64,000 nt of DNA, from contig CAWHAA010000010.1 of the NCBI GenBank assembly GCA_963827275.1, forward strand, positions 32,001 to 96,000, given 5' to 3'. Under the pieces are notes generated by a model, which was given only the letters and a program-made list of their open reading frames with translations, ran no database searches and was not told the origin of the DNA. Every line of letters starts with the position of its first letter. The stretch's first letter is position 1. Made by a program: the position numbers and the translations under genes. Shown here piece after piece: positions 1-64,000 of this stretch. The stretch is from an uncultured Spirochaetota bacterium. Lineage in GTDB: Bacteria; Spirochaetota; UBA4802; UBA5550.

Positions 1-1522
1 TGGCCAGCGCCTCGTGCGTGAGCGGCTGGCGCTTCTCGCGCGCGCAGAGGTCCCGCACGGCGCCGATCGCGGCCGTGTCAAGCCGGTACGCGGGCGGGGT
101 CCCGCGCCCGTCCCGTTTCCTTTTTCCGTTGATGTAATCGAGCGATCCGCGGAGCGCGCGCACCGATTGCATGGCCGAGCTGAAAGTCGGGTACGGATGG
201 TTCATGCTGATATCGGCGACTTCCGCCGCCTCGGAGATCAGGGTGACGGCGACCGGCCTGCGGTGCTTCTGGACCAGATCCCTGACCCCGTTCAGGAACG
301 TACGCGACATCTCTGCTTCATAGCTTGACTGGTAGAGGTGGTTGAAGATGATGCCGTCGATCCCATCGATGGCCATCGTCTCCTCGAGTATCTTCGTGAA
401 GATCGTGTAATCGAAGATCTCGCCCAGGTCGAGCGGGTTCTGGTGGGCGATGACCCTGGTGTTGTATATCGAGCGTATCTTCTCGAGAAATTCCGCTGAA
501 AAATCAACGAGCTCGAGCCCGTATTCGGCGCAGGCGTCAACCGTGATGACCGCGTGGCCGCCCGAGCGGGAGAGGACCGCGAGCCGCGGTCCGCGGAGCG
601 GCGGCAGCTTGAGCGCCTTCGCCGCGACGATCAGCTCGTCCTCGCTGTTCACGCGGATCATGGCGGCCTGCCTGATCGCCGCGTCCACCACGTCGTCGTT
701 CGACGAAAGGGCGGCGGTGTGCGACTGCGCCATTTTCGCCGTCATCGGGTACCGGTTCGACTTGAAGACGATGACCGGCTTGGGCGATTTCATCGCCGCC
801 TCGAAGAAGGCGCGCCCGCGCGAAAACCCCTCGAGGTACATGAGGATCGATTTCGTGCTGGTGTCCTGGATCAGGTACTCGAGAAAATCTACCTCGTCAA
901 GATCAAGCTTGTTCCCGACCGCGATGAATTTATTGAAGAAGACATTGTTCTCCTTGACGATACGCAGCAGCGAGTCTCCCACCCCGCCGCTCTGGGTGAC
1001 GATCGACACCGAGCCGCTTTTGATCCCCTCGCCCTTGAAGATGGCAAACGGCATCATCAGATGGTGCTTCGCGCAGATGGTCCCGATGCAGTTCGGGCCG
1101 ATGATCCGCATGCCGTTTTCACGCGCGATCGACATCACCTCATTCTCGAGTGCGCTGTCGCGCGAATACTCGCTGAACCCGCCCGATTCTATGACAATGT
1201 ATTTTATTCCCTTGCGGGCGCACTCACGCATCATCCCCGGCACCGTCCCGGCCGGGGTGATAATGATCGCGACCTCGGGTGTTTCGGGCAGGTCGGCCAC
1301 GCTGGCGAAGACCGGCACGCCTTCAAGCTCGCCGGCATCCTTGCCTACGCCGTACAGCCTGCCCTTGAACCCGATATGATGGTTGTTTAAAAGTATAATC
1401 TTGCCGAGGTTGAGACGCTTGATTGAAACACCGATAACGACCATGCTTTCAGGATAGAAATACGCGTCAAGGCTGTGCTTTTTGATGATTTTGTGATCTT
1501 TTTTATCGTGGGTAGGGTTCAT
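1..1522 (-). CDS. Acyl/acetate-CoA ligase (ADP-forming), fused alpha-beta type; C-terminus runs off the window edge
   Basis: Absent from the ORF track (no stop in window). Manual translation from ATG 1522 gives MNPTHDKKDHKIIKKHSLDAYFYPESMVVIGVS...LPETPEVAIIITPAGTVPGMMRECARKGIKYIVIESGGFSE, a CoA-binding domain. The same frame is open at ~361 and at the edge (VRDLCAREKRQPLTHEALA, start of the ATP-grasp part). Confidence 0.88.
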   Translation of the reverse strand, partial: MNPTHDKKDHKIIKKHSLDAYFYPESMVVIGVSIKRLNLGKIILLNNHHIGFKGRLYGVGKDAGELEGVPVFASVADLPETPEVAIIITPAGTVPGMMRECARKGIKYIVIESGGFSEYSRDSALENEVMSIARENGMRIIGPNCIGTICAKHHLMMPFAIFKGEGIKSGSVSIVTQSGGVGDSLLRIVKENNVFFNKFIAVGNKLDLDEVDFLEYLIQDTSTKSILMYLEGFSRGRAFFEAAMKSPKPVIVFKSNRYPMTAKMAQSHTAALSSNDDVVDAAIRQAAMIRVNSEDELIVAAKALKLPPLRGPRLAVLSRSGGHAVITVDACAEYGLELVDFSAEFLEKIRSIYNTRVIAHQNPLDLGEIFDYTIFTKILEETMAIDGIDGIIFNHLYQSSYEAEMSRTFLNGVRDLVQKHRRPVAVTLISEAAEVADISMNHPYPTFSSAMQSVRALRGSLDYINGKRKRDGRGTPPAYRLDTAAIGAVRDLCAREKRQPLTHEALA

Positions 1523-1534
1523 AGCTGTACACTC

Positions 1535-1586
1535 ATTGAATAAATGTTCAATAAATACACTATAAATTCATATCCTGACCTGTCAA
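1535..1586 (-). promoter_or_regulatory. Candidate sigma70 promoter (TTGACA-N16-TATAGT) with a downstream palindromic operator ATTGAA-N6-TTCAAT
   Basis: -35 at 1586-1581 and -10 at 1564-1559 on the minus strand; inverted repeat at 1535-1552 just before the ligase start. Confidence 0.5.
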
Positions 1587-1606
1587 GTATAAGCGCGTCT
1601 GAAAAA

Positions 1607-2551
1607 TTATTTATTGCCTATCACCAGCTGCCACGCGGGATCTGAAAGCGGTACGACCGTTATATCCGTGAAGCCCGCGTCATTGAGCCATCCGGTATAT
1701 TCCTCTCGCGAATAGATGTCTCCCAGGGGGCTCTGGGTGACCATATGCAGGGCGAGGGTCGCACCGAGATAGCTTTCCCCGCGCAGGTTGTCAAATATCA
1801 CGATGATGCCGTGGTCAGCAATGTGCTCGTGGCACATCCTGATAATCCCGGCATTGTCCGACGGCGACTGCCCGTGGCAGAGGTTCCCGAGGAAGGCGAT
1901 GTCATAGGTCCCCGCGGGGAGCGATTTCGTTGCGTCCCCCTCCGCGAGCTCGATCCCCGGCAGGCCGGTGAGCTCGTCCCGCGTCACCGCGATCGCTTCC
2001 GGAAGGTCATAGACGATCGTGCGCACGTCGTGCAGGGCGAAGAGCCGTGCGACGGTACCCGGCGCGCCGCCGATGTCCGCCGCGACTTTCGCGTGCGGGC
2101 AGCGCTCAAGGCAGAGGTCCACTATCTCCGGCGCGACCTGCTTCTTCCAGGGAGAGTCCATGCCCTTTATGAAATCGACCATGGAAAAGCCTTCATAGCT
2201 CGCGAGGTCAGGTTTTCCGTTTTTTAAAACATACGGGAGCGAGCGCCACGGGTTTATGAGGTAGAGCAGGAAATTCCAGAAATCACCCTCGTACCCGGGG
2301 CCGCCGGCGTTGACGAGGCGCTCGCGGGCATCGTCCGTGACATTGTAGGCGCCTCCCGAAACGGTGCAGTACCCCATCTCGACCAGGGCCTCGAGCAGCA
2401 CCCTCGTCACCCGTGCGTCGAAGTCCATACGGCGGGCAAGGCCCTCCGCGGAGTCCGGCACGCGGGCGAGCTCGGCCAGCACGCCGAGCCGGTGCGCAAT
2501 CCCGACAAAGATCGTCTCTTCCATGGCCCGCTGTAAATCGCGTAGTTTCAT
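1607..2551 (-). CDS. SAM-dependent O-methyltransferase (dimerisation domain + Methyltransf_2 type)
   Basis: N-terminal winged helix (LGVLAELARVPDSAEGLARR), DIGGAPG SAM motif, YDLPEAI, GNLCH. Confidence 0.85.
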   Translation of the reverse strand: MKLRDLQRAMEETIFVGIAHRLGVLAELARVPDSAEGLARRMDFDARVTRVLLEALVEMGYCTVSGGAYNVTDDARERLVNAGGPGYEGDFWNFLLYLINPWRSLPYVLKNGKPDLASYEGFSMVDFIKGMDSPWKKQVAPEIVDLCLERCPHAKVAADIGGAPGTVARLFALHDVRTIVYDLPEAIAVTRDELTGLPGIELAEGDATKSLPAGTYDIAFLGNLCHGQSPSDNAGIIRMCHEHIADHGIIVIFDNLRGESYLGATLALHMVTQSPLGDIYSREEYTGWLNDAGFTDITVVPLSDPAWQLVIGNK

Positions 2552-2692
2552 CTGATTGTTCTCCGTTACCGTACTGACATCGTCTCCAGCTACTGCGAAC
2601 GGTGATGGCGCTCATTGTCAATTATTTTATCCTCCAGCCGTTGAAAGATTGCTTGACATTCGCGCGCCCGGAGCCCTTTCTATTCAGTCATT

Positions 2693-3850
2693 ATGGACCT
2701 TTCCCTTTCAAAATCCCAGCTGATGATCCGCACAAACATGCGCAAGTTCGCGGCCGACGTGCTCGATGAGTGGGCCAATGTCCTTGACCGCGACTCGAAG
2801 CCCCTGCCCGCCGACGTCGTAACGGAGATGGGCAGGCTCAACATCTGGGGCATACAGGCGCCGGAGCGCTTCGGCGGCGCTGGTCTCGACACCGTCAGCT
2901 ATTCCATCGTGATCGAGGAGATATCACGCGTGAGCGCCGCGGTCGGCCTCGGCGTCACAGTGCACAATTCCGTCTGCCTCGCGCCGCTCCTGAAGTTCGG
3001 CACCCAGGAGCAGGCGGAACGGTTCGCCCCCGACCTTGCGACCGGGAAGAAGATCGGCGGCTTCACCGTGACCGAGCCGCAGGCCGGCTCCGACGCCTCT
3101 TCCATACAGACCAGGGCGGTCCCCGACGGCGATCATTACGTCATCAACGGCCAGAAGGCCTTTGTCACCAACGGCGGCATCGGCGACCTGTTCCTCGTGG
3201 CCGCCTCCCTTGACCCCGCGAAAAAGTCGAAGGGCATCGCCATTTTTATCGTCGAAAAGAGCATGGAAGGGTTCGAGGTCGGCAAGATCGAGGACCTGAT
3301 GGGGATGCGCGGCAACATGGTGTCAGAGCTTATTTTCAACAACGTGCGCGTACCGAAAGAAAACGTCCTGGGCCGGCCCGCGGACGGCTTCAAAATATCG
3401 ATGCAGACCCTCGACATCGGCCGCATCGGGATAGCGGCGCAGGCCCTCGGCATCGGGACCGCGGCCTACGAGGCTGCCGCCACCTACGCCATGGAGCGCA
3501 AGCAGTTCGACCGTCCCATCGGCACCTTCCAGGCCGTCTCCTTCATGCTCGCGGACATGAAGACGCACCTTGACGCGTCGCGCCTGCTGATATACCGGGC
3601 GGCGGACCTCAAGGACAGGGGCCGGCCCTATTCCACCGAATCCGCCATGTGCAAGCTGTATGCATCTTCGACCGCCATGCAGGTATGCATGCAGGCGCTC
3701 CAGATCTTCGGCGGCTACGGCTACGTGAAAGACCTCCCGGTCGAGCGCTTCTTCCGGGACGCGAAGATCACCGAGATATACGAGGGGACCTCCGAGGTCA
3801 TGAAGATCATTATCGGCAACGACATCATCAGGGAATTCAACAGGTTTTAG
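2693..3850 (+). CDS. Acyl-CoA dehydrogenase (butyryl-CoA dehydrogenase-like)
   Basis: TEPQAGSD, INGQKAFVTNG, GRIGIAAQALG, QIFGGYGY and ITEIYEGTSE motifs. Confidence 0.95.
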   Translation: MDLSLSKSQLMIRTNMRKFAADVLDEWANVLDRDSKPLPADVVTEMGRLNIWGIQAPERFGGAGLDTVSYSIVIEEISRVSAAVGLGVTVHNSVCLAPLLKFGTQEQAERFAPDLATGKKIGGFTVTEPQAGSDASSIQTRAVPDGDHYVINGQKAFVTNGGIGDLFLVAASLDPAKKSKGIAIFIVEKSMEGFEVGKIEDLMGMRGNMVSELIFNNVRVPKENVLGRPADGFKISMQTLDIGRIGIAAQALGIGTAAYEAAATYAMERKQFDRPIGTFQAVSFMLADMKTHLDASRLLIYRAADLKDRGRPYSTESAMCKLYASSTAMQVCMQALQIFGGYGYVKDLPVERFFRDAKITEIYEGTSEVMKIIIGNDIIREFNRF

Positions 3851-3854
3851 CCCC

Positions 3855-4646
3855 ATGCTCTCCATCATCGCATGCATAAAGCAGGTGCCCGACACGCAGA
3901 AGGCGCTCTTCGACCCGAAGACCGGCACCATCGACCGCAGCGGCGCCGGCAACATCATGAACCCCGACGACCTGCACGCCGTCGAAATGGCCCTCTCCAT
4001 CCGGGACCGGTACGGCGCCCGCGTCACCGCGCTCACCATGGGCCCGCCCCAGGCGGAGGACGTCCTGAGCGAGGCCTATGCCCTCGGCGTCGACGACGGC
4101 GTGCTCATCTCCGATCCGCGTTTCGCCGGGTCCGATTCTCTCGTCACGAGCAACATCCTCTCGCGCGCCATCACCAGGCTCGGCCCGTGCGACATCGTCG
4201 TCACCGGCTGCGAGGCCATCGACGGCAACACGGCCCATGTCGGGTACCAGCTCTCTGAATTCCTCGCGATGCCCCTCATGACGCAGATACACAAGTTCTT
4301 GATCGACGACGGGTACGCCGTCATAGAGCGTCTCTACGGCCACGAGTACCAGAAGATCCGCGTCCGCCTCCCTGTCCTGCTCAGCATGGGGAAAAACAGC
4401 AACCGGGTGCGCATCCCGCGCCTGGTCGACATAAAGGATTCCGGTGAAAAGCCGATATCGCTCATGACCATGAACGACATCGGCGGGACCGAAGGGGAAT
4501 ACGGCGCCGCCGGGTCGCCAACCGTGGTGATCAAGACCGAGATCTTTTCGCACAAGCGCGGACGCGAGGTATTGGCGGGCGGGATAGACGACAAGGTGGA
4601 CGCGCTGGTCCACAAGCTCAAAAAACAGAACATTTTACGGTACTGA
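3855..4646 (+). CDS. etfB: Electron transfer flavoprotein beta subunit (FixA family)
   Basis: IKQVPD, MNPDD, TMGPPQA, AIDGNTAHVG, GSPT motifs. Confidence 0.93.
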   Translation: MLSIIACIKQVPDTQKALFDPKTGTIDRSGAGNIMNPDDLHAVEMALSIRDRYGARVTALTMGPPQAEDVLSEAYALGVDDGVLISDPRFAGSDSLVTSNILSRAITRLGPCDIVVTGCEAIDGNTAHVGYQLSEFLAMPLMTQIHKFLIDDGYAVIERLYGHEYQKIRVRLPVLLSMGKNSNRVRIPRLVDIKDSGEKPISLMTMNDIGGTEGEYGAAGSPTVVIKTEIFSHKRGREVLAGGIDDKVDALVHKLKKQNILRY

Positions 4647-4649
4647 CGC

Positions 4650-5693
4650 ATGAAAGGCAACCATGGCAATATGAACGGATGTTCCGGGGACGTCTGGGTC
4701 TTCACAGAGATACAGGACCACGAGCGGCTGCTCGACGGCGCGCTCGAGCTCCTTACCAGGGGGCGCGATATCGCCGACTCGCTCGGGTCGAAGCTCTGGG
4801 CCGTCGTCTTCGCCCTTGACGCGGAGCAGTACCTCCCCGAGGTTGAGCGCTACGGCCCTGACGTGATACTCTACTGCAGCGACCGCGGCCTGAAGCACTA
4901 CGACAGCCAGGTCTTTCCCGACATGTACACGTCACTTATTGAAAAGCACCGCCCCGCGATCGTACTCTTTCCCTCGACGGAAGCCGGGTCCGACCTGGCG
5001 CCCCGGCTCGCGCAGCGCTTTGCCACGGGCCTTACCTCGCACTGCACCGGCCTCTCGGTCGAGCGCTTCGAGGAATACGGCCGTTCTCTCCTGGTGATGC
5101 AGCGGCCCGCCTACAGCGGCAACGCCATCGCCACGGTGATCTGCCCCCGCACCCTGCCCCAGATGGCCACGGTGCAGCAGGGTGTGTTTGACAAGAAGGA
5201 ATCAGCGCGGAGAGCGACTGCAACCATCAGCCTGCCGTTCGAGTATGATGTGAAAAAACTCAAGATAGCGAGCCTTGAGGCGCCGGTCCGATGGGACAAG
5301 CCGAAGGTCCCGCTCGAGCAGGCGGGCGTCGTCATAACCGGAGGTCGCGGCCTCGGGTCAAAGCGCAATTTCGACAAGCTGTTCGAGCTTTCCGGGCTTC
5401 TGGAGGGAGAGGTGGGGGCCACGCGGGTGCCGGTTTTCAACGGGTGGTGCGGCGAGGAACGCATGATCGGCCAGACGGGCAAGACAATACGCCCGCGCCT
5501 GTATCTCGGGTTCGGGGTCTCCGGGCAGATACAGCACACCGCCTCGATCGTGGACTCGGAGATCATCGTATCGGTCAACACCAACCGCGACGCCCCGATA
5601 ACCGCCATATCAGATTACGTGGTCACGGAGGACGCGGGCATGTTCCTCACGAGGCTCATAGACCGCCTGCGCGGGGAAAAACGCGTGCAGTGA
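4650..5693 (+). CDS. etfA: Electron transfer flavoprotein alpha subunit (FixB family)
   Basis: GGRGLG, GATR, MIGQTGKTIRPRLY, GVSGQIQH motifs. Confidence 0.93.
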   Translation: MKGNHGNMNGCSGDVWVFTEIQDHERLLDGALELLTRGRDIADSLGSKLWAVVFALDAEQYLPEVERYGPDVILYCSDRGLKHYDSQVFPDMYTSLIEKHRPAIVLFPSTEAGSDLAPRLAQRFATGLTSHCTGLSVERFEEYGRSLLVMQRPAYSGNAIATVICPRTLPQMATVQQGVFDKKESARRATATISLPFEYDVKKLKIASLEAPVRWDKPKVPLEQAGVVITGGRGLGSKRNFDKLFELSGLLEGEVGATRVPVFNGWCGEERMIGQTGKTIRPRLYLGFGVSGQIQHTASIVDSEIIVSVNTNRDAPITAISDYVVTEDAGMFLTRLIDRLRGEKRVQ

Positions 5694-5701
5694 CCCGTCA
5701 G

Positions 5702-6877
5702 CTACCGGCGCACCACCATCGCGACCGCTTCCCCGCCGCCAAGGCAGAGCGTGGCGAGGCCGAGGTGCTTGTCCCGCCGTTCCATCTCGTAGAGCAGCGT
5801 CACCAGGACGCGGCACCCGCTCGCGCCGATCGGGTGCCCCATGGCGACGCACCCGCCGTTCACGTTGACCCTGTCCCAGTCGAGCCCGAGCTCCCGAACC
5901 ACCGCGACCGAAGACCCGCTGAACGCCTCGTTGATCTCAACGAGATCGAGGTCCTGTATCGATATCCCTTCTTTTTTCAGGCACTTTGGCACCGCGTAGA
6001 TCGGGGCCACGAGCACGTACTTCATGTCGATGCCATGGGAGGCCTGCGCCCCGACCGTGGCCCTGACCGTGCAACCGAGCTCCTTCGCCTTTTCCCGCGA
6101 CATCACCACCACGGCGGCGGCGCCGTCGCTGATCAGCGAGGCGTTCCCGGCCGTGGTGATACCGCCCTCCTTGAAGGCGGGTTTCATTTTAGATAGCTGC
6201 TCGTATGAAGTCTCCTGGGGGCACTCGTCCGTGTCGAACGCGACGGTCCCGCCCTTCCGCTGCGGTACCATGACCGGCACGATCTCGTCCTTGAACCTGC
6301 CCTCCCTGATCGCCGCGAGCGCCCGGCGGTACGATTCGGCGGCATGCCGGTCCTGCATTTCCCTGGTTATGCCGTATTTTTCCGAACAGAGCTCGTTGGA
6401 TATCCCCATGTGAAAATTGTTGACGATGTCCCATATCCCGTCATGGACCATGTGGTCCTCTATTTTGCCCGTGCCCATCCGGTAGCCGAACCGCGCCTTT
6501 TCCAGGTAATAAGGCGCCATGCTCATGCTCTCCATGCCGCCCGCAACAACAACGTCAGCGTCGCCCGCAGCTATCGCCTGGGCGGCAAGCATGACCGCCT
6601 TGAGCGACGATCCGCACACCTTGTTTATGGTCAGGGCGCCGACTTCCCACGGCATGCCCGCCATGATCGCCGACTGTTTGGCGGGGTTCTGGCCGTAGCC
6701 GCAGGGGAGCACGTTTCCCATGATCACCTCGTCGACGTCCTCCTTGCGTATGCCCGCCCGCTGTATCGCCTCTTCGATCACGATTGCGCCGAGCTTCGTC
6801 GCGCCGACGTTCGAAAGCGTCCCGTTGAAGTTCCCCAGGGCCGTCCTGCAGCCGCTTACAATCACTGTATCTTTCAC
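5702..6877 (-). CDS. atoB: Acetyl-CoA C-acetyltransferase (thiolase)
   Basis: NKVCGS, NEAF, GHPIGASG and CLGGG catalytic motifs; GTG start. Confidence 0.95.
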   Translation of the reverse strand: MKDTVIVSGCRTALGNFNGTLSNVGATKLGAIVIEEAIQRAGIRKEDVDEVIMGNVLPCGYGQNPAKQSAIMAGMPWEVGALTINKVCGSSLKAVMLAAQAIAAGDADVVVAGGMESMSMAPYYLEKARFGYRMGTGKIEDHMVHDGIWDIVNNFHMGISNELCSEKYGITREMQDRHAAESYRRALAAIREGRFKDEIVPVMVPQRKGGTVAFDTDECPQETSYEQLSKMKPAFKEGGITTAGNASLISDGAAAVVVMSREKAKELGCTVRATVGAQASHGIDMKYVLVAPIYAVPKCLKKEGISIQDLDLVEINEAFSGSSVAVVRELGLDWDRVNVNGGCVAMGHPIGASGCRVLVTLLYEMERRDKHLGLATLCLGGGEAVAMVVRR

Positions 6878-6920
6878 GATCTTCCCCCAGACTGATTATA
6901 ATATTCTATGATTTCCCGCA

Positions 6921-7688
6921 CTACCTGGGCGCCATGCGCAGTGCGCCGTCAAGGCGTATCGTTTCACCGTTGATCATCGTGTTGGCAATGACATGGAGCA
7001 CCAGGCCGGCGTATTCATCCGGCTTCCCCATGCGCTGGGGAAACGGCACGCTCTTCCCGAGAGACGCCTTCACCTCTTCCGGGAAAGCCGCCATCATCGG
7101 CGTATCGAAAATTCCCGGGGCGATCGTGACGTTACGTATCCCGTTCGACGAGAGGTCCCTCGCTATTGGAAGGGTCATTCCCACGATGGCCGCCTTGGAC
7201 GCGGCGTAGGCAGCCTGGCCGATCTGGCCATCGAACGCCGCGATCGAGGCGGTGTTGATGATGACGCCCCGCTCGCCGTCTTCGTTCGGGGTGTTCTCCG
7301 TCATCTTCGCCGCCGCGAGGCGGATCGCATTAAACGTCCCCGTGCAATTGATCTTCATGACGCGTTCAAACAGGGCCAGGTCCATGGGCCCCTTTTTCCC
7401 GACCGTTTTGGCGGACGCGGTTATCCCCGCAGCATTGACGAGGACGTTTATTCTTCCGAAAGCGGCAATGGCGGCATCCACGGCTGTTGCAACGTCTGCT
7501 TCGGACGTGACATCAGTTTTGCAGAATATGACCTTATCGCCGATCTCCCCGAGAAGCTCCATCCCGCCCGCCTCGTCCAGATCGAGGATGGCAACGCTGC
7601 CGCCGCTGGTCCCGATCGCCCGCACGACCGCTGCGCCGAGGCCGGACGCGCCTCCCGTCACCAGCGCGCATACTTTGGATATGTTCAT
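6921..7688 (-). CDS. SDR 3-hydroxyacyl-CoA dehydrogenase type II (HSD17B10-like)
   Basis: TGGASGLG, NAAG, GERGVIINTASIAAFDGQIGQAAYAASK, IRLDGALRM; start reset to MNISK at 7688. Confidence 0.9.
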   Translation of the reverse strand: MNISKVCALVTGGASGLGAAVVRAIGTSGGSVAILDLDEAGGMELLGEIGDKVIFCKTDVTSEADVATAVDAAIAAFGRINVLVNAAGITASAKTVGKKGPMDLALFERVMKINCTGTFNAIRLAAAKMTENTPNEDGERGVIINTASIAAFDGQIGQAAYAASKAAIVGMTLPIARDLSSNGIRNVTIAPGIFDTPMMAAFPEEVKASLGKSVPFPQRMGKPDEYAGLVLHVIANTMINGETIRLDGALRMAPR

Positions 7689-7823
7689 GAGGCCCCCCCA
7701 CGAAAAAATTGAGCTATCACAGCGCATCTGATATTTTTTGTCAATAATTTCTGGCGGGAAAATTAACGCATGCCGGGGACAGGGGTGAAGGCAGGCATGC
7801 AGCCCGTATGCGGCTCCATACAG

Positions 7824-9041
7824 CTATTTTGCGGGATGGGGGGCGATATTCCCCCTGTCGTCGGTCTTTACTACGTAATAGTCGGTCAGGCTCGCGGGCC
7901 AGTCTTCAAGCTTTCCCGCCAGTATGAATCCGCCGTCATGGGCTATGGCAAAACAGTTCAGCAGGATATTGAACCGTCCCGCGCCGTAAAATTTTTCCCA
8001 GAGTTTGTTGCCCCGGGCGTCAAGCCTGAGGAGCATGTAATGGTTGCCGGCTGCCCCGATCCTGGTGCCGCCGCAGATAATGCCGCTGTCCGCCGTTTCA
8101 TAGCACGCCCGTACCGAGCAGCTTTCCGCGGTGCCGTAGTTCTTTTCCCAGAGCCGGTTCCCGTTCGCGTCCAGGCGGATAACGAGAAAATCGTGCTCCG
8201 CCCTCCCGGCCGTTATCGACGAGCTTGCCGCCACGATGAGCCCGCCGTCCGCTGTTTCGGCCGCATACCGGCCCGCGTCCTGACCCGCGCCGCCAAAGGT
8301 CTTGTCCCAGGCGACCTGGCCCTCGGCGTCAAGCTTCATGACCCGAACGTCCTGGTTTGTCTGGCCGCCCTGGCCGTAGGCCTGGCCGTGCCTGACCCCG
8401 GCAAGGACAAATCCGCCGCCCCGCGTCGTCGCAACGCCCCCGGGGGTGAACCCGTCGAGGTCCGCGGCAACCTTCTTCACCGACATGACGTTCCCGTTCT
8501 TGTCCACCACAAGCATGAGCGATTTGCTGTCGCCGCGTCCCAAAAGGAGCGCGGCGATGTTTCTGTTCGCCATCTCAGCTACCGCGAGAATGCCGGTCGC
8601 GTTATTGAGGTCGTATTTCCTGTCCCATATGACCTTCGCCGAATCATCGATCCGCGTGAGGCCGAGGGAAAAATATTTTTTACCGCCGAAGATAAACCCT
8701 TCGTCAAAGGCCGCGTTGAACACCCCCGGGTACGCAGTGTAGACGTTCCTGTCCCCTGCGGGGAACCGTATCCAGCTCACGGAGCCGCTTTTATCGAGCT
8801 TGACGACGGACATGCCGCACGGGTCATCATCGCCGTTGGCGCAACGCGCGTCGCCGGATATGATATACCCGCCGTCCTTCATGACGAATATCCTGGCCGG
8901 TAGGTCCTCGGTCTTTCCGCCGGCCTTTTGCTCTGTCCCGAATATCTTCTGCCAGGTTACGAATTCAGGCTGCGCGTACAATATGACGGTGCTGAAGAGT
9001 ATGACTGCCAGTACCCGTACTGTTTTTATTCTTATGTGCAT
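7824..9041 (-). CDS. Secreted beta-propeller repeat protein of unknown function
   Basis: Signal-peptide-like N-terminus (VRVLAVILFSTVILYA); repeated LDxxGxxxW(D/E)KxxG and DGG blades. Confidence 0.7.
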   Translation of the reverse strand: MHIRIKTVRVLAVILFSTVILYAQPEFVTWQKIFGTEQKAGGKTEDLPARIFVMKDGGYIISGDARCANGDDDPCGMSVVKLDKSGSVSWIRFPAGDRNVYTAYPGVFNAAFDEGFIFGGKKYFSLGLTRIDDSAKVIWDRKYDLNNATGILAVAEMANRNIAALLLGRGDSKSLMLVVDKNGNVMSVKKVAADLDGFTPGGVATTRGGGFVLAGVRHGQAYGQGGQTNQDVRVMKLDAEGQVAWDKTFGGAGQDAGRYAAETADGGLIVAASSSITAGRAEHDFLVIRLDANGNRLWEKNYGTAESCSVRACYETADSGIICGGTRIGAAGNHYMLLRLDARGNKLWEKFYGAGRFNILLNCFAIAHDGGFILAGKLEDWPASLTDYYVVKTDDRGNIAPHPAK

Positions 9042-9166
9042 CTGATCCTCTGGAGCGCTGGGTATCCTTGGGATATACCTCATTAATTTCATTTACTGTC
9101 AATGATATTATGGGGAAATTGCGCTGCCGGCGCGGTAAAGAGAGAGTAATGGCGGGTTCACACAGT

Positions 9167-9193
9167 CCGGCCGGCCCGTAAATCGCCGGCCGG
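9167..9193 (-). terminator. GC-rich hairpin downstream of typA
   Basis: CCGGCCGGC-N9-GCCGGCCGG inverted repeat right after the typA stop; no clear U-tail. Confidence 0.4.
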
Positions 9194-9201
9194 CCGCTCG
9201 G

Positions 9202-11013
9202 TCATATGACGTACTTCTCTGACCGCTTTCGCTCCAGCGCCTTGAGCATGCGCTTCCTCATACGCACGCTCTTCGGGGTCACCTCGAGGAGTTCGTCATC
9301 GTCTATGTACGCTATCGCCTGCTCCAGTGAAAAGAGGCGCGGCGGTATGAGGCGGATCGCTTCGTCTGATCCCGATGCGCGCATGTTGGTGAGTTTTTTC
9401 GTCCTGCAGGGGTTCACCTCCATGTCGCTCTCCCTGCTGTTTTCGCCGATTATCATCCCTTCATAGACAGGAACGCCGGGCCCGATAAAGAGGGTGCCGC
9501 GCTCCTGGAGGGTGTCCAGGGCATAGGCGTTTGAAAGTCCGTCTTCCATCGCGATCAGCACGCCGCGGTTTCGCGAGGGAATGGCCCCCTTGAACGGTTC
9601 ATACCCTTCAAAAAGATGGTTAAGGATGCCGGTGCCGCGCGTGTCGGTCAAAAATTCCCCGCGGAAGCCGATAAGTCCCCGCGAAGGCACTTTCAGCTCC
9701 AGCCTGGTGTACCCGTCGTTGCCCTGCACCATGCTGACCAGCTCGGCCCGCCGCTTGCCCAGCTTCTCGATCACCACGCCCGAATACTCGGCGTCAACGT
9801 CGATTAGGGCCATCTCCATCGGCTCGTGCTTGACGCCATTGACCTCGTGGTATATGACCCGCGGCCGTGAGACCTGGAATTCGTACCCCTCCCGCCGCAT
9901 GTTCTCTATCAGTATTGAAAGCTGGAGCTCGCCGCGGCCCTTTACCGTGAAGGAGTCCTTGTTTTCGGCCCTCTCTATCACGAGACTCACGTTGGTTTCA
10001 AGCTCCTTTTCCAGGCGTTCCCATATATGCCTCGACGTTACGAGCTTGCCCTCCTTCCCGAGGAACGGGGAATCGTTTACCTGGAACGTTATTGAAATTG
10101 TCGGTTCGTCGATCTTAATCGCGGGGAGCGCCTTCGGGTCGTCGCCGCCGGCCAGGGTGTCGCCGAGGTCGATCTTTTCAAACCCGGAAAACGCGACGAT
10201 ATCACCGGCAGAGGCCTCGCTGATCTCCGACCTCTTCAGGCCGCGGAACTCGAACAGCTTCGTTATCTTGCCCGTTACCGTCCCCCCCTTCTGCTTGATG
10301 AGCGTGACCTCGTCCCCGGCCCGCATCACGCCGTGGTGGATCTTTCCCGTGCCGATCTTGCCGATATAGTTGTCGTACTGCACCGCGGACACCAGGAACT
10401 GGAGGTCTTTGCCGGGGTCCCCGCCCGGGGCGCGCACGTGCTTGATGATCGTCTCGAACAGGGGCACCATGTCGGTATACTCGTCATACAGCGCGTAATG
10501 CGAATCCCCGTTTTTTGCCGAGGCGAAAACGACGGGAAAATCAAGCTGCGCGTCGGACGCGTTGAGCTCGACAAAAAGGTCGAAGACCATGTCGACTACC
10601 TGGTCGGGGCGGCTGTTGGGCCTGTCGATTTTATTTATCACAACGATGGGACAGTGCCCGGCCTCGAGTGATTTTTTCAGGACGTATTTCGTCTGCGGCA
10701 TCGTGCCTTCAAACGCATCGACGACCAGGAGCACCGAGTCGACCATGTCGAGAACCCGCTGGACCTCGCCGCCGAAATCGGCGTGCCCGGGCGTATCCAC
10801 GATATTTATCTTGTAGTCCTTGTATGAAAAGGAGGCGTTCTTGGAGAATATCGTTATGCCTCGCTCTTTCTCGAGGTCATTGGAGTCCATGATCCGCTCT
10901 TCCACCCGCTCGTTCGTGCGGAAGGTGCCCGACTGCTTCAGCATGGCGTCAACGAGGGTCGTTTTTCCATGATCGACATGGGCGATAATCGCTATGTTCC
11001 GTATTTTTTCCAT
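9202..11013 (-). CDS. typA: Translational GTPase TypA/BipA
   Basis: [44 protein letters not shown]-terminal [11 protein letters not shown]. Confidence 0.98.
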
Positions 11014-11203
11014 CTGTCATCCGTATCGGCGTGTAATAACGTGCAGAGTACTGCCGGTAGGCGTTTTTACAGGCGGGGGTGCTGTTTGCAAGCTAATTTT
11101 TTACAATATCGAAATTCTCGAGAATGTTGCTGTCGAATTTTGGATCGGGGGGCATCCTGGCGAGCAGGCGGCAGGAGGTCGCTGTTACCGATTTCCATGG
11201 GAA

Positions 11204-11938
11204 GAGGCTTTGACCCTGATTAATCCTGAAGTTAATTAAATATAATATGATGCTCTGACCCCCCGTTTTTTTTTAATGTTCCTCCACCTCCAATCGTATA
11301 CCTCTACAGGAGGAAGCATATGCCACGACCATTACGCACTATAGCCCAGGGATTCACCCATCACGTATTCAGCAGATGCCATGGGAAAAAAAATCTTCTG
11401 CTTGGTAAATATGGGAAAAAGTATTTCATAGAATCAGTCAGGGAGTGCCAGGAGAAATATGATTTTGAACTCATCGCTGCAGAGATTGTTGCCAATCACA
11501 TTCACCTTGTCATTAAAACGAACCTGGATAAACAGACAATTTCCCGAATAATGCAGTATATCAAGGCCAGAATTGCGGAAAAATACAACAGGGCCATGGG
11601 ACAGACAGGCGCCTTCTGGAATGAACGCTTCGGTTCTAGCGTTATTGAGGAAGCGGATAATCCAGAGGATTATTTGTTATGGCTGTTATGGTACATTGGC
11701 TACAATCCGGTACGAAAGGGCCTGTCGAGGAATCCACGTTCGAACGATATCGGGTTCATAAACTGCTATCTGGACAGAAATCATGTGGCACCTATAAAAA
11801 TTACCCTTCATGAATTCTTTTATAAGCTTGGAAATACCTTTGAAGAGTGTGTGAAAGAGATTCCTGTTCTATGAAGATGCCTATCTTAAGAGATTAGCGG
11901 TGTATTTTGATTGAGAGGGTTGAGAGGGTCAGAGCCCC
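11204..11938 (+). mobile_element. RAYT-like (Y1 HUH) element with short GC-rich inverted terminal motifs
   Basis: Left GAGGCTTTGACCCT (11204-11217) and GCTCTGACCCCCC (11252-11264); right AGGGTCAGAGCCCC (11925-11938) in inverted orientation; interior visibly AT-richer than the flanks. Confidence 0.6.
11320..11914 (+). CDS. REP-associated tyrosine transposase-like protein (Y1_Tnp/IS200 superfamily); ORF as sequenced ends at 11874, possible +1 indel at 11854-11856
   Basis: MPRPLR N-terminus, HHVFSRC, HUH motif NHIHL, GAFWNERF, YIGYNPVRKG catalytic Tyr; RBS AGGAGG. Removing one A extends the tail to KRFLFYEDAYLKRLAVYFD* at 11914. Confidence 0.85.
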
Positions 11939-11948
11939 TATAAACGAT

Positions 11949-11984
11949 AAACGGAATGAACCAAAAACGGAATGAACCAAAAAC
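11949..11984. repeat. Perfect 16-bp tandem duplication ACGGAATGAACCAAAA x2
   Basis: Copies at 11951-11966 and 11967-11982; a 9-bp duplication TTGAGAGGG x2 also lies at 11911-11928. Confidence 0.85.
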
Positions 11985-12006
11985 TCTTGTTTTATTCAAT
12001 TACTCC

Positions 12007-12885
12007 CTACAGACCCCTCGCACGCTCCGACCGGAGCGCCGATAAGTCTTTCGAATCAAGCACAGAGTTTATGGTAGCGAGCATTTTCGCCCTGTCCCTC
12101 TGGAGGGTGCCGTTTATGGGCAGGTAGTTCGACGCGTGTATACCGACAAACTTCAGGTTGTCGATCGTCAGGTTCTCAAACAGGACTTTCATCTCCTCGA
12201 GCGTCTCGAACGGATCGGGCACCTGGAATTCGCCCCGCTCGATATGGCGGTAGAGGGTCGTGCCGGGTACCGGGGTGACCGTCAGGGCAGCGAGGTAGTG
12301 CGGCTTCATTTCGTTGGTAATCTTCGCCGTGGCAAGGGCGTGCTCTTTCGAGCGCGGGCCCCTGCCGGCGATGCCGAGCAGGATCATGGAGGAGAGATTC
12401 ATCCCAGCCTGGACGAGGCTCTGACCCGCACTGAGCATCTCGTCGTAGGTGACGCCCTTGTTGATCTCTTTCAATACGCGCTCGTCGCCGGTTTCAACCC
12501 CGAGATACGCCTTGGCAAGGCCGGCCTCGCGCAATTCAATAAGCTCCGAAATACTTTTTGAAAGCGTGCTCTGCGGGCCCACGTACGCGCCCACATGGCG
12601 CAGCGAGGGAAACGCCAGCTTCAACTCATTTAATATTTCAAGCAGGACGGGTGTCTCTATGGCAATTGCGTCGCCGTCGCAGAGGAAGACCTTTTCCACG
12701 TCGCCGAACTGTTTTTTCGCCATCCGGATGTCTTCTTTAATTTCATCAAGGCCGCGGACGCGGTACTTCTTGTCTTTGTACATCCCGCAGAATGTGCACT
12801 TATTATGCGAGCACCCGACCGTGCACTGAAGCAGGTAGCTGTTCGCCTCGCTGAAAGGCCTGAAGATGTTTCCTTCGTACCGCAT
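12007..12885 (-). CDS. Radical SAM protein of unknown function
   Basis: CSHNKCTFC (CxxxCxxC), FLCDGDA, YLGVETG; start overlaps the iorB stop (TAATG). Confidence 0.9.
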   Translation of the reverse strand: MRYEGNIFRPFSEANSYLLQCTVGCSHNKCTFCGMYKDKKYRVRGLDEIKEDIRMAKKQFGDVEKVFLCDGDAIAIETPVLLEILNELKLAFPSLRHVGAYVGPQSTLSKSISELIELREAGLAKAYLGVETGDERVLKEINKGVTYDEMLSAGQSLVQAGMNLSSMILLGIAGRGPRSKEHALATAKITNEMKPHYLAALTVTPVPGTTLYRHIERGEFQVPDPFETLEEMKVLFENLTIDNLKFVGIHASNYLPINGTLQRDRAKMLATINSVLDSKDLSALRSERARGL

Positions 12886-13523
12886 TATGCCCTTGTACCG
12901 GACGCTTGTTGTGCCATCTCCCTGCCCCTTTCAAACGCCGCGAGGTTGATGTCAACGCGGTCCGCCTTCATGGTCTCTGCTATGACTCGCCTGAAATCGC
13001 CGGTATCGAACGGGACCACGCGCGCAGCGGCCAGCGCGCCCATCATGATGACGTTGCCCAGGATCGGCTGGCCGAACTTCATGGCCTCGTCCGTCGCGTC
13101 TATGAACACGACATCGTTTGTAAGCTCCAGCAGGGCATCGCGTAGTCTCTCGACCGGGGGATAAACCATGTCGCCGGCTATGACCCCGACCGGGAATATC
13201 GGCCGGGTGTTACTGATGATCTTCACCCCGCTGTTCCCGTACGTGGCCATCACCCGGACCGCCTCGGCAGGCTCGAGTGCCACCACCACGTGAGCCTGGC
13301 CGGCGGGGATCTGCGGGCTCCATGCCGAGGTTTCGGATATGCGCAGGTGGCTCATGACGGAGCCGCCGCGCTGCGACACGCCGAAGGTCTCGCCGATGGT
13401 CACGAACAGTCCCTTTCGGGAGAGTGCGTTGCCGAGCATGCGGGAGGCCATTACGTTGCCCTGCCCGCCCACACCGGTTATAATGATATTGTATGGATCG
13501 TTCAGCAATACGGATTTCGCCAT
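12885..13523 (-). CDS. iorB: Indolepyruvate:ferredoxin oxidoreductase beta subunit
   Basis: GVGGQG, ETFGVSQRGGSVMSHLR, LEPAEA; start MAKSV at 13523 overlaps the iorA stop. Confidence 0.92.
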   Translation of the reverse strand: MAKSVLLNDPYNIIITGVGGQGNVMASRMLGNALSRKGLFVTIGETFGVSQRGGSVMSHLRISETSAWSPQIPAGQAHVVVALEPAEAVRVMATYGNSGVKIISNTRPIFPVGVIAGDMVYPPVERLRDALLELTNDVVFIDATDEAMKFGQPILGNVIMMGALAAARVVPFDTGDFRRVIAETMKADRVDINLAAFERGREMAQQASGTRA

Positions 13524-15457
13524 CACACCGCCTCCTCTTTCCGTATGGCGCCGGAAGGGCAGATGGAGGCGCACACGCCGCACCCTGCGCAGATCACCTC
13601 GTCGATCACCGCAGCCTCTTTCTCGGCGTCCCACACGAGACCCGGACAGCGGAACACGCGCGTGCAGAGACGGCTGCAGCCGCACCGGTCGCCGGTGCAG
13701 ATGGCCTGGTCCACGGAGACGCGGTACTTTTTCTTCCCCTTTTTCTCCGGTGAGAGCGCGCACATCTGGCGCATGATCAGCACCCGCGCGCCCTTTTCGT
13801 CCATGAGCCGGAGCAGTGTCGCCTGGGTCGTCTCGACCTCGAAGGGATCGGCGTATTCCACCGTCGCGCCGAGCGACCGGCAGAGGGCGGCCGGGTCCAT
13901 GGGGGGCACGTTGCCGCCCATGGCGTCCTCCGCGGTGCCCGGGTGCGGCTGGAACCCGGTCATGGCGGTCCCGCTGTTGTCGAGAAGAACGAATATCACG
14001 TCTGACTTGTTATGAATTGCGTTTATAAGCGCCGGAATGGCCGCGTGGAAGAACGTGGAATCGCCGCATACCGCCAGTATCGGCTGTTCCATGCCGAACC
14101 TGGTGAGCTTGCCGAACCCGCTCGCGATCCCGATACCCGATCCCATTGAATGCGACGTCTTCGAGGTGTTGAAGCCGCAGGGGAGCAGGCCGAGGGTATA
14201 GCAGCCGATGTCGCCGCACACGAACCCCCGCCGGTTGTCGATTGCGAGCGCGTTGTGCAGGTCCCAGAACGAGGCCCGGTGCGGGCATCCGGGACAGAAC
14301 GTGAGGTCCCTGACCGGGGCCATCTCCGCAGCGATCGCCTGCGCCCGCTTCCTGAAGCTGTCCGGCATCGCGTCATAGTCGATGCCGAGTATCGTCTTGA
14401 CCGCGTTGACCACGATGTCGGGGTTCATCTCTCCGGTCATCGGCACGGTCCCGTCATTCTTGCCGTGGAACTTCTTGACGCCGATCTCCGCCGCCATCTC
14501 GGCGGCCAGTATCTTCACGTTCTCTTCCAGGAACGGGAGGACCTCCTCGATAAAAAGGATGGAGCCGGAACGGGAGAGGTTTTTCCGTATCAGGTCCGGC
14601 GGCAGCGGCCAGGTGGTGCCGATCTTCAGTATCCCCACCCGTTTGTCCGCGCCGAGAAGGCGGACCGCCTCCCGCGAGTAGAGGTTGCAGGCGCTGCAGG
14701 TAACGATCAGGAGCTCCGGCTTTTCCGGGCCGGTATAGGTATTGAAGGGCGATTTTTCAAAGAGCGCGACTGCCTTCTTCAGCTTCTGCTGGAGCGTCAC
14801 ATGGTGCGGCGGCACCGGCATGGTGACCACCGGGCCGGAGGCGGGATCGCCGGGGACCGCATCAAACACAAAGCGTGCCGTGTGCCCGGTGCCGGGCAGC
14901 CTGCCGATCGTGACGTTCCCGCTCGCGTGGGAGAGGCGCGTGACGCTCCGCATCATGACCAGGAGACCGAGCTCCTCAGAGAGCTCGAAGGCCCATTTCG
15001 TCATTGCGAGCGCTTCCTGGAAATCCCCCGGCTCAAGGAGCGGCAGCTCTATCATCTTCGCGAAATGCCGCGATTCGCCCTCGTTGATGCTGGAGAGCGC
15101 GCCGGGATCGTCGCAGTGTACAAGGACAATGCCGCCGCGGGTCCCGGAGAGGGCCACGTGCAGCAGAAAATCGGACGCCACGTTCACGCCGTTCTGCTTC
15201 ATGGCGCATATCGAGCGGAGACCGGCGATCGACGCCGCGAATGATACCTCCAGCGCGACCTTTTCGTTCACGGACCACTCGACGTATATGTTCCTTTTTT
15301 CCGACGCCTTTGAGAGGTTTTCTATTATTTCGGACGAGGGGGTGCCGGGGTACGCGCTCGCGACGCTGACGCCCGCCTCGAGCGCGCCGCGCACGATCGC
15401 GTCGTTCCCCATCATCAGGTACCGCGTCCCTTCTTTTTCATCAAACAGATACGACAT
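13523..15457 (-). CDS. iorA: Indolepyruvate:ferredoxin oxidoreductase alpha subunit
   Basis: YPGTPSSE, WSVNEKVA, FCPGCPHR, GDIGCY, GDSTFFH...DN TPP motif, C-terminal ferredoxin (CAGCGVCASICP); start MSYLF with RBS AAGGAG. Confidence 0.94.
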   Translation of the reverse strand: MSYLFDEKEGTRYLMMGNDAIVRGALEAGVSVASAYPGTPSSEIIENLSKASEKRNIYVEWSVNEKVALEVSFAASIAGLRSICAMKQNGVNVASDFLLHVALSGTRGGIVLVHCDDPGALSSINEGESRHFAKMIELPLLEPGDFQEALAMTKWAFELSEELGLLVMMRSVTRLSHASGNVTIGRLPGTGHTARFVFDAVPGDPASGPVVTMPVPPHHVTLQQKLKKAVALFEKSPFNTYTGPEKPELLIVTCSACNLYSREAVRLLGADKRVGILKIGTTWPLPPDLIRKNLSRSGSILFIEEVLPFLEENVKILAAEMAAEIGVKKFHGKNDGTVPMTGEMNPDIVVNAVKTILGIDYDAMPDSFRKRAQAIAAEMAPVRDLTFCPGCPHRASFWDLHNALAIDNRRGFVCGDIGCYTLGLLPCGFNTSKTSHSMGSGIGIASGFGKLTRFGMEQPILAVCGDSTFFHAAIPALINAIHNKSDVIFVLLDNSGTAMTGFQPHPGTAEDAMGGNVPPMDPAALCRSLGATVEYADPFEVETTQATLLRLMDEKGARVLIMRQMCALSPEKKGKKKYRVSVDQAICTGDRCGCSRLCTRVFRCPGLVWDAEKEAAVIDEVICAGCGVCASICPSGAIRKEEAV

Positions 15458-15486
15458 TGCGCCACTCCTTTCTCCGCACTCAGCCA

Positions 15487-16587
15487 TTAACAGGATTTCG
15501 TATCGATCCTGATCGCCGCGCGTCCGCCCTCGGCGGGCGACTTTACCAACTTTTCCTCGCGGCCCTTCTTCAGCGCGCGCGCCTTCTTGTTGCCAGCGGC
15601 GCTGTTCAGGTGCTCCAGGTTTTCCACCGGCATCCCGTCGACTTCGAGGTAGCCCTCTTTCACGGCCCCCTCCACCATCGCCCGGCCCCGCTCGGTCCGT
15701 ATGACCAGGGTGTTCCATTCCGCGCTTCCCTCGAACACGCCGACGGAGACATCGGTGAATTCCGCCGTCATGTCAAAGCAGTAATCGCACGCGTTCGGCA
15801 CGCACTTCCTTACTTCATCGAGCGGTATGTCGATCCTGCCCGATTCGGTATAGACTTCCATCACCCCGGCAGGCGGGGGCGGTATATCGAATTTGCGTAT
15901 CGCGCTGATGTCGGTTTTTTCAGCCAGGAGGTCGCGGAGCGACCGGTAGTCGAGCGCCCAGGTGCAGAAGAGACCCGCGACGAAGCCGACCGGATCGGTG
16001 AAGTCCTTTTGTTCCATGGGGTTGGCGCGCATCTGCGCAAGGGCAAGCGCCTGGCACGGGGTCAGCACAAGGCCCAGGTTGCGGCGCCCCTCCCGCACCG
16101 CCTCGTTGAACGCGGCGAGCGTCGGTGCGGCGGTGTATTTTGATGAGGCAAACCCCGCCACGGCGCCCGGATCAGTCACGATCACCGGCACGGGAAGGAG
16201 CCCCTCCCTGCCGGTAAGGACCGCGGCGTCGATCTTCTTCGACCCGAGCGCGTAGGTCATGAGCGCCGTAACCGTACCCCCCGCCTGGAAGTTCGCCCGC
16301 CCCGCCTTCTTTCCCGCGCGCGATCTCTTCACTGAAAGATGATGCCCGATCGGCGCCATCGAATACGGCGCGCCGAACATGCGGCGGGAAACCTCGTCGA
16401 GGTCAACCTCTACCTTGGGACAGTAGGCAAAGCAGCGGCCCTCTTCCTGCGTGCAGGGGAAGAGCATCGCCGTCTTTCCGTTGTATGTTTTAAAGTAGGG
16501 GCAGAGGGAAACGCATGCCCCGCACCCGATGCAGAGGTCCCTGTCGAGCACCTCCGCGCGCAGTTCGCCGGATCCCGATATGATCAT
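15487..16587 (-). CDS. FrhB/FdhB-family (F420 hydrogenase beta-like) flavo-iron-sulfur protein with N-terminal 4Fe-4S domain
   Basis: CIGCGACVSLCP, QAGGTVTAL, SSKY, TPCQ, GLFC, CDYCFD, DVSVG, WNTLVIRTERG. Confidence 0.88.
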   Translation of the reverse strand: MIISGSGELRAEVLDRDLCIGCGACVSLCPYFKTYNGKTAMLFPCTQEEGRCFAYCPKVEVDLDEVSRRMFGAPYSMAPIGHHLSVKRSRAGKKAGRANFQAGGTVTALMTYALGSKKIDAAVLTGREGLLPVPVIVTDPGAVAGFASSKYTAAPTLAAFNEAVREGRRNLGLVLTPCQALALAQMRANPMEQKDFTDPVGFVAGLFCTWALDYRSLRDLLAEKTDISAIRKFDIPPPPAGVMEVYTESGRIDIPLDEVRKCVPNACDYCFDMTAEFTDVSVGVFEGSAEWNTLVIRTERGRAMVEGAVKEGYLEVDGMPVENLEHLNSAAGNKKARALKKGREEKLVKSPAEGGRAAIRIDTKSC

Positions 16588-16708
16588 CGCGCACTTCCGG
16601 CCGCGGGACGATACCCGCCTGTATTCAGCATAGCCATATCACCATCGAAGTATAACGCCGCGCGGGGTCAATAAATTATTCGCGCTGGCCCGATTTTTAT
16701 TGCTGCCG

Positions 16709-17860
16709 TCACATTGCCTTTTTCAGCACCGCGAGAAAGTCTTTCGCTTTCACCGGGACCATGTTGCTCCCATGGCAGGGGTCCAGTACCGCTTCACCGC
16801 TGATCCTGGCCGCATCGGAAGCGGGAATATCATATTTCGAGAGCCCGGGTTTTATCCCTACCTTCTTTACAAAAGCCCGGCAATTTTCCGAAAGACTTCC
16901 TTTATCGATGCTGCATTCGGCGAACAGTGCGTTTACTTTTTTTATCTTTGTTTTCTGCTCTTTCGTGAGCTTCGCCTTTTCAAGGAAGGCCATGGAATCA
17001 GGCAGGAGCAGCGCGTTGGCAAGCCCGTGATGCATGTGATACAGGCTCGAGAGCGGGTGCGCCATGGAGTGTACCATGCCAAGGCCTTTCTGGAACGCAA
17101 CCGCGCCCATCGATGAGGCGATCTGCATCTTTTCGCGTGCGTCCAGGTCCTTGCCGTTTTTGCACGCGGCCGGGAGCCATTTCATTACAAGCTCCATCCC
17201 CTGCAGGGCGATCCCATCGGCCATGGGGTGGAACATGCTTACGAAATACGCCTCAAGGCAATGCACGAACGCGTCCATGCCGGTGGCAGCGGTCAGGAAG
17301 GGCGGCATCCCCGCGGTGAGCTTAGGCTCAAGCACCGCGATGGCGGGAAGCAGCTCAGGATGGAAGATGATGGTCTTCCTACCGGTGTCGCGCAGGATGA
17401 TGACGCCGGAGCGCCCCACCTCGCTCCCGGTACCGGAGGTCGTGGGTATCGCATACAGGGGCGGCATCGGTCCCTTGATGTAACGGTCTCCCCCCTGGCA
17501 GTCGTCATAGCGCGCCATGGGCGGGGGGTTCGCGACCATGACCTTGATGACTTTTGCAACGTCAAGGGGACTTCCGCCGCCGAGGCCGATAATGCTGTCG
17601 CAGTTCCCGGTCCGGAAGGCGATAACCCCCTTTTCAACATCCTCCTCGACCGGGTTCGGGTGGGTATCGGAAAATATATCAAACTCGATGCCCGCGGCGG
17701 AAAGCTCGGCCGTCACCTTCTTGACGATGCCCGCCTTTTCAAGGACCGCATCGGTCACGATGAGCGCCTTCCTGTGTTTTTTTTCCTTGAGCCGCTTCGC
17801 GAATTCGGCAAGCGCCCCCTGGCCGAGCAGTATTGTTGTGGGATAGTTGTATTGTACCAT
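16709..17860 (-). CDS. Iron-containing alcohol dehydrogenase
   Basis: GGGSPLD, PTTSGTGSEVGR, DAFVHCLE, FHPMADGIAL, AFQKGLGMVHSMAH, HHG iron ligands. Confidence 0.93.
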   Translation of the reverse strand: MVQYNYPTTILLGQGALAEFAKRLKEKKHRKALIVTDAVLEKAGIVKKVTAELSAAGIEFDIFSDTHPNPVEEDVEKGVIAFRTGNCDSIIGLGGGSPLDVAKVIKVMVANPPPMARYDDCQGGDRYIKGPMPPLYAIPTTSGTGSEVGRSGVIILRDTGRKTIIFHPELLPAIAVLEPKLTAGMPPFLTAATGMDAFVHCLEAYFVSMFHPMADGIALQGMELVMKWLPAACKNGKDLDAREKMQIASSMGAVAFQKGLGMVHSMAHPLSSLYHMHHGLANALLLPDSMAFLEKAKLTKEQKTKIKKVNALFAECSIDKGSLSENCRAFVKKVGIKPGLSKYDIPASDAARISGEAVLDPCHGSNMVPVKAKDFLAVLKKAM

Positions 17861-17942
17861 TGTGGTTGCCTCGTTAAAAATCCTTTATCGCTCTATATTA
17901 TATATGGCTCAATTTATTCAACGATTTTTTATTATTGCAGGC

Positions 17943-19229
17943 CTACACATCCGACCTCCCCCTCCTCGACCGCAGCCACAATAAAAGCGTCAGCACCGCG
18001 CTCACCGAGGCAACGCACACCAGCATAAAGAGCACCGGGAAGAGGCTCCGGTCATAGCGCTGGTACATCCAGCCCACCAGCTGTTCCTGGAATATCGGCC
18101 CGATCGACCCCATGCCGTTGATGATACCCGCGGCGGCGAGCGCACCCTTCTTCGATCCGACGTCGATAGCGCCCGCGCCGGAAAGGAGCGAGTCCGGCCC
18201 GAACAGCATGAACCCGGCAAAGCCGATCGACACGGTGAACAGGACAAGACTTTTCGATCCAGAGTAATACATCATGAAAAAGGAGAGGGTCATCATGCAG
18301 ATCATGATGAATGAAAGAAACGATCTCCTGCCTTTGAATACCCGGTCGGATATGAACCCGCTCGCCATGACCCCGGCAAATCCGCATATATCAAAAACCG
18401 TTGATAGGTAGCCGGCGTTTGCCTGGGTCATGAAAAAATTCTTGTTCAGGAACCAGGGGAGCCAGCTCCAGAGAGCGTACCGGAGGAACTTTATGCAGAA
18501 GTATATAAGCCCCATGAGCGCGATGGTCGTGATGGTGTCGCGATCCCATCCCTTCGATTCTCCGTTTCCGCCCGTGTGTGCCGCCCCTTCGTCCCCGTCT
18601 TCAATCGCCGGCAGCCCGGCGTCTTCCGGCCGGTTCGGGTGGAGGAGAAGTATAAGGAACCATATGGCAAGGAGCACCACCGCGCCGCCGAAGAAGGACC
18701 ACCGCCAGCCCATCGTGCCGAGGAGGTATGACGCAAGGAGCGTCGCGGCGATCGGCCCGGCCTGGTAACAGGTGGACCAGAGGCCGAGGACGCTGCCCCG
18801 CTCCCGCCTCCTGAACCAGTGCGCCAGGCTCCCGATGCACCCGGGCCACCCGGTGCCCTGGGCCAGGCCGTTCAGCGCAATCCAGAGCATCACCGTCTGG
18901 AAGCTGTTTGCCGCGCCGAAAAGGGCTGTGCTGGCGATCGAGATTCCCGTGCCGGCGAGCAGGAGGAGCTTCGGCCCCAGCTTTTTCCCGAAATAGGCGC
19001 TGGCGAACTGGCCGACCATGTAGGCGACGAGGTACGCGGTGCCGAGATTTGCGACGTCCGTGGCCGAGAGAGTGAGCGCGTCAGCGATACCGGCCTTGGC
19101 CACGTAAAATGGCTTGCGGCAGAAATAATACCCGGCGTAGGCGAGCCAGGTGGCGGCCAGTATCCTGACCTGCCACGGGCGGTAGGGAGAGGCGCCTCCC
19201 GTTTTTGCCGGAGCGTCGGCCTGCGGCAT
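17943..19229 (-). CDS. MFS transporter, organophosphate:Pi antiporter (GlpT/UhpT-like) family
   Basis: ~12 hydrophobic segments, YYFCRKPF, QGTGWPG, WFRRRERG, GIINGMGSIG. Confidence 0.85.
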   Translation of the reverse strand: MPQADAPAKTGGASPYRPWQVRILAATWLAYAGYYFCRKPFYVAKAGIADALTLSATDVANLGTAYLVAYMVGQFASAYFGKKLGPKLLLLAGTGISIASTALFGAANSFQTVMLWIALNGLAQGTGWPGCIGSLAHWFRRRERGSVLGLWSTCYQAGPIAATLLASYLLGTMGWRWSFFGGAVVLLAIWFLILLLHPNRPEDAGLPAIEDGDEGAAHTGGNGESKGWDRDTITTIALMGLIYFCIKFLRYALWSWLPWFLNKNFFMTQANAGYLSTVFDICGFAGVMASGFISDRVFKGRRSFLSFIMICMMTLSFFMMYYSGSKSLVLFTVSIGFAGFMLFGPDSLLSGAGAIDVGSKKGALAAAGIINGMGSIGPIFQEQLVGWMYQRYDRSLFPVLFMLVCVASVSAVLTLLLWLRSRRGRSDV

Positions 19230-19235
19230 GGACGG

Positions 19236-21107
19236 TCACACCGCCCAGTCCAGCCCCAGCTCAAGCATTTTCTTTGCGGTGGGGTTCCCGGTTGTTTCGT
19301 CCCATCCCATGAAGCCGTAATACTCATCTTTCATCCTGGCGAAGTCGCCGCGGTCGACGTGGCGCCCCTTGCTGGGCCCGTCCGGGAGCGGTTCGAACAG
19401 CCGTTCCGGCAGGACGTCCTCGCGCTTTGTGAAGCCCCGGCGCGCGTTGATGTGGCGCATCATGTTGATGCGCCGCTCCCCGACCTTCATGAGCTCCCAC
19501 ATGGTCATGTGCCATCCCGCGGCATAGGTGACAAGGTCCTCCAGGTCGCGGTAGGAAAAGAGGCTGCCCGGGCCCCAGCAGAACATGCATAGGACGAGGG
19601 AATCGAGGAGGCTGTAGTATATCTGAGAGTATGCCGTCATCCGCACCTTGTTCGCGCCGGTTGAGGGCGCGTCCTCCTGGCCGAGGATCCCGAGCCCCAT
19701 GCTCGCCTCCGACTTGCTTGCCAGGAGCCAGTCATGCTCCGAGGACATGTGGTCCGGACCGATGGGGCAGACCGCGTACATGATCGCGAGGCTCGGTTTT
19801 ACCTGCGGCATGTGCACCGCCAGGCCCGCGCCCTTTATGTTGATGGCATACGGCCGGGTCTGTTCCCCGAAACGCCGTATCATCGCCTCGAAGCCGTCGG
19901 CGCAGGTATCTCCGATCCCTTCCCGCGATGCGATCGACTCTATCAGCCAGAACAAGGCCTCAGGATCGCCGAACGCGAGCTTTTTGCCGCCGGTATCAGT
20001 ATCCTTTATGAGGCCTTTTTCCATGCTCTCGAACAGGTATCCCGCCACACAGCCCATGGTGATGGTGTCGATCCCGTAATTATTGCAGAGCTCGTTCGCC
20101 TTCGCCACGGCCGCGGCATCGGTAATATCGAGGTTGGAACCGAGAAGGCCCAGTGTCTCGAATTCGGGGCCGCCGAGGGAATCAGAAAGCCGGTACGGCG
20201 CATCCGATTTCACCCGCTTCCGGCACGACACCACGCACCCGAAACAGGATGCCTGTCCCGCTCCAATCTGCGGTTCGTAGGTGGAGCCGTCAAGCTTCAT
20301 GTAGTCGGGGTGCCATCCCCGTGAGTAGTTCCGGGTCGCAAAATTGCCGCCCTCTGCCTGGAACTTCACCACGCCGGGAGTGCCGTATTTTTTTAGCGTC
20401 TCAGGGAACCCCGAGCCCGGAAGGCGGCCGGCCCCGGTTTTGGCCAGCTCCTTCATCGCTGCGGGTTCCGCGAAGGAGACCTCGCCCGTACCCTTCACCA
20501 CCACGGCCCTGAGGTTCTTGCTCCCCATGACCGCGCCGATGCCCGCCCTGCCGAAAGCGTCGTTGGCGTCCGCCATCACATTGGCGTAGCGCACAAGTTT
20601 TTCTCCGGCCGGGCCGCACTGCATGACGCTCAGGCTCTTATCACCGTGCTTCTTCATCAGCAGGGCGCGCACCTCTGATACAGGACGCCCCCGGAGCTCC
20701 GCGGCGTCCTGGATGGAGACCGCCCCGTTTTCGACCAGGAGGTACGACAGCGACGGCGCCCGCCCCTCGATGACAATGGCGTCATACCCCGCCCGCTTGA
20801 TCATGGGGCCGATGCTCCCGCCGGCCTGGCTGTCAGCCGCCATGCCGGTGAGCGGCGAAAGCGCCGTGACACAGCAGCGGCTCACCCCCGACACCGCGGC
20901 CCCGGTGGCGATCCCCGGGGCTATGGTCATTATGTTTTCCGGCGACAGCGGGTCCGTCTTCGCGCCGGTATTTTTTAGAAGGAAGTATGATCCGATTGCG
21001 CTCCCGCCGAGGAACATGCGGTAAAAATCCCCTCCGGGGTGCAGCACCTCGGTCTTTCCCGTGGTCAGGTCTATCCGGAGTATGGCGTCATTGAATCCGT
21101 GGTTCAT
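19236..21107 (-). CDS. Tungsten-containing aldehyde:ferredoxin oxidoreductase family protein
   Basis: SPLTG, GYDAIVIEG, GRAGIGAVMGSKNL, CFGCVVSC plus CMFC Fe-S ligands, GPEFET, GIDTIT, LPERL. Confidence 0.93.
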   Translation of the reverse strand: MNHGFNDAILRIDLTTGKTEVLHPGGDFYRMFLGGSAIGSYFLLKNTGAKTDPLSPENIMTIAPGIATGAAVSGVSRCCVTALSPLTGMAADSQAGGSIGPMIKRAGYDAIVIEGRAPSLSYLLVENGAVSIQDAAELRGRPVSEVRALLMKKHGDKSLSVMQCGPAGEKLVRYANVMADANDAFGRAGIGAVMGSKNLRAVVVKGTGEVSFAEPAAMKELAKTGAGRLPGSGFPETLKKYGTPGVVKFQAEGGNFATRNYSRGWHPDYMKLDGSTYEPQIGAGQASCFGCVVSCRKRVKSDAPYRLSDSLGGPEFETLGLLGSNLDITDAAAVAKANELCNNYGIDTITMGCVAGYLFESMEKGLIKDTDTGGKKLAFGDPEALFWLIESIASREGIGDTCADGFEAMIRRFGEQTRPYAINIKGAGLAVHMPQVKPSLAIMYAVCPIGPDHMSSEHDWLLASKSEASMGLGILGQEDAPSTGANKVRMTAYSQIYYSLLDSLVLCMFCWGPGSLFSYRDLEDLVTYAAGWHMTMWELMKVGERRINMMRHINARRGFTKREDVLPERLFEPLPDGPSKGRHVDRGDFARMKDEYYGFMGWDETTGNPTAKKMLELGLDWAV

Positions 21108-21155
21108 ATCGGTCCTCGCTGGAAATAAATGTTGTGCGGCACGCGATCATTATTT

Positions 21156-22781
21156 TTAAAATATAAAATCCGTCGACAGGAAATTCGACTTCTTCTCCCG
21201 TAAAATCTCGGTGATGATCTTCTTGTTCTGGTCGGTCTCCTTGATCGCCACAAGGGTGCGTATGGTGAACACCCTGAGCGCGTCGGTGACAGAGAGCGTC
21301 CCTTCCGCGCTGTCTTTCCGTCCCGTGAAGGGAAAGGTGTCAGGACCGCGCTGGCACTGGGCGTTGATATTCACGCGGCAGACCTGGTTCACCAGGGTGT
21401 CGATCAGCCTGGCGATGGCGCCCGGGTCGTTGCCGAATACCGCCACCTGCTGGCCGTAATTTGAGTTGACCACGTATTCCAGCGGCTCTTCGACCGATTC
21501 ATACGGGACGACCGGTATCACCGGCCCGAACTGTTCCTCGTGGTATATCTTCATCCGGGCGTTCACCGGGTAGAGTACGGCGGGGAACATGAAGGTCTGG
21601 TTCACGAGGCCGCCCGTTTCGTTCACGACCAGCGCGCCGTGCTCCTTCGCGTCCTCGATGTAGCCCTTCATGTGCAGGATCTTGTCCGGTTCCGGGAGCG
21701 GCGTCAGGGCGACCCCCTTGTCCCAGGGCATGCCGGGAACGAGGGACACGATCTGATGGTTCAGCTTCTTCAGGAATTCCACCACGATGTCTTTATGGAC
21801 GAATATTATTTTTATGGCGGTGCAGCGCTGGCCGTTGAACGACAGCGCGCCGGTGACGCATTCCTTTACCGCGAGGTCGAGGTCCGCGTCCTTCAGGACG
21901 ATCCCCGCGTTCTTCGCGTCGAGCCCCAGCACGGAGCGAAGACGGTGCGGCTTGGGGTGCTGCTTCTTTATGATGTCCGCCACCCTGCTCGACCCGATGA
22001 AGGCGAGCACGTCCACCTTCCCCGATTCCATGAGCGGGCCCACCACCATGGCGCCGTCGCCGTAAATGGTATTGACCACGCCCTTCGGGAACGCCTCTCT
22101 GAACGCCCGCAGCAGCGGGCGGTGCAGCAGGACGCCGATCTTCGGCGGCTTGAAGAGTATCGTGTTTCCCATGAGGAGCGCCGGGATCAGGGTGGTGAAG
22201 GTCTCGTTGAGGGGATAATTGAACGGCCCCATGCACAGGACAACGCCGAGCGGGGCGCGCCGCACCTGGCCGATAATGCCTTCTTTAATTTCGAAGCGCG
22301 ACCCGGCGCGGTCAAGCTCCTTGAGCGCATCGATAGTAAACGATATATACTCGACCGTGCGGTCGAATTCCTTCGCGCTGTCTGCATACGATTTCCCTAT
22401 CTCCCACATCAGCAGGTTCACTATCGCCGCGCGCTCTTCCTTCATCATGAAGGTGAATTTTTCGAGGCAGGCGATCCGCCCGCTCACCGTAAGGGCCGGC
22501 CACGGCCCCCTGCCGCTGTCATAGGCGGCGACCGCCGCGTCAAGGGCCTCCAGTGATTCCTTCGCGGTGAAGAGCGGGTAGCTGCCGATCGTCTGGCGCT
22601 CAACGCCCTTATCGGTTTTCAGGCATATCGGGGAAACGACGTCCTGCATCGGGCCGTTCCAGACGCGGATCTCCCCGTTCACGAGATACTCTTTCTGCAC
22701 GATGGGAAACGCGGGCAGGAATTCCGCCGGGACCCCTTTTCTTTCCGGGAATATCGATCCGATGTTTTCCCTGGTGGCCAT
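21156..22781 (-). CDS. gapN: Non-phosphorylating NADP-dependent glyceraldehyde-3-phosphate dehydrogenase (ALDH family)
   Basis: GPFNYPLNE, FIGSS, LGLDAKN, NGQRCTA, EEQFGP, QRGPDTFPFTGRKDS. Confidence 0.87.
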   Translation of the reverse strand: MATRENIGSIFPERKGVPAEFLPAFPIVQKEYLVNGEIRVWNGPMQDVVSPICLKTDKGVERQTIGSYPLFTAKESLEALDAAVAAYDSGRGPWPALTVSGRIACLEKFTFMMKEERAAIVNLLMWEIGKSYADSAKEFDRTVEYISFTIDALKELDRAGSRFEIKEGIIGQVRRAPLGVVLCMGPFNYPLNETFTTLIPALLMGNTILFKPPKIGVLLHRPLLRAFREAFPKGVVNTIYGDGAMVVGPLMESGKVDVLAFIGSSRVADIIKKQHPKPHRLRSVLGLDAKNAGIVLKDADLDLAVKECVTGALSFNGQRCTAIKIIFVHKDIVVEFLKKLNHQIVSLVPGMPWDKGVALTPLPEPDKILHMKGYIEDAKEHGALVVNETGGLVNQTFMFPAVLYPVNARMKIYHEEQFGPVIPVVPYESVEEPLEYVVNSNYGQQVAVFGNDPGAIARLIDTLVNQVCRVNINAQCQRGPDTFPFTGRKDSAEGTLSVTDALRVFTIRTLVAIKETDQNKKIITEILREKKSNFLSTDFIF

Positions 22782-22815
22782 GTCATCACCTCGCTGCAGG
22801 TTGAATAATGAGCGC

Positions 22816-24111
22816 TTACTGCTTCCCGTACCGGACCGCTTCCAGTATGATCTCGGAGTAGGAGGGGTGCACGAACATGCACTCCTCTATCTCATCGGTC
22901 CGTATGCCGCGCGCCACGATCAGGGCAAGCTGGTTCATGATTTCGGCGATATCCTCCCCGACCGCGGACGCGCCGATCACCCTGCCCGTTGAAGATTCCG
23001 CGACCAGCTTGACAAAGCCAGTGTCCTTCCCCTCCATGACCGCCTTGCCCAGGGCCTTGAAGAAATACCGGTACACGCGGCAATCGATATTCTTCCCGTC
23101 CGCCTCTTTTTTCCCCATGCCCGCGCTCCCCACCTGCGGGCTGGAGAAGACAAGGCGCGGCATCGCGGCATAATCGATGTGCGGCGCCTTCCCGGTCGCG
23201 AGGTGCCGCACCGCCGCCTCGGCCTCGCGCGCCGCGGTATAGGCAAGCATCGGGGTGTCGATGCAGTCGCCGGCCGCGTAGATGTTCGCCGCCGTTGTGC
23301 GCAGGGCCCGGTCAACGGTGATGAACCCCTTATCGTCGACGGCGATCCCCGCCGCGCCGCAGGAGAGCGACGCCGTGTTCGGCCTGCGGCCCGTTGTTTC
23401 GAAGATGACATCGTACTTCTTCGTCATCGGGGCATCCGCCTGGATCGTCGCCTCCCCGTCGGGGGATATAACCGATATCCCGCTCTTCGCGTACACGTTG
23501 ATCTTCCTTTTTTTGAACTCGCGTAGCATGACCCGGACCGCCTCCTCGTCCTCGCCGAGAAGGGGCGAATCAAGCATTTCCACCAGATCGACCTGCGAGC
23601 CGACGGATGCAAGGAACGACGCGTACTCGCACCCCACGACGCCCCCGCCAATGATCAGCGCGCTTCCCGGCGCCTTTTCAAGATTGAATATCCGGTCTGA
23701 TGGATACACGTTGGGAAGATCGAAGATCCTTTTCGGGGTTGATCCGGTTGCGATGATGAAGTGTTGTGCGGAGACGGCCTCGCCGCCGGCAATGATTTCG
23801 GTGTTTGACCGGAACGATGCGTCCCCCCTGATGGTCTCTATGCCGAGCGATTGTATCCGCGCGCGCAGGCCCGTGCGTATCTGCGCCACGCGCGTCATCA
23901 CGAGTTCCCGCAGGGCTTGGTACGCCATTCCCGCATGGGCATGGTAGATCAGGCCCTTCAGCGGGATGCATCCTTCGTTCAGGCACACACCGCCGAGCCG
24001 CTCCGGGTCCCGCTCCACGATCGCGGTTTTTAAATTAAATTTCCTCGCTTCGAAGGCCGCCGTGTACCCCGCCGGCCCCGAGCCTATGATGACCAGATCA
24101 TATTTGTTCAC
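22816..24111 (-). CDS. lpdA: Dihydrolipoamide dehydrogenase (GCS L-protein)
   Basis: GSGPAG, GGVCLNEGCIP redox disulfide, GGGVVGCE, HPSYSE; GTG start at 24111 overlaps the lipA stop. Confidence 0.92.
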   Translation of the reverse strand: MNKYDLVIIGSGPAGYTAAFEARKFNLKTAIVERDPERLGGVCLNEGCIPLKGLIYHAHAGMAYQALRELVMTRVAQIRTGLRARIQSLGIETIRGDASFRSNTEIIAGGEAVSAQHFIIATGSTPKRIFDLPNVYPSDRIFNLEKAPGSALIIGGGVVGCEYASFLASVGSQVDLVEMLDSPLLGEDEEAVRVMLREFKKRKINVYAKSGISVISPDGEATIQADAPMTKKYDVIFETTGRRPNTASLSCGAAGIAVDDKGFITVDRALRTTAANIYAAGDCIDTPMLAYTAAREAEAAVRHLATGKAPHIDYAAMPRLVFSSPQVGSAGMGKKEADGKNIDCRVYRYFFKALGKAVMEGKDTGFVKLVAESSTGRVIGASAVGEDIAEIMNQLALIVARGIRTDEIEECMFVHPSYSEIILEAVRYGKQ

Positions 24112-24959
24112 CTGTCGCTCCTGTATGTGTCCGCCATGTATGAGCTCCGCACATAGGGGCCGCTCTCCACGTGGGAAAAGCCGAGCGCGAGCGCCTCCTC
24201 CCGGTACGCGTCGAACATGGCCGGCTCGATATACTCGCGCACCGGCGCGCACCCGCCGCCGGGGCGCAGATACTGCCCGAGGCTCAGGTAATCGCACCCG
24301 GCGCGCCTGAGGTCGCGCATCACCGCGGACACCTCTTCGCGGGCCTCCCCCAGCCCGAGCATCATGCCGGACTTGGTCCGCAGTGCGGGAGAGAATGCTC
24401 TGGCGGTTTCGAGCACCTTCAGGCTCCGTTTATAGTCGCATCCTTTCCGCACGGCATAGAGCGAGGGCACTGTTTCAATGTTGTGGCCGAAGATATCCGG
24501 CCCCGCGCCGGCGACAATACCGATAGCGTCCGCATCTCCCCTGAAGTCCGGCACCAGCACCTCCACGGTGACCGCCGCGTCATGTGCGCGCAGCCCGCGT
24601 ATGACGCCCGCGAAGAGCGAGGCGCCGCCGTCCGGGAGGTCGTCCCTGGTAACGGAGGTTATGACCGCGTGCCTGATTCCCATCCTCCGCACCGCTTCGG
24701 CCACGCGCCCGGGCTCAGCTGCATCGGGCAGCCCCGGTGCGCCGTGTTTCACAGCGCAGAAGGAACACCCCCTGGTGCAGACGTCGCCCATGATAAGGAA
24801 CGTCGCCGTGCCCCGTGAAAAGCACTCGGCGATGTTCGGACAGCGCGCTTGATGGCACACCGTGTGCAGTCCGAGCCCCCGCAGCATCCCCTCGGTCCCG
24901 TGCATGGCGCGGAAATCGATTTTCTTATTAAGCCATTGCGGCCGTGTCTGCCTCATCAT
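24108..24959 (-). CDS. lipA: Lipoyl synthase
   Basis: CHQARCPNIAEC auxiliary cluster, CTRGCSFC, SVTRDDL, RSSY. Confidence 0.96.
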   Translation of the reverse strand: MMRQTRPQWLNKKIDFRAMHGTEGMLRGLGLHTVCHQARCPNIAECFSRGTATFLIMGDVCTRGCSFCAVKHGAPGLPDAAEPGRVAEAVRRMGIRHAVITSVTRDDLPDGGASLFAGVIRGLRAHDAAVTVEVLVPDFRGDADAIGIVAGAGPDIFGHNIETVPSLYAVRKGCDYKRSLKVLETARAFSPALRTKSGMMLGLGEAREEVSAVMRDLRRAGCDYLSLGQYLRPGGGCAPVREYIEPAMFDAYREEALALGFSHVESGPYVRSSYMADTYRSDR

Positions 24960-25761
24960 CCTCCGCCCTGCCCTCCATGTTCCAGCGGTCGCTCAGGTAC
25001 CTTTTTTCCATGATCGTGCGCACCTCCTTCATCTCGTCCCCGTCGAGGTCAGCAGGATCGAGCTCCCAGCCAGTCGAGAGGACAAACGCGTCCTTGAGAC
25101 GCGCGATGACCCGGTCCTCGTTATTCGTATGGCCGGTGGCCCTGTCGAGAGAGGTGAAATTGCCGAAATCGACCGGTGCGGAAAAGCAGGAGCGTATCGT
25201 TTTCTCGTCGATGTCGAGGGGAATGGAGCCGTGCTGGAAAATACTCCCCCCCGACCTGCGCTGCGCGTTGCCGCCGATCTTTCTTCCATCGATAATAATG
25301 TCATAGTTTTCGTTTGCTGAAAAGCAGAAGTCCGCGCGGCGCCCGGCGGCGCGGCGGACACTCGATTCCATGGCAAACTGGGCCGGCAGGCCCATCATGC
25401 GGTACAGCCTGATGATGATTTTATTCATCGTCTCGAACGATTCGCTCACCGAGAGCGGCCTTCCGTCGATGTCCCTCTCGCCGCAGGCGAAGGAATAGGT
25501 CACCTCACGGTCATGGAATATCGCGCCCCCGCCGGTGATGCGGCGCACGACCGCGACACCGTTTTCCCGGCACGCGCCGATGTCAAGGCAGGATGACGGC
25601 TGGTACCTTCCCAGGGTGATCGACGGCGGGGACCAGCCGTAAATCCTGAGGAACGGCCGGCGGCAGCGCACGTGCCACGCGTACAGGAATTCATCGATCG
25701 CCATGTTCTCATGGCCGCTCCGGGGCGCGCAGGAAACGAGCCGGGCCTTCAGCGGTTGCAT
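24928..25761 (-). CDS. lipM: Lipoate-protein ligase/octanoyltransferase (LipM-like)
   Basis: NMAIDE, RIYGW, RRITGGGAIFHD, CF, RKIGGNAQ, QHGSI; no C-terminal LplA domain. Confidence 0.8.
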   Translation of the reverse strand: MQPLKARLVSCAPRSGHENMAIDEFLYAWHVRCRRPFLRIYGWSPPSITLGRYQPSSCLDIGACRENGVAVVRRITGGGAIFHDREVTYSFACGERDIDGRPLSVSESFETMNKIIIRLYRMMGLPAQFAMESSVRRAAGRRADFCFSANENYDIIIDGRKIGGNAQRRSGGSIFQHGSIPLDIDEKTIRSCFSAPVDFGNFTSLDRATGHTNNEDRVIARLKDAFVLSTGWELDPADLDGDEMKEVRTIMEKRYLSDRWNMEGRAEDDEADTAAMA

Positions 25762-27194
25762 GTCAATTTCAGTTCCCGTGCCGCCCTGGTCTCGTCCGGC
25801 CGGGAGACGGGCGTATTGTTCGGGGCGTTCTTGAGACGTCCGGGATCGGTCTCGGCCAGGCCTGCTATCTCGATCATGGCGTCAATGAATTCGTCGATCG
25901 TCTGCTTCGACTCTGTCTCGGTCGGCTCGATCATCAGCGCTTCGTCGACGACGAGCGGAAAATATATCGTGGGCGGGTGGAACCCCCGCTCGATCAGCGC
26001 CTTGGCGATATCGATGGCGTGCACGCCGTTTTTCTGCACCTGCCGCTTCGCGGAGAAGACGCATTCATGCATGCAGACCCGGTCATAGGGCAGGTCGTAA
26101 TACGGCTTGAGCTTCGCCCGGATGTAGTTGGCGTTCAGCACCGCCTTCTCTGAAACATCGATAAGCCCTTCTTTTCCCAGCATCATGATATAGACGCAGG
26201 CGCGCACCAGCACGGCAAAATTACCGAAAAACGACGCCAGTGCGCCGATGCTCCGGTCCATGCCGGAGTCGAGGTAATACCTGCCTTCCTTCGTGCGGCC
26301 GACTACCGGCGTCGGCAGGAATTCCGCGAGCCTGCCGGACACCGCGACGACACCGGCCCCGGGGCCGCCGCCGCCGTGCGGCGTGGAAAAAGTCTTGTGT
26401 AAATTCATGTGCACGATGTCAAAGCCGATATCGCCGGGCCGCGCCTTCCCCAGGATCGCGTTCAGGTTTGCGCCGTCGTTGTAGAGGATCGCGTCGTATT
26501 TGCGCGCAATCTCGACGATCTCGCGTATCTGCGGGTGGAACAGGCCCAGGGTGTTGGGAAGGGTCAGCATGACGCCCGCCACCCGGTCATTCATGGCGTC
26601 CCTGAATTTTTCCAGGTCCATGCCGCCCTCCCGGCTGACCGGTATCGAAATGACCTCGTAGCCCCCCATTGCCGCGCTGGCGGGGTTGGTGCCGTGCGCC
26701 TCGTCGGGGACGATGACGTACTGCTTCTTGTTCCCCTTGCTCCGGTGATAGGCCGCCATGAGGAGGATGCCGGCAAGCTCGCCGTGCGCCCCCGCGTAGG
26801 GCTGGGTCGTCACGGCCTTCATGCCGGTGATCTCTGCGAGAAAGACTGAGAGGGTGTGGATGAGCTCGAGCGACCCCTGGACCGAACCCTCGTCAATGTA
26901 CGCCATAAGCGGGTGCACCGATGCGAACCCGGGGAGCGCGGCCATCGCTTCGTTCACTTTCGGATTGTACTTCATGGTGCAGGAGCCGAGCGGATAGAAA
27001 TGGGTGTCCACCGAAAAATTGAGCTGGGACAACCGCACGTAATGCCTGACCACGTCGAGCTCCGACACCTCGGGGAGGCCGGTATCGGTTTTTCTCAGGT
27101 ACCGGTCGCCGATCTTCCTGGCTGCCGCCTCGTCCGCCGCGCCCATGTCGACACCGGTCCTGCCCGGCACGCTCTTTTCAAATATCAGTTTCAT
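25749..27194 (-). CDS. gcvPB: Glycine dehydrogenase (decarboxylating) subunit 2
   Basis: MKLIFEKS start, YPLGSCTMKYNP, AHGTNPAS, NLHKTFSTPHGGGGPG (PLP Lys), MIEPTETE. Confidence 0.95.
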   Translation of the reverse strand: MKLIFEKSVPGRTGVDMGAADEAAARKIGDRYLRKTDTGLPEVSELDVVRHYVRLSQLNFSVDTHFYPLGSCTMKYNPKVNEAMAALPGFASVHPLMAYIDEGSVQGSLELIHTLSVFLAEITGMKAVTTQPYAGAHGELAGILLMAAYHRSKGNKKQYVIVPDEAHGTNPASAAMGGYEVISIPVSREGGMDLEKFRDAMNDRVAGVMLTLPNTLGLFHPQIREIVEIARKYDAILYNDGANLNAILGKARPGDIGFDIVHMNLHKTFSTPHGGGGPGAGVVAVSGRLAEFLPTPVVGRTKEGRYYLDSGMDRSIGALASFFGNFAVLVRACVYIMMLGKEGLIDVSEKAVLNANYIRAKLKPYYDLPYDRVCMHECVFSAKRQVQKNGVHAIDIAKALIERGFHPPTIYFPLVVDEALMIEPTETESKQTIDEFIDAMIEIAGLAETDPGRLKNAPNNTPVSRPDETRAARELKLTCNR

Positions 27195-28526
27195 GACAGC
27201 ACCTTCCGTGCGGCGGACACGAACCGGTCGATATCGCCGGCCGATCTTTTTTCCGTTGCCGAGACGATTAGCTGGTCCGGCCTGTCTCCGTAGAAGAGCG
27301 ACGCGGGGACGCCCGGCGGCAACGCCTTCGGCGAGCATCTTCTTGGCGAATTCGCGTGCCGGTCCGGGAAGGACGACCGTGAATTCATTGAAGGTCCTCG
27401 CCTTGATAACGTCGATCCCGCGCACCTTCCGCAGCGCCTGCCTGAGATCTTCGGCGCGCTCCATGTTCATGATTGCAGCCGTCCTGAAGCCTTTCCTGCC
27501 AAGGAGCGACAGGTATACCACCGCCCTGAGCGCGCAGAGGGCCTGGTTGGAGCATATATTAGAGGAGGCCTTTTCCCTGCGTATGTGCTGCTCGCGGGCC
27601 TGCAGCGTGAGAACGTACGACTTTGTGCCGTTGCGGTCGGACGTCTCGCCGACGATCCTGCCCGGCATCTTGCGCACGTACCTCCTGTCAACCGCCATGA
27701 GCCCGAGGTAGGGGCCGCCGAACGACAGCGGCATCCCCAATGACTGTCCCTCGCCCACGGCGATATCGGCCTTCATCTCGCCCGGGCTTTTTAAAACGCC
27801 GAGCGACAGCGGGTAGAACGAGAGGATGCTCACGATGTCCTTCTCACGCGCCTGCGAGAAGAGGTCCTCGTAATCGTCAACGGTCCCGAAAAAATTGGGG
27901 TTCTGCACCACCAGCGCCGCGACGGTATCGTCCAGCATGGATTGCAGCCGCTCCCTGTCGGACGACACTTCCTTGCAATCGATCTCGATTATTTCAATGT
28001 CAATGTTTATCGCGTAGGTCTTCACGATCCGCCTGAAGAGGGGATTGACGCCGCCGTCGATGACGACCCTCCTCCTGCCGTTCGCCCGCACCGCCATCGC
28101 GATGGCCTCGTAGAGCGCCGTGCCGCCGTCGTAGAGGGAGGCGTTCGCGTAATCAAGCCCGGTGATGCCTGAAATCATCGACTGATATTCGAATATGGAG
28201 CGGAGCGTGCCCTGGGACGCCTCGGGCTGGTAGGGGGTATAGGCGGTGACGAATTCCGAGCGCGAGGTGATAGCGTCCACCGCCGCGGGGATGAAATGGT
28301 CGTAATAACCGCCCCCGACGAATGATACGCAATCGGTCCTGTTGCGGCCGGCCAGCCCGGTGAAATAGGCGGTGGCCTCGTTCTCGGTCATGCCGGCCGG
28401 GAGTTCGAACGACTTCGGTGCCAGCGCGGAGGGAATATCGGCGAACAGCTCGTCAACCGAGGCGACGCCGATCTCGCCGAGCATCTGCCGTGTTTCGTCT
28501 CCGGTGTGCGGTGTAAAGATCGCCAT
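27191..28526 (-). CDS. gcvPA: Glycine dehydrogenase subunit 1, with one +1 indel at 27312-27314 (probable sequencing error)
   Basis: TAYTPYQPEASQG, NASLYDG, FGGPYLG, REQHIRREKASSNICSNQ; the true C-terminus (GVPASLFY...LIVSATEKRS...KVLS*) lies in the adjacent frame and ends at 27191. Confidence 0.92.
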
Positions 28527-28528
28527 GG

Positions 28529-28921
28529 CTACTCCAGGCCGCCCGCGTATTCCCTGTACTGCGCCGCGGTCATGAGGTTTTTTGTCTCCGCGGGATCGGC
28601 AAGCTCGATCTCCGCGATCCATCCGTCGCCGTAGCAGGACTGGTTGATCAGCTCGGGCGCGTCATCGAGCGCATTGTTGAAGGCCCTGATCGTGCCGGAA
28701 AGCGGCGCGTATATGTCGCTGGCCGCCTTGACCGATTCTATCCCGGTCAGGAAATCAAACTGCTTCACCGCCTTGCCGGCCGGGGTCGGATCGACATAGG
28801 TGATGTCGCCCAGCTTCTGCTGCGCGTAATCGCTGATACCCACCCTGGCGCGGTTCCCTTCGACTTTCGCCCATTCATGTTCCTTCGTATAAAAATACCC
28901 ATCCAGCACGGTGATCTTCAT
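28529..28921 (-). CDS. gcvH: Glycine cleavage system H protein
   Basis: YTKEHEW, GISDYAQQKLGDI, lipoyl motif IESVKAASD, PELIN, GDGWI. Confidence 0.97.
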   Translation of the reverse strand: MKITVLDGYFYTKEHEWAKVEGNRARVGISDYAQQKLGDITYVDPTPAGKAVKQFDFLTGIESVKAASDIYAPLSGTIRAFNNALDDAPELINQSCYGDGWIAEIELADPAETKNLMTAAQYREYAGGLE

Positions 28922-28927
28922 CTCCCT

Positions 28928-30025
28928 TTATACCTCCGAATATTTGATTGATGTCTGTTTTATAAAGGGCACCGGCTCGATCTTCGCCCTGATGACGCCC
29001 TTTCCCGTATCGATATCGATGTCTCCGCCCGCGGCGGCCACCGCCGCGTCAACGTAGCCCATGCCGATCCCCCTGTTCAGGTGCGGCGAAAAGACCCCGC
29101 TGGTCACGAAGCCGGCATCCGCGCCGCCGGCCAGGATCCTGTTTTCATGGCGGGGCGTCCTCCTGCCGTCCACGGTAAATCCGATCATGCTGCGGCGCAC
29201 GCCCCGCTTCCGCTGTTCGATGAGCGCCGCCTTCCCGAAAAAATCCTTCTCCATGTCGAGGAAGCGGTCCATACCCGCGTCAAACGGCGTTGTTGTTTCG
29301 CTCAACTCGCTTCCATATAATGGGAGCCCCATCTCCAGCCTCAGGATGTCCCGCGCGCCGAGCCCCGCCGGTTTCACCGCAGGGTGCTTGAGCAATAGCT
29401 TCCAGAGGTCAACGCCCCTGTCCCGGTCGATATACACCTCGAAGCCAAGCTCGCCGGTGTAACCGGTCCTGCTGACGATGTACGAGCCGCCGAGAAAATT
29501 GAACCGGTCGAAGCCGTAATACGCGAGCTTTTTCACGCCGTCGCCCGCGATTGATTTCATGACATCGAGGGATTTCGGCCCCTGCACGTCGATCTTCACC
29601 GTCCGCGAGGATATATTTTCAATTGATGCGCCGGGCGAGAGCCGCGACGAGATAATGCGGTAATCGCGCTCTTCGCCCGCGGCGTTGACCACCAGCATCC
29701 ATTCGCCGTCAGCGATACGGTACGCGATGAGGTCATCGAGCACCATCCCCGCGTCATCGAGCAGGAACCCGTACTTGCACCGCCCTGTCTTTATTTTGAG
29801 CATGGGGATGGTGACCGCCCGGTCGATCGACGCCTGCCCCGGCGCCTCTTTCACCACGAACTCTCCCATGTGGGAGATATCGAAGATGGAGACGGCGGAG
29901 CGTGTGTGTTTCGCCTCTTCGAGGATGCTGCCGTAATGTATGGGCATGTTCCAGCCCGCGAACGGCGCCATGAGCGCGTTGAGGGCGGCATGTTCTTCGG
30001 CTATCGGGGTATTTCTAATTTCCAT
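28928..30025 (-). CDS. gcvT: Aminomethyltransferase (GCS T-protein)
   Basis: FAGWNMP, FDISHMGE, SRTGYTGELGFE, GLGARDILRLEMG; start MEIRNTP at 30025. Confidence 0.96.
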   Translation of the reverse strand: MEIRNTPIAEEHAALNALMAPFAGWNMPIHYGSILEEAKHTRSAVSIFDISHMGEFVVKEAPGQASIDRAVTIPMLKIKTGRCKYGFLLDDAGMVLDDLIAYRIADGEWMLVVNAAGEERDYRIISSRLSPGASIENISSRTVKIDVQGPKSLDVMKSIAGDGVKKLAYYGFDRFNFLGGSYIVSRTGYTGELGFEVYIDRDRGVDLWKLLLKHPAVKPAGLGARDILRLEMGLPLYGSELSETTTPFDAGMDRFLDMEKDFFGKAALIEQRKRGVRRSMIGFTVDGRRTPRHENRILAGGADAGFVTSGVFSPHLNRGIGMGYVDAAVAAAGGDIDIDTGKGVIRAKIEPVPFIKQTSIKYSEV

Positions 30026-30057
30026 TCCACGGGTCCCGTCTTTTCTTGCGGCGAAGG

Positions 30058-30600
30058 CTACTGGTACGTCTCGGCCGCGTCGATTTCGATATCTATGTCC
30101 ATCCGGTCGGCCAGCTTCTCCAGCTCCTTTCGCAGGGAGGAGAGCTTTTCGCCGACCGGCACGTTGATGATGCACTTCATCCTGAATATCGGCGCGCCGC
30201 TCAGCGGCGCGTTGGTGACGCGCGTCTCCATCGATTCGATGTTGATGTTCCGCTTGTGCAATATCCGCGTGATTTCATGCACGATGCCCGGATGGTCCAT
30301 GCTGGTCGCGGAGAGGCGGTGCGGCATCGAAGGCACCACCATCCTTTCCCGCGGCGCGAGGGTTGGCTTGACCTGTATTGAAAGGCCGGTGCTCTTTTCC
30401 AGGGCCGGCAGGTCGCCCCGTATCCGCTCCGCCACGTCGGCATCGCCGGAGGCGAGCAGGATCACGGCGAACTCTCCCCCGAGGACCGCCATGCGGCTGT
30501 CTTCAATGTTTATCTTCGCCGCAGTCAGGAACGCGCTGATTTCATCGACCAGACCCGGTCGGTCATGGCCGATTGCGGTGAGGACTATATATGTGCTCAT
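30058..30600 (-). CDS. gcvR: Tandem ACT-domain protein, GcvR-like
   Basis: Two ACT repeats: GHDRPGLV...NIEDSRMAVLGGEF and SMDHPGIV...NIESM. Confidence 0.8.
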   Translation of the reverse strand: MSTYIVLTAIGHDRPGLVDEISAFLTAAKINIEDSRMAVLGGEFAVILLASGDADVAERIRGDLPALEKSTGLSIQVKPTLAPRERMVVPSMPHRLSATSMDHPGIVHEITRILHKRNINIESMETRVTNAPLSGAPIFRMKCIINVPVGEKLSSLRKELEKLADRMDIDIEIDAAETYQ

Positions 30601-30842
30601 TGTGCCGCCTTATATACAAATGCCGGATTTTCATCGGAAAAATCGATGCATCACACAATTAACGCTATAAATTACTTTTAAAAAAAACAAGTTAAAATTC
30701 TTATGTCGTATGATTTTTTTAAAAAACGCCCCCCGGACATCATCTCCCGACAAATTACTTTACAAATTTGATGCAACGGGTAGCATCTATCGGGATGAAC
30801 AACCGCACGTCCCGGGCATATTGATTGCGCGAGGTAATGATC

Positions 30843-32234
30843 ATGATTAACACTCCCCCAAAAGGGATGCTCACCCTTTCTCAGCTCAAGGAAAAAGCTG
30901 CGGCCGGAGAGATCGAAACCGTCATCGCCGCGTTCCCGGACCTGTATGGCCGCCTTTTCGGGAAAAGGATCGCCGTGGATTTTTTCCTGGACCAGGTGGC
31001 AGGCTCCGGGATGCACGCCTGCAATTACCTCTTCACCACCGACATGTCGATGGACCCTGTCCCCGGCTACCGGTACGCGAACTGGGACTCCGGGTACGGC
31101 GATTTTCACTGCGTGCCGGACATGCCGACCCTCAGGCATGCCTCCTGGCTCGACAGGACCGCCCTGGTCCTCTGCGACGCGCATGAAGAGCACTCCGGAT
31201 CGCCCACGCCGGTGGCGCCGCGTACGCTTCTAAAAAAACAGCTCGCGTCCGCTGCGGAAGCGGGGTTCCTTCCCGTCGGCGCGTCCGAGCTCGAGTACTA
31301 CATATTCAACGAAACCTACGAAAGCGCCCGCGCAAAGCAGTACCAGGGCCTCAAACACTTCGGGGCATACATAGAGGACTATCACATACTGCAGGGCACC
31401 CGCGAGGAGCCGCTCAACGCCGCGGTGAGAAAGCATCTCGCGGAGAGCGGTATCCCGGTCGAATTCAGCAAGGGGGAATGGGGGCCGGGCCAGCACGAGC
31501 TGAACATCCGCTATGCGGATGTGCTCTCCATGGCGGACAGCACCTGCCTGTACAAGCAGTGCTTCAAGGACATCGCGGGGAGCATGGGGCTTGCCGTCAC
31601 CTTCATGGCGAAATTCGACGAACGGCTCGCCGGATCAAGCTGCCACATGCACCTGAGCCTGTGGGACCCGGCAGGAAAGAAGAACCTTTTTTCCGGCAAC
31701 GAAAAGACCGGGCCGGTGATGGGATCCATGCAGTTCCGCTGGTTCCTGGGCGGATGGATCAGGCACGCGCCGGAGCTGATGCCGTTTTACGCCCCGACGG
31801 TCAACTCGTACAAGCGCTACCAGTCCGGGTCATGGGCGCCGACCGCGCTCGCGTGGAGCTACGACAACAGGACCGCGGGCTTCAGGATCGTCGGAACGGG
31901 AGAATCGCTCCGCATAGAGACGCGCATACCCGGCGCGGACATCAACCCCTACCTCGCCTATGCGGCGGCGATCGCCTCCGGCCTCGACGGCATCCGCAAA
32001 AGGATCGACCCGCCTGACGTTTTTGAAGGCGACATGTACTCCGCGAAAACGCTGCCGCGCGTACCCGCAACGCTGCGCGACGCGGTTGACGCCCTGGAGC
32101 AGAGCGCCTTCGCGCGAGACGCCTTCGGCGCCGACGTGATCGGGCATTATTGCCATTTTTTCAGGACCGAGCAGCGGGGGTATGACCGTGCGGTCACGGA
32201 CTGGGAGCGGGCGCGTTATTTCGAGCAGATCTGA
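30843..32234 (+). CDS. glnA4: Glutamine synthetase-like gamma-glutamyl-amine ligase (GlnA4 type)
   Basis: GRLFGKR, DPVPGYRYANWDSGYGD, SELEY, SKGEWGPGQHE, GSSCHMHLS, NSYKRY, DNRT, IETRIPGADINPY; resembles recalled actinobacterial GlnA4 rather than GSI. Confidence 0.82.
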   Translation: MINTPPKGMLTLSQLKEKAAAGEIETVIAAFPDLYGRLFGKRIAVDFFLDQVAGSGMHACNYLFTTDMSMDPVPGYRYANWDSGYGDFHCVPDMPTLRHASWLDRTALVLCDAHEEHSGSPTPVAPRTLLKKQLASAAEAGFLPVGASELEYYIFNETYESARAKQYQGLKHFGAYIEDYHILQGTREEPLNAAVRKHLAESGIPVEFSKGEWGPGQHELNIRYADVLSMADSTCLYKQCFKDIAGSMGLAVTFMAKFDERLAGSSCHMHLSLWDPAGKKNLFSGNEKTGPVMGSMQFRWFLGGWIRHAPELMPFYAPTVNSYKRYQSGSWAPTALAWSYDNRTAGFRIVGTGESLRIETRIPGADINPYLAYAAAIASGLDGIRKRIDPPDVFEGDMYSAKTLPRVPATLRDAVDALEQSAFARDAFGADVIGHYCHFFRTEQRGYDRAVTDWERARYFEQI

Positions 32235-32258
32235 GCCCGCCAGCCGGGCCGGCGGGCT
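32234..32258. terminator. Hairpin between convergent glnA4-like and PilZ genes
   Basis: AGCCCGCC-N9-GGCGGGCT. Confidence 0.4.
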
Positions 32259-32613
32259 ACTGTCTGGCGAGGGTGATATAGTAATTCAGCGCGTTCCTGT
32301 CATCCGGGGAGAGTTCCATGAAATTTATCGCGACCCGGTACGACCGGTCGCCCTCATCTTCGACGCGGACGACCCTGCCCGCTCCCCTGAAAAAATCAAA
32401 GGTGTTCGGCTTCATGAAGGTGACGCTGACTGTTTCGCCCGCGTCGAGCTTCCTCCCGGTGCTGACCAGCAGGCCGCTCCCGCTGACATTGACCGCCTTC
32501 GATGTGCCGAGCTCGATAACTTCCCCGCCCGACGCACCGCCTTCCCTGACCAGCCTGACGTTGAACTCATCATTGACCCTGACATAGTCCCTCTTGCCAT
32601 CGCCGTCAGTCAT
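32257..32613 (-). CDS. Single-domain PilZ protein (c-di-GMP receptor)
   Basis: RDYVR (RxxxR) and NVSGSG (D/NxSxxG) motifs intact. Confidence 0.88.
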   Translation of the reverse strand: MTDGDGKRDYVRVNDEFNVRLVREGGASGGEVIELGTSKAVNVSGSGLLVSTGRKLDAGETVSVTFMKPNTFDFFRGAGRVVRVEDEGDRSYRVAINFMELSPDDRNALNYYITLARQ

Positions 32614-33085
32614 TGCGGACCTCCTGCTGGTTTCTGTAAACGGTAACCGGGAACCGCATCTCGCCCGCCTGCGTCTTCATGAATAACGTCCCCGCAAGCC
32701 GGTAGCGAATGACGCCCGTATCCTTCATCGCGCCGGGGAGCGACATGCCGAGGGTAGCATAGGGCATTGAAACCGACGCGTCAACAGTTTTCAAGCCGGC
32801 CGGCGGTATTTTTACTTCGTTGATGCGGACATTGATGGTCTTCCTGTCTTCTATATAAAAATAAAGGTCCATCCTGTCAATTATGACCTCTTTAGGATTG
32901 GGATTTGATATGGCGATGGTCAGCCCGATCGTCATATCGGAAAGCGACAGGTCACGGATCTCCACCTTCTCAAGCGAGAACACGCATCGCTTCGCCAGCT
33001 TCCTCTGCTCAATAGCGTCGCAGCCGGCGACGCATGCAGCCATCAGCATGACTGCAAGCAGGCCTCCTGATGAAATTTTTTTCAT
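32606..33085 (-). CDS. LEA type 2/WHy domain lipoprotein
   Basis: Lipobox-like VAGC after a hydrophobic stretch; ISNPNP motif; start MKKIS at 33085. Confidence 0.8.
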   Translation of the reverse strand: MKKISSGGLLAVMLMAACVAGCDAIEQRKLAKRCVFSLEKVEIRDLSLSDMTIGLTIAISNPNPKEVIIDRMDLYFYIEDRKTINVRINEVKIPPAGLKTVDASVSMPYATLGMSLPGAMKDTGVIRYRLAGTLFMKTQAGEMRFPVTVYRNQQEVRND

Positions 33086-33174
33086 ATTATGATCCCCGGC
33101 ACGTGAATAATGGTTACCAGAAAAACCACGACCGCCTGACGACGCCATTTTGAATATTTAAAGGAGATATAACA

Positions 33175-33200
33175 AAAACGGATGCCGTGGCATCCGTTTT
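33175..33200 (-). terminator. Intrinsic terminator (possibly bidirectional)
   Basis: AAAACGGATGCC-GT-GGCATCCGTTTT perfect inverted repeat with T/A tails, downstream of the 64-aa gene. Confidence 0.75.
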
Positions 33201-33219
33201 GTCCGAGTAGTCATCAGGG

Positions 33220-33414
33220 CTATGCTTTCCTGTCGAGATTATACCCTTTCTTCGCCTCTTTAAAGCTTTTCATCATGCTTGACTGGGTCAAATCCGCTTT
33301 CAATAATTCATCTTTCGGCCTGATAATGTCCTGCGCTTTTTTTCTTACCATATCCGTCGGTTTATGAAGCGCAATGTTCTGGGTGACCTTGTTGGTGATG
33401 TTCGATGCCGCCAT
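33220..33414 (-). CDS. Small protein, possibly YjfB 'putative motility protein'-like
   Basis: Strong RBS AAGGGAGG, own promoter and terminator; MVRKKAQD and C-terminal KGYNLDRKA resemble the recalled YjfB pattern. Confidence 0.6.
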   Translation of the reverse strand: MAASNITNKVTQNIALHKPTDMVRKKAQDIIRPKDELLKADLTQSSMMKSFKEAKKGYNLDRKA

Positions 33415-33471
33415 ATATACCTCCCTTTATATAGCAAAACAACTACTGCCGGGATGCCCAATCCCGGTATT

Positions 33472-33500
33472 AATCTAACGATACGGGCAGTAATATTCAA
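33472..33500 (-). promoter_or_regulatory. Candidate sigma70 promoter TTGAAT-N17-TAGATT for the 64-aa gene
   Basis: -35 at 33500-33495 and -10 at 33477-33472; 5'UTR hairpin CCGGGAT-N5-ATCCCGG. Confidence 0.5.
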
Positions 33501-33555
33501 GAAAAAAATCGTTGACCCTGAATAATTCTGCCTGCGTAGTCTACTGGAGACCAAT

Positions 33556-34899
33556 ATGAGCAGTTCGAGGATGCGCGTGTTAAAGACATTCCACATAGAG
33601 ACCTTCGGGTGCCAGATGAATAAAAATGACTCCGAGCTCATGGCATATTCACTCCGGGAGCACGGTTTCATGCCCTCAGAAGGCCCCGGCGACGCCGATA
33701 TAGCGGTCTTCAACACCTGTTCGGTCCGGGACCACGCGGAAAACAGGGTCATATCACGTATCCGCTCGCACCGCAAAACCATCCGTGACCGGGGCGGCAT
33801 CATCGTGGTGGCGGGATGCATGGCCCAGCGGATCGGCATGGAGCTGACCGCCGACGGCACCGCGGACATGGCGATCGGGCCCTACCAGTCGCCCGATATC
33901 GGCAGGCTGGTGGCCCTGCACCTGGCGGACCGCGGCCGCCGTCTCTTTCTCTCACAGGAGGAGGCCGACTTTTCCGACAGGATCAATCCGGGCCTTGCCC
34001 GTACCGACGGGTTCCCGGAATGGCACCGGTGGGTGACAATTACGCATGGGTGCGAAAACTACTGCTCCTACTGCATCGTGCCCTTCGTGCGCGGAAAGCT
34101 TATCTCCTTCCCCTCGGGACGGATCCTCGACTATATCCGTCTCCTCGCGGGAACCGGCGCCAGGGAGATCACCCTCCTCGGCCAGAACGTGAACCAGTAC
34201 GGGACGGACAGCGGCGACGTCCCGTTTTACAGGCTCCTCGAGTCGGCGGCCCTCGTCCCCGGCATCGAGCGGGTCAACTTCATCACGTCGCACCCGAAAG
34301 ACTTCACCGGGGACATTCTCCGCGTCATAGGCGACCACCCGAACATCTCGCGGTCAATACACCTCCCCCTGCAGAGCGGTTCAGACAGGATCCTCGCACG
34401 CATGAACCGGGGGTACACCATGAAGGACTACCTGGCCATCATCGACTCGATGGCGGCGCTCCTTCCCGACCATGCCGTATCGACGGACCTCATCGTCGGG
34501 TTCCCCGGCGAGAGCGGGGACGAGTTCAACGACACCCTGAAGGCAGTGGAAACGATACGGTTCGATGACGCTTTCACCTACGCCTACTCGCCCCGGGAAG
34601 GGACGCCCGCCTTCCCGCTCGCGGAGACGCTTTCGCGCGATGAAAAGATCGCCCGGCTCGAGCGTCTGATCGCCCTCCAGCGGGGCATCTCCCGCCAGAA
34701 GCTCCGCAACCGCATTGACCGCGAGGAGGAGACGATCATCGAGGGATTCAGCAAAAAATCCGCCGACAGCGTCATGGGACGCACGTACCTGAACCACAAC
34801 GTGGTGCTGCCCGGCTCGCGCGAGGACATCGGCAAAAAGATCAGGATAAAGATCAGCGGCGTTTCGGGCGCGACCCTGCGGGGGACGCGAATTGCGTAG
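33556..34899 (+). CDS. miaB: tRNA-2-methylthio-N6-dimethylallyladenosine synthase
   Basis: TFGCQMN, FNTCSVR, AGCMAQ, GCENYCSYC, LLGQNVN, QSGS, IVGFPGE, YSPREGT, TRAM domain. Confidence 0.95.
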   Translation: MSSSRMRVLKTFHIETFGCQMNKNDSELMAYSLREHGFMPSEGPGDADIAVFNTCSVRDHAENRVISRIRSHRKTIRDRGGIIVVAGCMAQRIGMELTADGTADMAIGPYQSPDIGRLVALHLADRGRRLFLSQEEADFSDRINPGLARTDGFPEWHRWVTITHGCENYCSYCIVPFVRGKLISFPSGRILDYIRLLAGTGAREITLLGQNVNQYGTDSGDVPFYRLLESAALVPGIERVNFITSHPKDFTGDILRVIGDHPNISRSIHLPLQSGSDRILARMNRGYTMKDYLAIIDSMAALLPDHAVSTDLIVGFPGESGDEFNDTLKAVETIRFDDAFTYAYSPREGTPAFPLAETLSRDEKIARLERLIALQRGISRQKLRNRIDREEETIIEGFSKKSADSVMGRTYLNHNVVLPGSREDIGKKIRIKISGVSGATLRGTRIA

Positions 34900-36040
34900 C
34901 GCCGCCATCATACCCCTGGCGCTCCTTCTCGCCGCCATCGCCGCCCCGGGCCCTGCCGCCGCTCCCGCTGCGGACGCCCGGAAGACCGAGCAGCAGTACC
35001 TGGGCGCGGTGCGCGAGCACGCGAAGCGGCGGGACGCGGACGCCGCGGGAAAAGAGGCCGCCGAATTCTTCAGGCACTATCCCGAAAGCCCCCTCATCCC
35101 CGACGTGCGCCTCGAGCTCGCGGAGGCGGAGGACTCTCCCGATGAGTCTATCGCCAGATACCGCGTCATTGTTGACAAGTACCGCTATTATAAAAAGCGT
35201 GATTACGCGCTGCTCCGCATATGCGAGATCGAGTATCTCCTTGCGCGGTGGAAAGAGCTGGTCAACGACGCCCGCGCCGGCATCGGCCTTGCCGCACCGG
35301 GCCGCGCGTCCGGGTTCCGGTTCTACCTCGTCATCTCCCTTGTCCAGCTCGGGGAGTACGAAACGGCGGAGAAGGAATGCAGGGCGCTCATCGACGCGGA
35401 CCATGACTACAACAACATGGCGCGGTCGCTCCTTATCCTCGCCCATATCCACCGGAACACCACCGGCCTGTCCCGCGAGTACATCGATACGATCCGCGAG
35501 CTGGCCGCCGGCTACGACAGGTCGGACGCGCTCCCCGCGACCCTCTACCTGCTGGGAGAGTTCTACGAAAGGAAGGGAATGTACAATGAAGCATTTTCCG
35601 CCTATTCCGACCTCTCCGGGAGGTTCCCCGGCTCGCCGGAGGCCGCCATGGCGCTAAAGCGCACCGGCGCCATCATGGAACACTCCCCGCGCCGCGTGCC
35701 GTACCTGCCGGACAGGAACATTCTTGAAAACGCGGAAACAATAGACATCCATCCGGAAGCCGACGTTCCCGATGAGACCGGGGACGGCTCGTTTTACTCG
35801 ATCGCCGTGGGGCCGTTCCCGACCGCAGCACGCGCGAACGGGATCAGGGCCCTGCTCAAAAATTTCGGCTTCATGAAAACTGTCCGGCTGAAAAACGGCT
35901 ACTCCCTGTACGTGGGCAGGGGCCCGGACGAAGGATCCGCGATGAAGGTGAAGATGCGGCTCGCGGAGGAATACGGCATAAACGGCCGCATCGTGCGCAT
36001 ATCCGGCGACGGGCAGCGCTCCTACATTTACGGGGAATGA
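34892..36040 (+). CDS. Exported TPR-repeat protein with C-terminal SPOR-like domain
   Basis: Signal peptide, TPR/YfiO-like helices ([20 protein letters not shown]), C-terminal YSIAVGPF...YSLYVG. Confidence 0.7.
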
Positions 36041-38621
36041 GCATGGACACGAAGATCACGCCGGCGATGAAGCAGTACCTGGACATGAAAAAGCAGTACC
36101 CCGAAGAGGTGCTCTTCTTCCGCATGGGTGATTTCTACGAGATGTTCTTCGAGGACGCGCATATCGCCTCGAAAATCCTGGATATCGCCCTCACCTCCCG
36201 CCAGAACGACATCCCCATGTGCGGTATCCCGTACCACGCGGCCGAAAGCTACATCGCCCGCCTGATCAGGGCCGGGAAGCGGGTGGCGATCTGCGAGCAG
36301 ATGGAGACGGCGCCCTCCACCGGGCCGGTCGTGCGGCGCGAGGTCGTCAGGATCATCACGCCGGGCACGGTCGTCGAGCAGAACCTGATCCAGTCGGACG
36401 AAAACAACTTCCTCGCCTCGGTCATCATCGACGCGAAGCAGATCGGGCTCGCCTTTGTCGACATCTCCACCGGCGACTTCTTCCTCTCGTCGATCGACAA
36501 ATCGCCCGAGGTCTTCCGCGGCGAGATCGTCAAGTTCAACCCGCGCGAGGCCGTTGTCTACGAGGGCGGTTCGCCCGACAGCGGCGCCTATTCCGAGTAC
36601 CTCCGGATGCGCGACATTCCCATCTACCGCATCAACGAATGGCTCTACGACGCCGAATTCATGACCGGCATCATTGCCGAGACCTTCGGGATCGCCGGCA
36701 CGAGGGGGCTGGGGATCACCTCGGACCTCGACATCATGACCGCCGGATCGATCCTCCAGTACCTGAAAGAGACGCACAAGAAGACCATCAGCCATCTCAA
36801 GTTCCCGCGCAAGGTCGTGTCCGGCGACATCATGACCCTTGACGACGCCACCATCTCGAACCTCGAAATCGTGAGGAACATCCAGGACGGGTCCAGGAGC
36901 CGCACCCTCTTTCAGGTGCTCGATTACACCGGCACCGCGATGGGCAGGCGCTCGCTCGAGCGCAACCTGCTCCAGCCCCTCCTCGACGCCGACGCGATCG
37001 AGAAGCGCCTCGACGCGGTGCAGTATTTCCATGAATTTCACGACCTGGCCCGGCAGGTGCTCGGCGTTCTGAAGGAGATACACGACATCGAGCGCCTCCT
37101 CTCCCGCTTCATCATCGGAAGGACCTTCCCGCGCAATTTCATCGCCCTCATGAATTCCATCCGGGCCGCCATGAAGGTGCGCGCCCTTCTCGCCGGGCAG
37201 CCGCATGACCGCATCCGGGAGCTCGCCGGCCGTATCCCCGACACGGCCGCCCTCGCCGACACGATCAGGGCCGCGGTGGAGGACGAGCCCGCCCTGTCGC
37301 CGGAGCACGGCAGGGTCATCCGCCAGGGCTTCAACGCGGAGCTGGACCGGATCTACGAGCTGAAGACAAACGCGAAAAACTGGATCATCGAGTACCAGGA
37401 GGAGGAGAAAAAAAAGCTCGGCATCTCCACCCTCAGGATACGCTACAACAAGATCCTCGGCTACTACATAGAAGTGAGCAAGGGCCAGGCGGCGGGGATA
37501 CCGGAATCGTATTACCGGAAGCAGACCCTGGTGGGGTCAGAGCGGTATACCACGGAGAAGCTCCAGAATTTCGAATCGGAGATACTTTCCGCCTCTGAAA
37601 CGATCGTGAAGATCGAGAACGGGGAGATCGACCGCCTGCTGAAAGCAGGTCCTTGCCGCACGGAATGACCTCCAGGCCATGGCCGAAACGATCGGCGAGG
37701 TGGATTTTTACTGTTCCCTGGCGTTTGCCGCAGTTGAAAACCGCTTCATCAGGCCCGCCTTCAATACCGAGAACAGGACGCATATAAGGGAAGGCCGTCA
37801 CCCGGTGGTGGAAAAATACTACACCCGCGAGGTGTTCATCCCCAACGACATCAACCTGGACGGCGACGAGAACATCATCAAGATCATCACCGGCCCCAAC
37901 ATGTCGGGAAAATCGACCTATATCAGGATGGCCGCGATCATACAGCTCATGGCCCAGGTCGGCTCGTTCGTGCCGGCCCGGGAGGCCGACCCTTTCCATC
38001 GCCGACCGCATCTTCACCAGGATCGGGGCTTCGGACAACATATCGCGCGGTGAATCGACCTTCCTGGTCGAGATGAACGAAACCGCGGGGATCCTGAATA
38101 ACGCGACCGCCCGGAGCCTCATCATCATGGACGAGATCGGCAGGGGCACCAGCACCTATGACGGGCTGTCGATCGCCTGGGCGGTGGTGGAATACATCGC
38201 GCGATATCTGAAGGCCAGGACCCTCTTCGCCACCCACTACCACGAGCTCACCCAGCTGGGCGGCAGGAAGGGGATCGTCAACTACACCGTGCTGGTCAAG
38301 GAGCGCCTGAACGGCGTCGACTTCCTTCACAAGGTGGTGCGCGGCGCTGCCGACAAATCCTACGGCATCCATGTGGCCAACCTCGCCGGCATCCCCAAGC
38401 CCATTATCAGCAAGGCGGAGCAGATACTGCAAAAGCTGGAAAAGGGCGGGAAAAGCATGAAAGCAACCGACCCTGACGATCCCGCCGGGTCAGAGCAGCT
38501 CGAGATATTCAATGCCTCAAACCACCTGGTCGTCCAGGCGATACGCAACATCGATTGCGACGCCATCACGCCCCTGGAGGCCCTGAACGAGCTGAACAGG
38601 CTGAAAAAGCTGATCGAATAG
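36037..38621 (+). CDS. mutS: DNA mismatch repair protein MutS, split by two +1 indels (37642-37644, 37990-37992)
   Basis: [70 protein letters not shown]; removing two bases restores ~860 aa. Confidence 0.93.
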
Positions 38622-38792
38622 CGAGCATCGTTCCCGGAGCCGTGAACTTAATTCCCCGGCCGGGCATAAAAAGATAGAAATTACTTGATTTTTTGCCGAT
38701 TTAATGGTTAGTGCTACTTATGAGTTCAGACGCCGTACGGCGCCCGATAGCGTCGTACAGGAATTTAATTATCGCAATATCCAAGAGGAACA

Positions 38793-40011
38793 ATGGCTGA
38801 CACTCAGTTTAAAGTTGAGAATTACCTCGCGAATTCCTTTATCATTGTCGAAGGCAAGAAGGACGCAAATAATTTCTATATTATCCTGAAGGGAAAAGTC
38901 AAGGTCACGAAGGAAAACCCGGTCATAGCCTCTGAGCCCTATTCGGTGCTCGGCCCCGGGGACTTTTTCGGCGTTGTTTCCTGCATGAGCGGCCATACCA
39001 GGATCGAATCCGCCGTCGCGCTCGAAAACGTATCACTCATATCCGTTGACCGCGAAAAGTTCGGCCTCCTCATCCAGAAAAACCCCGGCGTCGCCATGAA
39101 GATCATCCGGTTCTTCAGCCGCCAGCTCAGGGAGTTCGACCAGGCGATCACCAACCTGACGTTCAAGAATGTTGCGTCGGAAGACCCCTCGCACCTCTTC
39201 AACATCGGCGAATACTATGTCAAAAAACGCATCTTCAACCACGCCACCTACGCGTTCCAGAAATATCTTCAGTACCGTCCCGACGGGCGATAACCGCGAC
39301 AGCGCGATACAGCGCCTCCAGTCCCTCAAGGCCCCGCTGAAATCGCCCTCGGTCCAGCAGGGAGGCATGAACCGCAGGTACAGGGACAACACGATGATCT
39401 TCTGCGAATACGAACCGGGCGAAGAGCTGTTCATCATACAGTCGGGCAAGGTCAAGATCACCAAAATCGTGAACGAGGAAGTGCTCCTGGCGGTCCTCAA
39501 GGCGGGCGACATCTTCGGCGAGATGGCAATCCTTGACAACAAGCCCCGGAGCGCCTCGGCCATAACCTTCGGCGACGTGGAGGTCATGGCGATCAACAAG
39601 TCAAACTTCGAGGGGATGGTGCAGTCCCAGCCGCAGCTTGCAACCCGGCTGATACAGCTCCTGAGCGAACGCATCTGGACCGCCTACCGCCAGCTCGAAA
39701 ACCTCATTATCCGCGACCCCATGGGCAGGATATACGACACGCTTCTTATCCAGATAGAAAAGCAAAAGATCAAGATCGACGCGAAGCAGTCGCACAATTT
39801 CGAATTCGGAACGAAGGAGCTCATCAACATGGTAGGTCTCACGCCTGAAAAGGGCGACATGTACGTGGTCCAGCTGCTGGAGGACAAGCATTTCCTCCTC
39901 GAGGAGGGAAAGATAATCTGCACCGACATCCTCGAGCTTGAGAAAACCGTACAATTTTACAGGAAGAAAACCGCCATGGAAAGGAAACGTGAAGCCAGCA
40001 AAAATATTTAA
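38793..40011 (+). CDS. Crp/Fnr-like protein with two cNMP-binding domains and a central TPR-like segment; one +1 indel at 39285-39287
   Basis: GDFFGVVS...RIESA and GDIFGEMA...PRSASA cNMP pockets; SHLFNIGEYY...AFQKYLQYRPDG TPR; removing one G fuses both ORFs into ~405 aa. Confidence 0.85.
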
Positions 40012-42046
40012 AGCCTCCGCCATTGTCGTTGCCTCGCTCCTGGCCCTGCTCTCCGCCGGCATCCTGCTCTTAGTAACGCTCTACCCCGCAGAGAACATAC
40101 GCAGCATGGTAACGGCGCAGGCGGAAAGCGCCCTCGGAAGAACGGTCTCGATCGGTGCTATCGGGTACGGCTTCGGCGGGGTCTCCCTCGACAGGGTCGT
40201 CCTCCACGAATCAGACGGATCATCGCCCGTCCTGGTCAGCGTGGAGAGGGCCGACGCGAGGCTCTCACTTTTTTCACTGCTCCGGCTTGAGCTGAATTTC
40301 AGCTCGATAGCATTGAAAAACCCGCGTTGCAACATAGTATTCAATGACAAAGAAGTATCGAACATTGAAACGCTTGTCAAAAGCCTCCCGAAATCCGGCG
40401 GCCCGGGCGTTTCCGCAACAATATCGAAGATCATCCTCGAGGACGCGGTCATAACCCTGACCAGCCCGCCGTCCTACCTCGCGCCCCTGGCGGGTACGTA
40501 CCATATTGATGCAACCGTCCTCATGAAGAAAGACATCCAGGTCAGGGAGTGCTCGGTCCGCCTGCCGGAAACGCGCGGCACCGTCCACCCGGAGCTTGCG
40601 ATACGCACCATGAAGGGGGATTTCGAGATCAGGGGCACTGCCAGGCTCGAAAACGCCGCCCTGCCATGGGTGTACCGGTGGGGCGACAACCTCACGCTCC
40701 CCTATAATGTCGTCAACGGCACGATCACCAACCTCGTCATCACGAAAAGCGCTGTCAGGGGAGATGTCAGCGCCACGTCAACCCTCCTCAACTCGCCGAA
40801 AATCATCCGCGCAGACGGGTTCTGCGAAGTCTCGATCAAGGACAGGACCGTTTTTATCGGAAAGACACGGGGCGGGATCGAAAAATCGTCCTTCTATATC
40901 GACGGTCTCCTCTTTACGTTTGACGGCGCGCTGATACGCTTTGACATAAGAAACATAGCGTCGCAGATCACCGATGTCACGCCGATCCTTGCATTCATGC
41001 CCGCATTGCTCTTCGGCAGGGTCGAGGGGGACCTCGCCTATGCGCGCGGGCTCTATAACGGCGCCCTTTCGCTCATTGATTGCGGATACGACCCCTCATC
41101 GAAGATCGTGACCGGCCTCCAGGCGAAAATAAGCGTGAAGAACAACATGTTCAAGGCGACCGGAATACCCTTTAACTTCTATGGAAACCGTTGCGCCCTT
41201 TCAATCGCATCAGTGGACTCTTCGCTTTCAAAATTATTTATCAACATAGGCGCGGAAAAAATCGTGATCCGGCCGGATACGGTCGCCTTTTCCGACGCCG
41301 GCGGTACAATCAAACTCCCTATTGAGATCACCGGCATTATCAACGCGGGCCAGCTCCTGTATGAATCCCACCGCCTGTCGGACATCCAGCTCCAGTACCG
41401 GCTCTCCGGCAGCAGCTTCGCCATCACCGGGTTCCAGTTCTTTTTCGCCGACGGCAAGGTGTCCGGCAGCGGCGCCATCACCACCGGCAAGGGCGCGCCG
41501 CAGGGCTCGCTTTCACTGAACATCTCAAACCTCCTCATGCAAAACGCCATCGCGTTCAATGAGAGGATACGGAACCGTTTTTTCGGCATGGTGAGCGGGA
41601 AAGCGGCCATAGACTTCGAGCTGAGCAGGAAGATACTGGATACCGCGCGCGGCAGCGTCGAGTTCACCGTGGACCGGGGCAAACTGGTGGATACGGGCAT
41701 ACAGGACGGCCTCGGGCTCCTCCTGTCGGAGCTGAAATACAAGCTCCGCGACCTCGAGTTCAACAAGATATACGGTAACATCGACATTCGGGGCACGAAC
41801 TACCTGATCAACTCATTTATATTCAATTCGAACAACGTCCGCCTGAAGATAACAGGGAACTTCAACAAGCAACTCCTGGCAAGCCCGCTGAATATCACCC
41901 TCGAATTCACGCGGGCATTCATACAGGACCTCCCGGGGGTCATAACGATCGGGTTGAACAAGTACCTGAAGGGGGACTGGTACATCATGCCATTTATACA
42001 GACCGGCGACATGATGAAAGGGAGCAACCTGCGCCGCGCCGACTGA
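39989..42046 (+). CDS. AsmA-family lipid-transport-like protein
   Basis: N-terminal TM anchor followed by AESALGRTVSIG; beta-rich body; AsmA-like C-terminus; GTG start at 39989. Confidence 0.75.
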   Translation: MKPAKIFKASAIVVASLLALLSAGILLLVTLYPAENIRSMVTAQAESALGRTVSIGAIGYGFGGVSLDRVVLHESDGSSPVLVSVERADARLSLFSLLRLELNFSSIALKNPRCNIVFNDKEVSNIETLVKSLPKSGGPGVSATISKIILEDAVITLTSPPSYLAPLAGTYHIDATVLMKKDIQVRECSVRLPETRGTVHPELAIRTMKGDFEIRGTARLENAALPWVYRWGDNLTLPYNVVNGTITNLVITKSAVRGDVSATSTLLNSPKIIRADGFCEVSIKDRTVFIGKTRGGIEKSSFYIDGLLFTFDGALIRFDIRNIASQITDVTPILAFMPALLFGRVEGDLAYARGLYNGALSLIDCGYDPSSKIVTGLQAKISVKNNMFKATGIPFNFYGNRCALSIASVDSSLSKLFINIGAEKIVIRPDTVAFSDAGGTIKLPIEITGIINAGQLLYESHRLSDIQLQYRLSGSSFAITGFQFFFADGKVSGSGAITTGKGAPQGSLSLNISNLLMQNAIAFNERIRNRFFGMVSGKAAIDFELSRKILDTARGSVEFTVDRGKLVDTGIQDGLGLLLSELKYKLRDLEFNKIYGNIDIRGTNYLINSFIFNSNNVRLKITGNFNKQLLASPLNITLEFTRAFIQDLPGVITIGLNKYLKGDWYIMPFIQTGDMMKGSNLRRAD

Positions 42047-42063
42047 CAGCCGCTGCGGAAGAA

Positions 42064-42588
42064 TCAATAGTTTTTTTCAGCGTACCCGAGCCAGCCGCCC
42101 GCCATGACCAGGCGCCGGTCGAAGTCGGATATCTCGAAGCCGATCCTCTCCTCTTCGCCGTTTACCCCGACAATGAACTGGCTCTTTTCGAAGTCCGTCT
42201 CGACATGGACCTCTTTGTTTTTGCCCATTGCAAAAATACGGTCAATCGTATCGGGATGCAGCTCTACGGCCATCATGCCGCCGTTGTACATGTTCTGCCT
42301 GAAGATCCTGGCGAAGCTCTCGGCGATCACCAGGTTGATACCGTTGACCTCGAGCGCCCAGGGGGCGTGCTCGCGGGACGAGCCGCACCCGAAATTCGCC
42401 CGCGTGATGATGATGTTCCTGCCGGGGATGTCGCGCAGGCGGTCGAAGCCTTCCAGCTTCAGCCCTTCGAGGAGGTACGGTCTCAGCGCGGACTTGGTGA
42501 TTTCCGTGAGGTAGTGCGCCGGTATGATCTCGTCCGTATTGATGTCGGCCCGGTCGAGAAGGAGGGCCCTGCCGTTGAAGTTCTTCAT
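42064..42588 (-). CDS. leuD: 3-isopropylmalate dehydratase small subunit (LeuD/HacB type)
   Basis: DINTDEIIP, NFGCGSSREHA, SFARIFRQN, AGG. Confidence 0.92.
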   Translation of the reverse strand: MKNFNGRALLLDRADINTDEIIPAHYLTEITKSALRPYLLEGLKLEGFDRLRDIPGRNIIITRANFGCGSSREHAPWALEVNGINLVIAESFARIFRQNMYNGGMMAVELHPDTIDRIFAMGKNKEVHVETDFEKSQFIVGVNGEEERIGFEISDFDRRLVMAGGWLGYAEKNY

Positions 42589-42593
42589 GTCCG

Positions 42594-43883
42594 TTAACGT
42601 CCGCGGTATAATTCAGAATTCGCGATCGACCCCGCGATCGCGGTTGCCGCCGCAGTGGCGGGGCTCATGAGATGCACCATGCCGCCCTCGCCCATCCGGC
42701 CCTGGAAGTTGCGGTTGGTGGTGGCGGCGCAGGTCTCACCCGGCGCGAGCACCCCGTTGCTCATTCCCAGGCACGCGCCGCAGGTGGGGTTCGTGACGCA
42801 GAACCCCGCGTCCATGAATATCTTGATGATCCCCTCGTCGAGCGCTTTCCGGTACACGTCCGGGGTTGCGGGCGCGAGTATCGCCCGCACCCTGCCGTTG
42901 ATCCTTTTCCCCTGTAACACCTGTGCGGCGACGCGCAGGTCCTCGATCCGGCCGTTGGTGCACGACCCGATGTATATCTGGTCCACCGGGGTCCCGGTCA
43001 TCTCGCGCACGGTCTTTACCTGATCAGGCTTGTACCCGTGGGTGACCACCGGCTCGAGCCCGGAGACGTCAAGGTCCACGGCCTGCTCGTAGCGCGCGTC
43101 CGGGTCCGATATCCACCGCGAGTAGTCCTGCAGCGCCGCGTCTTTGTCGGGGTAGTCGTGTTGTATGAATTCCCAGAGGTAGTCGACCGTGGTCCGGTCC
43201 GGGTGGCAGATCCCGCTCGTACCGCCCGCCTCGACCGCCATGTTGCAGAGGGTCATGCGCGATTCCATGCTCATCGCCGCGACGACCGGACCGGTAAATT
43301 CCATGATCATGTTGGTCGCGCCGCTCACCCCTATCTTTGCTATGATTGAAAGGATGACATCTTTCGCGAATACGCCGTCAGGCATCTGCCCGGTTATCGT
43401 CACCTTCATGGTTTTCGGCTCGCGGAACGCGCACACGCCCTTGAGGATAGCCACCTCGAGGTCGGTCGAGCCGACCCCGGCGGCGAAGGCGCCGAACGCG
43501 CCGTGCGTGCAGGTGTGCGAATCGCCCATGATGATGGTGTAGCCCGGACGCACGAACCCCTTCTCGGGAAATATCGCATGGCAGACGCCGTTCTGCCCGA
43601 TGTCGAAAAAGTCCTTTATGGCGTGGCGCCGGGCCCATTCGCGTAGTATCTTGCCCTGCTGCGCGGTCTTCGAATCCTTTGCGGGCGAGACATGGTCGAT
43701 GACGACCTTAATCCTGTCGGGGGCAAAGACCCGGTCCTTGCCCTTTTCCACGAGGTCAAGGATCGCTATCGGGGTCGTTATTTCGTGGCAAAAAACCGCG
43801 TCAAGCCGTAACACGTGCGTGTGCGGCGTCGGGCTGTCTATCCGGTGCGCATTGAATATTTTTTCCGCTATCGTATGTCCCAT
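42594..43883 (-). CDS. leuC: 3-isopropylmalate dehydratase large subunit (LeuC/HacA type)
   Basis: IDH, GVCH, GDSHTCTHGA, TLCNM, IGSCTNGR, CGACLG, TNRNFQGRMG. Confidence 0.92.
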   Translation of the reverse strand: MGHTIAEKIFNAHRIDSPTPHTHVLRLDAVFCHEITTPIAILDLVEKGKDRVFAPDRIKVVIDHVSPAKDSKTAQQGKILREWARRHAIKDFFDIGQNGVCHAIFPEKGFVRPGYTIIMGDSHTCTHGAFGAFAAGVGSTDLEVAILKGVCAFREPKTMKVTITGQMPDGVFAKDVILSIIAKIGVSGATNMIMEFTGPVVAAMSMESRMTLCNMAVEAGGTSGICHPDRTTVDYLWEFIQHDYPDKDAALQDYSRWISDPDARYEQAVDLDVSGLEPVVTHGYKPDQVKTVREMTGTPVDQIYIGSCTNGRIEDLRVAAQVLQGKRINGRVRAILAPATPDVYRKALDEGIIKIFMDAGFCVTNPTCGACLGMSNGVLAPGETCAATTNRNFQGRMGEGGMVHLMSPATAAATAIAGSIANSELYRGR

Positions 43884-43886
43884 TCA

Positions 43887-46384
<2,498 letters not shown>

Positions 46385-46385
<1 letters not shown>

Positions 46386-47443
46386 CACTTTACCTCTAAG
46401 GCATGCATTATTTTCCTGATATATTCCGCCCTGTATTCGTCGCATTCGCCGGTGCTCTTGAACAGCTGGTCAAAATTCCGCTGGAGATGCGCCCACTGGA
46501 TGTTGACCATGAGGTCGTTGACCGTCTTGAGCTCGATGTTCCTGACGACCGCGAGGATGATGCCGAGCCGGACGTTCGAGAGGTGGTCCATCGACTCGAT
46601 ATAGCTCAAACGCCGCGCGTACCGGAGCGCGCCGTACGAGCGCCATACCCGGTCCTCGAGCTCGAGGCGCGACCCCGACATGTATTCGTCGCGTCCCGTG
46701 TCCTCGATCTCCATCACGCGGGACAGTATTTCGTCCAGCGTTTCCAATATGTCAACTTCGGACGGGCCGAGCGACGTGCGGTTCGAGAGGAGATAGAGGC
46801 TCCCCAGGGTCTTGCTTGACTGCCCGATCGTGCCCTTGAGCTCCACCCTGTTCCTTTTCTCGGCCGGCACCAGGGCATTCACCCCGTTTTTCATCGCGGT
46901 GACCGGCAGGTGCAGGAGGAGCGACGCCCTGAGCCCGGTCCCCAGGTTGGAGGTGCACGCCGTCAGGTAGCCGAATTCTTCCGAAAAAGCGTAATGGACA
47001 AACCGGTTGAGCTCGGTATCGACCCGGTCGGCCGTCCGGTACGCATCGAGGAGCTGGAGGCCGGGACGTATCACCTGGATGCGGAAATGGTCCTCCTCGT
47101 TCACAAGGATCGAAAAATCATCGCTCGCGTCAGCGGCAACCATGCTGTTCTCGGAAACTTCCATCTCGTAGGTAATGATGTTGCGCTCACGGAGGAAGCG
47201 CCGCTCGTTGGCGTCAATCCCCCTGAGGTCCAGCAAGCCGATCCTGCCGCGGTACTCCGAATCGCGCGCGAAACGCTCCATGACGTCAACGACCGGGGAC
47301 AGCTCGTCGCCCGGAAGCCTGCCCGGGAAGGGCACCGACGCCATGTTGCGCGCAAGCCGCACCCTGCTCGACAGGACGATATGGCTGAACGGCCCGATCG
47401 AGGTCCAGAACCCCGATTGCTGTAAAACTTCCTCAAACAACAC
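46385..47443 (-). CDS. mcsB: Protein-arginine kinase McsB-like (several active-site substitutions)
   Basis: SSRVRLARN, NEEDH, GYLTAC..NLGTGLRAS, LEDRVWRSYG; lies between mcsA and clpC. Confidence 0.88.
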
Positions 47444-47455
47444 GGCACCCTCTCA

Positions 47456-47971
47456 CTATGACTCCATTTCCCTGATCCTGTCACGCAGCACGGCGGCCTC
47501 CTCGTAACGCTCGTCAGTCACTGCCCGCTCCAGCAGGTCTTTTAATTCTTCGATTGATTTTATCGGGCTCACGCGGACCGTTTTCACGTATGTCTCCGCC
47601 ACGGCCACATCGGAATTGGCGGGGTGCTTCCCGCCGTGCGCGGTCGCACCGTGATAGGCAGCGATGACCGGACGCAGCGAATCTTCCATGTGGCGGTAAC
47701 AGTCGGGGCACCCGAGCTTGTATTCCCGGCTGTAATCCACGAACGAAAGGCCGCAGGTTTTGCATACGCCCCCGCCTGCATGGTCATCGACTTCATTGAC
47801 GTCAAGGAACGACAGCATCTCGGGGATGGAGAGAGAAAAATTCGACAGTTTCGAATTCAGGCCGATCTCCCTCGCGCAGTTTTCACACAGGTGTACCTCC
47901 GACTTCACATCCTTGATGATTTCAGTCAGGTGAATTGTCGCTTCGCAGTTTTTGCAACGTTCACAGAACAT
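47456..47971 (-). CDS. mcsA: McsB activator McsA
   Basis: Four CxxC motifs, LGCPDCY, HGGKHP, C-terminal UVR (ERYEEAAVLRD). Confidence 0.93.
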   Translation of the reverse strand: MFCERCKNCEATIHLTEIIKDVKSEVHLCENCAREIGLNSKLSNFSLSIPEMLSFLDVNEVDDHAGGGVCKTCGLSFVDYSREYKLGCPDCYRHMEDSLRPVIAAYHGATAHGGKHPANSDVAVAETYVKTVRVSPIKSIEELKDLLERAVTDERYEEAAVLRDRIREMES

Positions 47972-48145
47972 TGGCGCATCGTCCTTGCCGGCACAGTATA
48001 GTGATAATATACATTAATATTATCTGCCTCCGGCACTTAAATCTTAATTTTTATATTTCAGGTATAAAAAAGTATTACCGGCCCTTTCCGGTCATCCATT
48101 TTTTTATTCCCCGCGCCAGATACATTCCATCGATAAATCTTCATT

Positions 48146-48173
48146 ATTATATATTCAATATTGTATATGTCAA
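48146..48173 (-). promoter_or_regulatory. Consensus sigma70 promoter TTGACA-N16-TATAAT upstream of mcsA
   Basis: -35 at 48173-48168 and -10 at 48151-48146; spacer carries the near-palindrome ATATTCAATATTGTATAT. Confidence 0.65.
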
Positions 48174-48251
48174 TTAATAAATTTATTCCCCGGCGCCATA
48201 TGATCACGGTAATCTTGTTGACGACATGCCTGTTTCATCTGAAAATCAACC

Positions 48252-49469
48252 ATGTTCTTCAGAAAAAAGAAAACCCAGCAGCTCAGATACTTTGTCTCCA
48301 TCGGCGCCGGACTGAACCAGATCCCGCTCATCAACGAGGCAAAAAAACTCGGGTTCCACGTGATTGGCGTCGATGCGAGCGCTTCAGCCCCGGGCTTCTA
48401 TCATTGCGACCTCAAAATCCAGGAATCCGTAGAGAATTACGACGCGATATACATGAAGCTGCTGGAGCTCCTTGTCGACGGTGATATTCACGGGGTGATG
48501 ACCAAATCATACGGTCCGGCGATCATCACCACGAGCTACCTGACTGAAAAATTCAAGGTGCCGTTTCTACCCTTCGCGGCAAGCGGGGGATTCATCGATA
48601 AAAGCGCGATGAAATCGGTGTTCCTGCAGCATTCCATACCGACCCCGAAGCCCGTGCCCCTGCCGCCCCGCATGAAACTGGAGAAGATACCGGCATCTTC
48701 CTACCCGATCATCATCAAGCCGAGGGTCGGACATGCCAAGATTAACGTTCGAATGGCGGACACCGCGGAGGAATTGAAAAAGTATTGCAATCCGCCCGAT
48801 AGTTTCAATGAAACGTTCATGCTCGAACAATTCATCGCCGGTGACGAGATCATCGTGGCCGGCATCGTACACAATAAAAAATATTACCTGGTAGAGATAA
48901 CGGACAAAAAAACCTCGTATCCTCCCTATTTCATCGACATCATGCATGTCTCCCCCTCGCGCTACCTTGACCTTTCCCCGGCGATCGAGGCGATCGGACA
49001 GACCGTGGCCGATGCCTTTGGCATCGAGCGGTCGCCGCTGATCATGGAACTGGTCGTGGACAAAGAGGGCCGGCCATTCCTCATCGAGGCGGTGCCGGAA
49101 TTCGGGGGAGAATTCATCCCTGACGTGCTCGTACCCGCGAGCGCCGGATATAACCTGCTGCGCGAATCGATAAAGTCCGCGACGGGCATGGTGTTCAAGC
49201 CGCCCCAGGCGCCGAAAAGTAAAAATGCCGTGGTCGTCCGGTACATCATCGGCCAGAAAGGCACGCTCGCCTCATGCAACCCCGATGGCCCGCGAAACGT
49301 GCGCGGCACCATATTCTCCCGTATCTTCAAGGAGATCGGATCGCCAATAAGCGACCCGGTGACCAACCACGACAGGATCGGCGTCGTTGTCGTGACCGCC
49401 GGCACGGCCGCCGAAGCGCTCGCGCTTTCGTCGGAAGCGGCGTCAAATTTCAACATACGGATCAAGTGA
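48252..49469 (+). CDS. ATP-grasp ligase (carboxylate-amine ligase-like)
   Basis: IGAGLNQIP..AKKLG..VIGVD N-domain, DKSAMK, PIIIKP, EQFIAGDE, FLIEAVPEFGG, DRIGVV. Confidence 0.82.
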   Translation: MFFRKKKTQQLRYFVSIGAGLNQIPLINEAKKLGFHVIGVDASASAPGFYHCDLKIQESVENYDAIYMKLLELLVDGDIHGVMTKSYGPAIITTSYLTEKFKVPFLPFAASGGFIDKSAMKSVFLQHSIPTPKPVPLPPRMKLEKIPASSYPIIIKPRVGHAKINVRMADTAEELKKYCNPPDSFNETFMLEQFIAGDEIIVAGIVHNKKYYLVEITDKKTSYPPYFIDIMHVSPSRYLDLSPAIEAIGQTVADAFGIERSPLIMELVVDKEGRPFLIEAVPEFGGEFIPDVLVPASAGYNLLRESIKSATGMVFKPPQAPKSKNAVVVRYIIGQKGTLASCNPDGPRNVRGTIFSRIFKEIGSPISDPVTNHDRIGVVVVTAGTAAEALALSSEAASNFNIRIK

Positions 49470-49472
49470 CAG

Positions 49473-50117
49473 ATGAAAGCCCGTCAATGGGAAGACCATT
49501 ACACCGGCGCACGTTCGAGGCTTGACTATCCGGACGAGAACCTGGTCCGGCTGCTCAGCAGGGGCCTCGCCCGCACCGGGGCCGCGCCCGGCGCCACGGC
49601 CGTAGACCTGGGCTGCGGCAGCGGCAGGCACCTGCGCCTGCTGCGCGAGCTAGGCGTACAACGCGTCATCGGTACGGACGCAAGCTTCAATGCGCTCTCG
49701 GTCTCAAAGCGCTGGGACACTGGCCTCCTGCTCCAGGCCGACAACATTCACCTCCCCCTGAAAGACGCGTCCGCGGACATCATCATCGCGTGGGGGTCCC
49801 TTCATTACAATGCCAAGGACGACCTGGCGCCCATGCTGGAAGAGGTCCGGCGCGTGATGAAGACCGGCGGCGTGCTTTACGCCACACTCAGGTGCTCGAG
49901 GGACACCTACCTGAAAAAAGGGAAGCATCTCGGCAATGACGTCTGGGCCACCGACCTCGAAGACATCCGGGGCTCTATCGCCTCGTTTTATGATGAACAG
50001 GAGCTCCGCGAGGCGTTTTCGTCGTTCGGCGGGTTCCGCTACGGCCTCATGGAGCGTACCATCGTCGGGGACATGGCGTCCCTGATTTCCCACTGGGTCA
50101 TAGAGGCCCGCAAATGA
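49473..50117 (+). CDS. Class I SAM-dependent methyltransferase
   Basis: YPDENLVR, VDLGCGSGRH, GTDAS. Confidence 0.85.
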   Translation: MKARQWEDHYTGARSRLDYPDENLVRLLSRGLARTGAAPGATAVDLGCGSGRHLRLLRELGVQRVIGTDASFNALSVSKRWDTGLLLQADNIHLPLKDASADIIIAWGSLHYNAKDDLAPMLEEVRRVMKTGGVLYATLRCSRDTYLKKGKHLGNDVWATDLEDIRGSIASFYDEQELREAFSSFGGFRYGLMERTIVGDMASLISHWVIEARK

Positions 50118-50141
50118 AGCATACCCGGCACCGGTACCGCC

Positions 50142-51050
50142 ATGAATGACATGACCGCCACGGGCGCCCTCTTCGACAGCCCGCTTGCGGCCTGCCCGCT
50201 CTGCGGCTCCGGCACGATAGGCCACCTGCACCGGATCGAGCGGTTCGATCCCGCATTCACCGTCGACCGGTGCTCCTCGTGCGGGTTCATATTCATGAAC
50301 CCGCGCTTCACCGGCGCCGCCATGGCCGCGATGTACGGCAAGGACTACTATTCGGGGGACGCGGATTATTCATATTACGACGAGCGCGAGGGCGAACACT
50401 ATTCACGCTTCGTGTGGGACAAACGCTGCGAGGTCATCCACCGGTACGTCCCCGGCGGAAACCTTCTCGATGTCGGGTCCTCCTTCGGCGGGTTCCTGAG
50501 ATCAGCGTCAAAATATTACACCCCGTACGGCATAGAGGTTTCATCGTACGCCGGAGGCTTTTCCATCTCCTCCCTGGGCACCACGGTCCACATCGGCACC
50601 CTGCAGGACCACCCCTTCGACGCAAATTTCTTCTCGGTCATCACCATGATCGAGCTCCTGGAGCACCTTCCCGACCCGCTGTCCGCCCTCCGGGAATGCC
50701 GCCGTCTCCTCTGCGACGGCGGACTCCTGCTCATCCAGACCGCCAACATGGCCGGGCTGCAGGCCAGGCTGCAGGGAAAACGCTACGGGTACTACCTCCC
50801 GGGCCATTGCTCCTATTTCACGAAGAAAAATCTCGTTGACGCGCTTTCCGCATGCGGCTTCAGCTCTATCAAGGTCTTCCACCCCGTGGAGTTCGGCCTG
50901 CTGCCGAAGCTGAAAAAATCACGGCGGGCCTTCTCCTCGCCGTGGGACTACCGCACATGGCTCAGGATCGCGGCATACCATTATCTCGGCAAGCTGCATT
51001 TGGGCAATGCCGCGGCCACCAGCTCGATGGTCATATACGCGTTCAAGTGA
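50142..51050 (+). CDS. Class I SAM-dependent methyltransferase with N-terminal zinc ribbon
   Basis: CPLCGS...CSSCG, LLDVGSSFG, ELLEHLPDP, PGHCSYF. Confidence 0.85.
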   Translation: MNDMTATGALFDSPLAACPLCGSGTIGHLHRIERFDPAFTVDRCSSCGFIFMNPRFTGAAMAAMYGKDYYSGDADYSYYDEREGEHYSRFVWDKRCEVIHRYVPGGNLLDVGSSFGGFLRSASKYYTPYGIEVSSYAGGFSISSLGTTVHIGTLQDHPFDANFFSVITMIELLEHLPDPLSALRECRRLLCDGGLLLIQTANMAGLQARLQGKRYGYYLPGHCSYFTKKNLVDALSACGFSSIKVFHPVEFGLLPKLKKSRRAFSSPWDYRTWLRIAAYHYLGKLHLGNAAATSSMVIYAFK

Positions 51051-51161
51051 CCGGGACGATCCCGCCCTCCGCAAAATGCTTGACCCTTCGTCGCATCTGT
51101 CGTCAATGTCCTTTCCATAGGCCGCAGCGCGGCACACCTTGCAGCATACGGGTCAAACGAC

Positions 51162-53201
51162 ATGGTTCGCACCATCGGTGAAAAATTATCAGGGCGCTAC
51201 GCTTCCATCGCCCCCCTTCTCCTGGCCAACGGGAGTATCGCGCTCATCTTATATTCGTTATACCGGTTCAGGGTATTTCGTTACATGCGTGCGATCTATC
51301 CCGATCTCGCCTCCCTGTCCCTGCCGGGCTACCTGAAACAGTCCCTTCATTTCGACGGGCTCGCGTTCTTCTGGACCATGACCGCGGTTCTCCTTCTCCT
51401 CCTGGCCGTCGCCGGGTCCAGGCGGCTTAAATACCTGCTGTCCGGCGCGCTATCGGTCATCTTCATTTTTTTCATCCTCTTCAGCATGGAGTTCTTCCGG
51501 GTATACCAGACCACGTTCCAGAAGAACTTCGCCGGGAAAGAGCATTTTTCAGGACTGGGGAACGTTCTTGATTCCGCGCTGGCGGAATTTTCCCTGGAAT
51601 TCTATCTCCTGTTCCTTGTCCTCTCGACATTATCGCTGGGGACGATGTTCCTGTTATACCGGCGCGGTGAAGGCAATAACAGTCGTACCGGGACATCGAC
51701 GGAGCCGGCATCTGCCGGCAGCATGGCCCCCAGGGCCATCGTCCCCGCCGCGGCGATTGTTTCGCTGATCGCGGGCCTTCTGACCGGACCGCCGATCCCC
51801 GTGAAGGCCGGCACCGCGCGGGTCGGCGATGAAACGGCCCGCGCCGCCTCGCTCATGCATGAGCTTACCATGAACCCGGTCTACAACCTGTTCTCTTTCA
51901 ATCCTTCCGGCCCGGACGAGGAGCCAGTAAAACACGACGCCGGGCGCCTGTTTTCCTTCGGGCTCAATACCGATTCCATGGAATCATCACGCTCCCACCC
52001 GCGCCGCGACTCCATACCCCGACCGAAGCCATACAATATCATACTCTATTTTTTCGAATCGACACCCTACAAATATTATGATCACACCATCAACGGCCGC
52101 CAGGTCATACCGGCATGGCACCGCCTTGAGAACAACAGCCTCAATTTCCGGCGGCACTACGCCAATTACCCCCTGTCGGCAAACGCGCTGCTGTCGGTCC
52201 TGACCTCGGCCTATGACCACAATTCCAAGGAGATGGTCATACAGAAATACCCTGACATCGGCCTCCGCACGCTCCCGGAGATTTTAAAGACGCGCGGGTA
52301 CCGCACCTGCCTTATCCATACCGGCGGGCTCGGGTATGCGGGGCAGAAGCGCTTTCTTCAAAAAAGGAAATTCGACCGTATCATTGAATATAACGAGCTG
52401 ATCGGCATACCGCCCTACAACCGGCAGGTGGGATGGGGCGTGGATGAACGCGCGATGATAGAACCTGCCGCGTCATTCATCGGGAAGGACCCCGGGGCCC
52501 CGTTTTTCCTCGTCCTCCTCCCGGTGAATCCGCACCACCCCTACGCCGTCCCGGATGATTCGTTCCGCATCGCGGGGAACACCGGCGGCGGCGACAATTA
52601 CCGCGATCGCAACTGGCGAAATTACCTGGATTCATTGCATTATTCCGACGCGGCGCTGGGGATGCTGGTTGACGAGCTCGAGCGCCGCGGCCTCATGGAA
52701 GATACGCTCCTCTTTCTCTTCGCCGATCACGGCGAAGCGTTCTACCAGCACCGCATGAATTACAACCACCCGCTTTTTATATACGAGGAGAACGTGCACG
52801 TGCCGTTCCTCATATACAACCGCAGGCTCTTTCCATCCCCGGAGTATTACGACGGCATTTCCCGGCATATCGACATCCTTCCCACGGTCATCGACATCCT
52901 GGGCATACCGCCCTCCCCTGAGCAGGAAGGGATATCCCTCCTCTCGCGGCACAGGGAGCAGATGGCGCTCATCCATACCTCGTGGAAAGACGATTACATG
53001 GGGATTGTGGACCGGCAGTGGAAGTATATCCGCCGCACCTCGGACGGCGTGGAAGAACTATACGACCTGCACGAAGACCCGGAGGAAAAGAGAAACATCG
53101 CTGCGCTCCGGGGCGATATCACCGGCATGTACAGGGCCTTCGTGACAACGGCACGCGATTACCGGCGGGAATACTATCGCCGCATGATTGACAGGAAATA
53201 G
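51162..53201 (+). CDS. Membrane-anchored LtaS/MdoB-family sulfatase-fold transferase
   Basis: N-terminal TM helices, then NIILYFFES, YPLSAN (Ser at the presumed nucleophile position), PHHPY, FADHGEAF, HIDILPT, ELYDLHEDP. Confidence 0.82.
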   Translation: MVRTIGEKLSGRYASIAPLLLANGSIALILYSLYRFRVFRYMRAIYPDLASLSLPGYLKQSLHFDGLAFFWTMTAVLLLLLAVAGSRRLKYLLSGALSVIFIFFILFSMEFFRVYQTTFQKNFAGKEHFSGLGNVLDSALAEFSLEFYLLFLVLSTLSLGTMFLLYRRGEGNNSRTGTSTEPASAGSMAPRAIVPAAAIVSLIAGLLTGPPIPVKAGTARVGDETARAASLMHELTMNPVYNLFSFNPSGPDEEPVKHDAGRLFSFGLNTDSMESSRSHPRRDSIPRPKPYNIILYFFESTPYKYYDHTINGRQVIPAWHRLENNSLNFRRHYANYPLSANALLSVLTSAYDHNSKEMVIQKYPDIGLRTLPEILKTRGYRTCLIHTGGLGYAGQKRFLQKRKFDRIIEYNELIGIPPYNRQVGWGVDERAMIEPAASFIGKDPGAPFFLVLLPVNPHHPYAVPDDSFRIAGNTGGGDNYRDRNWRNYLDSLHYSDAALGMLVDELERRGLMEDTLLFLFADHGEAFYQHRMNYNHPLFIYEENVHVPFLIYNRRLFPSPEYYDGISRHIDILPTVIDILGIPPSPEQEGISLLSRHREQMALIHTSWKDDYMGIVDRQWKYIRRTSDGVEELYDLHEDPEEKRNIAALRGDITGMYRAFVTTARDYRREYYRRMIDRK

Positions 53202-53239
53202 GCCCCTGGGCAGGGGCGGCGGTTGGGCCCGTTCCGCGC

Positions 53240-54589
53240 CTACCGTTCCTTGAGTGGCAGGTATTCCTTTTCGTCGGCGTATACCTGTATATAGGCGGGC
53301 CTGATGATGCGGCCCTGCATGATCTGTTCGATCCGGTGCGCGCACCATCCCACCACGCGCGCCATGGCGAAGATCGGGGTGTAGAGTTCCCGGGGGATCC
53401 CCAGCATCTCGTACACAAACCCTGAATAATAATCGACATTGGCGCTCATGATCTTCTTGTTCCTCTCGTTGAGAATGGACGTCGCGACCTTTTCAACCAG
53501 GTCGTAGAGCTGGAACTCCTCGGAATACCCGTGTTTGTCCGCAAGGCTCCGCGCGTATTCTTTCAGTATGATGGCCCTCGGGTCAGAGATCGTATATACC
53601 GCGTGCCCGAACCCGTATATCTTTCCCTTCTGGTCCCCTGCCTTCTTTTCAAGTATCCTGGTCAGATAGGCCTTGATTTCGCGCTCGCTGTCCCACTTCT
53701 TTACGCTCTTTTTCAGGTCCTTCATCATAAGCTTGACCGATTCATTCGCGCCGCCGTGGAGATGGCCTGACAGGGAAGCGATCCCCGAGGCTATCGCCAT
53801 GTAGGTATTGGCGCCGCTTGAAGATACCGACCTGACCGAGAAGGTCGAATTATTACCGCCGCCATGTTCGGCGTGAAGGATCAGGGCGATATCGAATATA
53901 TGGGCGTCTTCCGGGTCCGGCTTTGCGCCGTGGAGAAGATAAAGGAAATTTTCAGCGATGGAAAGCTCCGGTTTCGGCCGGAGGATCATCAGGTCCGCGC
54001 CCTTGCTGTAGCGCAGAACATTGTAATTAGCCGCCACGATGGTGGGGAACTTGGCGATGAGATTGATGCTCTGCCGGCACACGTTCTCTATGGTAATCGA
54101 GTCGGCTTCCTCGTCGCACCTGCTCAGGTGGGAGATAACGCTGTGAAGCGCGTACATCTGGTTGTCGTTCTGCACCTCTCCCATGATAATCTGGCGCTCC
54201 ATCCTTGAAAGGGAACGCCTCTTCGCAAGCTCCTGGACGAAATTCCTCAGGTCGGCCTTCGTCGGCAGCTCACCCGCCAGCAGCAGGTAGGCCACCTCTT
54301 CAAACCCGAACCGCTTCTGCTCGGTTATCGATTCCACGATCCTCGTGACATCATACCCGCAGTAAAAAAGCCTGCCCGGAATGGGCTTCACGTCATATAT
54401 CTTTTTTACCGGATCTTTAAGTATCTTCTGGTACCCGTCGACCCTGCCCTTCGTCGTAATGCCGACCACGACGCCGGTGCCGTCCGGGTTCCTGAGCCCG
54501 AGCTTGACGTCCTTTTCCCTGATTATCTGCGGCGTAAGGTAGTCGTTAAGGATGGTCTGCTTTTCGATTTTTTCAAGAATGTTTATCAT
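53240..54589 (-). CDS. gltA: Citrate synthase
   Basis: GLRNPDGTGV, LHAEHGGGNNST, GHLHGGAN, GFGHAVY, NVDYYSG; start MINIL with RBS GAGG. Confidence 0.93.
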   Translation of the reverse strand: MINILEKIEKQTILNDYLTPQIIREKDVKLGLRNPDGTGVVVGITTKGRVDGYQKILKDPVKKIYDVKPIPGRLFYCGYDVTRIVESITEQKRFGFEEVAYLLLAGELPTKADLRNFVQELAKRRSLSRMERQIIMGEVQNDNQMYALHSVISHLSRCDEEADSITIENVCRQSINLIAKFPTIVAANYNVLRYSKGADLMILRPKPELSIAENFLYLLHGAKPDPEDAHIFDIALILHAEHGGGNNSTFSVRSVSSSGANTYMAIASGIASLSGHLHGGANESVKLMMKDLKKSVKKWDSEREIKAYLTRILEKKAGDQKGKIYGFGHAVYTISDPRAIILKEYARSLADKHGYSEEFQLYDLVEKVATSILNERNKKIMSANVDYYSGFVYEMLGIPRELYTPIFAMARVVGWCAHRIEQIMQGRIIRPAYIQVYADEKEYLPLKER

Positions 54590-54686
54590 GGCTGACACCT
54601 CAATGCATTTGTACCGAGACCTGCCGGACGGCACGTCGTGCCATCACTACTACACGACAGTAGCAGCGTCACCGGTGTCAACTTTT

Positions 54687-55553
54687 TTAATACATGACCC
54701 TGGGAAAATCAATGAGCACCGCGGTCATGTCGTCCTTCTGGCAGTCGGAACGGCCGATATGGCGGTAGACCGATTCGAAAAGCTCCTGCACCACAAGCTG
54801 CGGCATGAGGTTTACATGCTCGGTGAGAAAGTTGAGGACCCGCTCCTTGCCGTACTCCCCGGTCTGCCGCTCCCGGTCAAAGGCCTCGGTGATCCCGTCG
54901 CTGAAATAGAGGATGGAATCGCCCTCGTACAGGGTAAACTCGCAGACCGGCAACTCAAGGTATTTCTCCCCGAGGAGGACGCGGACATCGCTGCTGAGAA
55001 GGTTGCCCTTGAGGGGGAACCAGCCCTTTTCCTCTTCGTTTAAATCGTAGACGTTGACCACCCGGTCCCGGAACTTGCGCACGACGACGGGAAAGAGCAT
55101 GCTCCTGTTGTAAAACTTCAGGTGGTACCTGTCCCCATCGTTGTAAATAAACGTGAACAGGACGCAGGCAAAGTCATGTGAGTTCGCGTCCTCCATGATA
55201 TCGGTGAACTTCTGGGAAATATTTTTTACAAGGTACTCGGGGTCAACGGCGCCGGATTGCTCGTAGATCTTCTTCGTTTCGCCGATGGAGATGGTAATGG
55301 CAGAGCGGAGGCGCACCAGGTTGGTGTACGCGGGAAGGCCGTGCCCGCTCATGTCGGCGAAAATGAAGAGATAGTTGCCGTCGGGGAGCTGTATCAGGTC
55401 GAAATAATCCCCCGAGAGGACGGCGCCGTATGCCCGCTGGAAGCCGATCCCGACATTGAGCCGCTTGCCGTAAAAGTTCTGGAACAGCCCCCTTATCAGG
55501 ACCTTGTCCTTTTCCCGTATGGTATTCGCTTCGGCTTCGAGGAAATCGAACAT
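54687..55553 (-). CDS. Stand-alone SpoIIE/RsbU-type PP2C phosphatase
   Basis: SGDYFD, ADMSGHG, FSDGITE and DDMT metal-binding motifs. Confidence 0.85.
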   Translation of the reverse strand: MFDFLEAEANTIREKDKVLIRGLFQNFYGKRLNVGIGFQRAYGAVLSGDYFDLIQLPDGNYLFIFADMSGHGLPAYTNLVRLRSAITISIGETKKIYEQSGAVDPEYLVKNISQKFTDIMEDANSHDFACVLFTFIYNDGDRYHLKFYNRSMLFPVVVRKFRDRVVNVYDLNEEEKGWFPLKGNLLSSDVRVLLGEKYLELPVCEFTLYEGDSILYFSDGITEAFDRERQTGEYGKERVLNFLTEHVNLMPQLVVQELFESVYRHIGRSDCQKDDMTAVLIDFPRVMY

Positions 55554-55615
55554 GCCTCAGCCTGTTCCGCTCCGCGTCGGTGATCGGCTTAAAATCACTC
55601 ATATTGAGCAGGTGG

Positions 55616-57257
<1,642 letters not shown>

Positions 57258-57403
57258 ATCCGCCCTGGTCTGTCCTGTTTTAAGATGTTATGATTGATCC
57301 GTACGCGCATTGTTACGGAACATGAGGAAAATATGGCATGACGATACCTGACGACCGGGGATGCGTCAAGAATAATACGGTATTTATGGATAGTACGCGC
57401 GGG

Positions 57404-58102
57404 TCAGACGCGTTTTTCGCACATCCCGGAGAGGCAGCAGGCATCGCAGAGCGGCTTCTTCCTGCAATACTCCTTTCCGTGCGCGACGATCAGGGCGTGG
57501 TATTCCCTGTATGCATCAACCGTTCCCCTGAATGCTCCATGGAACATGCGCTGGATGTCGTGATACGATTCGCCTCCGCGGAGCACCCCCAGGCGGGTGA
57601 AGACCCGGCGGGTGTAGGCATCAACGACGAAAACCATGACATTCAATGCATAGAGGAGGATCGAATCGGCCGTCTCGGGCCCTATCCCGTTGACGGCGAG
57701 CAGCTCCTCGCGGAGGCGTGCGGGATCGGCGCGGCGCAGCCTGCGGACATCATACCCGTGGCCGCGGTACCAGGAGATGAAATTCTTGATCTTTTTCGCT
57801 TTCTGGTTGTAATACCCGGTCGGGCGTATGATCGCACCGAGCCTGTCGCCGCGTATCCGTGCGAGGGACAGCGGGTCAAGCAACCCGCGCCGCTTCAACC
57901 CGGCCAGGGCGCGCTCAACGTTTTTCCACGCGATGTTCTGGGTCAGAATCGCGCCGATCGCTATTTCGAAAAAGTCCGATGAATTTCGCGGGGCATGTAC
58001 GTGGTATTGGCTTTCGAGGGTCCGGGGATGGACAATGGGCCACCACCCCTGCGGCCCGTGGAACCGGAGGAGGCGGCGGTACGCCAGGGGTATGGTCTTC
58101 AT
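57404..58102 (-). CDS. Endonuclease III-related HhH-GPD DNA glycosylase
   Basis: GPQGWWP, GAILTQN, GIGPETADSILLYA, VVDAY, CRKKPLCDAC 4Fe-4S motif. Confidence 0.88.
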   Translation of the reverse strand: MKTIPLAYRRLLRFHGPQGWWPIVHPRTLESQYHVHAPRNSSDFFEIAIGAILTQNIAWKNVERALAGLKRRGLLDPLSLARIRGDRLGAIIRPTGYYNQKAKKIKNFISWYRGHGYDVRRLRRADPARLREELLAVNGIGPETADSILLYALNVMVFVVDAYTRRVFTRLGVLRGGESYHDIQRMFHGAFRGTVDAYREYHALIVAHGKEYCRKKPLCDACCLSGMCEKRV

Positions 58103-58106
58103 GTAA

Positions 58107-58610
58107 TTACGATATCGGGATCCGCTTCGATTCCGACTGGTCAACCAGGACCACCCCGTCCTCCTTGTATTTCTTTAACAGGAAGTGCGAGACGGTGGAC
58201 TGGACGCCGTGGATCGTGGCGAGCTTCTCCGAGACGAACTGCGCGACTTCCCTGAGACTTTCGCCCTCGACCTGCACCAGGAGGTCATACCCTCCGGAGA
58301 GCAGATACACCGACGTGACTTCAGGGAAGCGGTATATGGATTCGGCGACCGAATCGAACCCGACCTTCCGCTCGGGTATCACCTTCACCTCGATGAGCGC
58401 CTTCACCGCGTGGAGACGGATCCTCTGCCAGTTGATGTCGGTATGGTAGCCGAGGATGATCCTGTCAGACTCGAATTTTTTTATATACTTTTTGACGCTT
58501 TCAACAGGGATGCCGACCTGCCGGGCGACGTCTTCGTGGCCGGCCTTGGCGTCCCCGGAGAGGATATCAAGTATTTTTTCGCCTGTCTCATCGACCTTGT
58601 ATGGCTTCAT
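58107..58610 (-). CDS. Lrp/AsnC-family transcriptional regulator (YugG/AlaR-like)
   Basis: N-terminal HTH; IEVKVIP..GFD, VYLLSGGYDL, FVSEKL, SHFLLKKYK. Confidence 0.88.
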   Translation of the reverse strand: MKPYKVDETGEKILDILSGDAKAGHEDVARQVGIPVESVKKYIKKFESDRIILGYHTDINWQRIRLHAVKALIEVKVIPERKVGFDSVAESIYRFPEVTSVYLLSGGYDLLVQVEGESLREVAQFVSEKLATIHGVQSTVSHFLLKKYKEDGVVLVDQSESKRIPIS

Positions 58611-58667
58611 GGCTCGGTCTCCTGGTCAACTAGCGTCATGGTGATACCATTCGGCAGATGGGCCCGA

Positions 58668-58877
58668 CTAGTCTTTCTTGGTGTCTTTGGACTCGTCTTT
58701 CTTTTCGTCGCTTTCGCCGGAAATCGACTTCTTGAATTCGCGGATCCCGCTTCCGAGGTCCTTTGCTATCTTCGGGAGCTTGTTTGCGCCAAAGACGATC
58801 AAAACAATCAGTAATATTAATGCCAGCTCCCAGGGCCCCACATTCGGCAGGATAGCCAGTTGTACACCTGTATTCAT
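58668..58877 (-). CDS. tatA: Twin-arginine translocase subunit TatA
   Basis: GPWELALILLIVLIVFGANKLPKIAKDLGSGIREFKKS; RBS GAGGAGG. Confidence 0.93.
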   Translation of the reverse strand: MNTGVQLAILPNVGPWELALILLIVLIVFGANKLPKIAKDLGSGIREFKKSISGESDEKKDESKDTKKD

Positions 58878-59019
58878 TGAGCACCTCCTCTCTCGTGCGG
58901 CATGCAGTATGTTGTTTACAAAAATTCAGGCTGAACAAACAGCCTTGACCCTTTTAATTTTCATGAAGGCGTTTGTCAAATTAAATTCGGAAGGTAACGG
59001 GTAAATCTTCGGTTTTGGC

Positions 59020-60744
59020 CTATACTGCGGGTGAAAACCGGATTATCTTCTCGTCCGGATCCTCATAGTATTTCACATTATCGATGAGGGTGTCGATCCG
59101 CTTGATGCTCTTCCTGATGCTGATGATCGTGCCGGGGTAGGCCTTGTTCTTGATAATTATGCAGGGCTCGCGCTCCAGCTTCAGCTTGTTCTGCACTTCC
59201 CTGCTCTGCTCCATGTATGTTTTCAGCTCCTTGTTGCTGCTGCTCAGCTCCTTCAGGAGGATAAGACAGTTCTTCTTCTTGAAATTCGGGAGCTTGGCGA
59301 TGAATTCCTTCGGATTATCGAACACCGCCTCACCGAAGTTCACCTTGAGCTTGCGCATCGTTTCATCGACGGTCTCACGCCATTTCGCTATCTCCTTGTG
59401 GATGTCGGCGAGCTCTTTTTCAATGAAAAGGTTTCTCCCGACGTTCAGCTGTGTCTCCGTCTCGTTGATCGATCCCGATACGTTCACGAGTATTTCGTAG
59501 AGGGCGGTTGATTTCCCGCCGATTATCTTCCCCTGCCGCGCCACCACGCTGATCTTCGAGTTCGAGAACACATCGCAATTGATGATGGAGTCATCGACGA
59601 TGATATCGCCGGCCGCTTCCACCTTGGCGTTGAGGAGGTACTTCGCCACAACATTGCCGCCCGCGGTCAGCTTCACGTTCTCCTTCCCGACGACGCCCAT
59701 CTTGACGGTGATGTCGCCGCCCGCCTCGATAAAGGCGTCGTCGACGTTTTTCTCTATGATGATGTCGCCGCGCGCCCTGACCGTGAAACCGGATACGACC
59801 GACCCGAGTATGTGGACGGACCCGTCGAAATCTATGTTGCCCGTATCGTAGTTCACGTCGCCGGTTATCACGGCGGTCGGGATCACCGATATCTTCTTGC
59901 CGTCAACGTCGATGCACCCGTCTATGGACGAAATAAATATGTCGTCGGCCCCGAGGCCCTGCTCGATGTTGACGCCCTTGTAGTAGCCCTCGATCGGCAG
60001 GATATCCGCGAACGTCTTGTCGCCGAAGATGTCGTACCCGTCGGCGGATTTTACCTTCGGCACCCGCCGGAGGACGTCCTGCCCCTTTTTCACCTCTATG
60101 ATGGAGCCGACTTCCTTGAAGTCGATGCTGCCGTCCGCTTTCAGCTCCCCGGCCTTTTTGCTCATGCTGATGAGCGGGAGATAATACTCTTCATGCCCGT
60201 TGACCGGCTCCCGTCCCTCCGCGACCAGTATCCTCACAAAACGCGGATTAGCCGGGTCAATCGCCCTGAGCTGTTCCTCGACCTTGGCCTGCTCGACCCG
60301 CGCCATTATCGCGTTCTTGTGCAGGGTCTCTTCTATGTCCGCATAGGCGGGGACCTTCCCCAGCTTTGTCGGATAGATCGAATAATACGCTTTAAGCTTG
60401 TCCCTGCTCACCGACAGCGCCGAAATCAGACGCAGTTTGTTATCATCTAAAATTACGAAGCCATACTCGGCGGCCTTGTACGCGTTCAGGGTCTCATCGT
60501 AGTAGATGCCCGAATCGGCCTTGAGCACCTTGAAGTCGAGGAGGTGGTAATACTCATACCCGGGATCCAGCCTCGTGGGGACCTGATCTTCATTATCGAT
60601 ATCGATTATGCGGGCGACTATTTCCGAGACGTAGACGAAATTGTGTGGCGACGCGAGCACGACTTTCTTTTCGCCGTCCTCGGTTACCTTCTCGACGAGC
60701 ATTCTTCGTACGGTCGGGTCAAAGTAGCAAATGATCTTTTTCAT
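59020..60744 (-). CDS. fapA: FapA (DUF342) flagellar assembly protein A family
   Basis: VAEGREPVNG, DGSIDFKE, GDVNYDTGNIDFDGSV beta-helix, GKIIGG, coiled coil, YPGT. Confidence 0.87.
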   Translation of the reverse strand: MKKIICYFDPTVRRMLVEKVTEDGEKKVVLASPHNFVYVSEIVARIIDIDNEDQVPTRLDPGYEYYHLLDFKVLKADSGIYYDETLNAYKAAEYGFVILDDNKLRLISALSVSRDKLKAYYSIYPTKLGKVPAYADIEETLHKNAIMARVEQAKVEEQLRAIDPANPRFVRILVAEGREPVNGHEEYYLPLISMSKKAGELKADGSIDFKEVGSIIEVKKGQDVLRRVPKVKSADGYDIFGDKTFADILPIEGYYKGVNIEQGLGADDIFISSIDGCIDVDGKKISVIPTAVITGDVNYDTGNIDFDGSVHILGSVVSGFTVRARGDIIIEKNVDDAFIEAGGDITVKMGVVGKENVKLTAGGNVVAKYLLNAKVEAAGDIIVDDSIINCDVFSNSKISVVARQGKIIGGKSTALYEILVNVSGSINETETQLNVGRNLFIEKELADIHKEIAKWRETVDETMRKLKVNFGEAVFDNPKEFIAKLPNFKKKNCLILLKELSSSNKELKTYMEQSREVQNKLKLEREPCIIIKNKAYPGTIISIRKSIKRIDTLIDNVKYYEDPDEKIIRFSPAV

Positions 60745-61069
60745 GCACGCTCTTTATCCTGGAATCATCCAGCAATTATATGCCTGTATATCAGGGTCAT
60801 ATATATATTACTATCTTAATTTTCGTAAAAATCATACCAAAAACTTGAGAACAGAATTATAATATATGGTTATTTATTTCGGGAAGAATGTTACACCGGC
60901 GGTTGTGAAAAGCCGGGGCCTTGATTGAGGGCAGACGCACGGTTTTTTTACTTACTCTTGAGTAAAATATGGATAAAACACGCCGGCAAGTACATATATT
61001 TCCGGGGTTATCGGCGCGCTGTTTCGCCATCCCTGGACCTGCGGGACGGCGAAACAACGGCGGCAGGGA

Positions 61070-62086
61070 CTATTTCAGCATCCCCTTCTTGATGAGCAGC
61101 TCGGCTATCTGGATAGCGTTCAGGGCCGCGCCTTTACGGATATTGTCGGAGACGATCCACATGTTTATGCCATTGGGGATCGATTCATCCTCGCGGATGC
61201 GTCCGACAAAGACGTCATCCTTCCCCGCGGCGTTGATCGCCAGCGGATACTCGCTTTTAGAAGGGTTATCGATCACGGTCACGCCGGGCGCCTTTGAGAG
61301 GAGCTCGCGCACCTCGGCGGGGGAGATCTTCTTTTCAGTCTCTATGTTCACGCATTCCGAATGGCCGTACAGCACCGGCACCCTCACCGTGGTGGCGGTG
61401 ACCTGTATCGAGTTGTCGCCGGTGATCTTTTTTGTCTCGTTGACCATCTTCATCTCTTCCTTGGTATAGCCGTTTTCAAGGAAAACATCTATCTGGGGAA
61501 GCGCGTTGAAAGCGATCTGGTGCGGATAGACCTTCCGCTGTGAAATCGGCTTTCCGTTGACAATGTCTTTTGTCTGGACAAGGCATTCCTCTATCGCCTT
61601 GAGGCCGGTGCCCGATACCGCCTGGTAGGTGCTGACGACAATCCGCTTGATGCGCGCCGCGTCATGGATCGGCTTGAGCGCCACGACCATCTGTATGGTC
61701 GAGCAGTTCGGGTTGGCGATGATCCCCTTGTGCCAGTCCACGTCGTCCGGGTTAACTTCCGGCACGACGAGGGGAACTTCCGGGTCCATGCGCCACGCAG
61801 AGCTGTTGTCCACGACCACGCACCCCTCGGCCGCGGCGCGCTTCGCCACCTTCCTGCTGATGTCGCCGCCCGCGGAGAACAGGCCGATATCGTAGCCCTT
61901 GAAGCAGCCGTCCTCGACCGCTTCCGACATGACCTTGCGGCCGCCGAAATCGTATTCTTTACCCACGGTGGTTAGACCGAGGAACTTTATCTTGTCAATG
62001 GGGAATTGCCGCTGGAGCAATATCTTCCTGAATTCGATCCCGACAGCGCCGGTTGCGCCCAGGATCACGACATTGTATTTTCTCAT
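61070..62086 (-). CDS. asd: Aspartate-semialdehyde dehydrogenase
   Basis: GATGAVG, DNSSAWRM, IIANPNCST, YQAVSGTG, DNIRKGAALN; start MRKYN with RBS GAGGAGG. Confidence 0.96.
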   Translation of the reverse strand: MRKYNVVILGATGAVGIEFRKILLQRQFPIDKIKFLGLTTVGKEYDFGGRKVMSEAVEDGCFKGYDIGLFSAGGDISRKVAKRAAAEGCVVVDNSSAWRMDPEVPLVVPEVNPDDVDWHKGIIANPNCSTIQMVVALKPIHDAARIKRIVVSTYQAVSGTGLKAIEECLVQTKDIVNGKPISQRKVYPHQIAFNALPQIDVFLENGYTKEEMKMVNETKKITGDNSIQVTATTVRVPVLYGHSECVNIETEKKISPAEVRELLSKAPGVTVIDNPSKSEYPLAINAAGKDDVFVGRIREDESIPNGINMWIVSDNIRKGAALNAIQIAELLIKKGMLK

Positions 62087-62210
62087 CTTCAACCTCCTCA
62101 TGGTGCGTCAGGGGAAGCCCGTCGGGTTCCCCGGCGCCTGGCGGCGTGCCCGCGCAGCATTTAGGGTATGATTAGTTGGAGGGGTCTATTGTCAACAATA
62201 AATAGGGGAT

Positions 62211-62507
62211 TTATACGACAATTCTGCGCTTTTCCTCGTTGTCAGCGGGCCTGAACACAACCGCGACATTCCCGATAATCTGCACGAGCGCGGCGTCGGT
62301 CCGTGACACGACTTCTTCAACCAGTGAGCGTTTCTCATCCTTGAAATCGATAAACTTTATCTTTATCAGCTCGTGGTCGGCAAGGGCCCGGGCCGCCGCC
62401 TGGATAAGGCTGTCGGTAATGCCCTGCTTGCCGATATAGACCACCGGCTCGAGGTGGTGCGCCAGTGATTTCAGCCTGCGTATCTGTTTCCCGGTCAGTG
62501 GATCCAT
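62211..62507 (-). CDS. yhbY: YhbY/CRM-domain RNA-binding protein
   Basis: LTGKQIRRLKSLAHHLEPVVYIGKQG, HELIKIK, VQIIG. Confidence 0.93.
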   Translation of the reverse strand: MDPLTGKQIRRLKSLAHHLEPVVYIGKQGITDSLIQAAARALADHELIKIKFIDFKDEKRSLVEEVVSRTDAALVQIIGNVAVVFRPADNEEKRRIVV

Positions 62508-62615
62508 GCGATATCCTTCATCCTCACAATGATATATGGCTCAGGGAAATCCGGGCCGTCGATCTGGCAAGCAGTAGTTACCCCGGTACGCCTGTTCGGG
62601 GTATCGCCGGAAGGT

Positions 62616-63065
62616 CTATGGGACGAGGCCATAAACGTCAAGATTAATATCCAGGACCATGAACTCAACATCAGGAAGCACGACAGGTGACAGGATACTG
62701 GCGACATTCGTCCGGTCAACCTGTTTGTACCAGCCCTGGTACCAGTCTCCCGAATCAATCCCGTTGCCGTCCACATCGTATATCACTTCAAAGTAGAAGG
62801 GAAACGACCCGAGGCTGAAGGGCGGAATTATTATCTGCTTCTGCGAAGAGCTGAGCGTGAACCACGGTTCAGCCCACGGCGACACCGGGTTGACATGGAA
62901 CACGGCGTAGAGCTGGTTTGTCTCATTTACCGGCTGTGTGATCGTGACATCAAGTATCAGCATCGGGTCCCTGTTTTCCTTGGTGTCACAGGCGGACGCC
63001 CCGGCCAGGAGCAGGAGGAGAAGCGCTGCGACCCGGACCCGTATTGTTGCCCTGTTCATGGTCAT
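62616..63065 (-). CDS. Hypothetical lipoprotein with a DxDGNG calcium-binding-like loop
   Basis: Lipobox-like ASAC after LLLLLL; YDVDGNGIDSGD; similar to the upstream gene. Confidence 0.7.
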   Translation of the reverse strand: MTMNRATIRVRVAALLLLLLAGASACDTKENRDPMLILDVTITQPVNETNQLYAVFHVNPVSPWAEPWFTLSSSQKQIIIPPFSLGSFPFYFEVIYDVDGNGIDSGDWYQGWYKQVDRTNVASILSPVVLPDVEFMVLDINLDVYGLVP

Positions 63066-63074
63066 ACCTGCCTC

Positions 63075-63536
63075 TTAATTTCCATACTGGTCCGCGAAGA
63101 CCAGACTGATGGCTATCGTCATCCATTCAAGCGGCAGAAACGTCAGGGTTGAGAGTTCATCAGCTGTCGCGTCCGTTGGATGCTTGGCGTTTTTATATCC
63201 GGTGCAAGGGTCCCCGGTATCAAGGACGCCATTGCCGTTGGCGTCATAATAGGCGGCGAGGTGCGTGGAGAAGGTCCCGACGACCGGGTTGATCAGTGTG
63301 GTGCCGGGTGCTCCATGCGTGAGCCAGGGATTTGTCCAGTCCGAATCAACGTAATACACGAGGTAAATCTGGTGCGTGTCGTCGATTGTGAACAGGGCCG
63401 GGTTATCGAGCTCAATATTAACGAAAAGCACCGGCGACTGGTCATCAAGGTCGCCGGTCACCTGCGAGCATCCGGCGACGAGCGAAAGCAGGATGGTCGC
63501 GGTTAAAAAAAATGAAAGTGTTTTACACCGGTACAT
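63075..63536 (-). CDS. Hypothetical lipoprotein with a DxNGNG calcium-binding-like loop
   Basis: Lipobox LVAGC; YDANGNGVLDTGD. Confidence 0.72.
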   Translation of the reverse strand: MYRCKTLSFFLTATILLSLVAGCSQVTGDLDDQSPVLFVNIELDNPALFTIDDTHQIYLVYYVDSDWTNPWLTHGAPGTTLINPVVGTFSTHLAAYYDANGNGVLDTGDPCTGYKNAKHPTDATADELSTLTFLPLEWMTIAISLVFADQYGN

Positions 63537-63590
63537 TAACGGTCCTTATACTTCGATTTGTTATATATATTATCTTGCTATTTCTATTAC

Positions 63591-63619
63591 AAATTAACAC
63601 TAAAACGTCATTTTGTCAA
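63591..63619 (-). promoter_or_regulatory. Candidate sigma70 promoter TTGACA-N17-TAATTT for the lipoprotein pair
   Basis: -35 at 63619-63614 and -10 at 63596-63591. Confidence 0.5.
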
Positions 63620-63764
63620 AAAAAATCGTCTCTCTTGCCCATCCCGGGGAACAAGGACCGGACCCCCTGCCTGAATAAATACTTCTTGCGATTCGACGCG
63701 TCATGCCGGTAATTAATTCTCAATTATATACAATCGGATAAAAACAATGCCAGATGGAAAAAAC

Positions 63765-64000
63765 ATGAGAAGATCATACCTGCTGATTACGATTGTCGCT
63801 TCACTCTTGATACACGGTACGGACGCGGGGGCCGCCGCTGAAAAGACCGGGTCCTGGGCGTATCTGTATCACGGCGCACGCCTGTCAGCAGAAGACCTCG
63901 CCCGTTCCGTCCCGCGCTTCGACGTGATCTGCGTGAGCGGCTTCATCCTTGATCAATCAGGGGAATTACAGATCAGATCCAAACGGACCATGGAGGAGGT
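63765..64000 (+). CDS. N-terminus of a secreted protein, possibly glycoside hydrolase family 18; truncated by the window edge
   Basis: Manual translation MRRSYLLITIVASLLIHGTDAGAAAEKTGSWAYLY...RFDVICVSGFILDQSGEL; signal peptide plus a GH18-like first strands pattern. The catalytic DxxDxDxE motif is not in the window. Confidence 0.5.
   Translation, partial: MRRSYLLITIVASLLIHGTDAGAAAEKTGSWAYLYHGARLSAEDLARSVPRFDVICVSGFILDQSGELQIRSKRTMEE

Follow-up and report, generated by a model that had tools for sequence, protein, structure and literature searches.

The 64,000-nucleotide stretch of DNA analyzed here (the window), from an uncultured Spirochaetota bacterium, carries a run of twelve minus-strand genes and a divergently oriented ligase gene, located from open reading frames and profile searches (Table 1). 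The gene content, the gene order, the divergent ligase and the tight packing, with intergenic gaps from -32 to +82 bp, are as described in the original prediction. As in ordinary glycine cleavage systems (GCS), GcvT, GcvH, GcvPA, GcvPB and the L protein, this last matching its best family under the cut-off, form a complete set together with lipoylation genes, and the only departure is one of position, directly upstream of AOR-MFS-FeADH in this genus. In the window, an extra base at 27315 makes the gcvPA and gcvPB genes appear fused into a single 957-aa ORF; the base is absent from three of four independent runs, and in relatives the two genes are separate, encoding proteins of 444 and 481 aa. 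The same gene order across 16500-33000 was recovered in a single contig of an independent run. A promoter scan was uninformative (8 matches vs 6.6 expected by chance, with a weak match at 30759-30786 between the ligase and gcvR-like genes no better than chance), and co-transcription was thus deduced from gene spacing alone.

Table 1 Features of the ligase-gcv-AOR locus, with positions in the window.
Feature	Position	Strand	Basis or remark
GS-like gamma-glutamyl-amine ligase, GlnA4/ethanolamine-glutamylase clade	30825..32234	+	Pfam Gln-synt_C, tree, residues
A+T-rich divergent intergenic region, gcvR-like gene/ligase	30601..30824		Sequence
GcvR-like double-ACT protein	30058..30600	-	PRK11589, 75.5 bits (below cut-off, 267); ACT_6
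gcvT, aminomethyltransferase	28928..30025	-	Over NCBIfam cut-off
gcvH	28529..28921	-	Over NCBIfam cut-off
gcvPA	~27191..28526	-	Over NCBIfam cut-off; end shifted by extra base 27315 in assembly
gcvPB	25749..27194	-	Over NCBIfam cut-off
Lipoate-protein ligase/LipM-like	24928..25761	-	Pfam LplA-B_cat
lipA, lipoyl synthase	24108..24959	-	Over NCBIfam cut-off
lpd, dihydrolipoyl dehydrogenase (L protein)	22816..24111	-	Best TIGR01350, 345.7 bits (below cut-off, 408.8)
GapN-like non-phosphorylating aldehyde dehydrogenase	21156..22781	-	PDB matches
Single-subunit AOR/WOR-family oxidoreductase	19236..21107	-	AFOR_N + AFOR_C; structure model
OPA-family MFS permease (PgtP/UhpC/GlpT-like)	17943..19229	-	Best TIGR00881, 184.9 bits (below cut-off, 407.75)
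Iron-containing alcohol dehydrogenase (Fe-ADH)	16709..17860	-	Profile matches, tree, motifs

Ligase and alcohol dehydrogenase

The ligase, whose likely start is the ATG at 30843 preceded by a GAGGT site, scored under every NCBIfam GS cut-off and had 11ZS and 5DM3 as its best PDB matches. In a quick tree of 57 rows, which held no GlnA3 and in which stand-ins picked by gene order took the place of SCO1613 and the C. salexigens and MED193 enzymes, it fell within a 42-row clade (SH-aLRT 100) that also holds a Streptomyces GlnA4-type gene, a Thermomicrobium gene adjoining an 'eat' permease and the ligases of RpiR-hydrolase-TRAP-ligase-ALDH-FeADH operons, the gene order given for the Phaeobacter MED193 ethanolamine operon in an excerpt of PMC10132767. 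PuuA and IpuC fell outside, with identities of 26% and 37%, respectively, vs 41-46% to the operon stand-ins, and the membership in the GlnA4/ethanolamine-ligase clade that had been predicted was thus upheld. The metal, ATP and glutamate residues (reference list from an excerpt of PMC6529630; numbering from 30825) are kept, namely E155, E157, E218, E225, H274, E365, G270, H276, R331, R354 and R367. The GS flap Glu (E327) is absent and the flap residue is W337, shared with the IpuC, T. roseum, G023 and G045 ligases (the last two from more distant relatives), in place of the GlnA4-type Phe (F331) found in the Streptomyces and proteobacterial stand-ins; the D50 column of GS, in a region that aligns poorly, does not hold Asp. 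An EDYH loop is common to this ligase and those of the ethanolamine operons. The protein is a predicted ethanolamine gamma-glutamylase.

The four Fe-ADH motifs on which the original prediction had relied (GTGSEVGR, IIFHP, FHPMADGIAL and AFQKGLG) are all present, but three of them also occur, exactly or nearly, in a 4-hydroxybutyrate dehydrogenase (Gbd). The enzyme shares with those of the operons a 49-row clade (support 99), an NCBIfam profile, IIFHP and HPM, although it is not their sister and this Gbd is equally close (38% identity, vs 38-41% to the operon enzymes). It is a predicted gamma-glutamyl-ethanolamide dehydrogenase. The neighboring permease is OPA-like at the family level only and was not found in G003, G014, G023 and G045; it is predicted to import a phosphorylated head group, and no TRAP ethanolamine transporter EtoX lies in the cluster.

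AOR and its exchange with an aldehyde dehydrogenase

The AOR is a Class I member of the WOR/AOR family by its domains, fold, Fe-S cysteines and missing small subunit, the genes beside it being gapN-like and MFS. Its model superimposes on Pyrococcus furiosus AOR (1AOR; PMC13328260) with a TM-score of 0.91, both being single large subunits with aligned active-site Glu and His, and the four cysteines (C288, C291, C295, C507) are invariant in 39 of 39 rows. Unlike P. furiosus AOR, to which it is only 32% identical, it belongs to a separate, uncharacterised subfamily associated with genes of amine catabolism (444 of 7,998 scored proteins reached E<=1e-150), and no characterised WOR in PMC13328260 has an amine-catabolism role of this kind. 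We predict that it acts as a gamma-glutamyl-aminoacetaldehyde:ferredoxin oxidoreductase. A tungsten cofactor, a ferredoxin acceptor and anaerobic operation would be expected; the genome holds a MoeA gene, a TupA-like gene (244 bits, below the cut-off of 400) and also a heme-copper-oxidase-family gene.

Among 67 non-redundant metagenomic AOR groups, Fe-ADH lay within 6 kb in 29, an amidotransferase in 15 and a GS-like ligase in 13, the last vs roughly 1% expected, as estimated from two GS-like genes per 4 Mb. None of the three was nearby in 33 groups, some of them on short contigs. More than one branch of the tree, each separate from the others, shows ligase, AOR and Fe-ADH side by side, and in G023 and G045 they form a single run with an amidotransferase. 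Some neighbors hint at a lipid head group: GDPD adjoins the AOR in six loci and PhnW/PbfA in others, and betA/betB adjoin a homologous MFS-HAD pair.

The role predicted for the AOR is supported by its replacement within the genus. In three of 16 same-genus genomes (G004, G010, G012) AOR is missing and an ALDH directly precedes MFS-FeADH instead; the 15 Fe-ADH-bearing genomes of the genus have AOR only (10), ALDH only (3) or both (2), and none has neither. This slot ALDH, present in five of the 16 relatives, groups with a ligase-linked ALDH subfamily (support 99), PuuC and the Streptomyces-cluster ALDH falling in other clades; it matches 38 plasmid records at 50-64% and lies one or two genes after a GS-like ligase in all six annotated or mapped regions examined that hold it. 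No canonical NAD-dependent GAADDH orthologue was found elsewhere in the genome under study (G000, 92% complete), where the best match was 32%. The interchange with the NAD-ALDH of the pathway supports the proposal that AOR carries out the aldehyde oxidation in a route through gamma-glutamyl amines, which we consider quite probable. The GapN-like protein, for which all 11 PDB matches at E<=1e-50 are GapN, probably remains from an ALDH cassette and looks like a passenger of the locus.

Candidate hydrolase and link to glycine cleavage

The gamma-glutamyl hydrolase, correctly placed outside the window by the original prediction, has a candidate elsewhere in the genome, a class I amidotransferase (C5:663951) paired with a HAD phosphatase (C5:663171). 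Of 61 genomes, 17 encode this amidotransferase, and each of these is one of the 18 that have Fe-ADH; the remaining Fe-ADH genome, G023, has a different amidotransferase in its operon, and G045 has two different ones. All 15 sequences compared carry the Cys and His-Pro-Glu motifs, and the protein is likely the missing gamma-glutamylglycine hydrolase. The one FGase-like gene of the genome, considered as GGAH, was rejected, being present in 59 of 61 genomes irrespective of the module. No EutB was found in this 92% complete genome.

The proposed wiring to glycine cleavage held in part: linkage of gcv to the AOR-MFS-FeADH module is conserved, but within one genus, and therefore counts as one event. 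In G023, gcvP and gcvT were not found although the module is present; in G045 gcv lies elsewhere, and G006 has gcv without the module. We regard functional coupling of the pathway to the GCS as somewhat favored.

Proposed pathway and comparison with known systems

Starting from the gene content and order, family memberships, co-occurrence and AOR/ALDH exchange observed, we infer a seven-step route. The MFS would import a phosphorylated head group, probably phosphoethanolamine, and the HAD phosphatase would free ethanolamine, two steps that we propose tentatively, at slightly less than even confidence. The ligase would then use ATP to form gamma-glutamyl-ethanolamide, Fe-ADH would oxidize it to the aldehyde with production of NADH, AOR would convert the aldehyde into gamma-glutamylglycine with reduction of ferredoxin, and the amidotransferase would release glycine and recycle glutamate; in this genus, the adjacent GCS would convert glycine to CO2, NH3, methylene-THF and NADH. 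On balance we favor, with modest confidence, ethanolamine gamma-glutamylation by the ligase, Fe-ADH, AOR and distant amidotransferase, with an AOR of predicted tungsten type replacing NAD-ALDH; if AOR does act on the aldehyde, ethanolamine is the probable substrate. Against this reading stand the three genus members that keep the module but lack the ligase, the flap Trp, the equal closeness of the Fe-ADH to a Gbd, the AOR groups with none of the three partner genes nearby, the restriction of the gcv linkage to one genus and the four genomes in which no MFS was found.

The original prediction took Streptomyces as its model, but the Fe-ADH-containing Chromohalobacter/Phaeobacter operon fits better. 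That operon, reported for Chromohalobacter salexigens, Agrobacterium tumefaciens C58 and Phaeobacter sp. MED193 (ETAGA, GETADH, GAADDH, GGAH and TRAP EtoVWX, in the excerpt of PMC10132767), has a ligase of the same clade, a Fe-type ADH of the same broad clade and an ALDH of the subfamily that occupies the AOR slot in three genus relatives. It differs in having NAD-ALDH, formylglutamate amidohydrolase, TRAP and RpiR where the present system has AOR, class I amidotransferase, OPA-MFS plus HAD and GcvR-like, the genes here being split over two loci and joined to gcv. The Streptomyces coelicolor GlnA4 pathway (SCO1611-SCO1615 in the excerpt of PMC6529630) shares the ligase clade and the catalytic residues, is likewise predicted to yield glycine and glutamate and also goes with a lack of detected eut genes; however, it is aerobic, its ligase has the flap Phe, and in the Streptomyces-type cluster examined the ALDH belongs to another clade and is accompanied by an SDR and a hydrolase of the peptidase-C26 type. 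The E. coli Puu and Ipu pathways likewise protect an amine with glutamate before oxidation and hydrolysis, but with PuuA, IpuC and PuuC outside the respective clades.

Alternative readings

The same chemistry, with AOR at the aldehyde step, could serve aminopropanol, serinol, alaninol or a polyamine fragment, in which case something other than glycine might be formed and gcv would be a mere neighbor. The flap Trp shared with IpuC, the PotD-like ABC binding proteins adjoining seven AOR loci, the promiscuity of GlnA-like ligases (abstract of PMC13740247) and the occurrence of the same ALDH and amidotransferase subfamilies beside ligases from a second clade, in one case close to a gene of the acetyl-amine deacetylase family, all point this way. 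We nevertheless consider another substrate unlikely, given the grouping with ethanolamine-operon ligases and with a ligase that adjoins an 'eat' permease, the EDYH loop, the GDPD, HAD and aminoethylphosphonate genes nearby and the fusion of the module to the gcv operon in the genus.

Less plausible still is a route that can do without the ligase, either because the other module proteins (MFS, HAD, amidotransferase, Fe-ADH and AOR) use an imported glutamylated compound or because the amidotransferase moves glutamyl from glutamine to ethanolamine. No ligase of this clade was found in G002, G008 and G013, genus members 88-96% complete that retain AOR, MFS, Fe-ADH, amidotransferase and HAD under purifying selection (dN/dS 0.06-0.15); moreover, the amidotransferase tracks Fe-ADH more closely (17 of 18 genomes) than does the ligase (14 of 18), it is about as frequent a neighbor as a ligase among the metagenomic groups (15 vs 13 of 67), and G045 has its two amidotransferases. 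These three genomes, however, form one clade and so represent a single loss, their GSI-alpha-like protein might substitute, metagenomic genomes may carry ligases elsewhere, and the recurrent adjacency of ligase, AOR and Fe-ADH on separate branches argues for a ligase-dependent route. We give little credence to the bolder scenario of a dedicated WOR subfamily for gamma-glutamyl amino-aldehydes serving the full anaerobic oxidation of lipid head groups to CO2, NH3 and C1 units with formation of reduced ferredoxin, in which ligase-less lineages would use glutamyl transfer from glutamine by the class I amidotransferase instead of an ATP-dependent ligase.

Most of the Class I WORs that have been characterised detoxify a broad range of aldehydes (PMC13328260), and AOR and Fe-ADH could together serve general alcohol/aldehyde redox chemistry or detoxification, their place next to gcv and the ligase being an accident of the lineage. 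Module genes are missing from the surroundings of the AOR in one 14-row clade, the pair is retained where the ligase is absent and the slot ALDH comes inside a cassette of several ALDHs (G002, G013, G010, G012, G004). Exchange with one specific, ligase-linked ALDH subfamily, an AOR-ligase adjacency far above expectation and the two further AOR-family loci of this genome, neither with a ligase nearby, make this improbable. Least credible is the reverse direction, with a reversible AOR drawing on low-potential ferredoxin to reduce gamma-glutamylglycine, so that glycine supplied by the GCS would be turned into ethanolamine for membranes: AORs can reduce acids and gcv adjoins the module in this genus, but AOR is exchangeable in three relatives with an NAD-ALDH, whose step is practically irreversible, and an importer and phosphodiesterases are among the neighbors.

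Significance

The chemistry of ethanolamine glutamylation is already known, which limits the surprise; the new part is the substitution of AOR for NAD-ALDH, a variant of which we found no description in the literature searched. A defined physiological role is known for only 5 of 92 WOR clades (PMC13328260), and a widespread uncharacterised AOR subfamily now gains a specific candidate substrate, backed by natural exchange with the ALDH of the pathway, as the amidotransferase subfamily gains a candidate role as gamma-glutamylglycine hydrolase. If the proposed pathway is correct, bioreactor and sediment bacteria would have a B12-free route for ethanolamine from the phospholipids of dead biomass, in which the aldehyde step would yield reduced ferredoxin instead of NADH.

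Gene organization and assembly of the cluster

The predicted twelve-gene run on the minus strand and the ligase gene divergent from it were recovered with every gene in place. The run reads gcvR-like, gcvT, gcvH, gcvPA, gcvPB, lipM-like, lipA, lpd, gapN-like, AOR, OPA-type MFS and Fe-ADH, and its internal gaps of -32 to +82 bp bear out the tight packing described originally. One contig from an independent sequencing run spanned the whole cluster with the same gene order, and matching sequence occurred in independent runs on bioreactor, manure, sediment and freshwater material. A gcvPA-PB fusion, apparent as a 957-aa gcvP ORF, was rejected as a genuine trait because it results from an extra base at 27315 that was absent from three of four independent runs, the fourth being without coverage there. 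The mutS gene was likewise broken into three ORFs by extra bases near 37646 and 37988; their absence from other runs points to single-base insertion errors in the window assembly. A promoter and terminator scan gave no promoter matches above chance. The listed sequencing runs matching the cluster included none of RNA. A block with genes for an FrhB-like Fe-S protein, for the alpha and beta subunits of indolepyruvate oxidoreductase and for a radical SAM protein begins 121 bp past Fe-ADH and is probably a separate unit, since other genes intervene in most relatives. An ORF resembling an IS200/REP-associated tyrosine transposase was also detected.

Coordinates of features in the window, on contigs C5 and C6 of the source genome and at fetched loci (L)
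Feature	Location	Strand
IS200/REP-associated transposase-like ORF	window 11320-11874	+
FrhB-like to radical SAM block	window 12007-16587	-
Fe-ADH	window 17860-16709	-
OPA-type MFS	window 19229-17943	-
AOR	window 21107-19236	-
Ligase	window 30825-32234	+
mutS, three ORFs	window 36037-38621	
Second type I GS-like gene	C5:90361; L066:8149-9402	
HAD-amidotransferase pair	C5:663171-664784	
~135-aa protein	C5:664792-665200; L064:8778-9200	
Heme-copper-oxidase-family gene, source genome	C6:74385-76004	
Heme-copper-oxidase-family gene and 182-aa partner, relatives	L005:7119-9334	
ALDH cassette	L190:5397-12657; L191:3592-10770; L044:289-8130	
MFS and HAD homologues facing betA and betB (G031)	L193:2482-7676	

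The ligase groups with ligases of probable ethanolamine operons

The ligase scored below every GS cut-off of the NCBIfam profiles. Its best PDB matches, far ahead of all other entries, were 11ZS (E 1e-143) and 5DM3 (E 1e-113), the latter presumably the C. salexigens enzyme, and its nearest relatives (74-82% identity) were in Spirochaetota records, from which the source organism is taken to be a spirochaete. The proposed phylogenetic check favored the GlnA4-like assignment: in a quick tree built from 57 GS-like sequences the ligase fell in a 42-row clade (SH-aLRT 100), apart from PuuA and IpuC. The same clade holds operon ligases from Ruegeria, Paracoccus and Rhizobium, together with one gene of GlnA4 type from Streptomyces and one from Thermomicrobium that adjoins an 'eat' permease. 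The Ruegeria and Paracoccus operons are ordered RpiR, amidohydrolase, TRAP, ligase, ALDH, Fe-ADH, the order also given for the Phaeobacter MED193 ethanolamine operon in PMC10132767. The GlnA4 catalytic residues listed in PMC6529630 are retained in the window ligase; the flap residue, Phe in GlnA4, is replaced by Trp. The source genome has just one further type I GS-like gene, which carries Gln at the conserved R359 column and may, judging from its sequence, itself be atypical.

The AOR and its redox context

The structure model of the AOR (pLDDT 91.6) superimposed on 1AOR with a TM score of 0.91 at 32% identity. Across 39 rows the four Fe-S cysteines did not vary, nor did the Glu and His that align with the P. 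furiosus active site. The source genome encodes a TupA-like gene and MoeA. It also carries a heme-copper-oxidase-family gene, so that strict anaerobiosis cannot be taken as given. In three relatives this divergent gene (TIGR02891 only 101 bits) and a 182-aa partner are inserted between gcvR and the ligase; in the source genome it lies elsewhere. A literature search with thin coverage of subscription journals, which took in PMC6529630, PMC10132767, PMC9826267, PMC9397018 and PMC13740247, turned up no account of an AOR taking part in gamma-glutamylation. In the WOR paper PMC13328260, 'glutam', 'ethanolamine' and 'amine' were absent from the main text, and 'glutam' and 'ethanolamine' from three supplements.

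Exchange of AOR and ALDH within the genus

Among the 61 compared genomes, the ligase was present in 14, Fe-ADH in 18 and gcvT in 42, and 14 of the 18 AOR matches were orthologues (at least 64% identity). In three genus genomes (G004, G010 and G012) the AOR is missing, and the position just ahead of MFS and Fe-ADH is taken by a 462-aa ALDH. This ALDH, matched by 38 plasmid records at 50-64%, clusters with the ALDHs of the ethanolamine-type operons (support 99, 19 rows), apart from PuuC and the Streptomyces-type ALDH. It was found in two more of the 61 genomes, G002 and G013, which carry it within a cassette elsewhere in the genome and have the AOR as well. The 15 Fe-ADH-bearing genus genomes comprise ten with AOR only, three with ALDH only, two with both and none with neither; G005 and G006 have none of Fe-ADH, AOR, ALDH, MFS, amidotransferase or ligase. 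These genomes being kin, the exchange is a pattern and not a statistic. In the genus tree G012 stands beside the AOR-bearing G015, and G004 and G010 amid other AOR-bearing genomes, positions that fit an ancestor with both enzymes followed by at least two separate AOR losses better than a one-way replacement of ALDH by AOR, which was rejected.

GapN was discarded as the pathway aldehyde dehydrogenase: the protein is GapN-like and groups apart from the pathway ALDHs, and the cluster has no such gene in G002, G003, G008, G013 and G014. Within the genus, gapN and genes for three other, unrelated aldehyde dehydrogenases form a GntR-linked cassette that moves as one unit, which makes the window gapN a likely remnant of it.

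Linkage to glycine cleavage

Conservation of the gcv linkage, a check proposed originally, held within the genus but not outside it. Of the 15 other genus genomes with gcvT, 13 have gcv directly continuous with the block that holds AOR or ALDH, the exceptions being a contig end (G004) and gcv alone (G006). Ligase and gcv share a contig and diverge from each other in 10 of 11 others, and a contig break separates them in G011. The arrangement is one inherited event. Neither gcvP nor gcvT was found in G023 (another genus, 98% complete), and in G045 (another family) gcv is on a different contig from the module. The module as such does not depend on coupling to gcv.

A candidate hydrolase outside the window

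The original prediction placed no gamma-glutamyl hydrolase in the window; a candidate amidotransferase lies elsewhere, in a HAD-amidotransferase pair on C5 orthologous to that of G045 (61% and 65% identity). The amidotransferase occurs in 17 of the 61 genomes, all within the 18 bearing Fe-ADH, and its pairing with HAD is kept in all 11 other fetched loci. Its Cys and His-Pro-Glu motifs were intact in 15/15, and homologues follow ligase and ALDH in the Burkholderia and Paracoccus versutus operons. A protein of ~135 aa without Pfam match comes after the pair in 9 of 12 loci. An FGase-like gene was rejected as the hydrolase, its presence in 59 of 61 genomes marking it as housekeeping. Searches of the source genome (92% complete) gave only weak partial matches for peptidase-C26/PuuD-type hydrolases, and EutB was not found.

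The module beyond the genus

G023 carries a run of AOR, Fe-ADH, ligase and amidotransferase, and G045 one of AOR, HAD, amidotransferase, Fe-ADH, ligase and amidotransferase. In a metagenome AOR profile scan, the best 80 of at least 363 loci collapsed to 67 groups, with Fe-ADH (29/67), amidotransferase (15/67) or GS-like ligase (13/67) within 6 kb of the AOR and none of the three in 33/67; at locus L083 all six partners are consecutive. Further neighbors at AOR loci were GDPD (six loci), PotD-like binding proteins (seven), and the aminoethylphosphonate enzymes PhnW and PbfA. The GDPDs of the source genome are not close to the AOR-linked type (26% over full length). In a clade of 63 rows the module-linked AORs branch off early, and one 14-row subclade had no nearby module gene. 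Members of this AOR subfamily at L079, L089, L090 and L126 are surrounded by genes for 2-aminoethylphosphonate (PhnW, PbfA), together with an acylating ALDH and tandem MtmB-family genes, a setting that may represent an anaerobic route for phosphonate.

The fetched flanks of 16 non-spirochaete ligase loci held neither AOR nor gcv (0/16), and an ordinary ALDH in 12. Across the phylum, 14 of 401 genomes had an AOR profile match (E<=1e-200). Twelve belong to the same family as the source organism; of the remaining two, one gave a 1.5-kb fragment and the other a homologue (41%) whose neighbors are unrelated. One of five ligase-bearing genomes of other phyla had an AOR match, just 37% identical.

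Evidence against and overall interpretation

Several observations weigh against an ethanolamine route. In one clade (G002, G008 and G013; loci L028-L033, L164 and L165) the ligase and gcvR are absent, and AOR, MFS, Fe-ADH, HAD and amidotransferase are under purifying selection (dN/dS 0.06-0.15, like their own gcv genes). The Fe-ADH is 38-41% identical to the operon enzymes and 38% to 4-hydroxybutyrate dehydrogenase; of the motifs quoted originally, IIFHP and the HPM part set the operon type apart but the others do not. The MFS scored below all curated cut-offs and was not found in four module-bearing genomes. In G031, an MFS homologue (45%) and a HAD homologue face betA and betB, a hint that this MFS family could take up phosphorylated head groups such as phosphocholine.

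The module is real and conserved. On sequence grounds it most likely represents the ethanolamine gamma-glutamylation pathway, with the AOR at the aldehyde step and the class I amidotransferase as hydrolase. In one genus this pathway is joined to glycine cleavage, and their functional coupling is plausible, glycine being the predicted product.
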